The translations under genes were made by a program, and so were the position numbers. This document shows positions 1 to 32,000 of a stretch of 32,000 bases of DNA, in pieces. The notes below the pieces were generated by a model, which was given only the letters and a program-made list of their open reading frames with translations, was not told the origin of the DNA and did not search any database. The DNA comes from Halomicronema hongdechloris C2206 (GTDB lineage Bacteria > Cyanobacteriota > Cyanobacteriia > Phormidesmidales > Phormidesmidaceae). Where the stretch lies: assembly GCF_002075285.3 (NCBI RefSeq), contig NZ_CP021983.2, forward strand, positions 3,870,001 to 3,902,000, read 5' to 3'. Positions within the stretch are counted from its first letter, which is position 1, and the number at the start of each line of letters is the position of its first letter.

Positions 1-798
1 CGGCTGAATTTGATTGCTCAACTGACACAGGACCTGCGCAGCCCCTTAACCTCGATTGTGGGGATGGCCAGTGTACTCAGCCGGCAAATCTATGGCCCCC
101 TAACCGACAAACAGAAAGAATATACCGACATCGTCCGCCGCAGTAGCCAGACCTTAATGAATCTAGTCGATGACATCATCGGCTTGGGGACCGATCGAGA
201 CGACTATAACTACCTGACACCAACGCCAGTCGACATTGAGATGTTAGGGCAGCAGGTGATCCAAAGCCTAGAGCAAGTCGCAACCCAGCGAGAGCAACAG
301 ATTAAGCTCACGGTTGAACCCGGCCCGCGGATTTGGATGCTAGATAAAGGTAAAGTGCGGCAGCTCCTCTATCACCTAATCTTTAGTGTGGTTCAAACCG
401 CTGGCGAAGCTAGCACCATTCAAGTGCATGCCTCCCGCAAGGCTGACCATTTGCAGCTGGCTGTTGGGCTTTCAAATCCTTGGCTGGGAGAAGGGTTACC
501 TCAAGCTTTGCTAGCTCTAGATCACCACTTGCCCGGAGGTAACATTGGGGATCTATATCCAGTCAATCAGGATTTAGTCGGCCCGCACCCGAGTCGGGAC
601 CTTCAATTCCCAGACACTACAACTTCCTCTCAGGAATCCTCTCGAGAGTTGTTGAGCCTACTCCTTAGCCGTCAACTCACCGAGATGCAGCGGGGAGCGC
701 TAGGGATTCAGGGAAGTCCTGAGGCCGGATATCGCTATGTCATTACCTTGCCATCCCTCACGGCCAATGCCTCAACCGCGTCTCGAATAGCTTGTTGA
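1..798 (+). CDS. Histidine-kinase-like protein, C-terminal part (5' end lies outside the window); degenerate HisKA and HATPase core
   Basis: The reading frame is open from base 1, with the stop at 796-798. An H-box-like 'LTQDLRSPLTSIVGM' is followed by a kinase-core-sized region ending 'GYRYVITLP'. Gln sits where the phospho-accepting His is expected, and the N/G1/G2 ATP-lid motifs are not recognisable. Confidence 0.6.
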   Translation, partial: RLNLIAQLTQDLRSPLTSIVGMASVLSRQIYGPLTDKQKEYTDIVRRSSQTLMNLVDDIIGLGTDRDDYNYLTPTPVDIEMLGQQVIQSLEQVATQREQQIKLTVEPGPRIWMLDKGKVRQLLYHLIFSVVQTAGEASTIQVHASRKADHLQLAVGLSNPWLGEGLPQALLALDHHLPGGNIGDLYPVNQDLVGPHPSRDLQFPDTTTSSQESSRELLSLLLSRQLTEMQRGALGIQGSPEAGYRYVITLPSLTANASTASRIAC

Positions 799-900
799 TT
801 GGATTTAAAGACGCTTCAAAGACGCTTCTCATCTAGAATTGGGCAACGAGGGTGCACTTAGCCACACTTAGCTGTTCTCGGTATTGTCTGGAAAGCGTCG

Positions 901-1056
901 GTGTTTACTGGTATTGACATCATTGTCCTACTCGTCGTGATCGGGTTTGTACTCTACCTAGCGGCTCCTGAGTCGAACCCCACCTTATTCCAGTGGGATC
1001 CCCTCGCCGCTCTAGTGGTGATTGCCGTGATTATTTTGGTAGTCTCTAGCCTTTGA
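901..1056 (+). CDS. Possible small two-TM membrane protein (51 aa, GTG start)
   Basis: My own translation of an ORF below the track cutoff gives 'VFTGIDIIVLLVVIGFVLYLAAPESNPTLFQWDPLAALVVIAVIILVVSSL*'. It has two hydrophobic helices and lies in an otherwise empty 380-nt gap. There is no clear RBS. Confidence 0.25.
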   Translation: MFTGIDIIVLLVVIGFVLYLAAPESNPTLFQWDPLAALVVIAVIILVVSSL

Positions 1057-1176
1057 GTTCTGGGCAGGAGAACTTCGAAGTATACCGACTCTCTAGACTG
1101 CGGCTACCCATGTTGCTCCCGCGCCCATGACATCTATCAGCATCTCTATGGTGCACCAAGCTGAACATGGGCGTCT

Positions 1177-3984
1177 CTAGTTAGAAGATTGTGTCTGTTC
1201 GAGTTGCTGCAAGATACGCTGCAACCGTTGTTGAGCTTCACCGTAAGCGGGCCAGTCTCCCTGGCTCAGGGCATCTTGACTCGTTTCGTAGGCCTCTAGG
1301 GCTGACTGAATCAGGTTGGCAATGTCGGGGGAAACCGTTGTTGTGTCTGGGCTTAGGGGCTGTTCCTCCGATGAGGGGGCCGGAGTCGGGATGGCCGAAG
1401 CTGTGCCAAAAATCGCTTCCAGACAGGCTTCCAATGTATTTCGCATGACGATTTGGTCGTCATAGGCAACGATGACCCGACGTAGCTCTGGCAATTCTCC
1501 CTGCTCTGAGCGCAGATACACAGGCTCGATGTACAGCAGAGACTGATCGATGGGAATTACCTGCAGATCTCCCCGAATCACTCGAGACCCTTCTTGACTC
1601 CAGAGAGTCAGTTGTTGCGAAATTTCAGGGGTTTGATCGATGCGGGCTTCGATCTGACTAGGGCCATAGACTAGCTGTTGCTTGGGAAACTCGTAGAGCA
1701 GAAGCTTGCCATATTTGTCGCCATCGGAGCGTCCCGCTAGCCAAGCCACCATATTGTCTTTATTGACTGGGGTAAAGGGGCTAATCTGAATAAATTCTTC
1801 TTGGGTTTCTTGGGGTAAACGCATGATGATGTAATAGGGCTCCATCTGCACCTGCTCTCCTTCATAGATTTGAGTGGGAAAGCGCCACAGGTCTTCCCGG
1901 TTATAAAACACCTCTGGATTGGCCATATGATAGGCCCGATACATTTGGGCCTGAATCTTGAACAAGTCTAGGGGATAGCGAAAATGGGCCCGCACCGCCT
2001 CCGGAACTGCCGTCATGGGCTCAAACAAATCGGGAAAGATCTGGCGATAGGTGTTCAAGACGGGGTCTTGCTCATCCACCACGAAGAAGTGCATGGAGCC
2101 ATCATAGGCATCGACTACAACTTTGACGGCATCACGAATGTAGTTGCTCCCTTGGCTGGCCAAGTCGGTGATTGTCCTACCTTGCAGAATGGCCTGCACT
2201 TCGCTGCTGCGACCCAGGGGCTCGGAGTAGGGATAGCGATCGCTGATGGTGTAAGCATCGACAATCCATTTCAAACGGCCATCGATAACCGTTACATAAG
2301 GATCATCGTCAAGGGCTAGAAAAGGGGCCACCTGACGCACGCGCTGCTGCACTTGACGGTGGTAGTGAATGCGCGAGCGCTCGGTGAAGTAATTGGAAAT
2401 GAGAATCTTGAGGCTGCCCAAATCATAGGCATAGGCTAGACGTCTCCAGATTGAGCCCATAGGCACCCCGCCGCCGCCGTCATATTGGTTGACGACGTTA
2501 TCGTCTCCCTGAGGATAGTCAAACTCTGGCGTGCTGGAGCCGGTGAAGATATAGCTGGTGCTCTCTTCGCCATAGTAGATGCGGGGTTGCTCAATGGCGA
2601 GATCAACACTAGATTCGGGGGGAATATTTTTGACGAACAGCTCGGGTAAGCCGTCCGATGTCACCCGATTGACCGGACTCATGACTAGGCCGTAGCCGTG
2701 GGTAAATTTGAGCCGCTCATTGACCCAGGTTTGGGCCTCGGAGGGGACTTGGCTGTACATCATCTCTCGACCGGAGAGCATGACCTGGCGATAGTCGTTA
2801 TCTAGGGTGTAGCGGTCGATATCAACGTCCTGAAAGCGATAGTAGAGGCGGAATTCTTGCAGCTGTCGATAGGTGCTGAGTAGAGGGCGATAGTCCCAGA
2901 GGCGAATGTTGTCGATGGTTGATTGGTTGGCTTGCAGATCGGCGCGATCAATAGCGGATTCGGCAGGAAAGGATTCGCTCTGGACTTGGTCTAGGCCATA
3001 GGCACGGCGGGTGAAGCCAATGGTATTGGCTATGTAGGGGGTTTCTTTGGCTAGTTCATTGGGCTCTACCACTAACTTCTGCTGCGCCCAGGGATAGAGC
3101 CCGCTGACTACCACCAGGACAATGACATAGACACCAATGCCAAAGCTGGGTAGGGAGAAGCCGCTGCGCCAGAGGGAAATAACGAAGAGGATGGCGATGG
3201 CCAGGGTGACAAACCCCATCATCCAGTAGGCTTGCAGGCGAGCATGGACGTCGGTATAGCCGGCCCCAAAACTCGCCCCTGTGGGGGAATAGAGGAGGTT
3301 GAATCGGTCCAGCCAGAAGCCAAGCGCCAGAATGAAGGCCATGGCAGCCAGCAATACACAGAGATGGGCCTTGACTTGACCGGTGATGAAGTACTTCCAA
3401 CCGCGCTCTAGGCGAATTTCCCCCTTGAGGGCATAGAAGGCGAGGCACAACAACAGTGTCCAGCCCAGCAGACCGATGAGTCCCTGTTGCAGTCCCTCAT
3501 AGCAGGGCAGGCGAAACAGGTAAAAACCAATGTCCTGCTGGAAGATGGGATCGGTTTGGTCGAAGGAGGTGGGATTGAGGTATTTCAGGATGGTTTCCCA
3601 GGCACCGGCGGCTTTGGCGGCACCATCTAGGGAGATGATGGCAATGAGTGCGATCGCACCATAGCGCACTAAGGATGGCAGATAGAGGGCCAGTTCTTGC
3701 CCCCTAGGGGTATCTCGAAAGACAAAGGGACGATCTTGAGTAAACCGCACGGCCAGGCAGTAATTCAGCGTCAAGAACAGGACATACAGCACCAGCACTC
3801 CCAGCCAGATGCCCACCTGCCAGCGGATGCGAGTCCAGAAGACTGACCCGAACCCAACAGCAGTAAACCACCAGGACTCTGTGAGTAGATGCACCAGGGT
3901 GCCTGACGCCATTAATAAGACGACGATCAACACCAACAGCGGAATCGCCCAAGAAAATCGGGTTAGTTTGGGGTGTCGTCTCAC
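1177..3984 (-). CDS. UPF0182 family membrane protein
   Basis: The 935-aa ORF has about seven N-terminal TM helices ('LLTESWWFTAVGFGSVFWTRI...') followed by a large soluble region. Size and layout match the UPF0182 proteins of cyanobacteria and actinobacteria, recognised from memory. Confidence 0.8.
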   Translation of the reverse strand: MRRHPKLTRFSWAIPLLVLIVVLLMASGTLVHLLTESWWFTAVGFGSVFWTRIRWQVGIWLGVLVLYVLFLTLNYCLAVRFTQDRPFVFRDTPRGQELALYLPSLVRYGAIALIAIISLDGAAKAAGAWETILKYLNPTSFDQTDPIFQQDIGFYLFRLPCYEGLQQGLIGLLGWTLLLCLAFYALKGEIRLERGWKYFITGQVKAHLCVLLAAMAFILALGFWLDRFNLLYSPTGASFGAGYTDVHARLQAYWMMGFVTLAIAILFVISLWRSGFSLPSFGIGVYVIVLVVVSGLYPWAQQKLVVEPNELAKETPYIANTIGFTRRAYGLDQVQSESFPAESAIDRADLQANQSTIDNIRLWDYRPLLSTYRQLQEFRLYYRFQDVDIDRYTLDNDYRQVMLSGREMMYSQVPSEAQTWVNERLKFTHGYGLVMSPVNRVTSDGLPELFVKNIPPESSVDLAIEQPRIYYGEESTSYIFTGSSTPEFDYPQGDDNVVNQYDGGGGVPMGSIWRRLAYAYDLGSLKILISNYFTERSRIHYHRQVQQRVRQVAPFLALDDDPYVTVIDGRLKWIVDAYTISDRYPYSEPLGRSSEVQAILQGRTITDLASQGSNYIRDAVKVVVDAYDGSMHFFVVDEQDPVLNTYRQIFPDLFEPMTAVPEAVRAHFRYPLDLFKIQAQMYRAYHMANPEVFYNREDLWRFPTQIYEGEQVQMEPYYIIMRLPQETQEEFIQISPFTPVNKDNMVAWLAGRSDGDKYGKLLLYEFPKQQLVYGPSQIEARIDQTPEISQQLTLWSQEGSRVIRGDLQVIPIDQSLLYIEPVYLRSEQGELPELRRVIVAYDDQIVMRNTLEACLEAIFGTASAIPTPAPSSEEQPLSPDTTTVSPDIANLIQSALEAYETSQDALSQGDWPAYGEAQQRLQRILQQLEQTQSSN

Positions 3985-4318
3985 AGCCGCGCGATCTCCA
4001 AAACCACAAGGGCCGACCTAGCAAGCGACCTGACTCAGGAACCAACCTTAGAATTTGCCCTCGAGTCAGGGGCTACTGCCGGCCCTACCCTTGACCTTAT
4101 CTAAAATTGAGCCATTATGCTGCCCAGCCAGGACTGGAGACAACTAGGCGCGAAATCGATCGAGGTGGTCAGGGGGGGGCAACGGAGTTTCCGCCAGTAG
4201 ATTCCCCGCCAACGCACTCACTGGTTCCGGTACATCAGCTGCCCCTGCTGTGGTGGTCCTTGTGCTCCACTGGAACTCTGTGGGACCCTAGCATCCAAAG
4301 CATGATAGGGATGGCATA

Positions 4319-5338
4319 GTGGTTTCCCTGCGGCGTATTCCCGGACGAGCTTATCTAATACTGGCGGTGATTATCTTTGCCGCCGCCAATGCCATCACTC
4401 GCAAACTCAGTGATCTGGGGGCCCAAAATGCCGTCGCCGGGCGCAACCCGATTTCGTTCTGCAATGTATTGTTTGTCGGCAACCTGGTGGCCTTGATCGC
4501 CTTGGTGACCCTCTATGGGCGGGAGTTATCGCCTCACACCTGGCGTCATTTATCTTGGCGGGACTGGGGAGTGGTCAGCTTGATTGCGCTACTGTCTGGA
4601 GCCCTAGCCCCAGCTCTATTTTTCATGGCCCTAGAGCAAACCTCGGTGAATACGGTGGTGCTGCTGGGACGTATCGAGCCGCCGTTGACTCTGGCCTTGT
4701 CGGTGTGGTTTCTGCGGGAACGGGTCAATGGCTGGGTAGTAGTGGGGGCGTTGCTTGCTTTTGTCGGGGTAGTACTCACTATTGTGCTGGCCCCATCTAG
4801 CCAGCAAGAGATGAGCATGGGGATGCTGTCCATCGGTCGGGGGGAACTCATGGCTCTGGGAGGTGCGATCGCAGCGGCGGTAGCCACAGTGATCAGCAAG
4901 GCGGGGCTGGTGCAGTTGCCCCTGGGGTTATTTAACATCGCTAGAACCGCCATCGGCACGGTGATTTTTTTGGTAGCGGTGGTGTTGCTGTTTCAGCCCA
5001 GCCATTTCATGGATGTCTTCCACCCGTTCCTGTGGCGATGGATGCTCTTGTATGGGGTGATCATCGTGGTAGGCGGCCAACTGGCCTGGACCCAGGGACT
5101 ACGCCATAGCCAAGCCGCCGAAGTTTCCCTGGCTAGTTCCTTTAGTCCTATCGCCGGAGTCTTAGCCGCCTACGTGGTCCTGGGGGAAGTGCCCACAGCC
5201 GCCCAATATATTGGGGGTGTGGTGATTTTGCTGGGCATTGCCTTAAACCACTGGGGGGTTAGTCACGCCCCTGCCAAAGCAGTCAGTACAGTCTTAGCCC
5301 GGGAAATGGACCACGAAATCGGGTTTCGGGGGATTTAA
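4319..5338 (+). CDS. DMT superfamily (EamA-like) transporter
   Basis: The 339-aa ORF has a GTG start and about 10 TM helices in two EamA-like halves, with a Gly/Ala/Leu-rich composition. Confidence 0.75.
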   Translation: MVSLRRIPGRAYLILAVIIFAAANAITRKLSDLGAQNAVAGRNPISFCNVLFVGNLVALIALVTLYGRELSPHTWRHLSWRDWGVVSLIALLSGALAPALFFMALEQTSVNTVVLLGRIEPPLTLALSVWFLRERVNGWVVVGALLAFVGVVLTIVLAPSSQQEMSMGMLSIGRGELMALGGAIAAAVATVISKAGLVQLPLGLFNIARTAIGTVIFLVAVVLLFQPSHFMDVFHPFLWRWMLLYGVIIVVGGQLAWTQGLRHSQAAEVSLASSFSPIAGVLAAYVVLGEVPTAAQYIGGVVILLGIALNHWGVSHAPAKAVSTVLAREMDHEIGFRGI

Positions 5339-5430
5339 TGTCATTGACGGTTAGGGTTGTGATCGACTACTTCGGGGCCACGTGCTCCGCTTGCAAAATG
5401 ACGAGACTTCAGTCTATTGTCTCCGCGGAA

Positions 5431-6066
5431 TCACCAGCATCGAATCGATTTGACCTCAGCTGGTTGAGCGGCCGCCTGAATAACCCAGGCTCCATTTACC
5501 CGATTGAGAAAGAAATCTTTTCGTTCATCGGTGCCGCTGCCATCCGTCCGGCAATAACGGATAGAGGTGGTGAGAATCTTGCGGTCGGGGGAGTCGCTGG
5601 CTTTCGGTTCGAAGCTGACCAAGCCAATGCTGTGAATGGGCTCAGTGGGTCGGTTGATGCCCTCTAGCCACTCTTCTGTGGCAGCAACATTGAGGTTGGG
5701 ATGTAGTTCCTTGGCTCTATTGAAATCCCTGCTCTCAAGGGCGACAAAATATTCTACCAGCACTTCATCTGCGGTTGTAGTCGGTTCCGAGGTAATCGCA
5801 GGTTCGGGGGATGGTGAGTCTACTACTTCGGGTTCTGTCGGAGTTGTTGTCCTGCTAACAGGCGGCGTATCGGGAATGAAAGAGAGAGTGATTCCTAGAC
5901 TGAGCAAAAATAGACCGATGAGTCCAGCAGTGATTTGTCGCTTGGGGGACATCTGGATCTGCCCACCCACCTGAGAGGCTACCGAGAGTAATAGAAAGAA
6001 GAGCCCTCCCACTACCAGCAGCGTGGGTAACGGGGTATCACTGACGGCTTTGATAATCTCGTCCAA
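5431..6066 (-). CDS. Hypothetical membrane-anchored protein
   Basis: The 211-aa ORF has a TTG start. It has two N-terminal TM helices, a Pro/Thr/Glu-rich linker and a C-terminal globular region of about 110 aa. I do not recognise the family. Confidence 0.5.
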   Translation of the reverse strand: MDEIIKAVSDTPLPTLLVVGGLFFLLLSVASQVGGQIQMSPKRQITAGLIGLFLLSLGITLSFIPDTPPVSRTTTPTEPEVVDSPSPEPAITSEPTTTADEVLVEYFVALESRDFNRAKELHPNLNVAATEEWLEGINRPTEPIHSIGLVSFEPKASDSPDRKILTTSIRYCRTDGSGTDERKDFFLNRVNGAWVIQAAAQPAEVKSIRCW

Positions 6067-6193
6067 GAATCCTTGTCCATGCTATTGTTGCCTTTCAAGA
6101 ATACTCGCCTACAGCATCGTTGCCATTCCGGGTTTTAAAGACATTTGGGGCACACCTAGGGGCGCCCCATCGTCAATTTTCTCCCTTTCGATA

Positions 6194-7336
6194 CTAGGCA
6201 GGGGTAAGCTGCTCCATTTTTTCCTGGATGGACTGCAACAGAGCATCGTAAGGCTTCACGAATTTGTCGATGCCCTCTTCCAGTAGCTCATCCATTACCT
6301 GGTTCAGGTTGATGTCGATGGCCGGGTCGGCCAGGCTCTCAATCTGCTGGCGGGCCAGGTCCCAGCCAGTGAGCACCTGATCCGGCTGAATGTTGCCGTG
6401 ATCGGCGACGGCGTCGATGGTTTCTAGGGGCATAGTGTTGATGGTGTGTTGCCCCACCAACTCTTCCACGTACATGACGTCGCTGTAGTCAGGGTTCTTG
6501 GTGCTGGTGCTGGCCCACAGTAATCGCTGCACCTGCGCGCCCCGATTTGCAAGGGCTTGCCAGCGCTCGCTGCCAAAGAGCTCTTGGAAACGCTGATAGG
6601 CTAGCTTGGCATTGGCGATGGCGATGCGCCCTCGTAGGGCTTCTAGCCGCTGCTGCCGCTCTCCGTCGGCCTGTTCCAGTTTTGCTGCCAGGCGATCATC
6701 TACCTTGGTGTCGATGCGACTGAGGAAGAAGCTGGCCACCGAGGCGATGCGATCGATGGGACGACCCAATTCAGCTCGCTTTTCTAGGCCACGAATGTAG
6801 GCCCACGCTGCTTGAGTATACATCTCCACCGAGAACAGCAGAGTAACGTTGACGTTGATGCCCTCGGTAATGGCTTGTTCGATGGCACCTAGCCCCTCTA
6901 GGGTGCCAGGGATCTTGATCATGACGTTGTCGCGGTCTACCGTTGCGAAAAAGCGGCGAGCTTCAGCCATGGTGCCAGCAATATCGCGGGCCAGGTGGGG
7001 AGACACCTCAATGCTGACATAGCCGTCTGCGCCATCAGTAGCATTGTAGACCGGGCGCAGCTCGTCACAAGCTCGGCGCACGTCTTCAAAGGCTAGTGAC
7101 TGGTAAATCTGCTCAGCAGTCCACTCGTTCTGGATGCCTTGCTGAATATCGGGCTGGTAGCGATCATCGCTGCGAATAGACTTTTCGAAGATAGATGGGT
7201 TGGATGTGATCCCGGCCAGCCCTTGATTGTCAATGCGCTGCTTCAGCTCACCGGTTTCAATGATGCTGCGGCTGAGGTAGTCCATCCACAGACTTTGGCC
7301 GTACTCTTTCAGGGTTAGTAACGGGTTGGTACTCAT
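6194..7336 (-). CDS. tal: Transaldolase
   Basis: The 380-aa ORF begins 'NPLLTLKEYGQSLWMDYLSRSIIETGELKQRI...GITSNPSIFEKSI...MIKIPGT', which is the characteristic long-form cyanobacterial transaldolase sequence. Confidence 0.93.
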   Translation of the reverse strand: MSTNPLLTLKEYGQSLWMDYLSRSIIETGELKQRIDNQGLAGITSNPSIFEKSIRSDDRYQPDIQQGIQNEWTAEQIYQSLAFEDVRRACDELRPVYNATDGADGYVSIEVSPHLARDIAGTMAEARRFFATVDRDNVMIKIPGTLEGLGAIEQAITEGINVNVTLLFSVEMYTQAAWAYIRGLEKRAELGRPIDRIASVASFFLSRIDTKVDDRLAAKLEQADGERQQRLEALRGRIAIANAKLAYQRFQELFGSERWQALANRGAQVQRLLWASTSTKNPDYSDVMYVEELVGQHTINTMPLETIDAVADHGNIQPDQVLTGWDLARQQIESLADPAIDINLNQVMDELLEEGIDKFVKPYDALLQSIQEKMEQLTPA

Positions 7337-7765
7337 AGGTCGCGGGGTGGTGGTGACTTGACTACACAGACAGTGGTTAGGGGATCCTGAGTTGAACTGA
7401 CCATATCGCTAGTCGACTCGGACTCCCATAGAGTGGAGAGTTGATGCCCTATCAGGAGGCTAGGAACTGATTCGGCCAACGGGTAGTGATGCCCTAGACC
7501 AGCTTGCGAGCATACCTTGTTCCTCACTTCTACAGTAGAAAATTTCACGGCTGGTGGCGTCTCCCTGTAGAGAGAATCTGTCAAAATGCTGCTACACCAG
7601 GATTATTACGAGTTCTTCAAACAGCCTAGAGCCCTTGAGACAATTGGATACCCTAGACGGCATACCCCTCACTAGAGGATGGGATCAGGCAAGTCGGACC
7701 TGACATGGTCAGAGTCATGGGTCGGCGTCTGCCAATCCGGGTGCTTTCATAGATTTCTCTATTGC

Positions 7766-7803
7766 TTATATCCATACAGTTATATCCATACAGTTATATC
7801 CAT
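7766..7803 (+). repeat. 14-nt tandem repeat 'TTATATCCATACAG', 2.7 copies, running into the ATG at 7802
   Basis: Direct reading gives units at 7766-7779 and 7780-7793, and a partial third unit at 7794-7803. In that third unit the ATA of the repeat is ATG, the likely start codon of the next gene. Confidence 0.85.
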
Positions 7804-8824
7804 GCCCCAAGACCGCAGTAAGCATTGGTTTGTTTCCGCGTCAGAGCTTGATACTCCTGGAGGTGCCCAACTTCGACGCACCGATTCAGCGATCCAAGAG
7901 ACGGATCAGCTGATTCCAGAAGGAGGATCCTTCACCCTCTCCTTAGAAAGCTTCTACATCTACGAAGGCCATGACGATGACGGCAGTGGTAATGATCTAC
8001 TCATTCGCAGTCGAGTGCGCTACGGTGATGAACCGCGCACCGAAGTGATCAATTTCTTCGGTGCCGACATCCCTGCGGGCACCGTCAAAGATAACTTGGA
8101 ATACGAGCACATCTTTGCGCGCCAAGACTACTCAGAAGAGGCCCGCATCTGGCTAGAAATCGAAGTGATGGAGATTGATAAGGGTCTGGCTCGAGATGAC
8201 TCTATCCTGGGTGGCTTAGGGCAGGTCTACCGTGACTTTGGCGGTCTCTTTGCCACCCTAATTCCCTTTTCAGGTGTAGCTGCCTCTCTCATTGGTCGCC
8301 TGGAAAAATTGAATCGTGTTCGGGACCAAGACAAACAGATCTTTCTCAGCACCCTGGATTTGTACTCTAAGGTAGCAAGTTCTGGGGAGGCGCCGCTGCG
8401 TTGTGGTGCCTATGTATTTTTCAAAGATGAGGTGGAAGCGGTGCAGTATAAACTACGGGGGTTACAGCTAGAACGAGCTGCCCCTAACCAGCAGAATGTG
8501 CCGATCCGAGATGACTACCTGGTGATTAAAGTTGTCCCGACCATTGTCAAATCGGTCAGTAGCAGCGACAACCTACTGCAAAATCAGCAGGTGGCGACTA
8601 TCCTCAGCCATCTGGATGAGGGGGAAAAGGCAGAGGCCAGTCGACGCAAACAGCATCTCAGTTATCTGCAAGACATTGTGCAGGGATCGCGCCAACTGAA
8701 GGATCTGGACTATTTCTACACGCTCAAGCGCCAAAAAGATTTAGGGAAAACGCTGAGCCAGCCTCAGGAGGAGCGGTTCTTTGAGATTGCCGATAAATTG
8801 AGTCGCTACATTCCCAACCTCTAG
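7802..8824 (+). CDS. Hypothetical protein (about 340 aa), family not recognised
   Basis: The ORF is open from 7679, but the first ATG is at 7802 ('MPQDRSKHW...'). Coding-like composition runs throughout, and the C-terminus is helical and charged. It lies 94 nt upstream of the lysozyme/peptidase gene on the same strand. Confidence 0.55.
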   Translation: MPQDRSKHWFVSASELDTPGGAQLRRTDSAIQETDQLIPEGGSFTLSLESFYIYEGHDDDGSGNDLLIRSRVRYGDEPRTEVINFFGADIPAGTVKDNLEYEHIFARQDYSEEARIWLEIEVMEIDKGLARDDSILGGLGQVYRDFGGLFATLIPFSGVAASLIGRLEKLNRVRDQDKQIFLSTLDLYSKVASSGEAPLRCGAYVFFKDEVEAVQYKLRGLQLERAAPNQQNVPIRDDYLVIKVVPTIVKSVSSSDNLLQNQQVATILSHLDEGEKAEASRRKQHLSYLQDIVQGSRQLKDLDYFYTLKRQKDLGKTLSQPQEERFFEIADKLSRYIPNL

Positions 8825-8918
8825 CCCAACCTTGAGGAGGAGATCGATGCTGGGCTGTTTCCGAAATAGGTAGCCATTATATTGATGCCTTTCTATAACC
8901 CCCTAGCCCCTTATTACC

Positions 8919-11582
8919 ATGAACAGGACGCTGCAAATTTACAAGACCTTTCTGCTGGGCCTATTCATCGGTTTGGCCTATGCCCTACTGGTGAGTGGCC
9001 CGCCTGATGCTGTCTTGCCAGAGTGGTTTCAGTATCGGGTGTTTATTCTCACTTTCTCTGGTGTGGTTGGCGGTATTCTCTACACCGTCATGCTGGATGG
9101 CAAGATCGAGATGCCCTATATGAGTGAGGATGGTCGAGATTTGCAAATCGGCATCCTCGGGGATATTCTGCTGGGCATTTCCGGTGCCTATCTGTTAGAT
9201 TTTGTCACTGACTACCCCAGTGACACGAGCCTCAGCAACTTCAATATTCTGTTGGCCGCCAAGGGTATTGTGGGCGGTTACGGAGCTAAGGCCTTGCTAA
9301 ATATGGCTTTAGAGAAGGTACTGAAACGCATCCATCGCATGGAGACGGTAACCCAAGAGGCAGTCCAGAAGAAGCAGGAGCTGTCTCATCAGGTTGAGGA
9401 ACTTAGCGATCAGAATCAATCTCTGACGGAGAGTGGTGAGCTCATCGATCAGGTGAATCTGCAGGTGAATGAAGGGCTGCCATCGCGCCAGCTGGCTGAC
9501 CTAAAGCAACGAATTCGCTCTGCTTCGCCGGACGTGCGGCAGCGGATCTTCGGGTTGGTGAAAGAGATGCGCAGTATGAGCTGGCGTTCCCAGGGACTGC
9601 GCAACCGCACGACTCGTACCATTCCTATTTTTGAGGCGCTGGTGGCCAGCGATGAGAGGTATCATCCCTATCACGCCCAACTCGCCTTTGCCTGCAAAGA
9701 CGCGGTCCCACCGGAATTGGACCGGGCCATTGTGGAGCTGGATCGGGCAATTGAGTTAAGGGGAGAGCAGGAGCAGGCTGCCACCTGGAAGTATGAATTG
9801 AATCGGGCCATTGCACGTATCGAAAAGGAATACAGCGAAACCGGCGGCGTCACCAGTGATCCCTCGCTGCGGGAAGCGATCCTCAAGGATCTGCTGGCGG
9901 TCACCCGCACCCATGGCCTGGCCCAGGTAATCAATCAGGCCGAGGCAGAACAGATTCCGACCCCGATCATGGAGTGGATCGTGCGCAATCAAGATTGGTT
10001 GCGATCGCACCCCGACACCCGCAACCTGATCAACGACGTGTTGCGCACGGTGCCCGGTCGTAATGCCATTGCGGCTGCTCCCAGCGGTCAGGTGAGTCCT
10101 CAGCGTGATGCCGGTAACGGTCCTAGCGTCCAGTCCGGCCCCCCTACCTCCGGCTCCACCATGAGTCCGCCGCCATCTCCGCCCTCTGATGGTGGAGTCG
10201 CCGTACAACCCAAGACGGCCAATCGCTGGGCCTTGGCCCTGGCCCAAGCCCCTACTAACGGGGCCTCAGACCGGACGGCTAGTCAAGACGGCCTCTCGGG
10301 CGGGCTCACCGCCTCCCATAAGATGGCCGAGCGCGATCTTCCTGAGGTGAAGCGCTTGGCCGAGCGCTTCCGTCAGGTGGGGGACCGCGCTGGCATTCCG
10401 CCGGCCTTGATTGCCGCCATCGCCAGCCGCGAATCTCGCTGCGGTAGAGTCTTAGACGCCAATGGCCGCGGCGACCACGGCAATGCCTTTGGCATCATGC
10501 AGGTGGATCAGCGCTATCATACCCAGGCCGGCAGTGACGGCGATCCAGCCAGCCTCGAGCACCTGAGCCAGGGGGTGGGCATTTTGGCCGATGGTCTGCG
10601 GCAGGTGGAGGCTAACCATTCTGATTGGGAAGATCCCTACATCCTCAGAGGTGCGATCGCAGCCTACAACTTCGGCGTCTCCAATGTGCGCACCAAGGCC
10701 GGCATCGATGAGGGCACTACCGGTGACGACTATAGTTCCGATGTCGTGGCCCGGGCCCAGTTCTTCATTCCCCATTTGCTGCTCACGCCGGTAACGGTCT
10801 CCGACCAGAATAACGGCCAGGCCGTCTGGTCGGTGGAGCGCATTGCCGAGACCCTGCAGACGGTAGAAGACGCCATTCCCATCGATGAGTGGGATGAGGC
10901 TATGGCCACCGCCATAAAACAGGGACTAGCCCGGCTCTACCTGTGGACTCCCGGTGCCGATCTGAAGCAGGCCTGGGCCGTCTTCAAACAGAGCATCTAC
11001 CAGAGTGATCCCGACTACATCGGCCCCGGCAGCGTGCGGTTACTGCTGGATGCCCTCGGGGTCGACCATCCGGCCGCCGAGGAATCCGTCCCCGCCGAAG
11101 ACACCCCCACCCAGACCAATCCGGACGCGGGGTCCCAGACCGGCACCTCCAAGCACCTGCCCCATTACAACCAGCTGGTCTATGAGAACGAGTACATCAT
11201 TGCCGGCGTGCCCCTGACCTGGGGTGAGTGTACCAAGGGCATGAGCCGCTGGCCTACCCAGAAGTTGGAAGTGGACAATGGCCGCCGTCTAGCCAAGGTG
11301 TTCGGCGAAGTCCGGGCCGCCTTCGGCGAGCCCCTGATTATCACCTCCGGATTCCGTCCCGAGCCCATCAATCGTCGGGTCGGCGGGGTCAGCAACAGCC
11401 AACATGTTCCCTTTAAGGCCCTGGATATTCGCCCTCTGCGCAGCGCCAATAATGAAGGCTTCGCCCGGTTGCTGCAGATCCTGCGCAATAATCCCAAGGT
11501 GGTCGGCATTGGTCGCGGCCAACGCAAGGGCTTCTTGCACATGGATATCCGGGATGGCCGCCGGGTAGAGTGGGATTATTAA
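8919..11582 (+). CDS. Membrane-anchored multidomain peptidoglycan hydrolase: 4-TM N-terminus, coiled coil, helical region, Pro-rich linker, goose-type lysozyme-like domain, M15 (Peptidase_M15_3-like) zinc peptidase domain
   Basis: Four hydrophobic helices occupy aa 8-130 and a heptad-like region aa 140-200. 'IASRESRCGRVLDANGRGDHGNAFGIMQVDQRYH' (about 10311-10772) matches the G-type lysozyme catalytic region. The C-terminal 'SGFRPEPINRRVGGVSNSQHVPFKALDIRP...GFLHMDIRDG' (about 11181-11573) carries the H-x6-D...H zinc triad of M15 peptidases. Confidence 0.8.
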   Translation: MNRTLQIYKTFLLGLFIGLAYALLVSGPPDAVLPEWFQYRVFILTFSGVVGGILYTVMLDGKIEMPYMSEDGRDLQIGILGDILLGISGAYLLDFVTDYPSDTSLSNFNILLAAKGIVGGYGAKALLNMALEKVLKRIHRMETVTQEAVQKKQELSHQVEELSDQNQSLTESGELIDQVNLQVNEGLPSRQLADLKQRIRSASPDVRQRIFGLVKEMRSMSWRSQGLRNRTTRTIPIFEALVASDERYHPYHAQLAFACKDAVPPELDRAIVELDRAIELRGEQEQAATWKYELNRAIARIEKEYSETGGVTSDPSLREAILKDLLAVTRTHGLAQVINQAEAEQIPTPIMEWIVRNQDWLRSHPDTRNLINDVLRTVPGRNAIAAAPSGQVSPQRDAGNGPSVQSGPPTSGSTMSPPPSPPSDGGVAVQPKTANRWALALAQAPTNGASDRTASQDGLSGGLTASHKMAERDLPEVKRLAERFRQVGDRAGIPPALIAAIASRESRCGRVLDANGRGDHGNAFGIMQVDQRYHTQAGSDGDPASLEHLSQGVGILADGLRQVEANHSDWEDPYILRGAIAAYNFGVSNVRTKAGIDEGTTGDDYSSDVVARAQFFIPHLLLTPVTVSDQNNGQAVWSVERIAETLQTVEDAIPIDEWDEAMATAIKQGLARLYLWTPGADLKQAWAVFKQSIYQSDPDYIGPGSVRLLLDALGVDHPAAEESVPAEDTPTQTNPDAGSQTGTSKHLPHYNQLVYENEYIIAGVPLTWGECTKGMSRWPTQKLEVDNGRRLAKVFGEVRAAFGEPLIITSGFRPEPINRRVGGVSNSQHVPFKALDIRPLRSANNEGFARLLQILRNNPKVVGIGRGQRKGFLHMDIRDGRRVEWDY

Positions 11583-11656
11583 GCCAAGACCATGCAGAGA
11601 CCGGGGCATCCGCAGTACCATAGGAGACTGCATCGCTGTTGTTTGCCGTAGACTCC

Positions 11657-13063
11657 ATGACTGCCGACGCCCCTCGCCGCTATCACATCACCACCTTCGG
11701 CTGCCAGATGAACAAGGCCGACTCTGAGCGCATGGCCGGGATTCTCGATGCCATGGGGCTGCAATGGTGTGAGGATCCCCTGCAAGCCGATGTGGTTCTC
11801 TACAACACTTGTACCATCCGCGATAATGCCGAACAGAAGGTCTATTCCTACCTGGGACGGCAGGCCAAGCGCAAACACGAGCGCCCCGATCTGACCCTGG
11901 TGGTGGCCGGGTGTGTGGCTCAGCAAGAGGGCCAAACCCTATTGCGGCGCGTGCCGGAGCTGGATCTGATCATGGGTCCCCAGCATGCCAACCGCCTGCA
12001 GGATCTGCTGGAGCAGGTATTTGCGGGGGCTCAGGTGGTGGCCACCGAACCGGTGGACATCTTAGAAGACATTACCCAGCCGCGGCGGGATAGCACCGTC
12101 ACCGCCTGGGTGAATGTGATCTACGGCTGCAACGAGCGCTGCACCTATTGTGTGGTGCCCAATGTCAGAGGGGTGGAGCAGTCTCGCACCCCCGAGGCCA
12201 TCCGAGCCGAGATGGAGGTGTTGGGGCGTCAGGGCTATAAGGAGGTGACGCTGCTGGGGCAAAACATCGATGCCTATGGTCGCGACTTGCCCGGCACTAC
12301 CGCGGCGGGACGTCACCAACATACCCTGACCGACTTGCTCTACTACGTCCATGATGTACCCGGCATCGAGCGCATCCGCTTTGCCACCAGCCATCCCCGC
12401 TATTTCACCGAGCGCCTGATTCGGGCCTGCGCTGAGTTACCCAAGGTCTGCGAGCATTTTCACATTCCCTTTCAGTCGGGGGACAATGCGGTGCTCAAGG
12501 CCATGGCCCGGGGCTATACCCATGAAAAATATCGTCGCATCATCGCCAAGATTCGCGACTATATGCCGCAGGCGGCCATCAGCGCCGATGCCATCGTCGG
12601 GTTCCCGGGGGAAACGGAGGAACAGTTTCAAAATACCCTACAGCTGGTGGATGACATCGGCTTTGACCAGCTAAATACGGCGGCCTATTCCCCTCGCCCC
12701 GGCACCCCGGCCGCCCTGTGGGATAACCAGCTGGATGAGGAGACTAAGTCAGACCGGCTGCAACGGCTGAATCGCCTGGTGGCGACAAAAGCAGCGATGC
12801 GATCGCATCGTCACCTAGGTCGCCTCGAAGCGGTGCTAGTCGAAGATCAAAACCCCAAAGATCCCACCCAAGTCATGGGCCGCACCCGCAGCAACCGTCT
12901 CACCTTCTTTAAGGGCGACCTGCAGCAACTCAAGGGTCAGCTGGTAACGGTCAAGATCACAGAAGCCCGCGCCTTCAGCCTCACTGGCGAGCCCCTAACA
13001 GAAACCGCAGCCGCCGCCAGCCGCCAGGCCCCAGACCAGGCTGCCGCCGTAGCGATGCCCTAA
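11657..13063 (+). CDS. miaB: tRNA-2-methylthio-N6-dimethylallyladenosine synthase (radical SAM methylthiotransferase)
   Basis: '[24 protein letters not shown]', the radical-SAM motif '[13 protein letters not shown]' and a C-terminal TRAM-like end identify it. The ORF opens at a TTG at 11639, and the ATG at 11657 fits the family N-terminus better. Confidence 0.9.
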
Positions 13064-14166
13064 TCCGCTACTCCCCAAAACTCCAAGAGCGCTTGGGCTC
13101 GCTCGGCCCCCTCATCATTTCCCTGGGCTCGATATAAATCTTGAGCCTGGCGTACCTGGGAAGCCGCCTGCCCCCGAGCCCCCTGCCCCCATAGGGCCAA
13201 CCCCAGATTGTAATGGGCCCCCGGATTCTCAGGCAGGGCTGCCACCAGGCGACGATAGGACAGTACGGCTTGCAGGTATTCCTGCCGCTCCAGCAGCATC
13301 TTCCCCAGAGCCGCATGGGCCGGAATTAAGTCGGGATCAAACTCAACTGCCCGCCGATAATGGCTCAGCGCTGCTTCACGATTCCCCTGTTGCTCTAGCA
13401 ACTCCCCCATGCGAAATTGAGCCACGGCATTATTGGGATCGACTTCCACGGCCCGGCGCACATGGTTTAGCACCTGTTGCTCATCGCCCAGATGGTCGTA
13501 AACATCCGCCAAACTCAGGTAAACAATACTGTTATTAGGGGCAAGACGCTGGGCTTGCTGCAAGAATCTCAGGGCTTCCTCGAAGTTTTCTTGCTTAATG
13601 TGCAGGGTGCCTAATGCTTCGTAGACTTTGACGTTGCCGGGGGCGATGTCAGCCAACTGCTCATATACCGTCGTCGCTTCCCGATAGTTCTCCATCTCCA
13701 ATAACACACCGCCCAACCCCAAATAGGCATTCACCTCATTGGGGGCCATCTCGATCATCTCCCGGTAAACATCCGCTGCCGCCTGGTAGCGTTCGGCTTC
13801 GAACAAGCTGTGAGCCAACGCATAGCGAAAGGGGCGATTATCCGGAGCCAGATCGATGGCCTGACGGTAGGCTTGGGCTGCTGCCTCGAAGTTGCCCTGC
13901 TGCAGCTGCAGATAACCAATGCCAGAGAAAATACGGGCATTTTCCCGATCGATGCGGGCCGCCTGCTGATAGTAGTCGATGGCCCGGGCATAGTCTTGCG
14001 CCTCCACCCGTTCTTGACCCTGGCGCAGTAGCTCATCCACCTGTTCCTGCTGGGCCTCACTGAGGGAGGCTGTCTGCCCTTGGGCCAAATAGTCTGCAGT
14101 CACTATCCTGGCCGTTACCCCAGAGACGGTCTCGGTTAGCTCTCGGGCCTCGACCCCCGGAGGCAA
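13060..14166 (-). CDS. Tetratricopeptide (TPR) repeat protein
   Basis: The 368-aa ORF has about nine 34-aa TPR units ('A..Y..AI.L.P.N..AY..LG'). The only in-frame start is a TTG at 14166 or a later GTG. The stop overlaps the miaB stop, since the genes are convergent. Confidence 0.8.
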
Positions 14167-14313
14167 GCCCTAGGGTTAAGCCCAAGACACTCACGGCAAC
14201 TGCGTGGTGAAGATGGTGAGTCACGATGGAACCTCCGGGTGCGGTCGAGATAGGAAGGCTGACGCAGGCGATAGTGCTTTAGCTTCCTATTGTTAAGTTA
14301 TGTGTTAACGATT

Positions 14314-15234
14314 CTACCAATAACTGTTCGTTGCCATCAGTAGCCAGACGCCTCGCTGCGTCTGATGACCCCCTAGTTCAGCATTTATTGGCAAAGAGGG
14401 CGGGTAGCGCTCGGGACACACCCGCTGGGGTTGATAAATCTCAGCCTGCCAGCCATAGGCGGCCAATAGCGGCCGGGGATCGTCACAGCCCCAGCGCCAA
14501 TGGCGAATCACCCGCCCCCGATCCTGGTGTCGAGCTCGGCCAGCTGCGGCCAGCGATCCCAGGGTGACTTCATCCAGGCCCAGCTGGCTCTCAGGGGCAC
14601 TCAGGTCTGATATGGCCTGTAATACCGCCTGCAGAGAGGACTCTGGCAGGTACATGGCTACCCCTTCCAGCAGCCATAGGGTAGGTCGCTCCCGCTGGTA
14701 CCCTGCTCGTATCAGCGAGGTGATCCAGTGGCTGGCGGATTCCTCCAGATCGGCATCAATCAGGTGGTGGTCACAGGCGGGCGGCACCGGCCGCAGCATG
14801 GCAGTCTTGTAATTCAGCACCAGGGCATGATCTACCTCATAGAGCTGAGTACCAGCGGGCCAGGTGAGTCGCTAGGCCCTGGTATCGAGACCCGCCCCCA
14901 GAATCACCACCTGGGGAGTACGGCCCTGATGGCAGCTAGCCTGCAGCCAGGCATCAAAGAAATAGGTGCGGATAGCCACATAGCGAGTTCGCTTGCGGAT
15001 AACCTCTGACAGGGGCCGTTGTTGTCGCTGGGCAGTGGCTTGCCATTGAGTCAGCAGGGCGTCGACCTCATGGCCGGCCAGACAAGTGGCATAGGGATCC
15101 TGAAATAGAGCAGGCTGGTGGGTTTGCTCAAAGATGCGCTTAGCCGCCACAATGCGAGCGGTGTAGGGAACGGGAGTGTGCGGCAGTAGGGACACAGCAG
15201 AGCAACGAAGTGTCAAATCAATAGAGGGGGACAC
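14314..15234 (-). pseudogene. SAM-dependent (Leu carboxyl/O-methyltransferase-like) methyltransferase interrupted by one in-frame TAG
   Basis: Track ORFs 14872..15234 and 14314..14820 share a frame. Read through, the junction gives '[34 protein letters not shown]'. The TAG at 14872-14874 sits where this family has Tyr ('[11 protein letters not shown]'). Confidence 0.75.
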
Positions 15235-15438
15235 TATCTCATGGTTGCCCTAGTTTAATTGTCTTGGCAATCATCTATGGTCGGCGCTTTAATGGCCCTT
15301 AGAGCAACTCCCCTGGGTCTCCCATGGCGGAACAGACTATCCTGGCTGCCTTGACTCCTAGCTTGCCAGCCCTCAGCTGACGAGTCAGCCCCTTGGGCTC
15401 GAGGCTCCAGTGTCAACGACATCCATTCCATTCGGCCC

Positions 15439-15894
15439 ATGTCCGCCAGCGAACGCCTGCAGTTGATTCAAACCTTGAACCAACTGCCTGCCAGTCAATT
15501 TGAGGAACTCGTCATCGCCCTCAATCCGCCCGCGGGGATCTTGCCGCCTAATGTCGCTGCCCAAGGGCCGCGCCTCAGAGCTACTACACTGGGCCGAGGG
15601 ACCGACGGACCCCAATTGCCCCAATTGCAAGCCATTTTGCAGCAGCTGTTGCCGGCTGATCAGTCGTTTCTAGATGGCGACAATCCGACCCGGCGTCGAT
15701 GCCGTCCACCGGGCAGCTGTCTGTCTCAAGCGACGCTTTTACGAGCGCCAAAAGCTCAGTTAGAGGCGGCCCTGGCGGCGGTTGAGGCAGATTTAGAGAC
15801 GGCACCGCGGCAAGTCGATCGCCTGCGTCTGGAAAAGGAGGCTGAACAGCTGTTGGACAAGATAGAGGCGCTGGATAATACCCTCAATGGCTAG
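15439..15894 (+). CDS. Small adaptor-like protein: N-terminal helical module (effector-associated-domain-like) plus C-terminal coiled coil
   Basis: The N-terminal 'ERLQLIQTLNQLPASQFEELVIALNPPAGILPPNVAAQG' parallels the C-terminus of the TIR protein (24589-24810). The C-terminal 'QLEAALAAVEADLETAPRQVDRLRLEKEAEQLLDKIEALD' parallels the N-terminus of the next gene. It contains an out-of-frame stretch (see findings). Confidence 0.6.
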   Translation: MSASERLQLIQTLNQLPASQFEELVIALNPPAGILPPNVAAQGPRLRATTLGRGTDGPQLPQLQAILQQLLPADQSFLDGDNPTRRRCRPPGSCLSQATLLRAPKAQLEAALAAVEADLETAPRQVDRLRLEKEAEQLLDKIEALDNTLNG

Positions 15895-15966
15895 GAGCAT
15901 ACACAGCACTGGTTAAGGGACTATGATGCAGCTCAATAGTCTAGGGACTCAGATTAACGCTCAATA

Positions 15967-16998
15967 GTGGTAGATCAGAAACAGCGACGACGAGACTTCT
16001 ACACTAAACAGCTGGCCCAGCTAGAGGAAGAACTGGCTGCGGTGGAGTCTGATCTGGAGACGGCGGCTGGGGAGCGGGAGCGATTACGGCTGACGAAAGC
16101 CGCTGAGAGACTACTGGATCAGATCGATGAGCTAGAGGATAAGTTAGCTGCCTGTGATGCTGAGGCATCGGAGCCGGGGATACGCGATCGCAACTTCGAG
16201 AAGGCCCTGCAAAAAATCAACTTCACCCAAGCCAAAGACACCGCCGCCCGCCTCCGCCAGAAGCTTAACCAGCAGGGGGGAGTCGCGCTATTCTTCCTGC
16301 AGGGCAGCAAGCTGCAGATGGGCCACTTCTGCCTAGAAGAGGTGTTGCAGGTGATCTTGAGAGATCACATGATCGATGGTCAGGTGGTCGGAGCCTACCG
16401 CCGCATCTGCGTAGATCTCAACTCCACCATCTCCCAACTCAATGAAACCGAGTTTTTGATGCGGCTGGCCAGCTATTTCAATCTCGACCTAGCTGCCTCG
16501 TCAGACGACAACCTTTTATGCGAACAGATTCACGCCCAGATTCGCACCTCCATTGGCACTGGCACTACCCTTTTTCTAGAGATCAAGAGTCTAGATGAGC
16601 TGCTGGAGCGAGAAACGTTCCTAAAATGGTTTATCCAAGATTTCTGGCAGCCCCTGAGCGAGGAGGTTGCCGTGGCCTCCCAAGACGTCAAGAGCAAATT
16701 CATCGTGGCCCTGATCGCCGACAGCCAAATCCTATCCGACCATACCTCCCCCCAGTATCCCCAAGACGTTTTCTGCCAGGGAGACCGCCTCGACAGCGAC
16801 AAGATCATCAACCTGCCCCTACCCAACTGGTCCGTTGACGACATTCAGACCTGGCTAGTCCGATTTCACCCCCTGTTGCCAAAGCTGCAGCAACAGCAAA
16901 AGACCGCCCTAACCCGAATGGCCAAGCAGATCCACAGAAACAGCGGCAACGGCATTCCCCAGAGCGTGTGCATTAACCTCCAGGAGCTATTTCAATGA
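15967..16998 (+). CDS. Coiled coil plus STAND-like domain with a degenerate P-loop (iSTAND-like); function unknown
   Basis: The 343-aa ORF starts at a GTG directly after a TAA. Its N-terminal coiled coil, 'QLAQLEEELAAVESDLETAAGERERLRLTKAAERLLDQIDELEDKL', is followed by 'GGVALFFLQGSKLQMGHFCLEEVL'. That sits where NTPases have GxxxxGK[ST], but there is no Lys-Ser/Thr. The stop overlaps the MoxR ATG (ATGA at 16995-16998). Confidence 0.6.
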   Translation: MVDQKQRRRDFYTKQLAQLEEELAAVESDLETAAGERERLRLTKAAERLLDQIDELEDKLAACDAEASEPGIRDRNFEKALQKINFTQAKDTAARLRQKLNQQGGVALFFLQGSKLQMGHFCLEEVLQVILRDHMIDGQVVGAYRRICVDLNSTISQLNETEFLMRLASYFNLDLAASSDDNLLCEQIHAQIRTSIGTGTTLFLEIKSLDELLERETFLKWFIQDFWQPLSEEVAVASQDVKSKFIVALIADSQILSDHTSPQYPQDVFCQGDRLDSDKIINLPLPNWSVDDIQTWLVRFHPLLPKLQQQQKTALTRMAKQIHRNSGNGIPQSVCINLQELFQ

Positions 16999-17975
16999 CT
17001 GCAGCCGAGCGCCTGACATTCCACGGGGATGGACGTGCCCCCACCGCTCCCCATCCGGACTCTCCAGAGGTACCGGAACCCTATCTGGTGTCTCAGCCCC
17101 TGCAGAAAGCCGTCAATCTGGCCATCTTCCTGAGACGCCCCCTCTTGCTGGAAGGAGATGCCGGCTGTGGCAAGACCCGTCTGGCCTACAGCGTGGCCTA
17201 CGAACTGGGGCTGCCCCTCTACCGCTGGGACGTGCGCTCTAGTACCAAGGCCCAGGATGGGCTGTATGAGTACGACGCGATTCTGCGGCTCCACGATGTG
17301 GAAGTGCAGAAAGTCCAGGGCGCCCACCCTGCCACCCTTGATAACCCCCCAGACGAGGACGCGATCTCCCCGGAGCGTCGCCACCCCGGCAATCCCAAAC
17401 ACTATCGCCGGTTCGGCCCCTTGGGCAACGCCTTTCGCCTGCGAGATCGCCCCGCTGTCGTCTTGATTGACGAGATCGACAAGGCCGATCTGGACTTTCC
17501 CAACGATTTGCTGACGGTGTTAGATGACCCCTGGCAATTCACCATCCGCGAGACTGGCGAAACCATTACGGCTCACCCAGAGCACAAGCCCATCGTCATC
17601 ATCACCAGCAATAAGGAGAAGGGCAACCTACCGGCCCCCTTTCTGCGGCGCTGCCTATATCGGTATCTAGACTTTCCCGATAGCCCCGAACAACTGCAGG
17701 AAATCGTGCGGCGCCACTATCAACATCGCCAGCAGACGACCCCGGCAGACCCGTTGGTGACGGCCGCCGCCGATAAATTTCTCAGTCAGCGGCGGCAGCG
17801 CAACTGGTTTAAGCCCCCCGGCACCAGTGAATTTCTAGATTGGCTAAAAGCCTTGCACCAATTTGAGGCCAAGCCCTATAGCGTGGCCCAACTGCAGCAG
17901 GATACAATTTTGCCCTATCGAGAAGTGCTGTTTAAGCGCCAAGATGATTGGCGTAACTCGACCCAGGCATCATGA
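16995..17975 (+). CDS. MoxR-like AAA+ ATPase
   Basis: It has Walker A 'GDAGCGKT' (17154-17177), Walker B 'VVLIDEIDKAD', sensor-1 'IVIITSN' and 'PAPFLRRC'. The size of 326 aa and the downstream vWA partner are typical of MoxR. Confidence 0.88.
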   Translation: MTAAERLTFHGDGRAPTAPHPDSPEVPEPYLVSQPLQKAVNLAIFLRRPLLLEGDAGCGKTRLAYSVAYELGLPLYRWDVRSSTKAQDGLYEYDAILRLHDVEVQKVQGAHPATLDNPPDEDAISPERRHPGNPKHYRRFGPLGNAFRLRDRPAVVLIDEIDKADLDFPNDLLTVLDDPWQFTIRETGETITAHPEHKPIVIITSNKEKGNLPAPFLRRCLYRYLDFPDSPEQLQEIVRRHYQHRQQTTPADPLVTAAADKFLSQRRQRNWFKPPGTSEFLDWLKALHQFEAKPYSVAQLQQDTILPYREVLFKRQDDWRNSTQAS

Positions 17976-19072
17976 CCGCATTCGATCCCCAAGCGCTGGT
18001 GTTGCGTACCTTTCTGCAGTTGCGTCGCAGCAATTTCAAGCTGGGGGTGGCAGACTACATGGCCGCCCTGGACGCCGTTGCCGGCGGCTTCGGTGAGGAT
18101 TTAGCCAGCCTGGAAGACACCCTGAAGCTGTTGTGGTGCCACTCGTTGAGTGAGCACAGCCAGTTCCAGCCCATCTGGCAGTCAGTGCACCGTCAAGTCA
18201 AGGCCAACCGCCAACCCAAGCCCCCCTTCCCCGGAGGACGCGAGGCCCCCTCCCGACCCCAAGAGACGGTCCCAGCCAGGCACCAGGCGTCAGAGCCACC
18301 GATGCTCCAACCGCAACCGCCGCCGCCCCCGCCCCGGCGAGCCGCCCTAGGCTCCCTGCCGGTGCAGGCCCCCAGCTTACTCAGCGGCGAAGAAGACACC
18401 ATACCCCTGCAGGCCTACTATCCGATTTCACGGCGGTCCATGGTGTATAACTGGCGCTATCTGCGCCGCCCGGTGGCCGATGGCCCTCAGGATGTGTTGG
18501 ATATCGATGCCACCATCCAGCAAGTGACCCGCCAGGGATTCTATCTGGCCCCCGTCTATGGCCGGCGAGAACGCAATCAGGCCCGATTGCTGTTATTCAT
18601 CGATCACGATGGCTCCATGACGCCGTTTCACCAGTTCACCGGGGACCTGGTGGAGACCGCCCAGCAAGAGAGCCCCCTGGATGCCGAGAACGTCAACGCC
18701 GTCTATTTTCAGAATGTGCCGGCGGGGACTGTCTTTCGCGATGTCTACTTGACCCAATCGATGCCCTTGGCCGCCGCCCTGGGTAGCTGTGACCCCACCA
18801 CCAGCGTGCTCATCGTCAGCGACGGTGGCGCCGCCCGGGGCTATCGTCTGCGAGACCGGGTGCGGAGCACCAGCCGATTTCTGCTGCAGCTGAAACGCCA
18901 TACCAGCCTGGTGGCCTGGCTCAACCCCATGCCAAGGCGGCGCTGGGTGGGAAGCTCCGCCGAAATCATCGCCCACTCAGTCCCCATGTTTCAGATGGAT
19001 AGCGACGGACTCAATAACGCCATTGATGTGGTGCGGGGGCAGCCCCTGAAGCACACCTACTCGGCATCTTGA
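17972..19072 (+). CDS. vWA (von Willebrand factor A, CoxE-like) domain protein
   Basis: Its ATG overlaps the MoxR stop (ATGA). After a helical N-terminus and a Pro-rich linker comes 'LLLFIDHDGSMTPF' (MIDAS-like DxDGS, 18602-18619), then '...VLIVSDGGA'. It has the usual position 3' of MoxR. Confidence 0.8.
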   Translation: MTAFDPQALVLRTFLQLRRSNFKLGVADYMAALDAVAGGFGEDLASLEDTLKLLWCHSLSEHSQFQPIWQSVHRQVKANRQPKPPFPGGREAPSRPQETVPARHQASEPPMLQPQPPPPPPRRAALGSLPVQAPSLLSGEEDTIPLQAYYPISRRSMVYNWRYLRRPVADGPQDVLDIDATIQQVTRQGFYLAPVYGRRERNQARLLLFIDHDGSMTPFHQFTGDLVETAQQESPLDAENVNAVYFQNVPAGTVFRDVYLTQSMPLAAALGSCDPTTSVLIVSDGGAARGYRLRDRVRSTSRFLLQLKRHTSLVAWLNPMPRRRWVGSSAEIIAHSVPMFQMDSDGLNNAIDVVRGQPLKHTYSAS

Positions 19073-20709
19073 CCATGGCCGCCGCCCCCTCCCCATGGCC
19101 GGAACCCGCCGACAGGGTGGACCAGTTTGTGGCTCGCTTTGGCAATGAGGCCTATCGCTCCCTGGCCTACCATGCCGCCTTGCCCCTGGTGCTGACGCCG
19201 GAACTGGTGCATTACCTGCGGATTCAATGTTTGCGAGCAGACCATGTGCCCTGGGAAGCCGAGGTGGATCTGCTGCTGTCTGACCTCTGCCGCCAGGTGG
19301 GCTATGAGCTTTACACCATGGATACCCAAGTGCGGGCATACCTGCTGGCCGAAATTAAAGACGACCCGGTCTGGCAACATCGCCTGCAGGAAGTGGCCCA
19401 GGTATTGATCAGCTATGTCAGCTATTTGAGCCGCGTCGATCCCCAGCGTCGCCCAAGAGAGCTAGAGGCGCAACGACTGGCCGCCATGACCTACCTGGGA
19501 GATGAGCACTGCCAGGCAGCCGTGCAAGACATCGGCCATCGCTTCCAGCACTTGGCAGATCAGGCCAGGGCGGAGGGAGCATCAGACCAGAGCATCCGGG
19601 CGGAGCTGGCCTATCTGAGCCGTATCACTCAGGAACTGGCCCCCCAACTGACACGGCACCCAGAGCTGGTGGAGCTGGCCCAGCTGGTGCAACGACTACT
19701 GCGCCACCCAGAGGCGGTGACCCCCGCCGACAGGGCGCGCACATTTCGGGTGGGAGACGCTGACATCCGCCCCAGTGTCTTTCCCTTGAGATTCTCCTCT
19801 GGGGAAGACGAAACCACCCCGACGGGGATGCCCCCTTTAAGGACGCTGGAGTTTGAGACAGGCCAGTTCGTTCAGCCAGAGGCGGGGGTACCTGCCTTAG
19901 AGGCGCAAACGGTGGAGGTGGTGACCCTGGAGTTTGAGGAGGCCAATACAGATTCAGGCCCTATCTCAGGAGAGCCAACATTAGTTTTGGGAGTGTATGG
20001 ATGGGATAAAGTAAGCGAGACCAAGACACCAAATGTGGAGTTAGACTGGCAAGAATACTGCGATCGTACTACCCGCCAAGTTCCAACTCCAGATACGTGG
20101 GATAGCATTCTATTTCCGCAGTTGCAGCAAGCAAAACAAACTCTGATTCAGATATCCTCCTCCCGATACATTTACCTCTTGGGAAATTGCCCCCTCACCA
20201 TGAGTCTGGCCATTGGTTTTACATTTCCTTACGTGGCTGGATATAAGTTTCGTTTGAAGCAATTCACTGGCGGGGAAATGGCCTTTTGGGAGTCTTCTGC
20301 CTCCCCCTCTGAAGCCCAACTTGAGGTCATTCAAGAACAGGGCACAGGAGGAAGCAACCTTATCTTTGCCATTGGGATCAGCGTAAGCATATGGAAGGAT
20401 GTGCAGCAGTTTCAGGAGAGGAATCAAGACCAATTCAATGCTTTAGTGTATGCTGAGCCAAAACAAGGGACAGGACAACGAACTTTAAAATCTGATAAAG
20501 ATGCTGTGGCATTGGCACTTCATGCCAAGGAGCTGATGCATCTATGTCGTCAAAAATATGAAGCGGAAAGCATTCATCTTATTTTTGCTTGCCCAGCAGC
20601 CTTCTCCTTATTCCTAGGGCAGCGACTCAACGCCTTGGGATTGATTATGGCTTATGAACGAACTCAGGATGGCAGCTATCAAATCTCGGTAATACTGAGA
20701 ACAGGCTAA
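19069..20709 (+). CDS. vWA-MoxR-associated protein: helical N-terminal domain plus C-terminal SAVED-like (tandem CARF-like) domain
   Basis: The start is a TTG at 19069 overlapping the vWA stop, or an ATG at 19075. The N-terminus reads 'FVARFGNEAYRSLAYHAALPLVLTPELVHYLRIQCL...PWEAEVDLLLSDLCRQVGYELYTMD'. From about aa 302 (19972) there are two alpha/beta halves, each with a 'hhhhG.CP...SLhhG' element: 'IYLLGNCPLTMSLAIGFTF' and 'IHLIFACPAAFSLFLGQRLN'. The C-terminal 'YER...GSY' resembles SAVED domains. This is by-eye assignment only. Confidence 0.6.
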   Translation: MTMAAAPSPWPEPADRVDQFVARFGNEAYRSLAYHAALPLVLTPELVHYLRIQCLRADHVPWEAEVDLLLSDLCRQVGYELYTMDTQVRAYLLAEIKDDPVWQHRLQEVAQVLISYVSYLSRVDPQRRPRELEAQRLAAMTYLGDEHCQAAVQDIGHRFQHLADQARAEGASDQSIRAELAYLSRITQELAPQLTRHPELVELAQLVQRLLRHPEAVTPADRARTFRVGDADIRPSVFPLRFSSGEDETTPTGMPPLRTLEFETGQFVQPEAGVPALEAQTVEVVTLEFEEANTDSGPISGEPTLVLGVYGWDKVSETKTPNVELDWQEYCDRTTRQVPTPDTWDSILFPQLQQAKQTLIQISSSRYIYLLGNCPLTMSLAIGFTFPYVAGYKFRLKQFTGGEMAFWESSASPSEAQLEVIQEQGTGGSNLIFAIGISVSIWKDVQQFQERNQDQFNALVYAEPKQGTGQRTLKSDKDAVALALHAKELMHLCRQKYEAESIHLIFACPAAFSLFLGQRLNALGLIMAYERTQDGSYQISVILRTG

Positions 20710-20739
20710 TTCTAATTCCTCCTAATCAATCCTGACACT

Positions 20740-21057
20740 TCAATGGGTGTCACTGCGTTTGCTGTCCTCTTGCGACGGGGACTCATCTTTCCAGGGTTCA
20801 ATGGCCCTGAAGAGATACTCTCCGGCGGGGGTGCGTGTCATCCGTATCACGTACTGCCCACCGACAGCTATGCCAGACTTTGTAGGGCTATGGATGTGGA
20901 AGGCAAAGGTCTGACCAGAGAACTGCCCTGCCATGACGGCATCAACGTCTAGGACGGCCACCCACTTCAAGTGCGGGTGGGGACTGCGCTGTGGCCTTAG
21001 CGCGGTGATGACACCACGCAGCACCACATCTTCGTCATTGTTGTTATTGTCTGACAT
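20740..21057 (-). CDS. Small hypothetical protein (105 aa), possible partner or immunity protein of the upstream DUF4157 protein
   Basis: The ATG is preceded by a GAGAGGA-type RBS. It lies 131 nt downstream of 21189..22439 on the same strand and looks beta-rich. I do not recognise the family. Confidence 0.45.
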   Translation of the reverse strand: MSDNNNNDEDVVLRGVITALRPQRSPHPHLKWVAVLDVDAVMAGQFSGQTFAFHIHSPTKSGIAVGGQYVIRMTRTPAGEYLFRAIEPWKDESPSQEDSKRSDTH

Positions 21058-21188
21058 AGTGGGGTCCTCTCACGCTACCAGGGACTGCTCCATGGTGCCA
21101 GGAAGGTGACGGTGGATAGAAGACAGGGTCGGCGCATAGACAGCATCGGGTCCCACAGCTTTAGTAGAGCAACCGATAAGGTTCAAGG

Positions 21189-22439
21189 CTACGGACAGAT
21201 ACGATTCAGGGCAGCCAGGGCGGCTTGCAAAAACCGACGCTCCCAGCGGTAAGAATTCACCTCGTCCTGGGCCCAGTCGTGGCCGTCCTGCCACTGGGCT
21301 TCGAAGGCTGCTACTTCAGCGGGGAAGGTAGCCCGCAGGGTATCTAGCCGATTGGGGACTCCTGCCAGCCGCTTCCACTCGCGGAAGAAAGCTGATCCTT
21401 GAGCCCGCGCGATGTCATTCGTATGGCGAGCATGCATGGTCTCATGGACGAAGGTAGCTTTGTCATCGATGCGCTGGCAGGGATCAGCCGATGGCGGTGG
21501 TAGCGTAATTGTGCCACTGGCACTGGTGGAGCCAGCTACGGTAGTACCGGGATGGGCAGCATCGAAGCAGGCTTCAACATCAACGTTGGTCGGATTGGCC
21601 GGAACGTCACAGGCGGCATAGGTCGCCGCTGCAGTATTGGCCCAATTAATTCCATCCCGCACCTGCTGGCGGCATCCACACATACTGTGTGTGACGGGTA
21701 GTCCCCAGACTCTCTCGCTAGTAGGCGGCGATGGGGACTGTCGTTGGATTCTATGGCTGGATCCCTGGGCTGCCGGTTCAATCCTGTGGTCTCCATGCCT
21801 GGCAAGAGCACCACCTTGCTGCACAACATGGGCCAATTCATGGGCCATCAAAAAACGGGCACGTCCACTTCCTGAAGATAATCGGTCGTTATCCAAGACA
21901 ACGTGCTGGCCCACTGTATACCCCTGCGCATTGATCGCTTGTGCTGACTCTGCCGCTTTCGCATCCGTGTGCACTCGCACTTGGCTGAAATCATGCCCAA
22001 AACGTGGCTCCATAAAGCTGCGGGTGTGGGCATCCAGGGGCTGGCCGGGTGAGCGCAATACTTCGTGGACGATGGGCAGTGCTGAAATCTGTTCCTCGTT
22101 GTTCGACTGAAGGCGCCGCAGTTGTAGGCGCATTGGTTTCTGCTCCGGTCGCTGTGCCTGACACTGGGGACAGCCACCACCACAGGCACAGGTGCGCTGC
22201 AGCTTGGGATCAGGCATGCGAATCACTTGGTTCGCAACACGATCTGCCTCCTGTTCATAGATGTCTCCAGGCTGGTCGATCGTGAGTTTCGTCTGTAGTG
22301 CTCCTGGATGTGGACGATGACACTGCGGGGGCAACTCATGCCGCTGGATCCGACTGGATATCGTAGGCTTGATCGCAGGCTTGGCAGATGTAATCTGCTG
22401 AGTTGCCCTTGATTTCTGTGCAAAAGTACCCATGGCCAA
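21189..22439 (-). CDS. DUF4157 (eCIS-core-type, zincin-like) domain protein with an unknown Cys-containing C-terminal domain that carries a second HExxH
   Basis: 'DIYEQEADRVANQV', 'LQRTCACGGGCPQC' and 'VHEVLRSPGQPLDAHTRSFMEPRFGHDFSQVRVHTDAKAAESAQAINAQGYTVGQHVVL...LMAHELAHVVQQ' form the canonical DUF4157 signature, with HELAH at 21828-21842. A second 'HETMH' lies at 21432-21446. Confidence 0.85.
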   Translation of the reverse strand: MAMGTFAQKSRATQQITSAKPAIKPTISSRIQRHELPPQCHRPHPGALQTKLTIDQPGDIYEQEADRVANQVIRMPDPKLQRTCACGGGCPQCQAQRPEQKPMRLQLRRLQSNNEEQISALPIVHEVLRSPGQPLDAHTRSFMEPRFGHDFSQVRVHTDAKAAESAQAINAQGYTVGQHVVLDNDRLSSGSGRARFLMAHELAHVVQQGGALARHGDHRIEPAAQGSSHRIQRQSPSPPTSERVWGLPVTHSMCGCRQQVRDGINWANTAAATYAACDVPANPTNVDVEACFDAAHPGTTVAGSTSASGTITLPPPSADPCQRIDDKATFVHETMHARHTNDIARAQGSAFFREWKRLAGVPNRLDTLRATFPAEVAAFEAQWQDGHDWAQDEVNSYRWERRFLQAALAALNRICP

Positions 22440-22569
22440 TCCTCTGGTGGTTATTGAGTAGCCTGATGGTGAAGTTGTATGGTGGCAGATGCCTTTGGAT
22501 TGTCATCCAAGTATCTACGGCATGGCCAACTCTGTCAAAACTTGCTCCCCTTGAGCCAGACTAAGCCCT

Positions 22570-23070
22570 TTGGGTTCTGAGGTTCCTAACCGTTGGAGGT
22601 TTAAGGTTTGCGTCATGGCTTCTTGCTCACCGACTATGGGGAATCACCGTGGGGCAATCCCAAGCGATAGACGGGGCCAACCCCCAGGGCATCGGCCCGA
22701 TAGATCTAGCTCCGGGTATAGCGGGAGATGGCCCATGTATCGTGGGTCGTGCGATATTGTTATGCCAGGCAAATCCATTGATACCATTGGGTTTTAGTAT
22801 GAGCCCGGAGCGTGGGTCGTGTTGCGGGCATAGGATAACCAGTTGTCGCCTGGGAAATGACCCGCGCTCCCCCGTGGGATGGCCATTGATTGTATGAGGG
22901 ATACCCCATGGATGGCGGGGTGGGGTGTGCGATCGCATCATGGCCATAAATCTGTTGGCACGTGTTGCCCGGAGCATGGGGCCTTTCGGGGCCGGGGGAT
23001 AACTAGTTGTCGAGTGGGCAATGACCCACGCTCCGATGTGGGATACCTTATCAGTAACCCATTGCCTCCC
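22570..23070 (+). pseudogene. Tentative: several decayed fragments of the C-terminal tail of FGE-sulfatase domains (no intact ORF)
   Basis: Stitching + strand frames gives three tail-like pieces: 'YRGSCDIVMPGKSIDTIGF*' (ends 22797), 'PGAWVVLRA*DNQLSPG/NDPRSPVGWPLIV' (about 22806-22897), and 'VLPGAWGLS...DN*LS/CRVGNDPRSDVGYLIS' (about 22965-23056). They are comparable with the family tail 'RGGSW...CRSAYR...P..R...IGFRVV'. Units two and three are recognisably repeated at the DNA level, 164 nt apart. Confidence 0.35.
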
Positions 23071-23079
23071 TGAGCCACT

Positions 23080-23579
23080 GTGGTAGAGCTGATACTCCGT
23101 AAAGAGCGTAAACGAGCTCGCTATTTTACCGAATCCCTGGGCGATCAGATTGGCCTGGATATGATATTGGTACCCGGCGGCACGTTCCTGATGGGTTCGC
23201 CAGAGGATGAGCCTGAGCGGATTGACCGCGAGGGACCACAGCATCAGGTGACGGTGCCTGCTTTTTTCATGGGGCGATATCCGGTGACCCAGGCTCAGTG
23301 GTAGGCAGTGGCCGCACTGCCTCAGGAATCGCGGCAACTAACTCCAAATCCTTCTAGGTTCAAGGGAGACAGTCGCCCGGTTGAGCAAGTCTCCTGGTAC
23401 GACGCAGTGGAGTTTTGCGATCGCATCAGCCGTCATACTGGTCGCGCCTATCGGCTACCCAGCAAAGCCGAGTGGGAATATGCCTGTCGAGCCGGCACAG
23501 CCGCTCTGCCTATCGCTACAGCGATGATCCCCATGGAGCCTTCAATGATATTGGGTTTCGGGTGGTGTGTGTTGCCTGA
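23080..23579 (+). pseudogene. FGE-sulfatase (formylglycine-generating-enzyme-like) domain gene with an in-frame TAG and an internal deletion or frameshift
   Basis: 'LDMILVPGGTFLMGSPEDEPERIDREGPQHQVTVPAFFMGRYPVTQAQW' is followed by a TAG at 23302-23304. It continues in frame as '[51 protein letters not shown]'. From about 23502 the family tail '[25 protein letters not shown]' is in another frame, so the middle of the domain is missing. Confidence 0.75.
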
Positions 23580-23769
23580 AGTGCGATCGCAACATTCTCG
23601 GCTTGGCGGCAGACATGAGCACTCCTCTCTGGTTTCTAGCCAACCATTGCCAAGGGCCTGAGCATAACTGAGCGAAGGTGCGATCGCACCATTGCTGAAA
23701 ACCCACCAGCAGTATGGCACCCCCCTTAGCAGCTGAGTAAGATGGGGACAACATCCCCCCACCGCTGCC

Positions 23770-24813
23770 GTGAAAGACTTTTTCATCAGTTACAACAGCG
23801 CCGATAAAGCCTGGGCTGAGTGGCTTGCCTGGGTGTTAGAGGAAAACGGATATACAGTAATCATTCAAGCCTGGGACTTTCGCCCTGGCGGCAACTTCAT
23901 TATCGACATGCAGCGAGCGGCAGACGAGTCGACGCGCACCATCATGGTGCTCTCCGAGGTCTATCTGCAAGCCAAGTACACCCAGCCGGAGTGGGCTGCG
24001 GCATTCAAACAAGATCCTGAATCCCAGGAACATAGGCTGATTCCTATCCGAGTTGCACCCTGTCAGCCGACCGGAATGTTGGCACCGCTGGTCTATGTGG
24101 ACTTAGTTGGCAAAAGCGAAGCCGATGCCGAAGCATCCGTGCTGGCCTCCTTGCAAAACCGAGCTAAGCCAGCGACGCGCCCCAGCTTTCCTGGAAAGAC
24201 TCCGGGTGAGGAGCGAGTTGTCAAGAAAAAAGTTCCATTCCCGCCTGGAAGGTCAATTCGAGTGACTTGGCAACTTGTGCTTGACTATCAGCTTGAGAAT
24301 ACCTTTTTTGATCACGGTCGTGATATTGACAGGGTGGTTGATCGGTTGAAGCAACTCTCTGGAGATCAGCGCCTAGAGGATGTGGATAGAGTGTGCAAAA
24401 ACGGCAGCACCTTCCTGACGCTTAAAGGAACAGAGGAGGGGCTGAGGAAGCTTCAAGCACTTTCTGAAACAGGACAGTTGGCTGAGATAAACGGAATACA
24501 AGTCGAACAAATCAACTTACCGCCTGACTCCTCTCAAACACCGCCGATAACGCAGAATCCTCCAATGACGAATGAATCGACGACGCTGACACCGCGAGAG
24601 CGCTTAGCCTTGAATCGTAAGATTACCGGGCTTACGACTCAGTCGTTTAACGAGTTGTTGCTACTGCTTGAACCGCCTGATGGAATAGTGCCGCCACCAA
24701 CTGCACCTCAGGGCGATCGTACCTATGCCTTGCTGAGTTGGGCGCGAAGTACCACCGGCTGTGGCCTGGCCGCCGTGCGCGATGCCTTCAACGAGATTGC
24801 CCCTTCCCCTTAG
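23770..24813 (+). CDS. TIR domain protein with a central unknown module and a C-terminal helical adaptor (effector-associated-domain-like) module
   Basis: After a GTG start, 'KDFFISYNSADKAWAEWLAWVLEENGYTVIIQAWDFRPGGNFIIDMQRAADESTRTIMVLSEVYLQAKYTQPEWAAAF...LIPIRV' is a bacterial TIR_2-type domain. The C-terminal 74 aa (24589-24810) match the N-terminus of the 15439 gene. Confidence 0.85.
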   Translation: MKDFFISYNSADKAWAEWLAWVLEENGYTVIIQAWDFRPGGNFIIDMQRAADESTRTIMVLSEVYLQAKYTQPEWAAAFKQDPESQEHRLIPIRVAPCQPTGMLAPLVYVDLVGKSEADAEASVLASLQNRAKPATRPSFPGKTPGEERVVKKKVPFPPGRSIRVTWQLVLDYQLENTFFDHGRDIDRVVDRLKQLSGDQRLEDVDRVCKNGSTFLTLKGTEEGLRKLQALSETGQLAEINGIQVEQINLPPDSSQTPPITQNPPMTNESTTLTPRERLALNRKITGLTTQSFNELLLLLEPPDGIVPPPTAPQGDRTYALLSWARSTTGCGLAAVRDAFNEIAPSP

Positions 24814-24860
24814 CTGCCTCTTCGGATTCGGATGGCACTGCCCCGGAGAGGCCTTGGCTG

Positions 24861-27214
24861 GTGCCCCTAGACCGCAACCCCTGTTTTACTGGACGAGCGT
24901 CGATACTGGAGCAGATACGTCAGGCGCTCACCGCTAGAGGCACCGCCGGATTAACCCAGGTGCAGGCCATTGCCGGCCTCGGAGGTGTCGGCAAGACCCA
25001 AACCGCTCTGGAATATGCCTATCGCTACTACTGGGATGTAAACAGGGACGAGGCCTATCAGGCGGTCTTCTGGATTCGGTTAGATACAGAGCAAGCGCTT
25101 CAGAGTGGCTTTCAAGAGATCGCTGAAATGCTGATGCTCTGTGAGGCAGCGGTGAAAGAGGCGGACCAGATCGTGCGGGTGGTCAAGACCTGGTTAGCAG
25201 AGCACACAGGCTGGCTGCTGGTGCTAGACAATGCCGATGACCCCAGTTTTATCAGGAATTATCTGCCCAAGCGGGGACAGGGTCATGTGCTGATTACCTC
25301 CCGGGTGCAAGACCTGCAACGCCTGGGGGTGATTCAACCGCTATCGCTGGATGCCCTGAACCCTGAGGAGGCGGTGGCCTTTTTGCTGCAGCGGACAGGC
25401 CGCGAGGCTGCTAGCCAAGCAGCCCAGAGGGCAGCTGAGGCACTATCGGCGGAACTGGGCCATTGCCGTTGGCCCTGGAACAGGCTGGTGCTTACATGGT
25501 CACCACAGGTGCTGGCTTTCAAGACTATCTCGCCAGCTATCGGCATCGCCGTTTGGACCTGCTGAACCAAGCCGCCCCCATCATGGGCGACTATCCCGAT
25601 TCCGTAGCCACTACCTGGAATATCAACGTTGAAGCGATAGCAGCGGAATCTCTGGCAGCTACCGATCTCCTACGGGCCAGTGCCTTTCTCCATGCCGACG
25701 GCATTCCCTACGACCTGATCGTGTCGGGAGCCAGGGAGTTAGGGGAGGCGATTCAGCAGCACCTGGCAGAGGTTGAGAATGACCCCCTGGCCTTTTTGAC
25801 CCTGCTGGAACCCTTGAAGCGATATTCCCTGGTGCGCCCCGAAGCGTCGGAGCAGACCTACAGCGTTCACCGTCTGGTACAGGCTGTGGTGAAGACCAAC
25901 CTGGGGGAAGCGGCTGCCAGACAATGGGCGGAGCGGATCGTGCGGGTGGTGACCCAGGCTTACCCCAATGCCGATGACTTCAACAACTGGCCGGAATGCC
26001 AGCGATTGCTCCTCCACGCCCAGGCGGCAGCAACCGCCGTCCAACACTACCGTTTTGACTTTTCCGAAGCCGGCCTGCTGCTGATTCGGCTGGGATTTTA
26101 TGCCCAAGAGAGAGGGGAATACTCAACCGCTGACCCCCTTTACCTGCAGGGATTAGAGATATATAAAAAAGCCTTGGGCGATGAGCATCCCCATGTGGCC
26201 CTCAGCCTCAACAATCTCGCCTTTCTGTATAAATCGCAGGGCCGCTACGCCGAGGCGGAACCGCTCTATCAGCAGGCCCTGGCCTTGTGGCAACGGCTAT
26301 TGGGCGACGAGCATCCCGATGTGGCCAGCAGCCTCAACAATCTCGCCGCACTGTATGACTCGCAGGGCCGCTACGCCGAGGCGGAACCGCTCTATCAGCA
26401 GGCCCTGGCGTTGCGGCAACGGCTGTTGGGCCAGGAGCATCCCGCTGTGGCCCTCAGCCTCAACAATCTCGCCGCACTGTATCGAGTGCAGGGCCGCTAC
26501 GGGGAGGCGGAACCGCTCTTGCAGCAGGCCCTGGCCTTGCGGCAACGGCTGCTGGGCGACGAGCATCCCGATGTGGCCCTCAGCCTCAACAATCTCGCCT
26601 TACTGTATTATGCGAAGGGCCGCTACGCTGAGGCGGAACCGCTCTATCAGCAGGCCCTGGCGTTGGGTCAACGGCTGTTGGGCCAGGAGCATCCCGCTGT
26701 GGCCCTCAGCCTCAACAATCTCGCCGCACTGTATTATTCGCAGGGGCGCTACGCCGAGGCGGAACCGCTCTATCAGCAGGCCCTGGCGTTGAGGAAACGG
26801 CTATTGGGCGACGAGCATCCCGCTGTGGCCCTCAGCCTCAACAATCTCGCCGCACTGTATCAATCGCAGGGTCGCTACGCCGAGGCGGAACCGCTCTTGC
26901 AACAGGCTTTCCAGATTAGCCGAAACGCTTTAGGAGACAATCATCCCGACGTGGGCATTTGCTTGGGTAATTTAGCCTCCCTGTACGTTGCCCAAGGGCG
27001 TTATTCTGACGCGGAACCGTTGTTTCTAGAGGCGTTGAGCCTCTTTGTGCAGGCTGTAGGGCAAGACCATCCCTACACCACAGAGACGATTAATCGCCTT
27101 GCTAAGTTTGTCAGGACGGTTATTGAAGCAGGCCAGACTCAGCTCCTCTCTGACCATCCCGTCACCCAAGCCCTGCTCCAGCAGCTGCAGTCCCCGTCAG
27201 CCAAGGGCTCGTGA
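24861..27214 (+). pseudogene. NB-ARC (STAND) NTPase with kinesin-light-chain-type TPR array, split by a 1-nt frameshift
   Basis: Frame A reads 'NPCFTGR...IAGLGGVGKTQTALEYA' (Walker A), 'LLVLDNADD' (Walker B) and 'VLITSR', up to 'ALSAELGH'. Frame B continues from 25463 with 'LPLALEQAGAY' and eight 42-aa TPRs. The junction 'GGC CAT TG' (25458-25465) would read G-H-L-P-L-A-L-E with one more T. The start is uncertain: a GTG at 24861, or further upstream where frame A is open from 24738 and overlaps the TIR gene. Confidence 0.8.
26084..27091 (+). repeat. Eight tandem 126-nt units encoding 42-aa TPR_10/12-type repeats, the central ones nearly identical at the DNA level
   Basis: 'NNLAALY.SQGRYAEAEPLYQQALALRQRLLG.EHP.VALSL' recurs every 42 aa. 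Long identical nucleotide runs such as 'ggccgctacgccgaggcggaaccgctctatcagcaggccctggc' occur in several units. Confidence 0.9.
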
Positions 27215-27236
27215 GTGGCCTGTCACCTCGACTCCG

Positions 27237-27338
27237 CTCGGTGAGCGGTTGTGGCTCGGTGACCAGTTGTGGCTCGGTGACCGGTTGTGGCTCGGTGAGC
27301 GGTTGTGGCTCGGTGAGCGGTTGTGGCTCGGTGAGCGG
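27237..27338. repeat. 18-nt tandem repeat 'CTCGGTGAGCGGTTGTGG', about 5.7 copies
   Basis: Units begin at 27237, 27255, 27273, 27291, 27309 and 27327 (the last partial), with variants GACCAG/GACCGG. The array starts 22 nt after the stop of the STAND gene. Confidence 0.9.
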
Positions 27339-27468
27339 CTTGTCCTGAGCTGTGTCGCAGGGAGTCGAACCGAGCCTGTCGACAGTCTTCCCCAAATAGA
27401 ATTCCCAGAGTCGAGGTTACCCTCTACCTGGATTCCGGGTGGCGCTGCGCTTGGGTTCCCCTCCATCC

Positions 27469-27698
27469 CCTAGGAAGTCTACTAAGTACACCCATCTCGG
27501 CCTCACCCCTTCAGTCCCCTCTCCCAAACATGGGCGCAGCTTGCTTCTCGAAGAGTGGGGGAGGCCATACACAGCCTTCCGGCTCCCCTTCTCCCGCTCT
27601 GGGAGTAGACCGAAGGGCGCGCGAAGCAGGAGTTGGGTGATGAGGGAAAAGCTCTAACCGCAAGGGTTTCAGGACTTATGTGTACCTAGTAGCCTAGG
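27469..27698. mobile_element. MITE-like 230-bp element bounded by imperfect inverted repeats
   Basis: The left end is 'CCTAGGAAGTCTACTAAGTACAC' (27469-27491). The right end, 'GTGTACCTAGTAGCCTAGG' (27680-27698), is its imperfect reverse complement. There is no credible ORF inside. Confidence 0.4.
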
Positions 27699-28121
27699 AA
27701 GTAGTAGCGAGTAACGGGTGCCAAGTTTAAGGAAACAGGGAACAGGAAAATGCCCCTCGCTCCCTTGCCGATGCGACGCGATTTATCACCACTAATCGAC
27801 AACCCCTTCCGCGGGTCCAGGGCAGCGGTTTGCCCTGGTCGTAGGGGTCCGGGGGAAGCGAAATTCCCCCGGGCGAGCACTCCACGCGACACAATTAAGT
27901 GTGGCCTTACCGAAATCTACCACCACACCCTGACCAGCCTTGCCACAGCTCCAGGGCAGTCATTCAACCAGCCTGTCCTGAGCAACGCCGAAGGGCTCAC
28001 CACAAAAGTGACCCACACCCCTATCATGTCTTGCCCGGAATGACGGGACTCGTTTCTACGGTTGTTCAGTTGCCTAAAAGACCCTCATTCTCGTCATTCC
28101 CGCGGCGGCGGGAATCCAGAG
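27693..28121 (+). repeat. Copy A of a dispersed 320-430 bp non-coding element that ends in a perfect hairpin
   Basis: It begins 'CCTAGGAAGTAGTAGCG' and ends '...TCTTGCCCGGAATGACGGGACTCGTTTCTACGGTTGTTCAGTTGCCTAAAAGACCCTCATTCTCGTCATTCCCGCGGCGGCGGGAATCCAGAG'. The hairpin is ATTCCCGC-GGCG-GCGGGAAT at 28096-28115. It carries about 110 extra nt (roughly 27845-27955) relative to copy B. Confidence 0.85.
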
Positions 28122-28432
28122 CGGTTAACCTCGGCGTCGACTCAGAGCCCTCCACCTGGATTTCAGGTGGCAATATGCCTGTCCATAATGATGGATAGTT
28201 GGTATCTGTCCGGCTCCCCGGCTCCCCTTGTGGGAGTAGGGGTTGGGGGAAGAGGGGGATCCATGGCGAGAAGTCTGGAACGTCAGTCATTTCCCTTCGT
28301 GAGGTGGCCCACACTCCCAAGGTAGGTCGCTCAGGGTAGAGGCGATCGCCCTAAGAGGCATGAGTGCTAACCTATTTGGAGGACAACGTACCTCACCTGT
28401 CTCAAGATCACGCTAAAAGAATCATCGGCTGA

Positions 28433-28750
28433 ATGCTAAACGTCGTCACTTCTGTCAATGGCGTCACAATCCGGTTAACAGAAGAACGATGGAGTCATAT
28501 TCTTGAGCAGCATCCCGAACTAGAAGGCTGCCAGACACTGATTTTAGCTACAGTGGAAAGTCCAGAGCGGGTTTTAGCGGGTGGTAATGGTCAACTGATT
28601 GCAGTGCAGTCCATCTCTGAAGGCAAGTGGCTGTTAGTGGTCTATCGAGAGATCGAGACTCAGGATGTGATTGAAGATGGCTTCATTGTCACTGCCTTTT
28701 TTAACAAGCGGTTGCGATATTTGGAGGGGAAGAAACAAATATGGCCCTAA
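28433..28750 (+). CDS. Small toxin-like protein (105 aa), family not identified
   Basis: 'VTIRLTEERWSHILEQHPELEG...ESPERVLAG...LLVVYRE...GFIVTAFF'. It overlaps the next ORF by 10 nt, has low GC, and shows the pairing typical of toxin-antitoxin cassettes. Confidence 0.55.
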   Translation: MLNVVTSVNGVTIRLTEERWSHILEQHPELEGCQTLILATVESPERVLAGGNGQLIAVQSISEGKWLLVVYREIETQDVIEDGFIVTAFFNKRLRYLEGKKQIWP

Positions 28751-28980
28751 CTCAATCCATTGAGATTAGTCGTTATCTGAATATCGCTAAGGCCCTTCAA
28801 ACCGTAGAACAGCGCTCCTGCTGGATGATGTTTGATGCCGAAGCCGACGTTCTATATATCAATTTTCAGAATCCTGCTCAAGCCGCGACCGATAGCGAAG
28901 TCACCGATGATGATGTCGTGATTCGATATATCGGAGACCAGGTAATCGGCTTAACCATTTTGTCAGTCAGCCAAAGGTAG
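28741..28980 (+). CDS. DUF2283-like small protein (antitoxin-like partner)
   Basis: 'FDAEADVLYINFQNP...SEVTDDDVVIRYIGDQVIGLTIL' matches the 'YD.E.D.LYI...GIEIL' pattern of DUF2283, recognised from memory. It is translationally coupled to 28433..28750. Confidence 0.6.
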   Translation: MALTQSIEISRYLNIAKALQTVEQRSCWMMFDAEADVLYINFQNPAQAATDSEVTDDDVVIRYIGDQVIGLTILSVSQR

Positions 28981-29006
28981 GTCGACCCTTGCTTCCCCCT
29001 CTATTC

Positions 29007-29329
29007 CCTAGGAGGTAGTAGCGGTAATGGGTGCAAGGTTTAAGAGAACAGGGAAGAAGTAGAAGGGAACAGGCGAAAGGGGACAGGAAAACATCCCTCG
29101 CACCCTTACCGATGCGACGCGATTTTCAACGACCACTCAACCAGCCCGTCCGTAGGGTCCGGGGCAGTCATTCGACAAGCCTGTCCTGAGCAACGCCGAA
29201 GGGCTCACCACACAGGTGACCCACATCCCTATCGTGTCTTGCCCGGAATGACGGGACTCGTCTCTACGGTTGTTCAGTTGCCTGAAAGACCCTCATTCTC
29301 GTCATTCCCGCGGCGGCGGGAATCCAGAG
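29007..29329 (+). repeat. Copy B of the dispersed element, in direct orientation to copy A
   Basis: It begins 'CCTAGGAGGTAGTAGCG'. The last ~95 nt (from about 29237, after 'CCTATCGTG') are nearly identical to 28029-28121, including the ATTCCCGCGGCGGCGGGAAT hairpin (29304-29323). Confidence 0.85.
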
Positions 29330-29665
29330 AACCAACTATCACCTTATTCCTCGCCTCCAGAGGGAGCAGCCCCGAGAACACGTTCCATAGCCTCCTTCAA
29401 AGGATATCGACACAACTATCCTGACGAGAAAGCGCGTGTGATTGAGAATACTCGTTAATTTCTGTTCCCTATGATGACAGCTGATTGACTTCTTCCGGAT
29501 ATCTTCTGATTCTCAATATATGAAGTCAAATGAGTAGATAATCTTGGAACTATAGTAGAACTCTGCATTCGCGTCTTGACTAGAGAACTTGACGCAGTAT
29601 GGGTAGTCCTGGGGCCTTGACTCAGAAACTATCTGGCGCCCAACCCCCTAAAGCTGGATAACGGT

Positions 29666-29674
29666 TGCTATAAT
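29666..29674 (+). promoter_or_regulatory. Extended -10 promoter element TGCTATAAT upstream of tRNA-Leu
   Basis: The TATAAT at 29669-29674 is preceded by TGn and lies 17 nt upstream of the tRNA 5' end. There is no good -35. Confidence 0.4.
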
Positions 29675-29691
29675 GATTAGGCCAAATCCAC

Positions 29692-29774
29692 GGGCGGATG
29701 GCGAAATTGGTAGACGCACCACACTCAAAATGTGGCGGCCTCTGGCCATGAGGGTTCGAGTCCCTCTCTGCCCA
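29692..29774 (+). tRNA. tRNA-Leu (anticodon CAA), class II with long variable arm, CCA not encoded
   Basis: I folded it manually. The acceptor stem is GGGCGGA/TCTGCCC (one G-U pair). The anticodon stem CCACA/TGTGG carries the loop CTCAAAA. The variable arm is CGGCCTCTGGCCATG. The T arm is GAGGG-TTCGAGT-CCCTC and the discriminator is A. Confidence 0.9.
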
Positions 29775-29840
29775 TGTCCTTACTAGCCAGGGGCTTAGCG
29801 CCGCTAGGTCCTTGTCAGCTCAGGCCCATAGGAGGTGGCC

Positions 29841-30023
29841 ATGGCACAACACCTAAAACGATGGGAATCGCCCCGGCGTCGAGGACGCAACCACAAGGGG
29901 CGCGGCGGCACCGCCCGACAACGGCAATACCGCAAGCAACAGCAGCAGTTACGCCAACGCCTGAAGTCAGCCGCCAACGACAAATCACCCCAGAAAGGAG
30001 AGGTCATCCCTCTCCTTTTTTAA
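29841..30023 (+). CDS. Possible small, extremely basic protein (60 aa)
   Basis: AGGAGG (29830-29835) lies 5 nt before the ATG at 29841. The product is 'MAQHLKRWESPRRRGRNHKGRGGTARQRQYRKQQQQLRQRLKSAANDKSPQKGEVIPLLF'. The ORF ends inside a terminator hairpin. Confidence 0.4.
   Translation: MAQHLKRWESPRRRGRNHKGRGGTARQRQYRKQQQQLRQRLKSAANDKSPQKGEVIPLLF
29996..30021 (+). terminator. Rho-independent terminator
   Basis: The stem is AGGAGAGG (29996-30003) / CCTCTCCT (30009-30016), the loop is TCATC, and a T6 tract follows. It lies between the convergent small ORF/tRNA unit and mtnP. Confidence 0.75.
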
Positions 30024-30039
30024 TGGCTAGTTTTAATGG

Positions 30040-30915
30040 CTAGAGATACTTCTGCAGCAGCAAGGACAGCTTAGTCTTGGTGGCTTCTGGGGCTTTGGCC
30101 AGGGGAGTGATCACCGCAAACTTCAGGGCCGAGTGGGCCTCAGACTCGGGGGGATTAGCCGCCAGGCGACGGACCGTTTCCTGAATCACCTGCTGGGCAT
30201 TGGCGGCATTTTTCTTGAGGTTACCGATCACCATCTCTACGGTGACGCTGTCGTGACCGTCGTGCCAGCAGTCGTAGTCGGTGACCAGGGCCATAGTGGC
30301 ATAGGCGATTTCGGCTTCGCGGGCCAGCTTGGCCTCGGGTAGGTTGGTCATGCCGACGACGGCGGCGCCCCAGCTGCGGTATAGGTGGGACTCGGCCCGG
30401 GTAGAAAAGGCAGGACCTTCCATGCAGACATAGGTGCCGCCCTGGTGCAGGGTAACCTCGGGTAACTCTAGGGATGCGATCGCATCGGCCAGCACCCCAG
30501 CCAGGGCTGGGCAGACCGGATCGCCGAAGCCGATATGGGCCACAATACCTTCACCAAAAAATGTCGACACTCGATTCTTGGTGCGATCAATAAACTGATC
30601 CGGCACCACCATATCCAGGGGCTTTACGGCCTCCTTCAAGGAGCCCACCGCCGACGCCGAGATCAGATACCGCACCCCCAGCTGTTTCATGGCATGAATA
30701 TTAGCCCGGAACGGCAGCTCCGACGGCATCAACGTATGATTGCGGCCATGGCGGGCCAGAAACGCCACCCGGGTACCTTCTAGGGTGCCGACAATGATGG
30801 CATCAGAGGGAGGGCCAAAGGGCGTGTCTAAGCGAACCTCGCTGATATCGGTGAGAGCCTGCATCTGATACAGACCGCTGCCGCCGATAATGCCAATGGA
30901 TGCCTGCTGTGTCAT
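30040..30915 (-). CDS. mtnP: S-methyl-5'-thioadenosine phosphorylase
   Basis: '[10 protein letters not shown]...TPFG.PSD...[11 protein letters not shown]...[25 protein letters not shown]' is the MTAP/PNP family I signature, in a 291-aa ORF. Confidence 0.9.
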
Positions 30916-31051
30916 AGAAGTTGCTGTCTCTAGAGGTGCGGCTCTATCTTATATCGTGGTCTGGCCCATGCAGCTGTGAGCTAGGACGCAAAAGCCAGCT
31001 TTGCGGCGTGGGCGGTGCAACTAATGGCAAGATAAAGGCTGTCGTAATTAA

Positions 31052-31867
31052 TTGGTCTGGATCACCCCTGTGCCCACTGCTGCCACTACCCCGCAATCGC
31101 CGGATACCCCCCGCCATCCCATCTTCGACAGCCCCTGGTTTCGATGGCTAGAAGCCAGCTTAGGGACTGTGTCCCCAATGGGGAATGCCCCTATCCTCCG
31201 GTCCCAACACTTTCCCTGGGTGCCGCCCCTGGAGGCCAACTGGCAGCTGATTCGCCAGGAGCTAGAACAGGTATTGCGGCAAGTCGAGGCCCTGCCCAAT
31301 TTTCAGGACATCATGCCGCGGCAGCAGCGCATTAGCCCTGACAGTGGCTGGAAGACTTACTACTTCTGCGCCTTCGGCTTCGTCGCCCGGCACAACTGCC
31401 AACAATGCCCCCAGACCTGGAAACTACTGCAGCAGATTCCGGGGCTGCAGGTGGCCTTTTTCTCGATTCTGGCCCCCGGCAAACACATCCCTGAACACCG
31501 AGGCAAACACAAGGGACTGATTCGCTATCACCTGGGCCTGATCGTGCCCCAGCCGGCAACCGCCTGTCGGATTCGGGTCGGGAATCAGATCACCCACTGG
31601 CAAGAGGGCCAGAGCCTGATCTTTGACGATACCTACTACCACGAGGTCTGGAACGATACGGACGGCTACCGGGTGGTGCTATTTCTCGATATTGCTCGCC
31701 CCTTGCCGCTGCCCCTATCCTGGCTGAACTGGTTGATCTCCCGGCTGTTGAGCTTCTCGCCTCTGGTGAAGCAGGCCAAGGCCAACCATCACCACTGGGA
31801 ACAGCAGTTTGCCAAGGTCTCAGCTCAACCCACTCAGCAGCCTGAAGATGCCCTGGGGCAGCGGTAA
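31052..31867 (+). CDS. Aspartyl/asparaginyl beta-hydroxylase family protein (2OG-Fe(II) oxygenase)
   Basis: 'FFSILAPGKHIPEHRGKHKGLIRYHLGLIVP...CRIRVGNQITHWQEGQSLIFDDTYYHEVWNDTDGYRVVLFLDIARP' is typical of the Asp_Arg_Hydrox family. The start is uncertain: the ORF opens at a TTG at 31052. Confidence 0.8.
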   Translation: MVWITPVPTAATTPQSPDTPRHPIFDSPWFRWLEASLGTVSPMGNAPILRSQHFPWVPPLEANWQLIRQELEQVLRQVEALPNFQDIMPRQQRISPDSGWKTYYFCAFGFVARHNCQQCPQTWKLLQQIPGLQVAFFSILAPGKHIPEHRGKHKGLIRYHLGLIVPQPATACRIRVGNQITHWQEGQSLIFDDTYYHEVWNDTDGYRVVLFLDIARPLPLPLSWLNWLISRLLSFSPLVKQAKANHHHWEQQFAKVSAQPTQQPEDALGQR

Positions 31868-32000
31868 CCACACTGGAATCAGCAGCAATAGGCTGAGGTA
31901 GACTCGGGCCCGACGGGGATGTTCCGGAGGGCACTGGGCTAAGCCCATCAGCAGCGCAGAATCGCGGCGAAGGCAAACACGGGAATCACCGCGTAGGTGG

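What the first reader, a model, noticed from the sequence alone, without database searches (positions are those of the whole stretch)
7802..11582. Unknown protein followed by a 4-TM/coiled-coil protein that fuses a G-type lysozyme to an M15 peptidase
One polypeptide combines four elements: a polytopic membrane N-terminus, a coiled coil of about 60 aa, a muramidase-type domain (catalytic Glu in 'ASRESR', 10431-10433), and a zinc D,D- or L,D-peptidase domain (H829, D836, H874). Two different peptidoglycan-cleaving activities tethered to the membrane is the logic of an endolysin or autolysin. But there are no phage structural, holin or integrase genes nearby.

The upstream 340-aa protein is unrecognisable and is preceded by an unusual tandem repeat. 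By eye, the 5' third of the hydrolase gene (TM plus coil) and the upstream gene look less GC-rich than the enzymatic part. Possible roles are controlled self-lysis or abortive infection, septal or cell-wall remodelling in a filamentous cyanobacterium, or a contact-dependent weapon.
Basis: partly seen in the sequence, partly recalled or inferred. Interest (0 to 1): 0.6.

Follow-up and report, generated by a model that had tools for sequence, protein, structure and literature searches.

The report
Membrane-anchored lysin with swappable warheads
This cyanobacterial gene fuses a conserved four-helix membrane anchor and a TPR domain to two cell-wall-cutting enzymes. Its relatives swap those enzymes for other wall- or membrane-breaching domains, which suggests a regulated self-lysis or conflict weapon rather than a phage endolysin or a housekeeping autolysin.

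Summary
ORF 8919-11582 (887 aa) has four TM helices, a stalk helix, a goose-type lysozyme domain (E 8e-44 to solved GEWLs; E505, D519, D530) and an M15 zinc peptidase domain (Pfam E 3e-19; H829, D836, H874). The upstream 340-aa protein starts at 7802.

New findings:
- Residues 1-377 (TM core, stalk helix, four-repeat TPR) form a conserved module: 1285 clusters at 50% identity. Most are stand-alone 320-430-aa proteins in bacteria and archaea, with a TM core related to Pfam DUF4257/YLATT.
- In cyanobacteria the module is fused to interchangeable cassettes: GEWL/SLT, GH19, GH24, M15, M23, C39-like and MACPF-jacalin. Microcystis strains show mosaic C-termini behind 72-99% identical N-modules.
- It is sporadic (4-5 of 401 cyanobacterial genomes) and was not found in phage or IMG/VR collections.
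- Charge distribution predicts N-in/C-in, so the enzymes would sit on the cytoplasmic side.
- The upstream protein is a predicted C2-like beta-sandwich with a conserved hydrophobic hairpin. It lies next to the lysin in 7 loci, in three orientations, but not always.
- Other loci carry an SPFH protein, caspases or STAND NTPases.

Best reading (about 0.4): a single-chain holin-plus-endolysin-like suicide or conflict effector. This is untested, and topology is the crux.

The parts
7766..7803 (+). 14-nt tandem repeat (TTATATCCATACAG, 2.7 copies) that runs into the start codon of the upstream gene
   Evidence: TRF score 76, 100% matches; sequence read. Function not addressed.
7802..8824 (+). 340-aa partner protein (P0002 family). 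It has a C2-like beta-sandwich, a conserved hydrophobic Pro-kinked hairpin (about residues 146-165, consensus FGxxFPxLxPF), a C-terminal helical hairpin and no signal peptide.
   Evidence: Start set by 24 homologues. AF2 gives pLDDT 76.6 and pTM 0.77. Foldseek and VIA top hits are all C2 domains (E 2e-4; Z about 7 over about 116-130 residues). The hydrophobic hairpin scores 1.4-2.0 in 21 of 25 members (1.1-1.2 in the other four) and the N-termini are hydrophilic. No Pfam, PHROG, PADLOC, NCBIfam or PDB sequence hit.
8919..11582 (+). 887-aa membrane-anchored bifunctional peptidoglycan hydrolase (whole gene, including the stop codon)
8919..9335 (+). Residues 1-139: four Gly-rich TM helices. TM2-4 form a 3-TM core related to DUF4257/YLATT. 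Predicted topology is N-in/C-in.
   Evidence: AF2 helices. Invariant Gly motifs. Mean K+R per segment over 27 sequences: N-tail 2.2, loop 1 1.0, loop 2 2.0, loop 3 0.6, post-TM4 3.3. DUF4257 hits in 28 of 59 stand-alone relatives. YLATT at E 1e-29 to 1e-33 in two relatives, aligned to the same profile positions.
9351..9473 (+).
   Evidence: AF2 secondary structure. A weak ZorA-tail hit in PADLOC (E 0.0036) is probably coiled-coil bias.
9483..10049 (+). Residues 189-377: TPR domain of about four repeats. It is the most conserved part of the family, with invariant polar residues R218, R233, D261, R281, Y292, E293, R296, D324 and W353.
   Evidence: pLDDT mostly 82-98, about 75 over the last few residues. 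All of the VIA top 50 are TPR proteins, Z 10.4-14.1; the best is the TPR of the Craspase TPR-CHAT protease, 150 residues at 2.9 A. Conservation.
10050..10238 (+). Residues 378-440: Pro/Ser/Gly/Ala-rich low-complexity linker at the junction where cassettes are exchanged
   Evidence: Composition. Low pLDDT after 387. N-module homology ends at 371-400 in relatives.
10239..10778 (+). Residues 441-620: goose-type (GH23) lysozyme domain with catalytic E505 (10431-10433), D519 and D530
   Evidence: phmmer against PDB: 4g9s, 3mgw, 153l and others, E 8e-44 to 1e-34, full-length domain alignment. Residue positions. Bacterial 'lysozyme g' relatives at 50-63% identity.
10779..11198 (+). Residues 621-760: spacer region of unknown fold between the two enzymes
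   Evidence: No PDB sequence match at E <= 10. No Pfam hit.
11199..11579 (+). Residues 761-887: Peptidase_M15_3 (M15A-type) zinc peptidase domain with H829, D836 and H874
   Evidence: Pfam E 3.2e-19, 69.5 bits against a cut-off of 23.2. PHROG 894 endolysin, E 1.5e-18. 1LBU alignment. Positions.

Best explanation
The 887-aa protein is a cyanobacterial branch of a widespread membrane-protein family. The family consists of a DUF4257/YLATT-like 3-4-TM core, a stalk helix and a TPR domain. In this branch a flexible linker carries envelope-breaching 'warheads', here a g-type muramidase and an M15 peptidase.

Proposed mechanism (inferred, not shown):
1. The protein sits in the cytoplasmic membrane with both termini inside. 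The two peptidoglycan hydrolases are therefore made active but kept away from their substrate, as phage endolysins are.
2. The cytoplasmic TPR domain holds the system off or senses a trigger. It may do this alone or with facultative membrane-peripheral partners. These are the C2-like hairpin protein encoded upstream here, an SPFH protein in Microcystis and Crocosphaera, and perhaps caspase or STAND proteins in other loci.
3. On triggering, the Gly-rich TM module oligomerises or otherwise breaches the membrane in a holin/SLATT-like way. The partner's hydrophobic hairpin might do this instead.
4. The tethered enzymes reach the sacculus, cut both glycan and peptide bonds, and the cell lyses.

The outcome would be altruistic suicide (abortive infection or programmed lysis).

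Shown: domain identities, catalytic residues, family structure, cassette swapping, sporadic distribution and gene neighbourhoods.
Inferred: topology, trigger, partner roles and biological purpose.
For: - Enzyme domains are intact with complete catalytic sets.
- Positive-inside analysis over 27 family members gives N-in/C-in.
- All recurrent partners lack signal peptides, which fits interaction on the cytoplasmic side.
- The protein has only three Cys, so it does not depend on disulfides.
- The same N-module carries four glycosidase families, four peptidase families and MACPF-jacalin, all envelope-breaching.
- Within Microcystis the N-modules are 72-99% identical but the C-parts are mosaic. Effector swapping of this kind is typical of conflict systems.
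- Distribution is sporadic: 4-5 of 401 cyanobacterial genomes, and none in the two same-family genomes.
- The module was not found in phage records or IMG/VR.
- Neighbours in other loci include caspase-domain proteins, CHAT-AAA_35, AAA_35-WD40 and KAP NTPases.
- The TM core is homologous to YLATT. Pfam's name for it is 'YEATS-Like-Associating Three TM', from a survey of prokaryotic immune systems.
- Peptidoglycan attack by lysozyme and papain-like effectors in NTP-dependent conflict systems has a published precedent (PMC7159879).
- In this genome the gene lies 3.7 kb from an island of conflict-type genes (earlier-scan note; not checked here).
Against: - Topology rests only on charge counts and an AF2 model. 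TM4 is weakly hydrophobic and holds a conserved Lys/Arg. A 3-TM, C-out form would put the enzymes in the periplasm.
- No experiment exists, and no hit to any PADLOC defence model except a weak ZorA coiled-coil match.
- Most family members are stand-alone and sit in variable contexts, with no conserved neighbour in 80 metagenome loci. Nothing shows the module is lethal or regulated.
- In many loci, including this one, the immediate neighbours are housekeeping genes: transaldolase, MiaB-like, arginine decarboxylase, FtsH.
- Caspase and NTPase neighbours cluster in a few related loci and such genes are abundant in cyanobacteria, so adjacency may be partly chance or shared ancestry.
- The partner gene is facultative, and no trigger is known.
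Confidence: 0.4

Rival explanations
1. Periplasm-facing tethered autolysin. The fourth hydrophobic helix does not span the membrane. The stalk, TPR and enzymes lie in the periplasm. The protein is an accessory wall-remodelling or envelope-guarding hydrolase held at a fixed distance from the membrane. This would resemble a one-chain version of FtsX plus PcsB/EnvC, or LpoP-like TPR regulators.
For: - TM4 is below the hydropathy threshold and contains a conserved basic residue.
- The stalk helix plus long linker would suit reaching the sacculus.
- Cassettes include PG_binding_1 and SH3 wall-binding domains.
- An LpoP C-terminal TPR is among the fold matches (Z 12.1).
- Several loci are flanked only by housekeeping genes.
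Against: - Both the N-tail and the segment straight after TM4 are rich in K/R, while loops 1 and 3 are poor. This implies an even number of spans.
- The recurrent partner proteins have no export signal.
- The family is in about 1% of sampled cyanobacterial genomes and missing from same-family genomes, which is odd for wall growth.
- MACPF-jacalin cassettes and strain-level cassette mosaicism are hard to explain by housekeeping remodelling.
Confidence: 0.2
2. Polymorphic antibacterial toxin. The conserved N-module is a trafficking or anchoring part. The variable C-terminal cassettes are delivered to competitors, or released in vesicles or on lysis of a subpopulation. A linked gene such as the upstream 340-aa protein or small downstream ORFs acts as chaperone or immunity.
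For: - A conserved N-terminus with variable C-terminal lytic domains is the polymorphic-toxin pattern.
- Tandem paralogous copies occur in six loci.
- P0002-family genes are duplicated in tandem in two loci.
- MACPF-jacalin and PG hydrolases are typical extracellular weapons.
- An N-terminal-TM effector with an upstream chaperone recalls prePAAR/Eag effectors (recalled from memory, not tested).
Against: - No signal peptide, PAAR, Rhs, LXG, TPS or other secretion-linked domain was detected in the protein or its neighbours.
- No periplasm-targeted immunity candidate was found. The gene downstream here is a MiaB-like enzyme, and the partners and the small c23 ORFs lack signal peptides.
- Most family members have no toxin domain at all.
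- Four TM helices argue for a resident membrane protein.
Confidence: 0.15
3. Degenerate or domesticated prophage lysis cassette: an ordinary endolysin that picked up a membrane anchor.
For: The M15 domain matches PHROG endolysin families (E 1.5e-18). GH24 'phage lysozyme' cassettes occur in relatives.
Against: - The N-module has no match in phage genomes or IMG/VR contigs.
- No phage structural, integrase or holin genes are nearby.
- Loci in 26 genomes show cellular contexts.
Confidence: 0.03

Closest known systems
Phage holin-endolysin pairs and membrane-tethered (SAR/signal-anchor) endolysins
   Same: Active muralytic enzymes are kept from the wall by the cytoplasmic membrane until a membrane event. 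The catalytic domains are of types used by phage endolysins, and two bond specificities occur in one protein (M15 matches PHROG endolysin families; GH24 cassettes in relatives).
   Different: - Not phage-borne.
- The anchor is a 140-aa four-helix Gly-rich module followed by a stalk and a TPR domain, not a single weak SAR helix.
- No separate holin gene.
- The module exists widely without any enzyme.
YLATT (PF20303) and DUF4257 (PF14074) small multi-TM domains. YLATT was named for its association with prokaryotic YEATS-like proteins in predicted immune systems (Burroughs & Aravind 2020, J Bacteriol; recalled from memory, since the paper could not be read here).
   Same: - Stand-alone relatives with the same stalk-TPR part carry YLATT (E 1e-29 to 1e-33) or DUF4257 (28 of 59) at the position of TM2-4.
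- An independent language-model search puts the N-module next to YLATT-bearing clusters (0.95).
   Different: - The window protein itself does not reach either Pfam model.
- No pYEATS gene in this genome or in 351 cyanobacterial genomes.
- The partner here has a C2-like fold.
- Fusion to lytic enzymes was not found described in the literature I could search.
Polymorphic toxin systems (conserved N-terminal part, swappable C-terminal toxins)
   Same: The module boundary sits at a low-complexity linker, the C-terminal cassettes are diverse, and strains show mosaics.
   Different: No secretion-system marker and no adjacent exported immunity protein. The N-terminal part is a polytopic membrane protein that mostly occurs without a toxin.
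Effectors of NTP-dependent conflict systems of multicellular bacteria, including EAD1-linked lysozyme and papain-like peptidoglycan peptidases (Kaur et al. 2020, PMC7159879)
   Same: Peptidoglycan-attacking effectors are predicted for suicide-type immunity. Caspase, CHAT and STAND NTPase genes lie next to some family members.
   Different: No EAD adaptor domain was recognised by Pfam. The window locus has no NTPase or caspase gene directly adjacent. The link to those systems is by neighbourhood in a minority of loci only.
Goose-type lysozyme (GH23) and bacterial 'lysozyme g' cassettes
   Same: About 50% identity to fish and bird enzymes over the whole domain, with the catalytic triad of acidic residues. 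There are many bacterial relatives at 50-63% identity.
   Different: Here it is an internal domain of a membrane protein. Elsewhere in bacteria it stands alone (about 190 aa) or is fused to VanY, M23, amidase_2, CHAP, SH3 or PG-binding domains.
Bacterial gasdermin with an adjacent caspase-like protease
   Same: A latent envelope-breaching effector that is sporadically distributed, with caspase-domain genes beside some loci and a disordered linker that could be a cleavage site.
   Different: There is no sequence or fold relation and cleavage has not been shown. This is an analogy from established knowledge only.

Membership tests
Goose-type lysozyme (GEWL, GH23) | Full-length similarity to the catalytic domain of solved GEWLs | tested here: met
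   Residues 441-619 against 10-183 of 185-187-aa chains, E 8e-44 to 1e-34.
Goose-type lysozyme (GEWL, GH23) | Catalytic Glu (goose E73) plus the two conserved Asp (D86, D97) | tested here: met
   E505, D519 and D530 align in the HMMER alignment.
Goose-type lysozyme (GEWL, GH23) | Pfam SLT model above the gathering score | tested here: not met
   19.8 bits against a cut-off of 21.3. The SLT model is generic, and the PDB comparison is the stronger test.
Goose-type lysozyme (GEWL, GH23) | Muramidase activity on peptidoglycan | not testable with these tools
   Needs a zymogram or turbidity assay.
Peptidase M15 (Peptidase_M15_3 / M15A type) | Pfam model above the gathering score | tested here: met
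   69.5 bits against 23.2, E 3.2e-19, profile positions 5-108 of 108.
Peptidase M15 (Peptidase_M15_3 / M15A type) | His-x6-Asp ... His zinc ligands | tested here: met
   H829, D836 and H874, aligned with 1LBU.
Peptidase M15 (Peptidase_M15_3 / M15A type) | Bond specificity (D,D- versus L,D- versus L-Ala-D-Glu) | not testable with these tools
   Needs muropeptide analysis.
Phage endolysin / prophage lysis cassette | Encoded in a phage or prophage, next to holin or structural genes | tested here: not met
   No phage or IMG/VR match to the N-module. No phage genes among the neighbours.
YLATT (PF20303) / DUF4257 (PF14074) membrane domain family | TM region matched by the Pfam model | tested here: not met
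   No YLATT match in the whole genome at E <= 10. No DUF4257 hit for this protein at E <= 0.01.
YLATT (PF20303) / DUF4257 (PF14074) membrane domain family | Homology through intermediate sequences or profiles | tested here: met
   The family profile aligns in one stretch with P0224 and P0250, whose residues 8-127 are YLATT (E 1e-29 to 1e-33), and with 28 DUF4257-positive proteins. The atlas search agrees.
YLATT (PF20303) / DUF4257 (PF14074) membrane domain family | Linked pYEATS (PF20305) gene | tested here: not met
   No significant pYEATS match in the own genome (one chance-level hit, E 1.03, 11.9 bits, elsewhere in the genome). None in 351 cyanobacterial genomes, though the control genomes were also silent. 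The P0002 family does not hit pYEATS at E <= 5.
Polymorphic toxin system | Conserved N-terminal region with variable C-terminal toxin domains | tested here: met
Polymorphic toxin system | Secretion or trafficking domain, or a linked secretion apparatus | tested here: inconclusive
   None recognised by Pfam in the protein or in the roughly 40 neighbours scanned. An unknown route cannot be excluded.
Polymorphic toxin system | Cognate immunity gene directly downstream | tested here: not met
   The downstream gene here is a MiaB-like radical-SAM enzyme. The partners lack export signals.
C2 domain (for the 340-aa upstream protein) | Eight-stranded beta-sandwich of C2 topology | tested here: inconclusive
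   Foldseek E 2e-4 with probability 1.0, and VIA Z 6-7.1 over about 116-130 residues. All top hits are C2, but Z is below 8 and the model pLDDT is 76.6.
TPR repeat domain (residues 189-377) | Helix-turn-helix repeat superhelix | tested here: met
   All of the VIA top 50 are TPR, Z 10.4-14.1. pLDDT mostly 82-98. Pfam TPR models do not hit this protein.

The most novel reading that the evidence does not exclude
The TM-stalk-TPR module (DUF4257/YLATT-like) is a self-contained, signal-gated membrane-breaching device used across bacteria and archaea. In that case cyanobacteria, including bloom-forming Microcystis, have turned it into a one-polypeptide 'holin plus endolysin' suicide effector. Its lytic warheads would be shuffled between strains, and it would be controlled by cytoplasmic membrane-peripheral partners (a C2-like hairpin protein, SPFH) and in some loci by caspases or STAND NTPases. 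That would be a new class of abortive-infection or programmed-lysis system acting through the cell wall.
Probability: 0.3. Interest if true: 0.75.

Novelty: new variant of a known kind. Interest (0 to 1): 0.55.

Why it matters
If the reading is right, cell-wall hydrolysis from within joins membrane pores, nucleases and NAD depletion as an executioner arm of bacterial suicide immunity. It would do so in a single, easily transplantable protein.

It would also give a function to a large orphan family: about 1300 clusters of DUF4257/YLATT-TPR membrane proteins.

It would offer a genetic handle on programmed lysis in bloom-forming Microcystis and in Crocosphaera, where lysis controls toxin release and carbon and nitrogen export.

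Even on the more modest readings, the family is a clear natural example of cassette exchange among six or more lytic enzyme families behind one anchor. That is useful for enzyme mining and for understanding how lysins are kept latent.

Tried and rejected
Neighbourhoods came from the search for related loci and the genome search instead.
- A single-protein scan of genome contigs for the upstream protein found nothing.
- The wide alignments A2 and A5 were too divergent for pattern scans of metagenomes. A narrower one (A6) worked.
- Tested whether the P0002 family is the general partner of the N-module. There were no P0002-family hits in 80 metagenome loci of stand-alone modules, and no conserved neighbour there at BLAST level. 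It is therefore a facultative partner restricted to cyanobacteria.
- Tested whether P0002 is a pYEATS protein. There was no Pfam signal and no pYEATS gene in the genomes searched. Fold searches gave C2, not YEATS, among the listed rows.
- The Burroughs & Aravind 2020 paper that defined YLATT/pYEATS is not held. Full-text searches for YLATT and DUF4257 found nothing relevant.
- PADLOC gave only a weak ZorA coiled-coil match, which I treat as bias.
- The GC step as a sign of recent foreign origin of the enzyme half is weakened. The GEWL+M15 combination is shared with relatives at 38-45% identity, and the step is largely GC2.
- Synteny check in two same-family genomes: the MiaB-like gene is conserved but its upstream side is rearranged, so no clean insertion site could be defined.
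- Plasmid searches found only three distant mid-domain or TM hits and none for P0002.
- The PDB profile search of the N-module gave only marginal GAT/TPR hits.
- The spacer at residues 621-760 has no detectable relative.

Full report
**1. What is in the sequence**

Two same-strand ORFs lie between a transaldolase gene (6194-7336, minus strand) and a MiaB-like radical-SAM gene (11639-13063).

The first ORF can be read from 7679. A perfect 14-nt tandem repeat (7766-7803, 2.7 copies) runs into that ATG.

The second ORF (8919-11582) encodes 887 aa. A 94-bp gap with only a weak stem-loop separates the two. No convincing promoter was found by the consensus scan.

**2. The enzyme half**

Residues 441-619 match solved goose-type lysozymes of fish and birds over their whole length (E 8e-44 to 1e-34, about 50% identity). 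E505 in ASRESR aligns with the catalytic Glu, and D519 and D530 align with the two conserved Asp. The generic Pfam SLT model falls just below its cut-off.

Residues 761-876 match Peptidase_M15_3 well above the cut-off (E 3e-19). H829, D836 and H874 align with the zinc D-Ala-D-Ala carboxypeptidase 1LBU. The closest PHROG families are endolysins.

The 140 residues between the two domains have no detectable relative.

Bacterial 'lysozyme g' cassettes at 50-63% identity are common. They occur alone or fused to VanY, M23, amidase_2, CHAP, SH3 or PG-binding domains, and animal enzymes sit at 47-52%. The enzyme parts are therefore ordinary building blocks.

**3. The N-terminal 377 residues are the real finding**

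A first search showed that only the first 36-47% of the protein is conserved across about 100 cyanobacterial proteins, while their C-termini carry different Pfam domains.

An AF2 model built on 27 family members (pLDDT 80) shows:
- four TM helices (2-25, 35-60, 78-96, 105-139);
- one long helix (145-185);
- a confident helical-repeat domain (189-377).

An exhaustive structure comparison returns only TPR proteins for residues 201-381, at Z 10.4-14.1. The best match is the TPR of the Craspase TPR-CHAT protease. Foldseek agrees weakly.

The TPR part is the most conserved region. It has invariant or near-invariant polar residues (R218, R233, D261, R281, Y292, E293, R296, D324, W353), and most of these are also conserved in the stand-alone relatives. 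That points to a binding surface.

A Pro/Ser/Gly/Ala-rich linker (378-440) follows.

**4. Breadth of the module**

A profile of the module was searched against 1.84 billion representative proteins. It finds 1285 clusters (901 at E <= 1e-10).

The top roughly 40 are long fused proteins. Most of the rest are stand-alone proteins of 320-430 aa covering the TM core, stalk and TPR. They include cyanobacterial and Methanosarcinales entries.

Of 59 stand-alone representatives, 28 hit Pfam DUF4257. Two (P0224, P0250) hit YLATT (PF20303) at E 1e-29 to 1e-33 over residues 8-127, exactly where the family profile aligns TM2-4. A language-model search independently places the window's module beside YLATT-bearing clusters.

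The window protein itself does not reach either Pfam model. It is therefore a divergent branch of a DUF4257/YLATT-TPR superfamily, not a listed member.

YLATT stands for 'YEATS-Like-Associating Three TM'. From memory, it was defined in Burroughs & Aravind's 2020 survey of prokaryotic immune systems. I could not read that paper here. No pYEATS gene was found in this genome or in 351 cyanobacterial genomes.

**5. Swappable warheads**

Pfam hits among 41 long representatives were:

| Domain | Members |
|---|---|
| M15_3 | 12 |
| SLT/GEWL | 11 |
| GH24 phage-type lysozyme | 8 |
| MACPF | 7 |
| Jacalin | 5 |
| GH19 | 6 |
| C39-like peptidase | 5 |
| PG_binding_1 | 5 |
| C70-like | 2 |
| M23 | 1 |
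| SH3 | 1 |

A PF11860 muramidase cassette also occurs. All of these act on the wall or the membrane.

Within Microcystis the N-modules are 72-99% identical while the C-parts are mosaics. One pair has 99% identical N-modules but a C-part only 70% identical with a different glycosidase. Another has 93% identical N-modules with only 39% of the C-part alignable. The junction is the low-complexity linker.

**6. Distribution and context**

The module was found in 4 solid and 1 weak of 401 sampled cyanobacterial genomes. The upstream protein's family was found in 3 of 401, and neither was found in the two same-family genomes.

The module has no match in 50,697 phage records or in IMG/VR. Plasmid records gave only three distant partial hits.

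Twenty-six genome loci were recovered from Leptolyngbya-like taxa, Elainellaceae, Phormidium, Microcystis, Crocosphaera, Prochloraceae, Xenococcaceae and a Halomicronema MAG.

Clustering their ORFs gives three recurring settings:
- **(i) P0002-family gene next to the lysin.** It is upstream on the same strand here; downstream and convergent in four loci (twice as a tandem pair); and downstream on the same strand in two.
- **(ii) SPFH/Band-7 membrane protein directly upstream.** This occurs in eight Microcystis, Crocosphaera, Prochloraceae and Xenococcaceae loci. One Microcystis locus has both SPFH and P0002-like genes.
- **(iii) Tandem duplicated lysin genes.** These are flanked by caspase-domain proteins, CHAT-AAA_35, AAA_35-WD40, KAP NTPases or TPR proteins.

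Other loci, like this one, are flanked by housekeeping genes.

In genome G158 the lysin and the P0002 homologue are unlinked. There the P0002 homologue sits beside an SNF2/SWIM pair that flanks the lysin locus in two related genomes.

In 80 metagenome loci, stand-alone modules show no P0002-family gene and no conserved neighbour.

**7. The upstream protein**

It has no hit in Pfam, PHROGs, PADLOC, NCBIfam or PDB sequences.

The AF2 model (pLDDT 76.6, pTM 0.77) shows three parts:
- a beta-sandwich;
- an inserted helical segment (133-173);
- a C-terminal helical hairpin.

Both Foldseek and the exhaustive aligner return only C2 domains (E 2e-4; Z 6-7.1 over about 116-130 residues). I read this as 'C2-like, moderate confidence'.

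The insert holds the family's most conserved motif (FGxxFPxLxPF). Its hydropathy is at TM level (1.4-2.0) in most members (21 of 25; 1.1-1.2 in the other four). The N-termini are hydrophilic, so there is no export signal.

I infer a cytoplasmic, membrane-peripheral or monotopic protein.

**8. Topology**

Over 27 sequences the mean K+R count is 2.2 in the 6-residue N-tail, 1.0 in loop 1, 2.0 in loop 2, 0.6 in loop 3 and 3.3 in the 15 residues after TM4.

Loops 1 and 3 also carry the lineage-specific insertions.

By the positive-inside rule this gives N-in, four spans, C-in. The stalk, TPR and both hydrolases would then be cytoplasmic.

Several observations are compatible with this:
- the protein has only three Cys;
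- all recurrent partners lack signal peptides;
- many stand-alone relatives start at TM2, which gives a three-span protein with the same C-in orientation.

The weak point is TM4. It is Gly-rich, contains a conserved basic residue and falls below a standard hydropathy threshold.

**9. Interpretation**

The pieces fit a latent lysis device best.

Evidence for this reading:
- The enzymes are competent but sit on the wrong side of the membrane.
- They are tethered to a Gly-rich multi-TM module of a type catalogued among membrane effectors of predicted immune systems.
- A conserved cytoplasmic TPR surface is available for sensing or for partners.
- Strains exchange the warheads.
- Distribution is patchy.
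- Some loci lie among caspase and STAND genes.

I put this at about 0.4.

Rival readings are:
- a periplasm-facing accessory autolysin, if TM4 does not span (0.2);
- a polymorphic antibacterial toxin with an unknown export route (0.15);
- a domesticated phage lysin (0.03).

The remainder is unknown. A published precedent exists for peptidoglycan-attacking effectors in conflict systems of multicellular bacteria (PMC7159879). I found no description of this architecture in the searchable literature.

**10. Verdict**

The enzymes are known kinds. What is new is their fusion to a conserved DUF4257/YLATT-like TM-stalk-TPR module, the cassette exchange behind it, and the facultative C2-like and SPFH partners. 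I class this as a new variant of known kinds (modular lysins, TM effectors, polymorphic effectors).

Function is untested, and topology is the single most informative experiment.

The organism name, Halomicronema hongdechloris, comes only from an earlier-scan note. I did not verify it.

Noticed in passing
window 7766-7803: A perfect 14-nt tandem repeat (2.7 copies) whose last unit supplies the ATG of the 340-aa gene. It occupies the place of an RBS or 5' UTR. It could be a slippage-prone switch or operator, and it is absent from my comparison loci as far as I looked.
   Followed up: partly
window 14314-15234 (minus strand): A leucine carboxyl methyltransferase-like gene appears split into two in-frame ORFs (14314-14820 and 14872-15234). 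The Pfam LCM hit covers only the C-terminal part in the first ORF.
   Followed up: no
L033:2416-7152 (Crocosphaera chwakensis CCY0110): The lysin homologue is split into a 374-aa N-module ORF and a 632-aa C-part ORF. Two unrelated ORFs (137 and 421 aa) lie between them, which looks like disruption by an inserted element.
   Followed up: no
L008:8614-13930 versus L014 and L015: In genome G158 the P0002 homologue sits directly upstream of a DUF3670-SNF2 helicase and a SWIM protein, far from the lysin. The same SNF2/SWIM pair lies a few genes from the lysin in L014 and L015. This suggests a rearranged ancestral neighbourhood.
   Followed up: partly
Proteins P0105, P0130 and others: Seven of 41 long family representatives carry MACPF, and five also carry jacalin, behind the same N-module. 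A pore-forming domain predicted to be on the cytoplasmic side of a bacterial membrane protein would be unusual.
   Followed up: partly
Proteins P0177, P0269, P0270: Stand-alone TM-stalk-TPR proteins of this family occur in Methanosarcinales archaea, annotated as DUF4257. The module is therefore not tied to peptidoglycan-containing cells.
   Followed up: no
one search hit list: Goose-type lysozyme domains are widespread in bacteria (cyanobacteria, myxobacteria, Syntrophobacterales) at 50-63% identity to this one. Animal g-type lysozymes (fish, tunicates, Trichoplax) are interleaved at 47-52%. The direction of any transfer between bacteria and animals was not analysed.
   Followed up: no
L038:5416-6618 (Rhizobium leguminosarum plasmid pRL9b4): A 400-aa hypothetical protein shares the stalk-TPR part (33-38% identity). 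It lies about 1 kb from a DUF1778/GNAT (TacAT-like) toxin-antitoxin pair.
   Followed up: no
L025:15829-16317 and L026:7065-7475: A small conserved ORF (136-162 aa, no TM or signal peptide) directly follows the tandem lysin pair in two loci. It is a candidate further partner or regulator.
   Followed up: partly

Follow-up and report, generated by a model that had tools for sequence, protein, structure and literature searches.

A SAVED domain in place of the output domain of an iSTAND-type vWA-MoxR operon in Halomicronema hongdechloris: a candidate nucleotide-gated assembly switch

An operon of five same-strand genes (g1 to g5, positions 15439-20709) in the cyanobacterium Halomicronema hongdechloris C2206 raises the question of what a MoxR ATPase and a vWA protein may be doing in one unit with a SAVED domain, and whether this unit belongs to any known system. 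Positions are those of the window, that is, the whole 32,000-nucleotide stretch of DNA that was analyzed. A previous sequence-only reading had placed five ORFs here, the last four of them joined by start/stop overlaps; all five are present on the plus strand, and so are the overlaps, ATGA at 16995-16998 (g2/g3), ATGA at 17972-17975 (g3/g4) and TTGA at 19069-19072 (g4/g5). The features of the locus and of its downstream neighbor are:

15439-15894, plus strand: g1, ORF of 151 aa
15566-15613, plus strand: compensated double frameshift in g1; the +1 frame reads RASELLHWAEGPTDP
15967-16998, plus strand: g2, ORF of 343 aa
16995-17975, plus strand: g3, ORF of 326 aa
17972-19072, plus strand: g4, ORF of 366 aa
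19069-20709, plus strand: g5, ORF of 546 aa with a TTG start
19069-19950, plus strand: N-terminal half of g5, vWA-L and linker (residues 1-305, 65% identity to P0002)
19951-20709, plus strand: C-terminal half of g5, SAVED (Pfam SAVED PF18145 3.8e-20, NCBIfam 4e-31, PADLOC 2e-67)
23770-27214, plus strand: TIR-STAND neighbor outside the operon, with TIR, TRADD-N-like, mid module, NB-ARC and TPR (Pfam)

In GenBank, g5 (XM38_036890) is a 544-aa protein starting from the ATG at 19075, 2 bases past the g4 stop. With the TTG start its N-terminus aligns residue for residue with homologues, and the coupling of g4 and g5 is tight whichever start is used.

Judging by its domains and gene order, the operon matches the "vWA-MoxR subsystem 2, iSTAND ternary system", in the version that has vWA-L and effector as a gene of their own. 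This subsystem of the vWA-MoxR class was described, computationally only, by Kaur et al. 2020 (PMC7159879), and the split vWA / vWA-L form by Kaur et al. 2021 (PMC8195603). The vWA-L gene follows iSTAND, MoxR and vWA genes of its own strand in 53 of the 57 related genomic loci that have enough upstream DNA, so that the arrangement is not due to chance; the full five-gene order recurs in the metagenomic relatives L005-L008. The domain profiles and this conserved order bear out the earlier proposal of one coupled unit with a MoxR/vWA switch at its core, and the finding of iSTAND, EAD9 and vWA-L its assignment to the vWA-MoxR conflict class; profile searches of the five proteins likewise confirmed every domain call. 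The claim that the arrangement cannot be mapped onto a named defense system holds to the extent that no named, tested system matches, but the arrangement itself is that of the iSTAND ternary system, and its novelty had been overstated, since the class was already described in the two studies of Kaur et al. Class membership is thus not what is new; particular to this locus are the SAVED graft, a truncated g1 with frameshifts, and the loss of every enzymatic effector.

The g1 product consists of a ~70-aa four-helix "mid" module (4 helices in the predicted structure, pLDDT 74-89) followed by a C-terminal EAD9 coiled coil, which agrees with the adaptor and coiled coil read from it before. The mid module has no Pfam family and no significant structural match, and is not a recognized EAD. 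The EAD9 of g1 scores 21.9 bits in the Pfam profile search, slightly below the cut-off of 25, and shares 61% identity with the EAD9 of g2; g1 and g2 carry a matched EAD9 pair. Over residues 175-322 of the g1 protein of the related locus L008 the identity is 52%, the full-length relative being a 325-aa TIR-mid-EAD9 protein of which only these residues are matched. While the relatives of g1 bear a TIR, CHAT, caspase or trypsin head, g1 has none, and a tblastn search found no TIR remnant at g1: it is a truncated enzyme-mid-EAD9 protein whose enzymatic head has been lost. It also carries two frameshifts, an extra G in a GGG run (15565-15567) and a C lost from a C-run (15610-15613), between which the conserved RAxxLLxWxEGP motif is scrambled over 14 codons and after which the frame is restored. 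When repaired, g1 is 64% identical to the L008 protein over 75 aa and also matches P0277-P0279.

The remaining core genes resemble their L008 counterparts over the full length (55% identity for g2, 77% for g3 and 66% for g4). In Pfam profile searches, g2 combines EAD9 (1.1e-8) with iSTAND PF19995 (4.8e-26). That it is STAND-like and lacks a P-loop, as noticed earlier, is a family trait, the equivalent stretch being variable and GK[ST] occurring in none of 55 loci. The product of g3 is a MoxR-clade AAA+ ATPase (AAA_5/AAA by Pfam) with the intact motifs previously ascribed to it (Walker A GDAGCGKT, Walker B VVLIDEIDK), whose residues are invariant in 64-66 loci; its nearest solved structures in PDB are midasin, NorQ and CbbQ. 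The product of g4 is a vWA protein, also as proposed, and of the CoxE type (VWA_CoxE, 2.3e-9 by Pfam). Its DHDGSM fits a non-canonical metal-site motif, D-x-x-G-S-M. All 73 loci share the D, G, S and M of this motif, and none has the Ser of a canonical MIDAS at its third position.

The g5 protein is chimeric, with a break near residues 291-300. Its N-terminal half comprises the helical linker module of vWA-L (residues ~10-235, helical in the AF2 model) and a disordered linker (~246-300); 115 hits cover this half alone, and it retains 92 of 96 family-conserved positions. In relatives this module bears a variable effector, the C-termini 3' of vWA-L being hypervariable, and 63 of 73 vWA-L ORFs have an FGE-sulfatase-like (FGS) domain at their 3' end. 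The C-terminal half is SAVED, as had been suspected from the letters alone: besides the profile matches, the AlphaFold model has pLDDT >90 across residues 301-546, and its best PDB matches by Foldseek are all SAVED (Cap4, 7yib, 1e-14; TIR-SAVED with cA3, 7qqk), with further matches to SAVED-CHAT and CalpL. The GC content falls from 0.62 to 0.46 at ~19950 and rises back at ~20740, delimiting a foreign segment of 0.79 kb, and GC3 is 0.44 in the SAVED half against 0.71 upstream. The graft is in frame, beginning in the inter-domain linker and stopping at the native stop. The ancestor of g5 had FGS as its output domain; SAVED, on a compositionally foreign segment, took its place. The segment is unameliorated and therefore recent. 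Judging by its model and by the 58 of 61 clade-conserved positions that it retains, the domain looks intact, which is uninformative on selection in this host because the graft is so recent. The sequence-only reading was therefore right about the adaptor in g1 and the SAVED end of g5, but it omitted the truncation and frameshifts of the former and, in the latter, the vWA-L half and the foreign graft replacing FGS.

As to its origin, the SAVED of g5 is 62-67% identical to those of TIR-SAVED effectors, a family that occurs next to type III CRISPR-Cas, the closest relatives being 413-aa TIR-SAVED proteins. All three relatives with enough flanking DNA (L001, L010 and L011) have a Cas10/Cmr2 gene no more than 7 kb from that for TIR-SAVED, accompanied in L001 and L010 by RAMP genes; one further relative, of 46% identity, lies in a type II CBASS operon. 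The exact vWA-L-SAVED fusion was not found in other genomes among ~1.8 billion representative proteins. SAVED has entered iSTAND operons on at least three further, independent occasions, in L093 (vWA-L-4xTIR-SAVED), in L094 (vWA-L-X-SAVED) and in Chloroploca (EAD2-X-SAVED adjoining EAD2-iSTAND). The SAVED domains of these other iSTAND systems belong to unrelated SAVED clades (24-27% identity), and because those of L093 and L094 are so distant from that of g5, their captures are independent of it.

No CD-NTase, cyclase, Cas10 or cas gene occurs among the ORFs of the window, in agreement with what had been said of a cyclase. The TIR-STAND gene, 3 kb downstream of the operon, is spread over three overlapping ORFs in three frames, with apparent frameshifts. 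Its mid module is 35% identical to that of the repaired g1 (E 4e-7), its TIR at 23770 shares 61-71% identity with those of P0032, P0010, P0121 and P0122 (TIR-SAVED family), and it is possibly linked to the operon. Disrupted genes are abundant in this neighborhood and include an FGS pseudogene downstream of the operon (23080-23661) and a split LCM methyltransferase gene. A type III CRISPR system is reported in the H. hongdechloris genome by the genome paper (PMC6416890). With this system and the TIR-STAND gene, the cell does not lack possible sources of a nucleotide signal. In addition, CARF/SAVED has been linked to vWA-MoxR-VMAP near type III CRISPR loci (PMC10910872), and a host-made cyclic dinucleotide can trigger a TIR-SAVED effector that has no cyclase of its own (bioRxiv 10.1101/2025.06.19.660554).

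We consider it somewhat probable, a little better than even, that this is a ternary conflict operon of the iSTAND vWA-MoxR type, working as a cyclic-oligonucleotide-gated, ATP-thresholded assembly switch, a mechanism drawn from comparative genomics and from analogy with NorQ/NorD-type pairs and SAVED effectors. The iSTAND protein (g2), the component that defines the system, is predicted to be the sensor/scaffold, while a MoxR hexamer and its vWA co-chaperone would spend ATP to remodel the complex and set the threshold. The vWA-L-tethered SAVED would bind a cyclic oligonucleotide, most plausibly a cA3-like product of the genome-reported type III CRISPR Cas10 or, alternatively, another cellular cyclic nucleotide. 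By analogy with solved SAVED effectors, the ligand-bound domain would oligomerize head to tail and so might couple nucleotide signaling to assembly of the ternary complex. Since the operon keeps no enzymatic effector (profile searches of the five genes revealed no recognizable effector or signal-generating enzyme), the output would have to be relayed by EAD9 and the mid module, as adaptors, to proteins whose genes lie elsewhere.

A serious rival is a decaying relic, that is, a TIR-EAD9 / iSTAND / MoxR / vWA / vWA-L-FGS system that used to be functional and no longer is, with a SAVED fusion produced by accidental neutral recombination. Neither working end is left, g1 having lost its TIR head and g5 its FGS output; g1 has a double frameshift, the operon contains no effector domain, and the vWA-L-SAVED fusion, unameliorated and hence recent, is unique to this genome; moreover, disruption extends to nearby conflict genes, namely the FGS pseudogene, the TIR-STAND gene in three frames and the split LCM gene. 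On the other hand, g2-g5 are full-length ORFs with every family-conserved motif kept, the second g1 frameshift restores the EAD9 frame, as expected if EAD9 is still needed, the graft runs in frame from linker to native stop, and other lineages recruited SAVED to iSTAND systems independently. We regard decay as unlikely, if still to be reckoned with. A signal sink or brake, in which the tethered SAVED would sequester cyclic oligonucleotides like a sponge or degrade them as a ring nuclease, damping or thresholding type III CRISPR or CBASS signaling, strikes us as improbable. It would account for a SAVED with no fused effector, it agrees with the non-enzymatic, decoy-like effector modules stressed by Kaur et al. 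and the proposed "inactive decoy / dominant-negative" theme for ternary-system effectors, and the closest structural matches include a viral SAVED that stands alone and acts as a ring nuclease (9r8s, E 3e-11, TMt 0.72). The sequence of g5 SAVED, however, is nearest to activating TIR-SAVED sensors and only 15% identical to that viral protein in the structural alignment, and a sponge gives no evident need for an ATPase/vWA/iSTAND machine.

The similarities to TIR-SAVED proteins could also point to a re-wired, split TIR-SAVED, with the SAVED of g5 joined to the downstream TIR by an adaptor chain (vWA-L/vWA/MoxR/iSTAND-EAD9 : EAD9-mid of g1 : mid-TIR-STAND), or sensing a nucleotide made by that TIR. 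Here the TIR and the SAVED resemble the two parts of the same proteins (61-71% and 62-67% identity), the mid module is common to g1 and the TIR-STAND protein, homotypic pairing of neighboring genes is the EAD principle, and TIRs and SAVED stand together behind vWA-L in L093. We know of no precedent for a SAVED sensing a TIR product. Furthermore, the mid module, with neither a Pfam family nor a significant structural match, is no recognized EAD, and in g1 the conserved motif of the module is scrambled; the TIR-STAND gene, read in three frames, may be a pseudogene, and the TIR and SAVED segments, which differ in composition (GC3 0.62 vs 0.44), must have arrived separately. We rate a split effector as quite remote. 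Least credible of all is that the operon is a named nucleotide-signaling defense, be it CBASS or an ancillary module of type III CRISPR, or that it is a MoxR-vWA pair with a housekeeping role in maturation (such as NorQ/NorD, CbbQ/CbbO or CoxD/CoxE), which the gene content already contradicts. PADLOC does match g5 to CBASS SAVED-effector models, NorQ and CbbQ are nearest to g3 among solved structures, and g4 matches VWA_CoxE; but the PADLOC matches span only SAVED residues 301-546 and no PADLOC model hits g1-g4, the window ORFs contain no CD-NTase, Cas10 or cas gene, nor, cbb and cox target genes are absent nearby, and iSTAND, EAD9 and a vWA-L whose C-termini are hypervariable mark conflict systems rather than metalloenzyme maturation.

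To our knowledge, the Esr pathway is the sole experimentally supported case from this group of MoxR-vWA systems. As described in oral Actinobacteria (bioRxiv 10.64898/2026.09.08.750141), it places a MoxR-vWA pair between a variable sensor and an output, like the operon, but it belongs to another subsystem (beta-propeller sensor, kinase/FHA output, Esx secretion) without iSTAND, EAD or SAVED. UAS-55/64/66 (Altae-Tran et al. 2023, PMC10910872), compared here by description only, share with the operon a cyclic-oligonucleotide sensor and a MoxR-vWA ternary core, a combination taken there to suggest multi-protein signaling cascades; they are VMAP-type and lie beside type III CRISPR loci, whereas the operon is iSTAND-type, with no adjoining CRISPR in the window. 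The TIR-SAVED effectors of type III CRISPR-Cas and CBASS (7qqk with cA3; bioRxiv 10.1101/2022.05.04.490601) have the same SAVED fold as g5, but they carry the TIR in the same polypeptide and the contigs of the 413-aa TIR-SAVED proteins contain Cas10/Cmr2, while g5 has no TIR, its window has neither cas genes nor a cyclase, and its SAVED is tethered to vWA-L within a MoxR-vWA operon. SAVED also stands behind vWA-L in the metagenomic contig L093 (P0143, vWA-L-4xTIR-DUF4062-SAVED), with a full TIR-EAD9 / EAD9-iSTAND / MoxR / vWA operon, and L094 (P0163, vWA-L-X-SAVED), a short contig with only a cut vWA gene visible upstream; unlike g5, both retain an effector part between vWA-L and SAVED (four TIRs and a 350-aa X region, respectively), and L093 keeps the TIR on its g1.

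The closest systems are the iSTAND + FGS operons (Kaur, Burroughs, Iyer, Aravind 2020 eLife, PMC7159879; e.g. L008, L005, L013-L019), whose five genes come in the same order and are translationally coupled as well. As here, g1 and the iSTAND protein both bear EAD9, the MoxR is without VMAP-type extensions, the vWA is of the CoxE type and vWA-L has a gene to itself. Identity to L008 is 55-77% for g2, g3, g4 and the vWA-L part. Where these systems put a TIR, CHAT, caspase or trypsin head on g1 and, mostly, FGS behind vWA-L, the H. hongdechloris operon has a headless g1 and SAVED for FGS, and it is only in this headless g1 and in the exchange of its output domain for SAVED that it departs from the known class.

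The sequence-only reading had described five same-strand open reading frames, and we recovered all of them at exactly the coordinates it gave:

15439-15894, + strand: g1, adaptor, 151 aa
15967-16998, + strand: g2, EAD9-iSTAND protein, 343 aa
16995-17975, + strand: g3, MoxR ATPase, 326 aa
17972-19072, + strand: g4, vWA protein, 366 aa
19069-20709, + strand: g5, vWA-L-SAVED protein, 546 aa

The ATGA overlaps at the g2/g3 and g3/g4 junctions are both seen in the sequence, and at the g4/g5 junction a TTG at 19069 overlaps the TGA stop of g4. The g5 product is XM38_036890 (100% identity), for which GenBank places the start at ATG 19075; the TTG start at 19069 gives a residue-for-residue alignment with homologues, and the coupling of g4 and g5 is tight with either start. 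Promoter and terminator scans of 15000-21300 gave counts no different from shuffled expectation.

Profile searches bore out every domain guess made from the sequence. The g2 protein combines an effector-associated adaptor domain, EAD9 (1e-8, 35.1 bits), with an iSTAND domain (PF19995; 4.8e-26, 92.5 bits against a cut-off of 24), and its STAND domain is indeed inactive in the sense proposed, with LQGSKLQMGHF at the P-loop position; the equivalent stretch is variable, and GK[ST] occurs in 0 of 55 loci. The g3 protein matches AAA_5/AAA and has midasin, NorQ and CbbQ, members of the MoxR-type clade whose partners are vWA proteins, as its closest PDB relatives. Its MoxR motifs are intact, as had been read: Walker A (G-[DE]-A-G-C-G-K-T) and Walker B (VVLIDEIDK) are both invariant over 64-66 orthologous loci. 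A direct reading of the g3 N-terminus (residues 1-45) found no tryptophan and no VMAP-type WxhapG / PsWRxa motif. The g4 protein, which has a 4-nt overlap with g3, is a CoxE-type vWA (VWA_CoxE, 2.3e-9) with the metal-site motif D-x-x-G-S-M, in which D, G, S and M are invariant (73 loci). The earlier wording "MIDAS-like" is apt, since the third position is N, E, D or G and the canonical first MIDAS serine occurs in 0 of 73 loci.

This gene content assigns the operon to a class that has been described computationally. The defining traits of iSTAND subsystem 2 are a MoxR protein without VMAP-type extensions, a CoxE-type vWA, an inactive STAND with an N-terminal EAD, and a second EAD on a neighbour gene (PMC7159879). 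All of these pieces are present in g1-g5, the same EAD on the third component and the neighbouring gene being EAD9, at the N-terminus of g2 and in g1. Effectors in these systems are attached through vWA-L, an alpha-helical linker (Kaur et al. 2021, PMC8195603), which together with its effector forms a separate gene beside the vWA gene in a minority of iSTAND systems (PMC8195603); g5 is such a separate adjacent gene with a variable effector. The claim that the operon could not be mapped onto a named system therefore stands with respect to experimentally tested systems and fails otherwise, the operon being the iSTAND vWA-MoxR ternary system of Kaur et al. 2020 (PMC7159879).

Conservation was assessed by scanning a vWA-L alignment against one genome per species, which yielded 80 loci, mostly in filamentous cyanobacteria and also in Chloroflexota, Blastocatellia, Abditibacteriota and proteobacteria. 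The predicted co-occurrence of the genes in other genomes was borne out: iSTAND, MoxR and vWA follow in order on the same strand in 53 of the 57 loci that had 3.4 kb or more of upstream sequence, vWA-L is a separate ORF in every scanned locus, and the five-gene order is also found in metagenomic relatives. The main reference operon, L008, shows the full order TIR-mid-EAD9 / EAD9-iSTAND / MoxR / vWA / vWA-L-FGS with 4-nt overlaps (FGS, FGE-sulfatase-like domain), and its proteins are identical over the full length to g2, g3 and g4 at 55%, 77% and 66%, respectively. Among the complete vWA-L ORFs the C-terminus is FGS in 63 of 73 and SAVED in 0 of 73. One contig (JBCCNE010000001.1, 79,770 bp) carries the same operon twice in opposite orientation with identical match coordinates (L014 and L015), which points to a large inverted duplication or else to a fold-back artefact of assembly.

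The g1 protein corresponds to residues 175-322 only of the L008 TIR-mid-EAD9 protein. It consists of the helical mid module and EAD9, the signalling enzyme on or recruited to the third component being absent, and no TIR remnant was found upstream of it. Its C-terminal EAD9 scores 21.9 bits, slightly below the Pfam cut-off of 25, and is 61% identical over 44 aa to the EAD9 of g2 and 71% identical to that of the L008 equivalent, a copy that passes the cut-off. Enzyme heads found on gene-1 equivalents elsewhere are CHAT (L014), TIR (L021, L023 and, by tblastn, L032), caspase (L038) and trypsin (L037); such a head is frequent in the iSTAND class and not universal, since the 221-aa EAD9 protein at L027 is also without a recognised enzyme. 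Residues 44-57 of g1 (14 codons) are out of frame, and the +1 frame of this stretch reads RASELLHWAEGPTDP, a motif that relatives conserve. Two indels ~45 nt apart, a G added to a GGG run and a C missing from a C-run, account for the 14 scrambled codons, and once both are repaired the identity to L008 rises to 64% over 75 aa. Because both sites are homopolymers the indels may be sequencing errors; if both changes are real, the second would have restored the EAD9 frame. The mid module gave no Pfam match even at E<=10 and only three relatives in a word-indexed protein search. Its AlphaFold2 model is a four-helix bundle, for which a structural search against the PDB returned no significant match; the best local one, the CENP-N N-terminal domain (E 4.6, probability 0.21), was discounted as evidence.

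The most unusual member of the operon is g5, a chimera of two families. Residues 1 to ~291 match vWA-L-FGS proteins (65% identity to the related protein P0002), while residues ~300-546 correspond to the SAVED portion of TIR-SAVED proteins 413 aa long. The N-terminal module (residues 1-295) is 50-65% identical to hundreds of proteins that share only this module; >100 of its homologues sit after vWA genes and have hypervariable C-termini, which in 76 diverse representatives comprise FGS (27), TIR (5), AAA_35, CHAT, caspase and nSTAND (4 each), calcineurin-like phosphoesterase (3), kinase, GUN4 and receiver (2 each) and tubulin (1). The N-terminal half of g5 fits vWA-L, a label taken from its position, architecture and published description rather than from a named profile. 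The C-terminal half matches SAVED in Pfam (PF18145, 3.8e-20), NCBIfam (4e-31) and PADLOC SAVED-effector models (up to 2e-67), with all these matches confined to residues ~300-546. SAVED identity is 62-67% to five related proteins (P0009, P0010, P0012, P0121 and P0032) and 58% to a sixth (P0122), with 96-100% of the domain query covered.

The members of the SAVED family consist of two fused CARF-like halves that form a cyclic-oligonucleotide pocket. In an AlphaFold2 model of g5, computed from a trimmed alignment of the two families, a helical N-terminal domain (10-235) is followed by a disordered linker (246-300) and a SAVED domain (301-546, pLDDT >90). The best 50 PDB matches listed by Foldseek for this model are all SAVED proteins, including Cap4 (7yib, 1e-14), AbCap4 with cyclic trinucleotides, the viral SAVED ring nuclease 9r8s, TIR-SAVED with cA3 (7qqk), Cap5, SAVED-CHAT and CalpL. 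The CARF- or SAVED-like fold that had been suspected from the sequence is thereby upheld by the model; the C-terminal half has both the fold and the family membership of SAVED, with putative ligand binding.

The join of the two halves coincides with a sharp compositional step. The vWA-L part has a GC content of 0.62 and a GC3 of 0.71, and the DNA after ~20740 has a GC content of 0.56-0.59; between them lies

19951-20709, + strand: SAVED part of g5, GC 0.46, GC3 0.44

The grafted segment runs from within the inter-domain linker of TIR-SAVED to the native stop (...RTG). Conserved positions are kept in both parts (58/61 of the SAVED clade in the SAVED part, 92/96 in the vWA-L part). By parsimony, FGS is the ancestral C-terminus of g5, and hence a foreign 0.79-kb segment has taken the place of the FGS-coding end of the gene. 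That an assembly chimera produced the GC step is unlikely, since the join keeps the reading frame, falls within an inter-domain linker and is free of repeats. No flanking repeats or target-site duplications were found around the graft, and a search for a phage source of the segment returned no phage match and plasmid matches of at most 44% identity. Type III CRISPR-Cas genes are found near the closest TIR-SAVED relatives (Cas10/Cmr2 at most 7 kb away in three related contigs, L001, L010 and L011), and a 46%-identical relative belongs to a type II CBASS operon that also has SMODS, E1 and JAB genes.

Among the 150 best matches listed (HMMER, 1.84 billion representative proteins), both halves of g5 are matched by three proteins only: g5 itself, P0143 (1279 aa: vWA-L, four TIRs, DUF4062, SAVED) and P0163 (802 aa: vWA-L, an unassigned region, SAVED). 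SAVED is joined to such systems at other loci as well. L093 is a complete operon, TIR-EAD9 / EAD9-iSTAND / MoxR / vWA / vWA-L-4xTIR-DUF4062-SAVED; L094 has a vWA gene followed by vWA-L-X-SAVED; and in two Chloroploca genomes an iSTAND protein with EAD2 has a nearby gene for EAD2-X-SAVED. The SAVED domains of L093, L094 and Chloroploca are 23-27% identical to that of g5, and the SAVED-iSTAND link has arisen independently in other lineages (three captures). The product of the last gene of L093 (4270-8109, 1279 aa) attaches an entire TIR-SAVED-type effector to the ternary core. In Candidatus Chloroploca the 564-aa EAD2-X-SAVED gene (L071 11659-13353, L073 11375-13069) lies ~0.9 kb downstream of a vWA-L-AAA-FGS gene, its SAVED being recruited through an EAD rather than vWA-L, with a ~270-aa unassigned middle region. 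SAVED has also been placed among the nucleotide-binding domains at the effector position of VMAP systems (Kaur et al. [quoted passage not shown] 2023, PMC10910872).

Several of the genes around the operon are disrupted, and the surroundings contain the following features:

14314-14820 and 14872-15234, - strand: LCM family gene split in two ORFs (profile positions 118-186 and 3-98), directly upstream of g1
20740-21057, - strand: 105-aa ORF without family, native-like GC of 0.56-0.58
21189-22439, - strand: 416-aa eCIS_core/DUF4157 protein with HExxH zincin motif, weak PADLOC capP match (2.5e-4), GC 0.56-0.58
22803-22880 and 22967-23044: two copies (77% identical) of a 78-nt element with inverted-repeat arms CGGAGCGTGGGTC / GACCCACGCTCCG, one per copy
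23080-23661, + strand: pseudogene of a stand-alone 273-aa FGS gene, 67% identical to the orthologues at L009 and L005 from residue 3
23770-27214, + strand: TIR-STAND gene (TIR, TRADD-N-like, mid, NB-ARC, TPR), as overlapping ORFs 23770-24813, 24738-25565 and 25463-27214 in three frames
29692-29774: tRNA-Leu(CAA)

The 105-aa ORF and the eCIS_core gene, both convergent, occupy the place of a 211-aa gene of relatives. The copies of the 78-nt element, which may be a small mobile or repeated element, lie in the spacer upstream of the FGS pseudogene. The latter has an in-frame stop (23305-23307), a ~100 aa internal deletion and a frame change over its last 30 aa. We considered its fragments as the displaced C-terminus of g5 and rejected this, because their alignment to the stand-alone FGS gene located after the operon in relatives begins at residue 3. 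The TIR-STAND gene looks frameshifted. Its mid module is common to g1 (E 4e-7), and its TIR shares 61-71% identity with TIRs from the very TIR-SAVED family whose SAVED is in g5; the GC3 of this TIR is 0.62 against 0.44 for the g5 SAVED, so the two were not acquired together. Further downstream, 27230-30040 is gene-poor, with a short-period tandem repeat at ~27230-27400 (ORF translations read GERLWLG... repeated), a sequence repeated at ~28062 and ~29270 with the same translation, MFSCLKDPHSRHSRGGGNPE, and an overlapping pair of small ORFs (105 aa at 28433-28750, 79 aa at 28741-28980). The position of the tRNA gene indicates that the conflict-gene cluster ends close to it.

Taken together, the parts list, the matching EAD9 domains of g1 and g2, a strongly constrained ATPase, a dead STAND, a SAVED that looks intact and a module swap are established, and they support the earlier reading of the operon as a MoxR-vWA conflict unit. 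How it might act is drawn from published models and solved SAVED effectors. By analogy, the iSTAND protein would sense or scaffold, MoxR and vWA would spend ATP on complex remodelling and set a threshold, and SAVED would bind a cyclic oligonucleotide and oligomerise, which would link nucleotide signalling to assembly. As the operon retains no enzyme, any output must pass via adaptors to proteins encoded elsewhere. The operon could be a working hub that converts a cyclic-oligonucleotide alarm, from type III CRISPR Cas10 or another cellular cyclase, into an ATP-thresholded adaptor assembly, with MoxR, vWA and iSTAND licensing the oligomerisation of vWA-L-SAVED and g1 (EAD9 plus mid) relaying to death-type effectors elsewhere, e.g. 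TIR-STAND; we regard this full scheme as improbable. The window was said to contain no cyclase, and no CD-NTase, Cas10 or cas gene was indeed found among its ORFs; according to the genome paper, type III CRISPR is present elsewhere in the genome (PMC6416890). One TIR-SAVED effector has been shown to respond, without a cyclase of its own, to a cyclic dinucleotide made by the host (bioRxiv 10.1101/2025.06.19.660554), so that the missing local cyclase is not disqualifying.

The main rival explanation is that the operon is a decaying relic, as suggested by the loss of both working ends, the disruption of neighbouring genes and the restriction of the vWA-L-SAVED fusion to this genome; moreover, the graft is too recent for the intactness of its SAVED to indicate selection. 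Two lesser rivals are that the g5 SAVED is a cOA sink or ring nuclease, and that a split TIR-SAVED is re-united by adaptors.

MoxR-vWA ternary systems of the iSTAND and VMAP types occur widely among filamentous bacteria, and to our knowledge no iSTAND-type system has been experimentally studied. The biochemistry of SAVED is well understood with regard to ligand binding and ligand-induced oligomerisation. Being a minimal iSTAND version, with enzymatic head and enzymatic effector both absent and SAVED as the sole added domain, the operon offers a tractable entry to what the MoxR/vWA/iSTAND core does to a vWA-L-borne module. It also represents an effector-cassette exchange caught in progress, a foreign 0.79-kb domain having been grafted exactly at the linker, and this graft with the three independent SAVED captures suggests that cyclic-nucleotide signalling was plugged repeatedly into these systems. 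A working hub would amount to a bacterial counterpart of adaptor-based signalosomes and would wire CRISPR signalling directly to MoxR-vWA conflict systems; a merely decaying operon would have little importance beyond an example of defence-island turnover.

Among the known systems, VMAP ternary systems have a VMAP third component and an extended MoxR, whereas here iSTAND holds the third position and no VMAP family match was obtained for g1-g5 at E<=1; a VMAP reading was rejected on gene content. So was CBASS, which has a CD-NTase (SMODS) with its SAVED effector; the window has none, with no SMODS/CD-NTase match in Pfam or PADLOC among its ORFs of at least 150 aa. In CBASS, moreover, SAVED is fused to a killing domain (nuclease, TIR, TM or protease), whereas the PADLOC effector match of g5 covers only residues 301-546, the rest being vWA-L. 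The TIR-SAVED effectors of type III CRISPR have a SAVED clade in common with g5, but they carry a TIR in the same protein and have cas10/cmr nearby, whereas g5 is without TIR in a 32-kb window without cas genes. Housekeeping pairs such as NorQ/NorD, CbbQ/CbbO and CoxD/CoxE have target metalloenzyme genes in the cluster, and none is found beside this operon, the neighbours of which are miaB, a TPR protein, the LCM methyltransferase pseudogene, the eCIS_core protein, the FGS pseudogene and TIR-STAND; a reading of the NorQD/CoxDE type was likewise rejected on gene content. The NCBIfam names MadB/MadC were set aside, their matches being far below cut-off and the names belonging to unrelated proteins in the literature. 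The novelty initially attributed to the operon was overstated, since the iSTAND ternary class had already been described computationally, and a specialist who knows the comparative-genomics papers of 2020/2021 would find no surprise here. Given that links of SAVED to vWA-MoxR are already in Kaur et al. 2020 and Altae-Tran et al. 2023, the operon is a member of the described, hypervariable iSTAND ternary class rather than a new kind of system, unusual and minimal in its make-up.

Follow-up and report, generated by a model that had tools for sequence, protein, structure and literature searches.

How did a single, intact reading frame come to consist of two parts that differ sharply in base composition? 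The last gene of an operon in Halomicronema hongdechloris C2206 raises this question, as its GC content falls abruptly part of the way along the coding sequence. The first-pass annotation of the 32-kb stretch of DNA analysed here (32,000 nucleotides, hereafter the window) had ascribed this fall, from four 60-nt samples counted by hand, to a recent recombinational swap of the C-terminal, SAVED-like module.

Base composition of the last gene of an iSTAND-type operon

The operon (15439-20709) encodes, in order, an adaptor, an EAD9-iSTAND protein, a MoxR ATPase, a vWA protein and the mosaic gene:

15439-15894, + strand: 151-aa adaptor, first gene of the operon; EAD9 at the C-terminus, preceded by an unnamed EAD-like segment at the N-terminus
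15967-16998, + strand: EAD9-iSTAND protein, the defining third component (Pfam iSTAND, PF19995, E 4.8e-26; EAD9, E 1.1e-8)
16995-17975, + strand: MoxR-type AAA+ ATPase (Pfam AAA_5 and AAA; 76-77% identity to the L007 and L009 orthologues)
17972-19072, + strand: CoxE-type vWA protein (Pfam VWA_CoxE, E 2.3e-9; 65-66% identity to orthologues)
19069-20709, + strand: open reading frame of the mosaic gene, 546 aa, frame intact, last gene of the operon

We assign this operon to the iSTAND-type MoxR-vWA conflict systems because of these Pfam matches, its synteny and its match to the published description of such systems (PMC7159879). The PF19995 match exceeds the curated cutoff, and by this family match the protein, which is 55% identical to its L007 orthologue, would be an "inactive STAND"; its EAD9 is shared with the upstream adaptor, in which the Pfam match to EAD9 (E 1.5e-4) lies under the curated cutoff. 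The MoxR and vWA genes adjoin with overlapping stop and start codons and are 65-77% identical to orthologous pairs, and the vWA stop codon in turn overlaps the start of the mosaic gene; the variable module is carried here on a separate, translationally overlapping reading frame with a conserved N module of its own, unfused to the vWA protein. The gene order is kept in the orthologous operons L007 and L009-L012, but there the last gene encodes the N module followed by an FGE-sulfatase (FGS) domain (N-FGE). The slot of the adaptor is occupied in the orthologues by a TIR-EAD9 protein, of which the adaptor matches residues 175-322 in L007 with 52% identity; TIR is missing from the product in the window and has apparently been lost from the first operon gene in H. 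hongdechloris C2206.

Recomputing the GC content of the four 60-nt samples returned exactly the values counted by hand (0.55, 0.733, 0.433 and 0.40). The maximum-likelihood single change-point of the gene is nt 19945, between aa 292 and 293, which lies 15-35 nt upstream of the interval first proposed for the break (about 19,960-19,980). The 5' part of the gene has a GC content of 0.624 (GC1 0.72, GC2 0.43, GC3 0.72) and the 3' part of 0.458 (GC1 0.53, GC2 0.41, GC3 0.435), this last GC3 being lower than in all other gene-like segments that we measured (0.50-0.76). The log-likelihood ratio of the break was 23.0, whereas 500 codon shuffles averaged 2.5 and reached 10.0 at most, and among 17 other long open reading frames of the window it was at most 4.7 in 16 and 12.5 in one. 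The largest GC step between adjacent windows in the whole 32 kb (0.17) is found at 19962. Interval 19972-20709 (GC 0.458) is undercut by just 0.16% of all 738-nt windows, and the lowest of these (0.453) starts at 19980, inside the low-GC tract that a fit with two change-points delimits at 19945-20744 (GC 0.453, with 0.629 to its left and 0.578 to its right). Both the sliding-window and the codon-position analyses therefore showed the change to be abrupt and not gradual, and the sharpest in the window.

Such a drop might require no transfer of DNA if it were inherent in SAVED domains or in the 3' ends of such genes, owing to amino acid content or codon selection, or if the assembly were chimeric. 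GC3 does fall in the 3' halves of three of four distinct N-FGE orthologues (from 0.66-0.73 to 0.54-0.59; in the L009 orthologue it is nearly constant, at 0.69 and 0.67), but the orthologous genes change gradually (log-likelihood ratios of 2.9-6.1, compared with 23), and genes for TIR-SAVED proteins have no internal break (0.9-1.6). At residues identical to those of homologues, GC3 was 0.44-0.45 in the SAVED half and 0.51-0.54 in its relatives, compared with 0.71 in the N half and 0.72-0.77 in its orthologues; because the drop in GC3 persists at identical residues, amino acid composition is ruled out as its cause. As for a chimera, the genome assembly drew on mixed technologies and contaminant contigs of low coverage had to be removed (PMC6416890), but an artefact would presuppose two wrong joins separated by 800 bp, of which one had fallen in frame, precisely on a domain linker and without a shared repeat. 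We consider an origin of either kind extremely improbable. The low GC content instead reflects differing histories of the two halves of the gene, which it does not date.

Relatives of the two halves and the seam between them

19069-19944, + strand: resident N module (aa 1-292; GC 0.62, GC3 0.72), an all-alpha domain (aa 10-225) and a linker
19943-19945, + strand: seam, comprising the last base colinear with orthologous operons and the GC change-point; in-frame fusion
19945-20709, + strand: incoming module, an inter-domain linker and complete SAVED domain (aa 293-546) with stop codon (GC 0.46, GC3 0.435)
19945-20744, no strand assigned: low-GC tract of 800 bp (GC 0.453), the minimal extent of replaced DNA, from the two-change-point fit

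The structure model of the N module places an all-alpha domain at aa 10-225 (pLDDT about 90) before a low-confidence linker (aa 240-300) that is conserved in sequence ("FETGQFV...QTVEVVTLEFE"). The module matched no Pfam family even at an E value of 10, no PDB sequence and no fold significantly (top Foldseek match E 0.46, to generic helical repeats), yet it shares 58-65% identity with the N-terminal parts of 115 cyanobacterial proteins. FGS follows it in 107 of these; in the remaining eight the N module precedes GUN4, EAD8-trypsin or a tail of unassigned type, or else no further module follows (short or partial sequences), and SAVED was found in none of the 115. At the same boundary the module is joined to EVE-FGS, TIR-FGS, CHAT-TIR-FGS, AAA_35-FGS, GUN4 and EAD8-trypsin. 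The comparison with orthologous operons thus bore out the expectation of the same N module with other C-terminal modules.

The second half matched Pfam SAVED (PF18145) at aa 353-539 (E 3.8e-20, 72.8 bits versus a cutoff of 26.2) and the PADLOC SAVED_PDDEXK model at aa 301-546 (E 2.3e-67), and keeps every invariant column of the SAVED family. Its AF2 model (pLDDT 95.8, pTM 0.92) predicts an alpha/beta fold from about residue 305 to 546, with both lobes of the fused CARF-like architecture complete, and in Foldseek searches it matched Cap4 (7yib, E 1e-14, TMq 0.75 over 261 columns) and TIR-SAVED with cA3 (7qqk, TMq 0.71). The models and the SAVED match agree with the initial description of the protein as a helical N part, a linker and an alpha/beta C-terminal part. 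The SAVED half is 62-67% identical to TIR-SAVED proteins; two of these, P0009 and P0012, are similar to it from their linker through their last residue (65-67% aa and 67-68% nt identity), and this similarity runs from 19966-19972 to the last codon and stops at the stop codon. An exhaustive search found the nearest SAVED clade at 66% identity and the next at 44%.

Searches with the two halves separately, as the first-pass annotation had suggested, therefore returned disjoint sets: 115 N-module proteins without SAVED, and TIR-SAVED proteins. No match to TIR was found in aa 1-300, the N half belonging instead to the N-module family of iSTAND operons, and the regulator gene that adjoins TIR-SAVED in L001 and L005 is absent from the window. 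By its domain matches the protein lies outside the TIR-SAVED effector class, and only its SAVED half comes from that lineage. The N module was present in none of 148 SAVED representatives, and the protein itself was the only full-length match among 5.8 billion clusters, so that the N-SAVED architecture is known from a single strain. SAVED was found on no iSTAND-operon protein in the cluster search, among the 148 SAVED representatives or in PMC7159879, where SAVED is named once, among the nucleotide-binding domains of VMAP-type systems. A last gene bearing SAVED is a new architecture within iSTAND-type MoxR-vWA systems.

Colinearity with the orthologous operons ends where the composition changes. 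The blastn alignment with the operon of Leptolyngbya sp. LCM1.Bin17 (L012) extends over 4.2 kb, from 15734 to 19943, and that with L007 also stops at 19943, no more than 2 nt from the change-point at 19945; the seam was also examined by three-way nucleotide comparison. The fusion reads "...TLEFEEA" up to the seam and "NTDSGPISGEPTL..." beyond it. The right end of the replaced DNA is set by composition only, and the tract so defined takes in the sequence that codes for SAVED, with its stop codon, and extends about 35 nt further. No direct or inverted repeats flank it, the sole repeat being an internal 16-nt duplication encoding "TLEFE" (19842 and 19923). The HIP1 sequence (GCGATCGC) occurs 13 times in the 32 kb, and its count in the tract (0, versus about 0.3 expected) is uninformative as a marker of host DNA.

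The GC break thus coincides with a switch of relatives in a gene whose orthologues carry FGS. As the compositional break, the switch of homologues, the orthologous operons and the end of colinearity all concur, the earlier proposal of module replacement by recombination is supported, and we regard it as very probable that the C-terminal module of the mosaic gene was replaced by SAVED. On this reading a resident, vertically colinear N module of 292 codons was retained, while the DNA from 19944/19945 to about 20744 was replaced, in frame, at the usual junction of the family, by an 800-bp tract with the inter-domain linker, complete SAVED domain and stop codon of a TIR-SAVED-type gene. This could have occurred by illegitimate or short-homology recombination with incoming DNA. 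Alternatively, a TIR-SAVED gene could first have been inserted just downstream, and a deletion could then have taken out the FGS and TIR parts. The suggestion that the swap was recent is only loosely supported, since the N half has only 65% identity to its nearest orthologue and the uniqueness of the fusion consequently dates the event poorly.

Downstream genes and the source of the SAVED tract

20740-22439, - strand: variable spacer past the operon, with a 105-aa open reading frame that matched no family and a gene for an HExxH-containing eCIS_core/DUF4157 protein of 416 aa
23086-23591, + strand: FGE-sulfatase pseudogene, from a stand-alone gene of about 273 aa (tblastn, tree, synteny)
23770-24813, + strand: TIR-TRADD_N-EAD protein, 347 aa (Pfam TIR_2, E 2e-34; TRADD-like_N, E 5e-4, under the curated cutoff)

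The presence of an FGE-sulfatase remnant downstream allows another account, in which an ancestral N-FGS gene was split by an insertion of about 3.1 kb (19945 to about 23085), leaving 23086-23591 as the displaced C-terminus of that gene. N-FGE proteins do align to 19069-19983 and then, in the same frame, to 23092-23499, with 63-64% identity in the FGE part. However, tblastn showed the fragment to be closer (67-68%, from aa 3) to the stand-alone 273-aa proteins, whose gene lies downstream of N-FGE in L007-L010 and L012. Its similarity begins at residue 3, directly after a stop codon and with a GTG start ("VVELILRKERKRARYF" aligned against "MPNLVFRRETKQARYF"), and it lacks the "FxFEVATI" extension found before FGS in N-FGE proteins. 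A neighbour-joining tree also placed it among the stand-alone genes, in agreement with synteny, and the aberrant composition is confined to 19945-20744. Insertion of such a block is consequently very unlikely, and by similarity, tree and synteny the pseudogene is orthologous to the conserved gene that follows N-FGE, and is not a C-terminus once carried by the mosaic gene.

The reading frame of the pseudogene is interrupted by a stop codon at about 23302 and, at about 23499, by a frameshift that accompanies the loss of about 100 codons. Because it and a nearby NB-ARC gene, which carries a frameshift, are both broken, the locus may be decaying. The spacer (20740-22439) had no match among the proteins of L007-L009, and neither of its reading frames, of which the longer matches Pfam eCIS_core with an E value of 4.4e-29, occurs in orthologous loci; these hold a Y1 transposase, ParE or a 211-aa gene in the same spacer. 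A boundary lies at a tRNA-Leu gene, and Y1 transposases are found in orthologous loci.

The TIR-TRADD_N-EAD protein has full-length homologues (P0122-P0127; 56-72% identity, 99% coverage), and residues 172-243 of the L007 TIR-EAD9 protein, besides their match to the adaptor, match 24577-24792 at 40%. It is likely an effector that would be recruited through the EAD-like segment it has in common with the 151-aa adaptor. As its TIR domain (23770-24249) is 61% identical to that of the same TIR-SAVED proteins to which the SAVED half is related, we considered a reciprocal split of one TIR-SAVED gene. We rejected this candidate, and take the gene to be a resident one, in view of the full-length homologues, of the many TIR domains with 70-77% identity to it, and of a GC3 of 0.60 versus 0.435 in the SAVED tract.

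The closest relatives of the SAVED half are TIR-SAVED genes that adjoin type III-B Cas10/Cmr2 and RAMP genes. H. hongdechloris C2206 has type III CRISPR according to its genome paper (PMC6416890), and its Cas10, XM38_021480, is 74% identical to the TIR-SAVED-associated Cas10 and the third-best database match to it. XM38_021480 has an intact GGDD motif ("YAGGDDF") and no HD domain, and by its locus tag lies elsewhere in the genome; within the 32-kb window no nucleotide cyclase, either Cas10 or CD-NTase, was found.

These relations suggest an internal source, in which SAVED was moved or copied from a TIR-SAVED gene of the type III-B system of the host, or a downstream TIR-SAVED gene was fused by a single deletion, and in which the low GC content is that of a CRISPR island and not of recent arrival in the genome. 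The host Cas10 belongs to exactly the clade that has TIR-SAVED elsewhere, no intact TIR-SAVED of this host was among the search matches, and the divergence of SAVED (66%) is of the same order as that of Cas10 (74%). Moreover, TIR-SAVED comes and goes in this clade, being absent in L013, where CRISPR arrays take its place, and related type III-B loci have a GC content of 0.48-0.55, at or under the host average of 54.6% (PMC6416890). The tract nevertheless lies below every related type III-B locus examined in both GC (0.453) and GC3 (0.435), and no orthologous iSTAND locus has TIR-SAVED downstream. We therefore judge an internal source unlikely, if still a serious contender. Among genome, metagenome, viral and plasmid collections no donor was found beyond 66-67% aa and 68% nt identity, the best plasmid match by tblastn being at 43.6%. 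Since no closer donor was found, the direction and timing of the swap rest on parsimony and composition; and since the nearest TIR-SAVED genes have a GC3 of 0.53-0.57 and not 0.435, they are relatives of the tract and not its source. Candidate donors are a cyanobacterium of lower GC content and an accessory gene of the type III-B CRISPR system of the host itself.

Relation to known systems and the putative role of SAVED

The iSTAND-type MoxR-vWA ternary conflict systems were described by Kaur et al. (2020, eLife; PMC7159879), who found FGS to be the commonest variable module, on the vWA side. The operon analysed here shares with them the MoxR AAA+ ATPase, the CoxE-type vWA protein, EAD9-iSTAND, EAD-coupled TIR effectors, occurrence in cyanobacteria and a highly variable module, with FGS the commonest, as in 107 of the 115 homologues. 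It differs in that the module is SAVED, is preceded by an all-alpha N module without Pfam match and belongs to a separate protein, encoded by a gene that overlaps the stop codon of the vWA gene, and in that the first gene is without TIR.

In the characterised TIR-SAVED protein, binding of cA3 makes the SAVED domains assemble as a filament, and this switches on the N-terminal domain (Hogrel et al. 2022; PDB 7QQK). With such TIR-SAVED effectors of type III CRISPR and CBASS the protein shares the whole SAVED domain, from linker to C-terminus, and a 7qqk-like fold, but it lacks TIR, carries SAVED on a non-enzymatic helical module of another system and has neither Cas10 nor CD-NTase in its 32-kb window. 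With the CBASS protein Cap4 (nuclease-SAVED), of which 7yib and 6vm6 were the best PDB matches of the SAVED half, and with SAVED-CHAT and CalpL, it shares the SAVED fold and its C-terminal position. By analogy it may also share the general logic of effector-SAVED proteins, in which ligand-induced oligomerisation switches on the domain fused upstream, although identity is 17-20%, the partner here is not a nuclease, protease or TIR, and there is no adjacent cyclase.

Our overall reading, that the C-terminal module was replaced by a tract of TIR-SAVED type with a putative role in cyclic oligoadenylate (cOA) sensing, has a probability of about 0.8 as the best explanation of the locus. The sensing itself, which is suggested by homology, we hold to be plausible at somewhat less than even odds; the most probable ligand would be cA3, by analogy with the TIR-SAVED protein already characterised, or else a different cOA synthesised by the type III-B Cas10 of the host. 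The last operon gene would supply a variable ligand-binding or effector module; ligand-driven oligomerisation of SAVED would nucleate or release a vWA-MoxR-iSTAND switch, and EAD9, together with the shared EAD-like segment, would let this switch bring in the TIR-TRADD_N effector. A further and tentative step, which we consider rather unlikely, is that the swap made this "apoptosis-like" iSTAND/MoxR-vWA system an ancillary effector arm of the host type III-B CRISPR: RNA-guided Cas10 would make cOA, which N-SAVED would bind, oligomerise upon and so trip the switch.

The fusion could also be real but inert or neutral, an accidental in-frame join in a decaying island, or SAVED might just sequester cOA. 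The broken neighbours (the 273-aa FGE pseudogene and the NB-ARC frameshift), the loss from the first operon gene of the TIR of its orthologues and the restriction of the architecture to a single strain are consistent with this, as is the absence of the locus tags of these genes from the proteome-supplement entries listed. All four upstream operon genes are intact, however, as is the frame of 546 codons, and the join preserves the standard module boundary and a complete SAVED domain with its native linker, which has kept all its invariant columns and is predicted to fold with very high confidence. An inert fusion is thus quite unlikely; were SAVED inert, the gene would be a well-documented case of cassette shuffling and no more.

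Like mosaic genes of defence islands, this one shows in-frame replacement at a linker, a compositional scar and mobile and decayed neighbours, but here composition and loss of colinearity, as two independent criteria, agree on the seam to within 2 nt, and more than 100 relatives document the ancestral state. Together with the reuse of the junction for at least seven other module combinations, this makes the gene an unusually clean natural record of defence-system diversification. We know of no experimentally established function for iSTAND/MoxR-vWA systems, and SAVED in the variable slot gives one of them a defined, purchasable candidate trigger (cA3 or another cOA). Because the host has a matching type III-B Cas10, cross-talk between CRISPR signalling and STAND/EAD/TIR cell suicide becomes a testable hypothesis. 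If the ancillary-arm reading is true, the C-terminal position of the last gene would be a sensor slot, as FGS, GUN4, EVE and SAVED are all ligand binders, and the operon would represent a natural cross-wiring of CRISPR second messengers with a STAND/Death-like adaptor network.

The composition break in the last operon gene

The ORF at 19069-20709, which encodes 546 aa and corresponds to XM38_036890 of the H. hongdechloris C2206 chromosome (100% identity), belongs to an operon of the following composition.

15439-15894: small adaptor with EAD9, operon gene 1
15967-16998: EAD9-iSTAND, operon gene 2
16995-17975: MoxR AAA+ ATPase, operon gene 3
17972-19072: CoxE-type vWA protein, operon gene 4
19069-20709: mosaic ORF, fifth and last gene

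This gene set is a MoxR-vWA ternary conflict system of the iSTAND class. Kaur et al. (2020) described for this class a highly variable module on the vWA side, the commonest being FGS, an FGE-sulfatase-like domain of C-type-lectin fold (PMC7159879). Orthologous operons from four sources (the relatives' loci L007/L008, L009/L010, L011 and L012) have the gene order TIR-EAD9, EAD9-iSTAND, MoxR, vWA and N-FGE-sulfatase, the N module being aa 1-292 of our ORF; their identity to the window is 76-77% for MoxR, 65-66% for vWA, 55% for iSTAND and 58-62% for the N module. The adaptor at 15439-15894 lacks the TIR of the orthologues at the operon start, which are TIR-EAD9 proteins of 228-325 aa. It keeps EAD9 and an unnamed EAD-like, helix-rich segment that recurs at 24577-24792, the C-terminus of a TIR-TRADD_N protein 8 kb downstream, where it is 40% identical to aa 172-243 of the L007 protein, suggesting that the TIR effector was uncoupled from the first operon gene onto a separate gene.

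The first-pass annotation had proposed that a SAVED module was recently swapped in at a GC drop within the last gene, and its four 60-nt GC values were all reproduced exactly on recount. The drop was confirmed, with the true switch 15-35 nt upstream of the position proposed: the maximum-likelihood change-point within the ORF is nt 19945 (codon 292/293). Upstream of this point the ORF has a GC of 0.624 (GC1/2/3 0.72/0.43/0.72) and downstream 0.458 (0.53/0.41/0.435); the published genome has 54.6% GC (PMC6416890). A two-change-point fit delimited a low-GC tract at 19945-20744 (GC 0.453 vs flanks of 0.629 and 0.578), which takes in the C-terminal coding sequence with its stop codon and ~35 nt beyond. 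The log-likelihood ratio of the break was 23.0, against a maximum of 10.0 in 500 codon shuffles; it was 2.9-6.1 in orthologous genes, 0.9-1.6 in TIR-SAVED genes, and at most 4.7 in 16 of the 17 other long ORFs of the window, with 12.5 in the remaining one. This GC step is the largest across the 32 kb, where a GC below that of 19972-20709 is reached by just 0.16% of the 738-nt windows and the lowest of them starts at 19980, within the tract. An amino-acid effect does not explain the difference, as GC3 at residues identical to homologues still differed between the 5' half (0.71) and the 3' half (0.44-0.45).

The second-strongest internal step lies at ~9474 in ORF 8919-11582 (+), which encodes an 887-aa product with a transmembrane/coiled-coil N-terminus and SLT and Peptidase_M15 domains. 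There GC rises from 0.50 to 0.62 and GC3 from 0.61 to 0.72, a milder step than the SAVED case and in part an amino-acid effect.

A SAVED tract in place of the FGS-encoding 3' part

Among 5.8 billion protein clusters, no full-length homologue of the 546-aa protein was found besides itself. Its halves have different relatives, in keeping with the proposed swap: 115 proteins matched only the N half (44-67% identity), 107 with a C-terminal FGE-sulfatase and none with SAVED, and four TIR-SAVED proteins of 409-413 aa (P0009, P0010, P0012 and P0032; 62-67% identity) matched only the C half (aa 293-546). An exhaustive HMMER search of the C half alone against 1.84 billion representatives placed the TIR-SAVED cluster first, at 66%, ahead of a next hit at 44%. 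The N module occurred in 0 of 148 SAVED representatives, and ordinary effector-SAVED proteins make up the top 50 relatives of the SAVED half, with TIR in 13, CHAT in 6 and Cap4 nuclease in 6.

The N half was modelled as an all-alpha domain (aa 10-225, pLDDT ~90) followed by a low-confidence linker, and had no match in Pfam, PDB sequences or PDB folds. The C half is a SAVED family member: its model is a complete SAVED fold (pLDDT 95.8), Foldseek matched it to Cap4 (7yib, E 1e-14, TMq 0.75) and cA3-bound TIR-SAVED (7qqk, TMq 0.71), and aa 301-546 match PADLOC CBASS-type SAVED models (E 2e-67). The mosaic protein is neither a TIR-SAVED nor a Cap4 effector, as TIR, nuclease domain and adjacent cyclase are all absent. 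In Kaur et al. SAVED comes up a single time, with the nucleotide-binding domains of VMAP-type systems (PMC7159879), and we found no second iSTAND-operon protein with SAVED.

Colinearity with the operon of Leptolyngbya sp. LCM1.Bin17 (L012) runs as one blastn alignment from 15734 to 19943 and then ends, and the L007 DNA alignment likewise stops at 19943. DNA similarity to TIR-SAVED extends from 19966-19972 to the stop codon, after a 22-nt variable linker whose GC is already low. At the protein level '...QTVEVVTLEFEEA' is joined to 'NTDSGPISGEPTLVLGVYGWD...'. In TIR-SAVED proteins the alignment runs from the inter-domain linker ('DRQPTKTLEEPMLSLGVYGWD') through the last residue, and the incoming piece was therefore exactly the linker, the whole SAVED domain and the stop codon. 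In most N-module homologues similarity to the query stops at aa 285-299, and the join coincides with this usual boundary between modules of the family. After 'QTVEVVTLxFE', homologues carry FGS, EVE-FGS (P0064), TIR-FGS (P0086), CHAT-TIR-FGS (P0113), AAA_35-FGS (P0022), GUN4 (P0097) or EAD8-trypsin (P0011), so that one N module is joined to differing C-terminal modules, a pattern that the first-pass annotation had proposed to look for.

With orthologous operons ending in N-FGE-sulfatase and colinearity ending 2 nt before the change-point, we conclude that the FGS-encoding 3' part was replaced in frame by a SAVED tract of different compositional history, at a junction reused by the N-module family. 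The word "recent" has looser support, as sampling of the lineage is sparse, with the closest N orthologue at 65% identity, and low GC marks a different history of the tract, not a date. The replacement may have occurred by illegitimate recombination with incoming DNA, or by insertion of a TIR-SAVED gene downstream and a subsequent fusing deletion; the tract could stem from a cyanobacterium of lower GC or from a CRISPR accessory gene of the host itself.

The 46 nt directly before the seam (19898-19943, '...ACGGTGGAGGTGGTGACCCTGGAGTTTGAGGAGGC') are 89% identical to L007, compared with ~70-72% for the whole operon, and these conserved nucleotides could aid left-side recombination in cassette swaps. 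The 'TLEFE' coding motif also occurs as a 16-nt copy at 19842-19857, 81 nt upstream.

DNA downstream of the operon

The mosaic ORF is followed by these features.

20740-22439 (-): 105-aa ORF with no family match and gene of a 416-aa eCIS_core/DUF4157 protein, convergent with the operon
23086-23591 (+): pseudogene of the stand-alone FGE-273 neighbour gene

N-FGE proteins match again at 23092-23591, and we considered a 3.1-kb insertion that displaced the original C-terminus to this site. This was dropped, as the fragment is closer to the stand-alone FGE gene of ~273 aa (67-68% identity), which L007-L010 and L012 carry intact downstream of N-FGE. Its alignment with FGE-273 begins at residue 3 of the latter, right after a stop codon, and in a neighbour-joining tree the fragment groups with stand-alone FGE genes. 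It is therefore a pseudogene of this neighbour gene. The pseudogene's lesions are an in-frame stop at ~23302 ('QAQW*AVA') and a ~100-codon deletion with a frameshift at ~23499. In every locus the spacer between the operon and the FGE-273 gene varies: elsewhere it contains a 211-aa gene, ParE or a Y1 transposase; the 105-aa ORF and the eCIS_core/DUF4157 gene are absent from orthologous loci. The 416-aa protein has an HExxH motif and is toxin-like. The HIP1 palindrome of cyanobacteria (GCGATCGC) occurs 13 times in the window vs 0.63 expected, with four copies clustered at 22929-23687, around the FGE pseudogene.

We also rejected a single TIR-SAVED gene split into a TIR half (at 23770) and a SAVED half (at 19972), because homologues match the TIR-TRADD_N-EAD protein over its full length and many other TIRs are closer to its own.

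An NB-ARC/TPR STAND NTPase gene at 24738-27214 (+) lies in two overlapping ORFs, with a frameshift at ~25455-25465 within the GLPL motif, whose parts '...AELGH' and 'GPLPLALEQAGAY' are read in different frames; this reflects either a pseudogene or a sequencing error in a homopolymer. A leucine carboxyl methyltransferase gene at 14314-15234 (-) is apparently divided into ORFs 14872-15234 and 14314-14820, possibly another frameshift or pseudogene at the island edge. Directly past the TPR gene stop codon, about seven 18-nt units (GCTCGGTGA[G/C]CGGTTGTG) are repeated in tandem at 27218-27356. Direct repeats at 27730-28121 and 29071-29329 (172 nt, 95% identical; 93 nt, 74% identical) enclose a low-GC segment with two overlapping small ORFs, at 28433-28750 without a family match and at 28741-28980 with DUF2283; the segment resembles a small cassette, mobile or toxin-antitoxin-like, between MITE-like repeats. 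A tRNA-Leu(CAA) gene at 29692-29774 (+), a typical island boundary, lies at the right edge of the conflict-gene block (~15.4-29.7 kb).

The type III-B CRISPR link and a possible mode of action

The P0009 and P0012 TIR-SAVED genes directly adjoin type III-B genes (Cas10/Cmr2 and RAMPs). With a GC3 of 0.53-0.57 and no internal break, they are relatives of the SAVED tract, not its donor. The third-best match in the whole database to the TIR-SAVED-adjacent Cas10 query was the host's own XM38_021480, a Cas10/Cmr2 from this clade, of 518 aa (74% identity over 92% of the query) with an intact GGDD ('YAGGDDF') and no HD domain; type III CRISPR in this strain was reported independently in the genome paper (PMC6416890). 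The Cas10 of Leptolyngbya sp. CCNP1308 is 81% identical, and in its type III-B locus (L013) large CRISPR arrays at 6558-8424 and 17105-21100 (repeat CTTCCCACTCGCTGGGAAA..AATTGAATGGAAAC) stand where other loci have TIR-SAVED, which is therefore a variable accessory of this Cas10 clade.

We propose that the SAVED domain of the mosaic protein may bind cyclic oligoadenylate from the host type III-B Cas10. By analogy with TIR-SAVED, Cap4 and SAVED-CHAT, activation would proceed by ligand-driven oligomerisation, whose target would be the N module and, by way of this module, the vWA-MoxR-iSTAND switch. This switch may in turn recruit effectors through EAD contacts, for which the EAD-like segment common to the 151-aa adaptor and the C-terminus of the TIR-TRADD_N protein (23770-24813) is a candidate.

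Follow-up and report, generated by a model that had tools for sequence, protein, structure and literature searches.

Are a TIR protein and a MoxR-vWA operon, both encoded in one defence island of Halomicronema hongdechloris C2206, wired together through a small domain that both carry? The question was raised by a first-pass annotation of the 32,000-nt stretch of DNA analysed here (the window), in which a helical segment shared by the C-terminus of the TIR protein and the N-terminus of gene 15439, the first of the operon, was proposed to act as a homotypic adaptor, with one copy on an effector and the other on a core component. The concept of coupling adaptors is itself already published as the EAD principle (Kaur et al., 2020, 2021), and was rediscovered in that annotation. 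EADs are small non-catalytic terminal domains, found either on effector or signalling enzymes or on core components (PMC7159879, PMC8195603), and the principle, the iSTAND ternary systems and the recruitment of signalling components by EAD9 have all been described (PMC7159879). The features of the window considered in this work are listed in Table 1.

Table 1. Coordinates of the genes, domains and lesions considered in this work (positions are those of the window).
Feature	Position	Strand	Content and support
Bridge adaptor gene (15439), 151 aa	15439..15894	+	module copy 2, linker, EAD9
Module copy 2, damaged	residues 1-72, nt 15439-15654	+	in gene 15439
Scrambled stretch in module copy 2	15568..15606	+	13 codons out of frame; DNA alignment with L001
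EAD9 of gene 15439	residues 106-150, nt 15754-15888	+	EAD9 E=1.5e-4
EAD9-iSTAND protein, 343 aa	15967..16998	+	core component of ternary system; iSTAND E=4.8e-26 (PF19995)
MoxR-type AAA+ ATPase, 326 aa	16995..17975	+	AAA_5, AAA; MadB-like AAA 1e-23
vWA protein, CoxE type, 366 aa	17972..19072	+	VWA_CoxE 2.3e-9
X-SAVED, fifth operon gene, 546 aa	19069..20709	+	SAVED 3.8e-20; NCBIfam SAVED 4e-31
TIR-TRADD-N-module gene, 347 aa	23770..24813	+	TIR_2, TRADD-N-like region, module (domain at residues 272-345)
TIR_2	residues 4-119, nt 23779-24126	+	E=2e-34
TRADD-N-like region	residues 185-248, nt 24322-24513	+	20.3 bits
Adaptor module copy 1	24583..24810	+	residues 272-347 of the TIR protein; P0004 match E=1e-40; HMM domain E=7e-32
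NB-ARC-TPR STAND NTPase	24861..27214	+	likely GTG start 24861; downstream partner of the TIR gene

The shared segment is a folded domain present in two copies

Both peptides on which the first-pass annotation was based were located, one at the end of the TIR ORF and the other at the beginning of ORF 15439-15894, and the similarity claimed for them is significant, as the two segments are homologous by pairwise BLASTP (E=1e-10 with 58 aa aligned at 40% identity, improving to 2e-13 once the frame of the 15439 copy is corrected) and each is matched by the family HMM. A six-frame scan of the window with this HMM detected exactly two copies, separated by 9 kb within one island: the TIR copy, which starts at 24583, six bases farther upstream than the initially assigned 24589, and the copy at 15439-15660 (domain E=7e-22). 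No third copy was detected in the window, the remaining six-frame scores all having E of about 2 or more. The TIR copy displays the conserved PPxGxxPP loop, as well as the motifs QGDR...ALLxWA...GCGL, and the AF2 model of the module consists of four helices in about 74 aa, with a mean pLDDT of 92.3.

Given that the PPxGxxPP stretch is rich in proline, a chance likeness or a low-complexity linker could be suspected behind this similarity. This reading was rejected on the pairwise E-value, on the profile search (348 representatives at E<=1e-10) and on the confidently predicted four-helix fold, which rules out the generic linker already considered in the first-pass annotation; moreover, the conserved positions (Trp, Arg, Gly and Leu) are found outside the proline stretch, and the fusion partners are confined to conflict-system domains, so that practically no weight is left to it. 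These results support the common segment as a genuine adaptor-type domain.

A widespread and unnamed family of adaptor modules

The module family is widespread and mostly cyanobacterial. It comprises 655 or more protein clusters, the number of representatives that the profile search gave at E<=1e-3, and residue W56 is invariant across its members; of two genome-contig scans, the first, with the iSTAND protein, gave no locus and the second 3 loci only. Among the best 150 proteins, 80 carry the module at the N-terminus, 38 at the C-terminus and 27 internally. Fusion partners recorded in 146 proteins include TIR_2 (40), pentapeptide (11), EAD1 (11), TRADD-N (9), EAD9 (7), CHAT (6), NB-ARC (6), trypsin (4) and NACHT (4), and further partners are PNPase, kinase plus CHAT, WD40 and nSTAND. 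The module is also present on VMAP-C core components, either as TIR+module+VMAP-C (P0122) or as module+VMAP-C adjoining MoxR (L006), and on enzyme-less proteins with two adaptors, which combine it with EAD9 (P0012, P0039 and the product of gene 15439) or with EAD1 (P0016, P0021, P0117 and P0126). One MAG contains two copies (L005, L006), and at four loci (L012, L013, L014 and L015) adjacent genes carry modules sharing 64-67% identity, the partner ranking 3rd of 161.

No Pfam-A or NCBIfam model covers the module in either window copy, in 49 diverse members or in the family consensus, and Pfam EAD models gave no match at E<=10 with the two window modules, the 49 members and 2 consensus sequences; the EAD1, EAD2 and EAD9 matches in module proteins all fall outside it. 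Nor was a named equivalent found in the supplements of Kaur et al. other than the 2020 alignments (motifs and TIR+TRADD-N+X architectures), a catalytic family in the Pfam/NCBIfam, PDB profile and Foldseek comparisons, or any relevant entry in the PDB profile search. The possibility of the module being a divergent EAD1 was rejected, since hhalign gave a probability of 18% over 20 columns only, corresponding to one helix, and some proteins contain EAD1 and the module side by side as distinct domains; the two may still be distantly related.

Being small, non-catalytic and terminal, and located on enzymes in some proteins and on core components in others, the module can be assigned with good confidence to the EAD class of homotypic adaptors. 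Its resemblance to EAD1-EAD11 (PMC7159879; PMC8195603) extends to its helical nature, to copies on core proteins (VMAP, the head of the iSTAND operon) and on TIR, caspase-like, trypsin, PNPase and STAND proteins, to closely related pairs in adjacent genes, to the presence of EAD1 or EAD9 in the same proteins, to the concentration in cyanobacteria and to the homotypic coupling role predicted for it; it differs in matching none of the Pfam EAD models. The module would thereby be an unnamed addition to a described class of bacterial adaptor domains.

The pairing logic of small helical modules is likewise that of the animal Death-fold adaptors (CARD, DD, PYD, DED), and Foldseek matched the module to CARD, PYD and DD structures at a TM of about 0.5, the best being the NLRP1 CARD (TM 0.53) and the p75NTR DD (TM 0.54); however, the matches all had E>2, these two and a probability of at most 0.33, and four helices are predicted in place of six, therefore homology to the Death fold is not established. 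At the level of architecture, the two-adaptor proteins are similar to FADD and MyD88, which connect sensors to enzymes, and the module-NB-ARC-WD40 proteins P0048 and P0089 are similar to Apaf-1 (CARD-NB-ARC-WD40).

Gene 15439 encodes a putative bridge at the head of an iSTAND-MoxR-vWA operon

The operon headed by gene 15439 is arranged in the order bridge, EAD9-iSTAND, MoxR, vWA and X-SAVED, the MoxR gene overlapping the iSTAND stop codon (4 nt) and the vWA gene overlapping both adjoining genes. The second protein contains EAD9 (residues 5-61, E=1.1e-8; 35.1 bits, cutoff 25) followed by iSTAND (residues 82-250). In the fifth, a conserved domain X occupies the N-terminal part (residues ~14-292) and SAVED the C-terminal part (residues 353-539), and its domain X shares 42% identity (E=1e-54) with the N-terminus of X-FGS, encoded at the same operon position in locus L005. 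Thus iSTAND, MoxR and vWA are found in one operon, the combination that defines the ternary systems of Kaur et al. (2020), which the window also resembles in its EAD9-iSTAND, MoxR AAA+ and CoxE-type vWA proteins, in the overlap of their genes and, among relatives, in the tie of TIR or CHAT to iSTAND through EAD9. Unlike those systems, the window has no extra effector domain at the vWA C-terminus, SAVED (or FGS in L005) being carried by a separate fifth protein downstream, and its EAD9-bearing upstream protein is enzyme-less and harbors the additional module.

The EAD9 of gene 15439 shares 61% identity over 44 aa (E=6e-14) with the N-terminal EAD9 of the iSTAND protein, and the ortholog P0039 stands first in the same type of operon. 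By its domain content, gene 15439 is a putative bridge with two EADs, the module and EAD9, and no enzyme. Of the two copies initially proposed, on an effector and on a core component, the first is borne out by the TIR protein, which does carry an adaptor module; the second is not, 15439 being a module-EAD9 bridge and no core component.

Its module copy is damaged. DNA alignment with the intact ortholog of L001 revealed that 2 nt are missing at ~15567/15568 and 1 nt at 15606/15607. Read in the +1 frame, the stretch bounded by these deletions encodes RASELLHWAEGPT, a fragment that alone matches HMM positions 48-61; the frame correction suggested in the first-pass annotation is thus real. Helix 3 (D-RASELLHWAEGPT-G), including the family-invariant Trp, is replaced in the 15439 copy.

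Related loci retain the iSTAND-MoxR-vWA order (L001, L004 and L005) and differ in the protein that precedes it. L001 encodes module-EAD9, EAD9-iSTAND, MoxR and vWA, arranged as in the window, while a TIR-module-EAD9 fusion lies directly upstream of EAD9-iSTAND and MoxR in L004, and a CHAT-module-EAD9 fusion directly upstream of iSTAND, MoxR, vWA and X-FGS in L005. The enzyme, the module and the iSTAND-MoxR-vWA operon are therefore evolutionarily linked, and these fusions offer Rosetta-stone support for a link between enzyme and operon.

The TIR gene belongs to a cassette with an NB-ARC-TPR gene

The N-terminal TIR domain contains a candidate catalytic glutamate (E74), a residue kept without exception across 11 related TIR domains. 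The central region scored E=5e-4 against TRADD-N (PF20694), with a bit score below the cutoff of 23.7, and aligns in BLASTP (E=7e-8) with the above-threshold TRADD-N of P0101 (37 bits). An ortholog of the NB-ARC protein, starting with VP..RN..FTGR, is encoded 44-48 nt downstream at all 4 of the 4 loci (the window, L002, L003 and L010) whose C-terminal module falls in the TIR sub-lineage. The closest relatives of the TIR copy (P0005, P0007 and P0013) are each followed by an NB-ARC(-TPR) ortholog at the same distance of 44-48 nt, and an iSTAND operon is visible near none of the three, therefore the TIR protein has another obvious partner. Across the cassette loci the N-terminal domain is swapped, being TIR, trypsin or an unknown domain, and the TRADD-N plus module portion of the window protein is 49% identical to that of P0005 despite their differing N-termini. 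The TIR-TRADD-N-module gene and the NB-ARC-TPR gene downstream of it form a conserved two-gene cassette of their own. The spacer between both genes contains a hairpin whose stem is conserved in the 4 loci, without compensatory changes.

This arrangement resembles the published TRADD-N plus AP-ATPase-TPR systems (Kaur et al., 2021) in having a variable effector (here TIR), TRADD-N and a C-terminal adaptor followed by the NB-ARC-TPR gene, and the STAND+TRADD-N+EAD7 and TIR+TRADD-N+NACHT architectures (PMC8195603) are similar to the TIR-TRADD-N-module protein. It differs from them in having the unnamed module as its C-terminal adaptor, and in a TRADD-N match that stays below the Pfam threshold (20.3 against 23.7 bits) but has transitive support.

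Is the TIR protein wired to the MoxR-vWA operon?

The overall explanation that we moderately favor consists of an EAD-class module, a bridge on iSTAND and the recruitment of enzymes in trans. The bridge would dock on the iSTAND core by EAD9-EAD9 pairing, as the similarity of the adjacent EAD9 copies suggests; its free module could then recruit a module-bearing enzyme in trans by homotypic contact, and the window offers a single candidate for this, the TIR-TRADD-N-module protein. Speculatively, once the iSTAND/MoxR/vWA switch has fired, the TIR domain might deplete NAD+ or convert it to a signal, with the SAVED domain encoded by the fifth gene as a possible reader. Against such a reader, SAVED domains are known to read CD-NTase and cOA products and are not known to read TIR products; signalling from TIR to SAVED is compatible with the presence of X-SAVED as the fifth gene, and is speculative.

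The wiring of the TIR protein to MoxR-vWA, as claimed in the first-pass annotation, is plausible on sequence grounds and finds support in the enzyme-module-EAD9 fusions upstream of the operon in L004 and L005; against it stand the 35% identity of the window pair, the separate NB-ARC cassette of the TIR gene and the loss of helix 3 in 15439. The two window modules belong to different sub-lineages, their identity over the domain falls below the family median of 40-41%, and by similarity to its counterpart each comes 139th-145th among 160. Neighbouring copies of an EAD are expected to be closest kin, as is the case for the adjacent pairs of L012-L015 and not for the window pair; with 35% identity and low rank compared to 64-67% elsewhere, the latter therefore lacks the signature of a cognate pair. 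Specific recruitment of the TIR protein to the iSTAND system through an intact 15439 is consequently regarded as possible, although rather doubtful.

Two independent systems without cross-talk would explain part of these observations, and we consider this a tentative alternative, well short of even chances. The TIR-TRADD-N-module protein would then be a swappable effector subunit of the NB-ARC-TPR STAND sensor, and the cassette a split version of the effector+TRADD-N+STAND+TPR architecture already published. The C-terminal module of the protein would couple it to the NTPase heterotypically, or via a partner that carries a module and is encoded at another place in the genome, the relation to 15439 being family-level homology only and the proximity of both genes a result of defence-gene clustering in one island. 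The invariable NB-ARC gene downstream, the exchange of N-terminal domains over a TRADD-N plus module portion that is kept, the conserved spacer hairpin and the low identity of the window modules all agree with this, as do published TRADD-N genes beside AP-ATPase-TPR genes and fused TIR+TRADD-N+NACHT and TRADD-N+APATPase+TPR proteins (PMC8195603). Conversely, no module copy was found in the NB-ARC-TPR proteins, hence there is no homotypic partner within the cassette; moreover, at other loci adjacent genes clearly carry paired members of the family, the enzyme-less module-EAD9 bridges imply partners in trans, and in L004 TIR is fused directly to module-EAD9. A different role for 15439 itself would be that of a decoy or brake, an enzyme-less module-EAD9 protein that would occupy either the EAD9 site of iSTAND or effector modules and, by analogy with animal CARD-only or PYD-only proteins, hold the system off. 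Animal Death-fold signalling is known to be inhibited by truncated adaptors of this kind, and the window and L001 proteins resemble versions of the L004 and L005 fusions, at orthologous positions, from which the enzyme (TIR or CHAT) was lost; but the proposal is drawn from analogy, and the recurrence of EAD1+module and module+EAD9 in many lineages suits bridging as much as inhibition; a decoy is judged very improbable.

The bridge reading could also be extended to a relay in cyanobacterial immune islands with interchangeable adaptors and FADD/MyD88-like two-adaptor bridges, in which one TIR-TRADD-N enzyme would be shared by the NB-ARC-TPR and iSTAND-MoxR-vWA systems and its product read by SAVED. 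We deem this relay unlikely; if true, it would amount to a signalling hub in bacteria that serves several sensors and is based on an adaptor family not named before. Independently of it, should the module be a homotypic adaptor, a large unannotated family comprising hundreds of clusters of "hypothetical" proteins would join the EAD/Death-like repertoire. The tight adjacent pairs of L012-L015, the two-adaptor bridges, and the fused arrangement of L004 and L005 compared with the split one of the window are clean test cases, on which plain binding assays could probe the EAD principle directly.

Decay of the island in the sequenced genome

For the sequenced genome, the outcome is mainly one of annotation, that of a decaying defence island obeying published rules. 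The chain looks broken at several points: helix 3 of 15439 is scrambled, the NB-ARC-TPR gene is frameshifted and the FGS effector gene is a remnant, and a functional link between TIR and iSTAND in this genome is accordingly judged highly unlikely. The NB-ARC-TPR gene is broken by a 1-nt deletion at ~25463-25466 (CATTTG to CATTG), and tblastn with the NB-ARC ortholog of L003 follows frame 3 up to 25466 and frame 2 from 25463. The frameshifts are more likely to represent real decay than sequencing or assembly error, since the FGS gene displays an in-frame stop and a deletion of ~100 aa, and the LCM gene, in the island or its immediate flank, carries a nonsense codon, while the housekeeping genes are intact.

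Homology of the two module copies

The C-terminus of the TIR protein and the N-terminus of gene 15439, the first gene of the iSTAND-MoxR-vWA operon, carry a common segment of about 74 aa, as the first-pass annotation had proposed, and both peptides quoted there were located in the corresponding ORFs. The similarity was significant in pairwise alignment (BLASTP E=1e-10, and 2e-13 once frame-corrected), and the family HMM detected these two copies and no others in the six translated frames of the window (domain E=7e-32 and 7e-22). The frame correction made in that annotation was likewise right: compared to the intact ortholog at locus L001, gene 15439 displays deletions of 2 nt at 15567/15568 and 1 nt at 15606/15607, because of which the annotated protein has 13 scrambled codons where helix 3, the bearer of the family-invariant Trp, should be. 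The +1 frame between both sites reads RASELLHWAEGPT, a fragment that by itself matches module HMM positions 48-61. The position of the first deletion lies, in the intact L001 ortholog, inside a GCGATCGC site that is gone from the window; this is the HIP1 palindrome, 20-fold enriched in the window (13 sites vs 0.63 expected, e.g., 16184, 23417, 23583 and 23680), which points to a cyanobacterial origin.

Features of the defence island (window coordinates; asterisk, damaged copy)
Feature	Position	Strand	Remark
module* + EAD9 (gene 15439)	15439-15894	+	module damaged
EAD9 + iSTAND	15967-16998	+	core component
MoxR	16995-17975	+	
vWA	17972-19072	+	
X + SAVED	19069-20709	+	
eCIS_core/DUF4157	21189-22439	-	between iSTAND operon and TIR cassette
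FGS (FGE-sulfatase) remnant	~23086-23588, possibly from ~22440	+	in-frame stop, ~100-aa deletion
TIR + TRADD-N-like + module	23770-24813	+	
NB-ARC-TPR	24861-27214	+	1-nt deletion ~25465

The module family

An exhaustive profile search recovered 655 representative proteins at E<=1e-3, 348 of them at E<=1e-10. In the best 150 proteins, the module sits at the N-terminus in 80 cases, at the C-terminus in 38 and internally in 27, and a few carry 3-7 tandem copies; P0002 (five modules at residues 918-1340, plus two TIR domains and an nSTAND NTPase) and P0003 (seven at residues 206-809) may be multivalent scaffolds. The AF2 model is a compact fold of four helices (H7-18, H22-32, H46-58 and H65-75; mean pLDDT 92.3), with the conserved PPxGxxPP loop between the second and third. 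Fusion partners in 146 module proteins were TIR_2 (40), pentapeptide repeats and EAD1 (11 each), TRADD-N (9), EAD9 (7), CHAT and NB-ARC (6 each), and trypsin and NACHT (4 each). Individual architectures included TIR+module+VMAP-C, module+NB-ARC, module+(STAND)+WD40 and module+PNPase, as well as two modules+kinase+CHAT, EAD1+TIR+module, module+TRADD-N+pentapeptide, TCAD3-CHAT-module-EAD9 and trypsin-module.

Neither the window proteins nor 49 diverse family members nor the consensus of the family gave a Pfam-A or NCBIfam match over the module, and NCBI labels module-only proteins "hypothetical". Comparison to EAD1 (hhalign) gave 18% probability over 20 columns spanning the helix-3 "LLxWAE" motif, and Foldseek against the PDB returned nothing significant (CARD, PYD and DD at TM ~0.5, E>2). 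The distribution of the family is EAD-like, and the module is probably an adaptor of the effector-associated domain (EAD) class. The concept is the EAD principle, already published (PMC7159879, PMC8195603); an apparently unnamed family of this class is one of the modest new points.

Genomic contexts of the two copies

The nearest relatives of the TIR-copy module are P0005 (an N-domain without known identity, TRADD-N and module), P0007 (trypsin and module) and P0013 (TIR and module). In each case an ortholog of the NB-ARC(-TPR) gene of the window begins 44-48 nt downstream of the module gene. Over TRADD-N and module, P0005 and the window TIR protein are 49% identical, and their N-termini differ. 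A module gene and NB-ARC-TPR form a conserved two-gene cassette with swapped effectors, a second modest novelty, resembling the published TRADD-N + AP-ATPase-TPR neighbourhoods and fused TIR+TRADD-N+NACHT proteins (PMC8195603). The spacer holds a stem-loop of ~10 bp, GCCTCTTCGG...CCGGAGAGGC, kept in four loci (window 24816-24852; L002 1221-1257; L003 10957-10993; L010 ~1032-1068) with no compensatory changes seen, and its 3' arm overlaps a GGAG Shine-Dalgarno-like motif. The window NB-ARC-TPR gene is split by its deletion (25463-25466, CATTTG to CATTG) into overlapping ORFs 24738-25565 and 25463-27214.

Gene 15439, taken as a core component in the first-pass annotation, proved instead to encode a bridge, its C-terminus being an EAD9 (Pfam E=1.5e-4) that matches the above-threshold N-terminal EAD9 of the iSTAND protein (61% identity, 44 aa, E=6e-14). 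The two constitute a classic adjacent-gene EAD pair, and EAD9 mainly recruits signalling components according to Kaur et al. (PMC7159879). The operon, which has four overlapping genes, is matched at L001 by module-EAD9, EAD9-iSTAND, MoxR and vWA. Enzyme-less module+EAD9 proteins occur in other lineages (P0012, P0039), as do EAD1+module ones (P0016, P0021, P0117, P0126), and such recurrent two-adaptor bridges are the other new, modest point. Domain X of the SAVED protein, with no Pfam match in its ~290 N-terminal aa (19069-19950, +), shares 42% identity (E=1e-54) with the N-terminus of an X-FGS protein in the equivalent operon position at L005 (13544-14480); the fifth gene thus joins a constant N-terminal domain to a C-terminal one that can be swapped.

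Possible wiring of the TIR protein to the iSTAND operon

Rosetta-stone support for a link comes from fused relatives, in which a TIR-module-EAD9 gene (L004) or a CHAT-module-EAD9 gene (L005) lies upstream of EAD9-iSTAND-MoxR, and a module-VMAP-C gene adjoins MoxR at L006, from the same MAG as L005. The enzyme is missing from the bridge in both the window and L001, from which a module-bearing enzyme acting in trans would be a natural expectation; the TIR-TRADD-N-module protein is the only such candidate within the window. TIR, bridge and iSTAND would then assemble through putative module-module and EAD9-EAD9 contacts and, more speculatively, the TIR domain, with its invariant candidate catalytic Glu, might make a NAD+-derived signal read by the SAVED domain. 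Alternatively, the enzyme-less bridge could be a decoy, a minor possibility.

The main competing explanation is that the TIR protein serves the NB-ARC-TPR sensor only, the shared module reflecting family-level homology within a defence island. The conserved cassette is consistent with it; against it, the NB-ARC-TPR (STAND) proteins of the cassette carry no module copy. The family clearly forms cognate pairs: adjacent-gene pairs at L012-L015 share 64-67% identity, the partner ranking 3rd among 161 family members. The window pair lacks this signature, at 35% identity vs a family median of 40-41%, each copy ranking 139th-145th of 160 for the other; the two copies in the L005/L006 MAG share 44%. 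We regard exclusive service to NB-ARC-TPR as a possible but tentative explanation. Specific recruitment of the TIR protein through gene 15439 is likewise doubtful even for the intact ancestral state, and a functional TIR-to-iSTAND link in the present genome is highly improbable.

Other features of the loci

At L012 (10001-11844) and L014 (10001-11831), a small module-only protein directly precedes a module+TRADD-N(+pentapeptide)-type protein; AcrVA2-like, TnpC_reg and DNA methyltransferase genes near L012 suggest a mobile element. Within the window, the eCIS_core protein (416 aa) has a weak metallopeptidase-like match. The remnant of FGS, the commonest effector of iSTAND systems, also carries a frameshift, its deletion being measured against the L005 and L006 FGS proteins. 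Directly upstream of the defence operon, an LCM-type methyltransferase gene (14314-15234, -) with an in-frame stop within its conserved LGAGLDTRA*RL motif looks like a pseudogene arisen through point mutation.

Follow-up and report, generated by a model that had tools for sequence, protein, structure and literature searches.

In the filamentous cyanobacterium Halomicronema hongdechloris C2206 (NCBI RefSeq GCF_002075285.3, contig NZ_CP021983.2), a gene for a TIR protein is followed on the same strand by an NB-ARC/TPR gene that is itself interrupted, and the question that this locus raises is whether each change of reading frame is a lesion or whether one of them belongs to the way in which the two proteins are made. 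The window, meaning here the whole stretch of DNA that was analysed (32,000 nt, contig positions 3,870,001-3,902,000, forward strand), holds the locus at positions 23770-27214. Three open reading frames succeed one another in it: 23770-24813 (frame 1, 347 aa), 24738-25565 (frame 0) and 25463-27214 (frame 2).

Domain content of the effector and sensor genes

Gene 1 (23770-24813, + strand, stop codon TAG at 24811-24813) encodes an intact effector-adaptor protein, as judged from Pfam matches and homologue alignment, which is already recorded at NCBI. Its domain order is a TIR domain at residues 4-119 (Pfam TIR_2, E 2e-34), a TRADD-N-like domain at about 163-248 and an EAD-like helical adaptor, designated EADx, at about 269-345. 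The TIR domain is 47-77% identical to those of single-chain proteins from Nodosilinea and Leptolyngbyaceae; solved TIR structures give distant TLR-type matches only, with the putative catalytic Glu outside any alignment. The central domain matches Pfam TRADD-like_N with E 5e-4 and 20.3 bits, under the cut-off of 23.7. The same module aligns over 132-186 residues, at 31-56% identity, with seven other proteins (P0123, P0130, P0132, P0133, P0166, P0174, and P0233), one of which, P0130, exceeds that cut-off. Gene 1 as a whole is 50% identical, over 342 residues, to its counterpart in G019. The stretch VTWQLVLDYQLENTFFDHGRD of gene 1 was considered as a relic of the NB-ARC start motif and rejected, since it is kept in the TRADD-N module of G019 and so belongs to the TRADD-N domain.

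The EADx adaptor (24574-24804, + strand) was recognised from own-genome tblastn and cluster matches. It occurs in eight copies in this genome (seven found by tblastn beyond that of gene 1), always at the very N- or C-terminal end of the host protein, and some of these paralogues fuse it in frame to NB-ARC. It matches 511 representative clusters and lies mostly at protein termini among the 150 matches listed. Seven EADx sequences had no match in Pfam even at E <= 5, and a Pfam identity was rejected; language-model neighbours fall in EAD7/EAD1 clusters (score 0.92-0.93), which is a lead only. A small EADx-EAD9 frame at 15439-15894 contains a compensated indel pair within about 45 nt, possibly a sequence error. 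Through this protein, gene 1 may still be wired to a nearby iSTAND/MoxR/vWA operon.

Gene 2 is found in two pieces, both on the + strand. The N-terminal piece (24861-25565) holds the nucleotide-binding domain (Pfam NB-ARC, E 6e-9), with Walker A (GLGGVGKT, 24975-24998), Walker B (LLVLDNADD, 25215-25241) and LITSR (25290-25304) motifs. The C-terminal piece (25463-27214, frame 2) holds the remaining ARC module, DUF7779 and the TPR sensor array (Pfam TPR_12, E 1e-114, TPR_10 and DUF7779), the latter comprising 7-8 TPR_10/TPR_12 units encoded by a 126-nt tandem repeat at 26174-26897 with 89% matches. A single NCBIfam model, NF040586, runs over the N-terminal piece at profile positions 3-181 (160.9 bits, E 5e-47) and over the C-terminal piece at 184-735 (314 bits, which by itself exceeds the curated cut-off of 300 bits). 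Because this one model is contiguous over both pieces, the interruption between them splits one contiguous family. A preliminary description of this DNA had reported the three-frame layout, the intact Walker A, Walker B, and LITSR motifs, eight TPRs and a TIR effector adjoining a conflict-type NB-ARC/TPR STAND NTPase; the frames and coordinates agree, the motifs were located in frame 0, the repeat number is compatible with the Pfam units, and the Pfam domains support the architecture. The locus is described here as a two-ORF conflict module, with a predicted role in anti-invader defence or cell suicide and a predicted NADase activity. The island around it is eroded: an LCM methyltransferase has an in-frame TAG, FGE-sulfatase remnants carry multiple lesions and a third NB-ARC paralogue is in pieces.

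The break inside the sensor

The interruption of gene 2 falls at 25461, within a conserved ELG-H-LPLAL (GxP) motif, where three-frame translation and homologue comparison point to a 1-nt deletion (GGCCATTG, 25458-25465, + strand). Every homologue checked has one codon between the residues encoded by 25458-25460 and 25463-25465, and only 2 nt are found here. In the three closest relatives this codon is His and all of them read ELGHLPLALEQAG, so that the restoration by one more T proposed in the preliminary description, which had placed a single-base loss in the GxP/LPLAL motif, is correct. Beyond 25460 the N-terminal piece runs out of frame until a stop codon at 25563-25565. Judged against the homologues checked, the break is a lesion private to H. 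hongdechloris C2206, and the sensor is therefore either dead or mis-assembled; with a base missing in the ARC GxP motif, it would be truncated after the nucleotide-binding domain.

That the frameshift is an assembly artefact, the sensor being intact in the living strain, is a real though minor possibility. The genome was assembled from a hybrid read set (17x 454, 14x early PacBio RS, and 41x 36-bp Solexa; PMC6416890), the 583 codons that follow the break are free of further lesions, and the compensated indel pair at 15439-15894 could likewise be a sequence error. On the other hand, the site is a run of two T, unlike the long homopolymers miscalled by 454, and Illumina coverage was 41x; the genome authors, by their own account, verified some frameshifts (PMC6416890); the window's remaining lesions are of kinds, substitutions or deletions, that indel error could not produce; and the genome has another member of the family that is a pseudogene with multiple lesions. 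If the assembly is right, the sensor is a recent pseudogene; gene 1 stays intact. In itself, this broken sensor is of local interest only, as a case of conflict-island decay in a cultured strain.

Conservation of the effector/sensor junction

The boundary between the two genes (24807-24863) is of another kind. The preliminary description had noted that the NB-ARC frame overlaps the last 76 nt of the TIR gene, lacks an ATG and offers a GTG at 24861, all of which agrees with the sequence. The junction consists of C_CCT_TAR, which includes the gene 1 stop, 2 nt, a 10-bp stem with a 17-nt loop, 2 nt and a Trp codon in the -1 frame, and this layout is common to seven loci in two clades. Clade 1 comprises the present locus, Filamentous cyanobacterium CCP3, an Elainellaceae MAG, and two ENA metagenome contigs; clade 2 comprises two draft genomes (G010 and G508). 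The candidate shift site, here C_CCT_TAG (24807-24813, + strand), is a Pro codon preceded by C and followed by the stop, so that the -1 frame reads CCC TTA, and CCCTTAR is invariant in all seven junctions. Equally invariant, amid variable bases, is the Trp codon TGG at 24855-24857, with which the N-terminal motif of the NB-ARC protein begins (W.VP..RN.FTGR, 24855-24896, + strand, frame 0); the next codon is CTG, TTA or CTA, all for Leu. Nucleotide identity across the junction is 0.68-0.84, against 0.33-0.62 at adjacent third codon positions. The gene pair is kept in synteny in CCP3 and ERZ1740058, and most loci have TIR upstream of the junction, its place being taken by a trypsin-like module in the Elainellaceae MAG, which indicates that the effector is swappable at this position.

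The hairpin (24816-24852, + strand) pairs 24816-24825 with 24843-24852, and its 3' arm contains the Shine-Dalgarno-like GGAGAGG. Pairing holds in 100% of 70 alignment cells, compared with 40-52% in slid controls, and three pairs have changed in a compensatory manner between the clades (UA to CG twice, GC to AU), with one further wobble change. This covariation stems from the single split between clades 1 and 2 and so amounts to one evolutionary event per pair. The stem is present in the minimum-free-energy fold of all five clade-1 sequences. Against dinucleotide shuffles the folding energy is not significant (z -0.1 to -2.1), and the hairpin is taken as real on the grounds of its conservation and covariation. 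An H-type pseudoknot, in which GGCAC of the loop would pair with GUGCC at the GTG, was dropped because it is supported in clade 1 alone and breaks down in clade 2.

Of 173 genomes of the order, four contain the full junction pattern, each a single time, and the reversed control contains none; these are the four sites already known, and a metagenome scan found two loci. A scan of the H. hongdechloris genome for a stop followed by a hairpin and a long -1 frame returned four sites, against three for +1, which is background level.

Could the junction nevertheless be a first scar of the decay seen at 25461? An ancestral single TIR-adaptor-NB-ARC-TPR gene that suffered two 1-nt deletions would now be a dead fusion gene, both of its junctions would be -1 shifts (frames 1 to 0 to 2), as is found, and it would lie, as this locus does, within an eroded island; in-frame TIR-NB-ARC-TPR fusions are moreover abundant in related cyanobacteria. 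This explanation is highly improbable, since the first of the supposed breaks recurs, motif and hairpin included, in six further loci, of which four have full-length downstream frames, and only the 25461 break is private. The gene 1 stop also lies at the natural end of stand-alone homologues: X-TRADD-N-EADx proteins terminate 6-9 residues past a 'GCGL' motif, at the same point as gene 1, and six homologues with TRADD-N-EADx or EADx ends stop within a few residues of it; the gene 1 stop is native. An ancestral fusion broken at this first junction, suggested by the in-frame EADx-NB-ARC paralogues of the same genome, was ruled out on the same two grounds, the ends of stand-alone homologues and the conservation of the junction. 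The preliminary description had allowed for separate genes, an ancestral fusion or a dead sensor; these three states miss a conserved -1 stop junction that is kept with a covarying hairpin in six other loci. The comparison with homologous loci that it had recommended separates the private break from the conserved TIR/NB-ARC junction and shows that the latter is functional, through either recoding or coupling, and that only the 25461 break is a lesion.

Coupling, recoding and known systems

One way in which the junction could function is translational coupling without recoding. The two proteins would then be made separately: the hairpin would mask the Shine-Dalgarno sequence of gene 2, and the terminating ribosome would melt it and allow a start at GTG 24861. 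The layout of clade 1 suits such unmasking, which counts against a frameshift. The GTG (24861-24863), 8 nt past the Shine-Dalgarno-like 3' arm (GGAGAGG or GAAGAGG), is invariant in all five of its loci while neighbouring third positions vary, and the stem directly past the stop is ideally placed. The GTG is also the start chosen by gene callers: P0268 and P0269, the closest homologues, have their called start at its equivalent, and NCBI has a 234-aa ORF from GTG 24861. In the predictions of Kaur et al. (2021), as far as their account of this system goes, the TRADD-N protein and the AP-ATPase-TPR protein likewise form a two-gene neighbourhood (PMC8195603).

Clade 2, on the other hand, has the same junction with the valine codon GTA in place of GTG, and its first ATG, GTG or TTG in the sensor frame stands 24 codons beyond the Trp. 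Across these 24 codons, the two genomes show 11 synonymous and four non-synonymous differences (pS 0.77, pN 0.07), that is, strong purifying selection, and this pattern shows coding constraint in clade 2 upstream of any start codon. The Trp codon, itself upstream of the GTG, is invariant in all seven loci, among them three clade-1 loci in which the sensor frame opens just 3-4 codons ahead of CCC TTA. Furthermore, a sensor started at the GTG would lack an EADx through which to contact the one in the effector, unlike its nearest in-frame relatives. Coupling of two separate proteins is accordingly considered unlikely.

The junction is, with modest confidence, read as a programmed -1 'shifty-stop' frameshift that yields a free effector and an effector-sensor fusion. 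We propose that the majority of ribosomes terminate at the gene 1 stop and release the free effector-adaptor, and that in a minority, while the stop is being slowly decoded, the peptidyl-tRNA-Pro shifts one base backwards, from CCU to CCC, so that these ribosomes would enter the NB-ARC frame and produce a TIR-TRADD-N-EADx-NB-ARC-TPR fusion. Upon binding of a ligand by the TPRs, the fusion would oligomerise, and its EADx (or TIR) would recruit the excess of free effector, as Death-fold adaptors amplify signals. The predicted linker from EADx to the Trp is 27-29 residues, compared with 26 in in-frame EADx-NB-ARC relatives, and fits such a fusion. Counting against a frameshift, C_CCU_UAR permits re-pairing of the P-site tRNA-Pro on CCC and is not a canonical tandem X_XXY_YYZ heptamer, and the spacer of 2 nt before the stem is short, the usual stimulators of -1 frameshifting standing 5-9 nt away. 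On the same side, a hand count on the junction alignment gave a weak excess of third-position changes over the 17 codons from the stop to the GTG. There is about an even chance that these loci represent a family of cyanobacterial NLR-like immune modules in which the STAND sensor is made solely by -1 frameshifting out of the effector gene, as an extension of its product, by means of C_CCU_UAR and the covarying hairpin.

Interest in bacterial STAND and NLR-like systems comes from their standing as ancestors of the innate immunity of animals and plants, and what keeps effectors silent and later brings them, in the right ratio, to few activated sensors is an open question in this field. If the frameshift is real, an abundant free effector-adaptor and a scarce fusion would arise from one mRNA, with the stoichiometry of a Death-fold-like seeded recruitment hard-wired into it; a conserved recoding signal that fixes the ratio of seed (the fusion) to substrate (the free effector) would be a new regulatory principle, and the site would represent a new natural class of -1 'shifty stop'. 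Annotation pipelines either mark such sensors as pseudogenes or place their start at an internal GTG or TTG, so that the architecture would be systematically misread. For bacterial STAND systems, no earlier report of recoding of this kind was found. Programmed frameshifts that fix the ratio of a short and a long product are known from dnaX (tau/gamma) and from the tail chaperones G/GT of phages, and the arrangement predicted here resembles them in its two products from one start, the longer with an added module, and in its downstream hairpin. Frameshifting with peptidyl-tRNA-Pro is established at the CCC_UGA shifty stops of Listeria phage tsh and pheL, which also have a Pro codon in the P site adjoining the stop (PMC5009743). 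Those act in the +1 direction, whereas the candidate site here would act by -1 on C_CCU_UAR, and it differs from known frameshift sites in the heptamer and in the 2-nt spacer.

Among defence systems, the preliminary description had called the pair Avs-like. As a general architecture this holds: both combine effector, STAND NTPase and repeat sensor in a tripartite logic, and the Avs sensors that have been characterised, which are TPR-like, bind proteins of phages (PMC13581612). The NTPase here, however, belongs to the AP-ATPase/NB-ARC clade, not NACHT, the effector is on a separate ORF and the defence role is predicted. Among the models of PADLOC, those for Avs and bNACHT included, none matches the NTPase piece of gene 2, and the TPR piece matches just a generic 'TPR' model and, weakly, PDC-M71B; lacking such a match, the pair is not called Avs. 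Gene 2 also matches NF040586 ('FxSxx-COOH system tetratricopeptide repeat protein', over profile positions 3-735), a family in which cyanobacterial and actinobacterial proteins have TIR, NB-ARC and TPR on a single chain. There the TIR runs in frame straight into W.VP..RN.FTGR, whereas in the present locus TRADD-N and EADx come between the two and the frames lie one base apart; no FxSxx maturation system was found next to the locus in a Pfam survey of the larger ORFs of the window. The closest description of the pair, within the portion of that paper devoted to TRADD-N, is the predicted TRADD-N effector with a neighbouring AP-ATPase-TPR STAND gene (Kaur, Iyer, Burroughs and Aravind, 2021, eLife, Fig. 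3G; PMC8195603). The stop/hairpin junction and recoding are absent from that account, the adaptor here has no Pfam EAD or bDLD match, and the sensor gene itself lacks an adaptor. The two have this in common: in a filamentous cyanobacterium, TRADD-N stands between an N-terminal TIR effector and a C-terminal adaptor, an AP-ATPase (NB-ARC)-TPR gene follows on the same strand, and the 'EAD principle' set out there holds here too, with terminal adaptors in several copies per genome (PMC8195603).

Effector, sensor and the surrounding conflict island

Conflict-type genes are stacked around the TIR/NB-ARC locus, in a stretch that ends near a tRNA-Leu gene (29692-29774). Besides the TIR and NB-ARC genes themselves, its members encode a small EADx-EAD9 protein (15439-15894, the first gene of an iSTAND/MoxR/vWA operon), an EAD9-iSTAND protein, a MoxR AAA ATPase, a vWA protein, a SAVED protein, a DUF4157/eCIS-core protein and decayed FGE-sulfatase fragments (22570-23661). 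The EADx of ORF 15439-15894 is read in frames 1, 2 and then 1 (especially at 15565-15610): RASELLHWAEGPT, which matches the EADx consensus, sits in the other frame for about 14 codons. Either two indels compensate each other here, or two sequencing errors lie about 45 nt from one another. In the LCM-family methyltransferase gene (14314-15234, minus strand) there is an in-frame TAG at 14872-14874, within a 'GLDTRA-RL' motif. The FGE-sulfatase remnant changes frame, has lost an internal segment and is interrupted by an in-frame stop, and repeated fragments with similar translated peptides ('ITSCR.GNDPRS') lie 5' of it.

The TIR gene of the preliminary description was confirmed, since ORF 1 (gene 1, 23770-24813) contains a TIR_2 domain (E 2e-34), together with a weak TRADD-like_N match. 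The last 75 residues of its product form EADx, a terminal EAD-like adaptor for which a Pfam search returned no model; a language-model search placed it near EAD7/EAD1 clusters, a result that serves only as a lead. Eight copies of EADx are present in the genome, each at the very end of its protein, N- or C-terminal, and 511 representative clusters contain it, with the same terminal bias among the matches listed. Such terminal, multi-copy occurrence agrees with the 'EAD principle' described by Kaur et al. (PMC7159879, PMC8195603). Six TRADD-N-EADx or EADx homologues (P0123, P0126, P0130, P0132, P0133 and P0166) end 6-9 residues past 'GCGL', where gene 1 also stops; this stop is therefore native, and gene 1 is complete. 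The TIR-TRADD-N-EADx arrangement recurs, with 50% identity, in another genome (G019), as part of a 1249-aa protein encoded in a MoxR-vWA operon. This protein (L011:5893-9642, minus strand, contig G019:C363) carries TPR, TIR, TRADD-N, EADx, EAD1 and TIR and is encoded by the third gene, after MoxR and vWA, so the same effector-adaptor module is plugged into a ternary system. In a locus of genome G012 (L012, G012:C134, 2168-5805, minus strand), a 258-aa TIR-EADx protein precedes a P-loop NTPase (405 aa) and a TPR protein (480 aa) that are encoded separately, with spacers of 83-117 nt; it is a three-gene version of the theme, and its NTPase is unrelated.

The sensor gene (gene 2) comprises ORF 2, in frame 0 and open from 24738, which encodes the nucleotide-binding half of the NB-ARC, and ORF 3, in frame 2 (25463-27214), which encodes the remaining ARC module, DUF7779 and the TPRs. 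They correspond to positions 3-181 and 184-735, respectively, of the NCBIfam profile NF040586, and Walker A, Walker B and LITSR are all intact, as had been noted. The genome holds three NF040586-type genes: gene 2, an intact EADx-NB-ARC-TPR paralogue (C1:3841588-3844161, an 858-aa open frame) and a second such paralogue (C1:3591020-3593337, minus strand, outside the window) that is a multi-lesion pseudogene in several frames with TGA stops. The TPR array of gene 2 (26174-27019) is a 126-nt tandem repeat of 5.7 copies with 89% matches, and its repeats were thus recently expanded or homogenised. An 18-nt tandem repeat (27236-27343, 5.9 copies), unrelated to this array, begins 22 nt past the gene 2 stop.

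The frame break within the sensor gene

A single-base break of the NB-ARC frame had been proposed, and the homologues bear it out. Every aligned intact homologue has one full codon between the residues of 25458-25460 and 25463-25465, whereas this genome has two bases; in the three closest relatives the site reads ELGHLPLALEQAG. Neither a slippery motif nor a conserved structure was found there and the orthologues are in frame, so that the break is a lesion and not a signal. By alignment it is a one-base loss private to this genome, and the 25461 break is ordinary decay or error. We consider the lesion probably real in the strain. The genome of Halomicronema hongdechloris C2206 (one contig of 5,577,845 bp, G+C 54.6%) was published as a hybrid assembly of 17x 454, 14x PacBio RS and 41x Solexa reads (PMC6416890), and both these old read technologies and the 583 codons past the break without a second lesion would suit an assembly artefact. 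However, the base run at the break is only TT, Illumina coverage is 41x, the methyltransferase TAG and the stop, deletion and frame change of the FGE-sulfatase could not be produced by indel error, and another NF040586-type gene of this genome is fragmented and carries TGA stops; an artefact is rather unlikely.

The junction between effector and sensor

The two closest NB-ARC homologues (P0268 and P0269, 65-66% identity) have their annotated start at the equivalent of the GTG at 24861. Their loci and those of relatives gave four junctions orthologous to the one at 24807-24863, in the filamentous cyanobacterium CCP3, an Elainellaceae MAG and two ENA metagenome contigs, which make up clade 1 together with our own. 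Identity of CCP3 to our locus is 84% in TIR, 60% in TRADD-N, 69% in EADx and 68-72% in NB-ARC. In the Elainellaceae MAG, gene 1 (L040:5003-5956) encodes a trypsin-like peptidase in place of TIR, together with EADx, upstream of an orthologous NB-ARC; the effector has been exchanged and the junction kept constant. The layout is the same in a more distant pair (G010 and G508, clade 2), where gene 1 encodes TIR alone (183 aa) and the NB-ARC shares 46-47% identity with ours. The seven junctions align without gaps (7/7) and consist of CCCTTAR (TAR being the gene 1 stop), two complementary 10-nt arms around a 17-nt loop, and TGG, which in the -1 frame is the Trp of the NB-ARC N-terminal motif W.VP..RN.FTGR; 2 nt separate CCCTTAR from the first arm, and another 2 nt the second arm from TGG. 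The stem is paired in 70/70 cells, against only 40-52% in a control with partner columns slid; between the clades both partners differ in three pairs (UA to CG in two of them, GC to AU in the third), and a fourth pair has become a wobble. Junction identity (0.68-0.84) is about that of first and second codon positions in the neighbouring NB-ARC and far above that of third positions (0.33-0.62). A scan of 173 genomes from the order found the full pattern in four, once in each and always at this junction, and the reversed control of that scan gave zero matches.

We lean towards recoding at this junction, possibly combined with GTG initiation in clade 1. Translational coupling alone, in which a ribosome that terminates at the gene 1 stop would open the stem and expose an initiation site at the GTG, agrees with a clade 1 3' arm that reads GGAGAGG or GAAGAGG and is followed 8 nt later by GTG (5/5 loci). 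In clade 2, however, the equivalent codon is GTA, and the first ATG, GTG or TTG of the sensor frame lies 24 codons past the Trp, beyond FTGRE. Over these 24 codons, 11 of the differences between G010 and G508 are synonymous and 4 are non-synonymous (pS 0.77, pN 0.07), a pattern not found in the other two frames; therefore, the stretch is translated in the sensor frame with no start codon preceding it. In the Elainellaceae and both ENA loci, a TGA closes the sensor frame 3-4 codons before CCC TTA, and its sole entry 5' of the GTG is a shift within those codons. In addition, the Trp codon 5' of the GTG is invariant (7/7) among variable neighbours (the next codon in clade 1 being CTG, TTA or CTA for Leu, ATG or CGG), and a shifted reading places 27-29 linker residues between EADx and the Trp, close to the 26 of four in-frame EADx-NB-ARC relatives. 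Coupling alone is unlikely, and still less weight is left for some other or unknown explanation.

Under recoding, peptidyl-tRNA-Pro would slip from CCU to CCC with the stop codon in the A site, that is, a 'shifty stop' event. Known natural shifty stops of tRNA-Pro are +1 shifts at CCC_UGA (PMC5009743), whereas the slip at our junction would be -1. Two features speak against recoding: the candidate slip site is not a tandem heptamer, and the stem is only 2 nt from the shift site. The trans-frame product is predicted, and its tryptic peptide would start with DAFNEIAPSP and continue with LAASSDSDGTAPERPWLVPLDR. A literature search for frameshifting in TIR/STAND systems found nothing relevant.

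Proposed mechanism and relation to known systems

As established for the families (PMC8195603, PMC7159879, PMC13581612), the TIR domains in systems of this type break down NAD+ or synthesise signalling nucleotides, STAND NTPases oligomerise once their repeats bind a trigger, and EADs are thought to work like Death-fold adaptors. A GTG-started sensor has no EADx and hence no evident way to meet that of the effector, a contact that an effector-sensor fusion would provide. On meeting the trigger, a small number of fusion molecules would form oligomers and then nucleate the recruitment of free effector, which would be abundant; the contacts would be made by EADx in clade 1 and by TIR-TIR pairing in clade 2. 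Such seeding is our inference. In C2206, neither the fusion nor a sensor initiated at the GTG would extend past the nucleotide-binding domain, owing to the 25461 deletion, and the still intact gene 1 could serve the neighbouring iSTAND/MoxR/vWA operon.

The preliminary description had called the architecture Avs-like; no available model identifies the pair as Avs or bNACHT. Its NTPase belongs to the NF040586 family, and Leptolyngbyaceae and Nodosilinea commonly have TIR-NB-ARC-TPR proteins fused in frame. The pair falls within the predicted TRADD-N effector/AP-ATPase-TPR neighbourhood and is a new member of this predicted kind; the novelty lies in the conserved junction.
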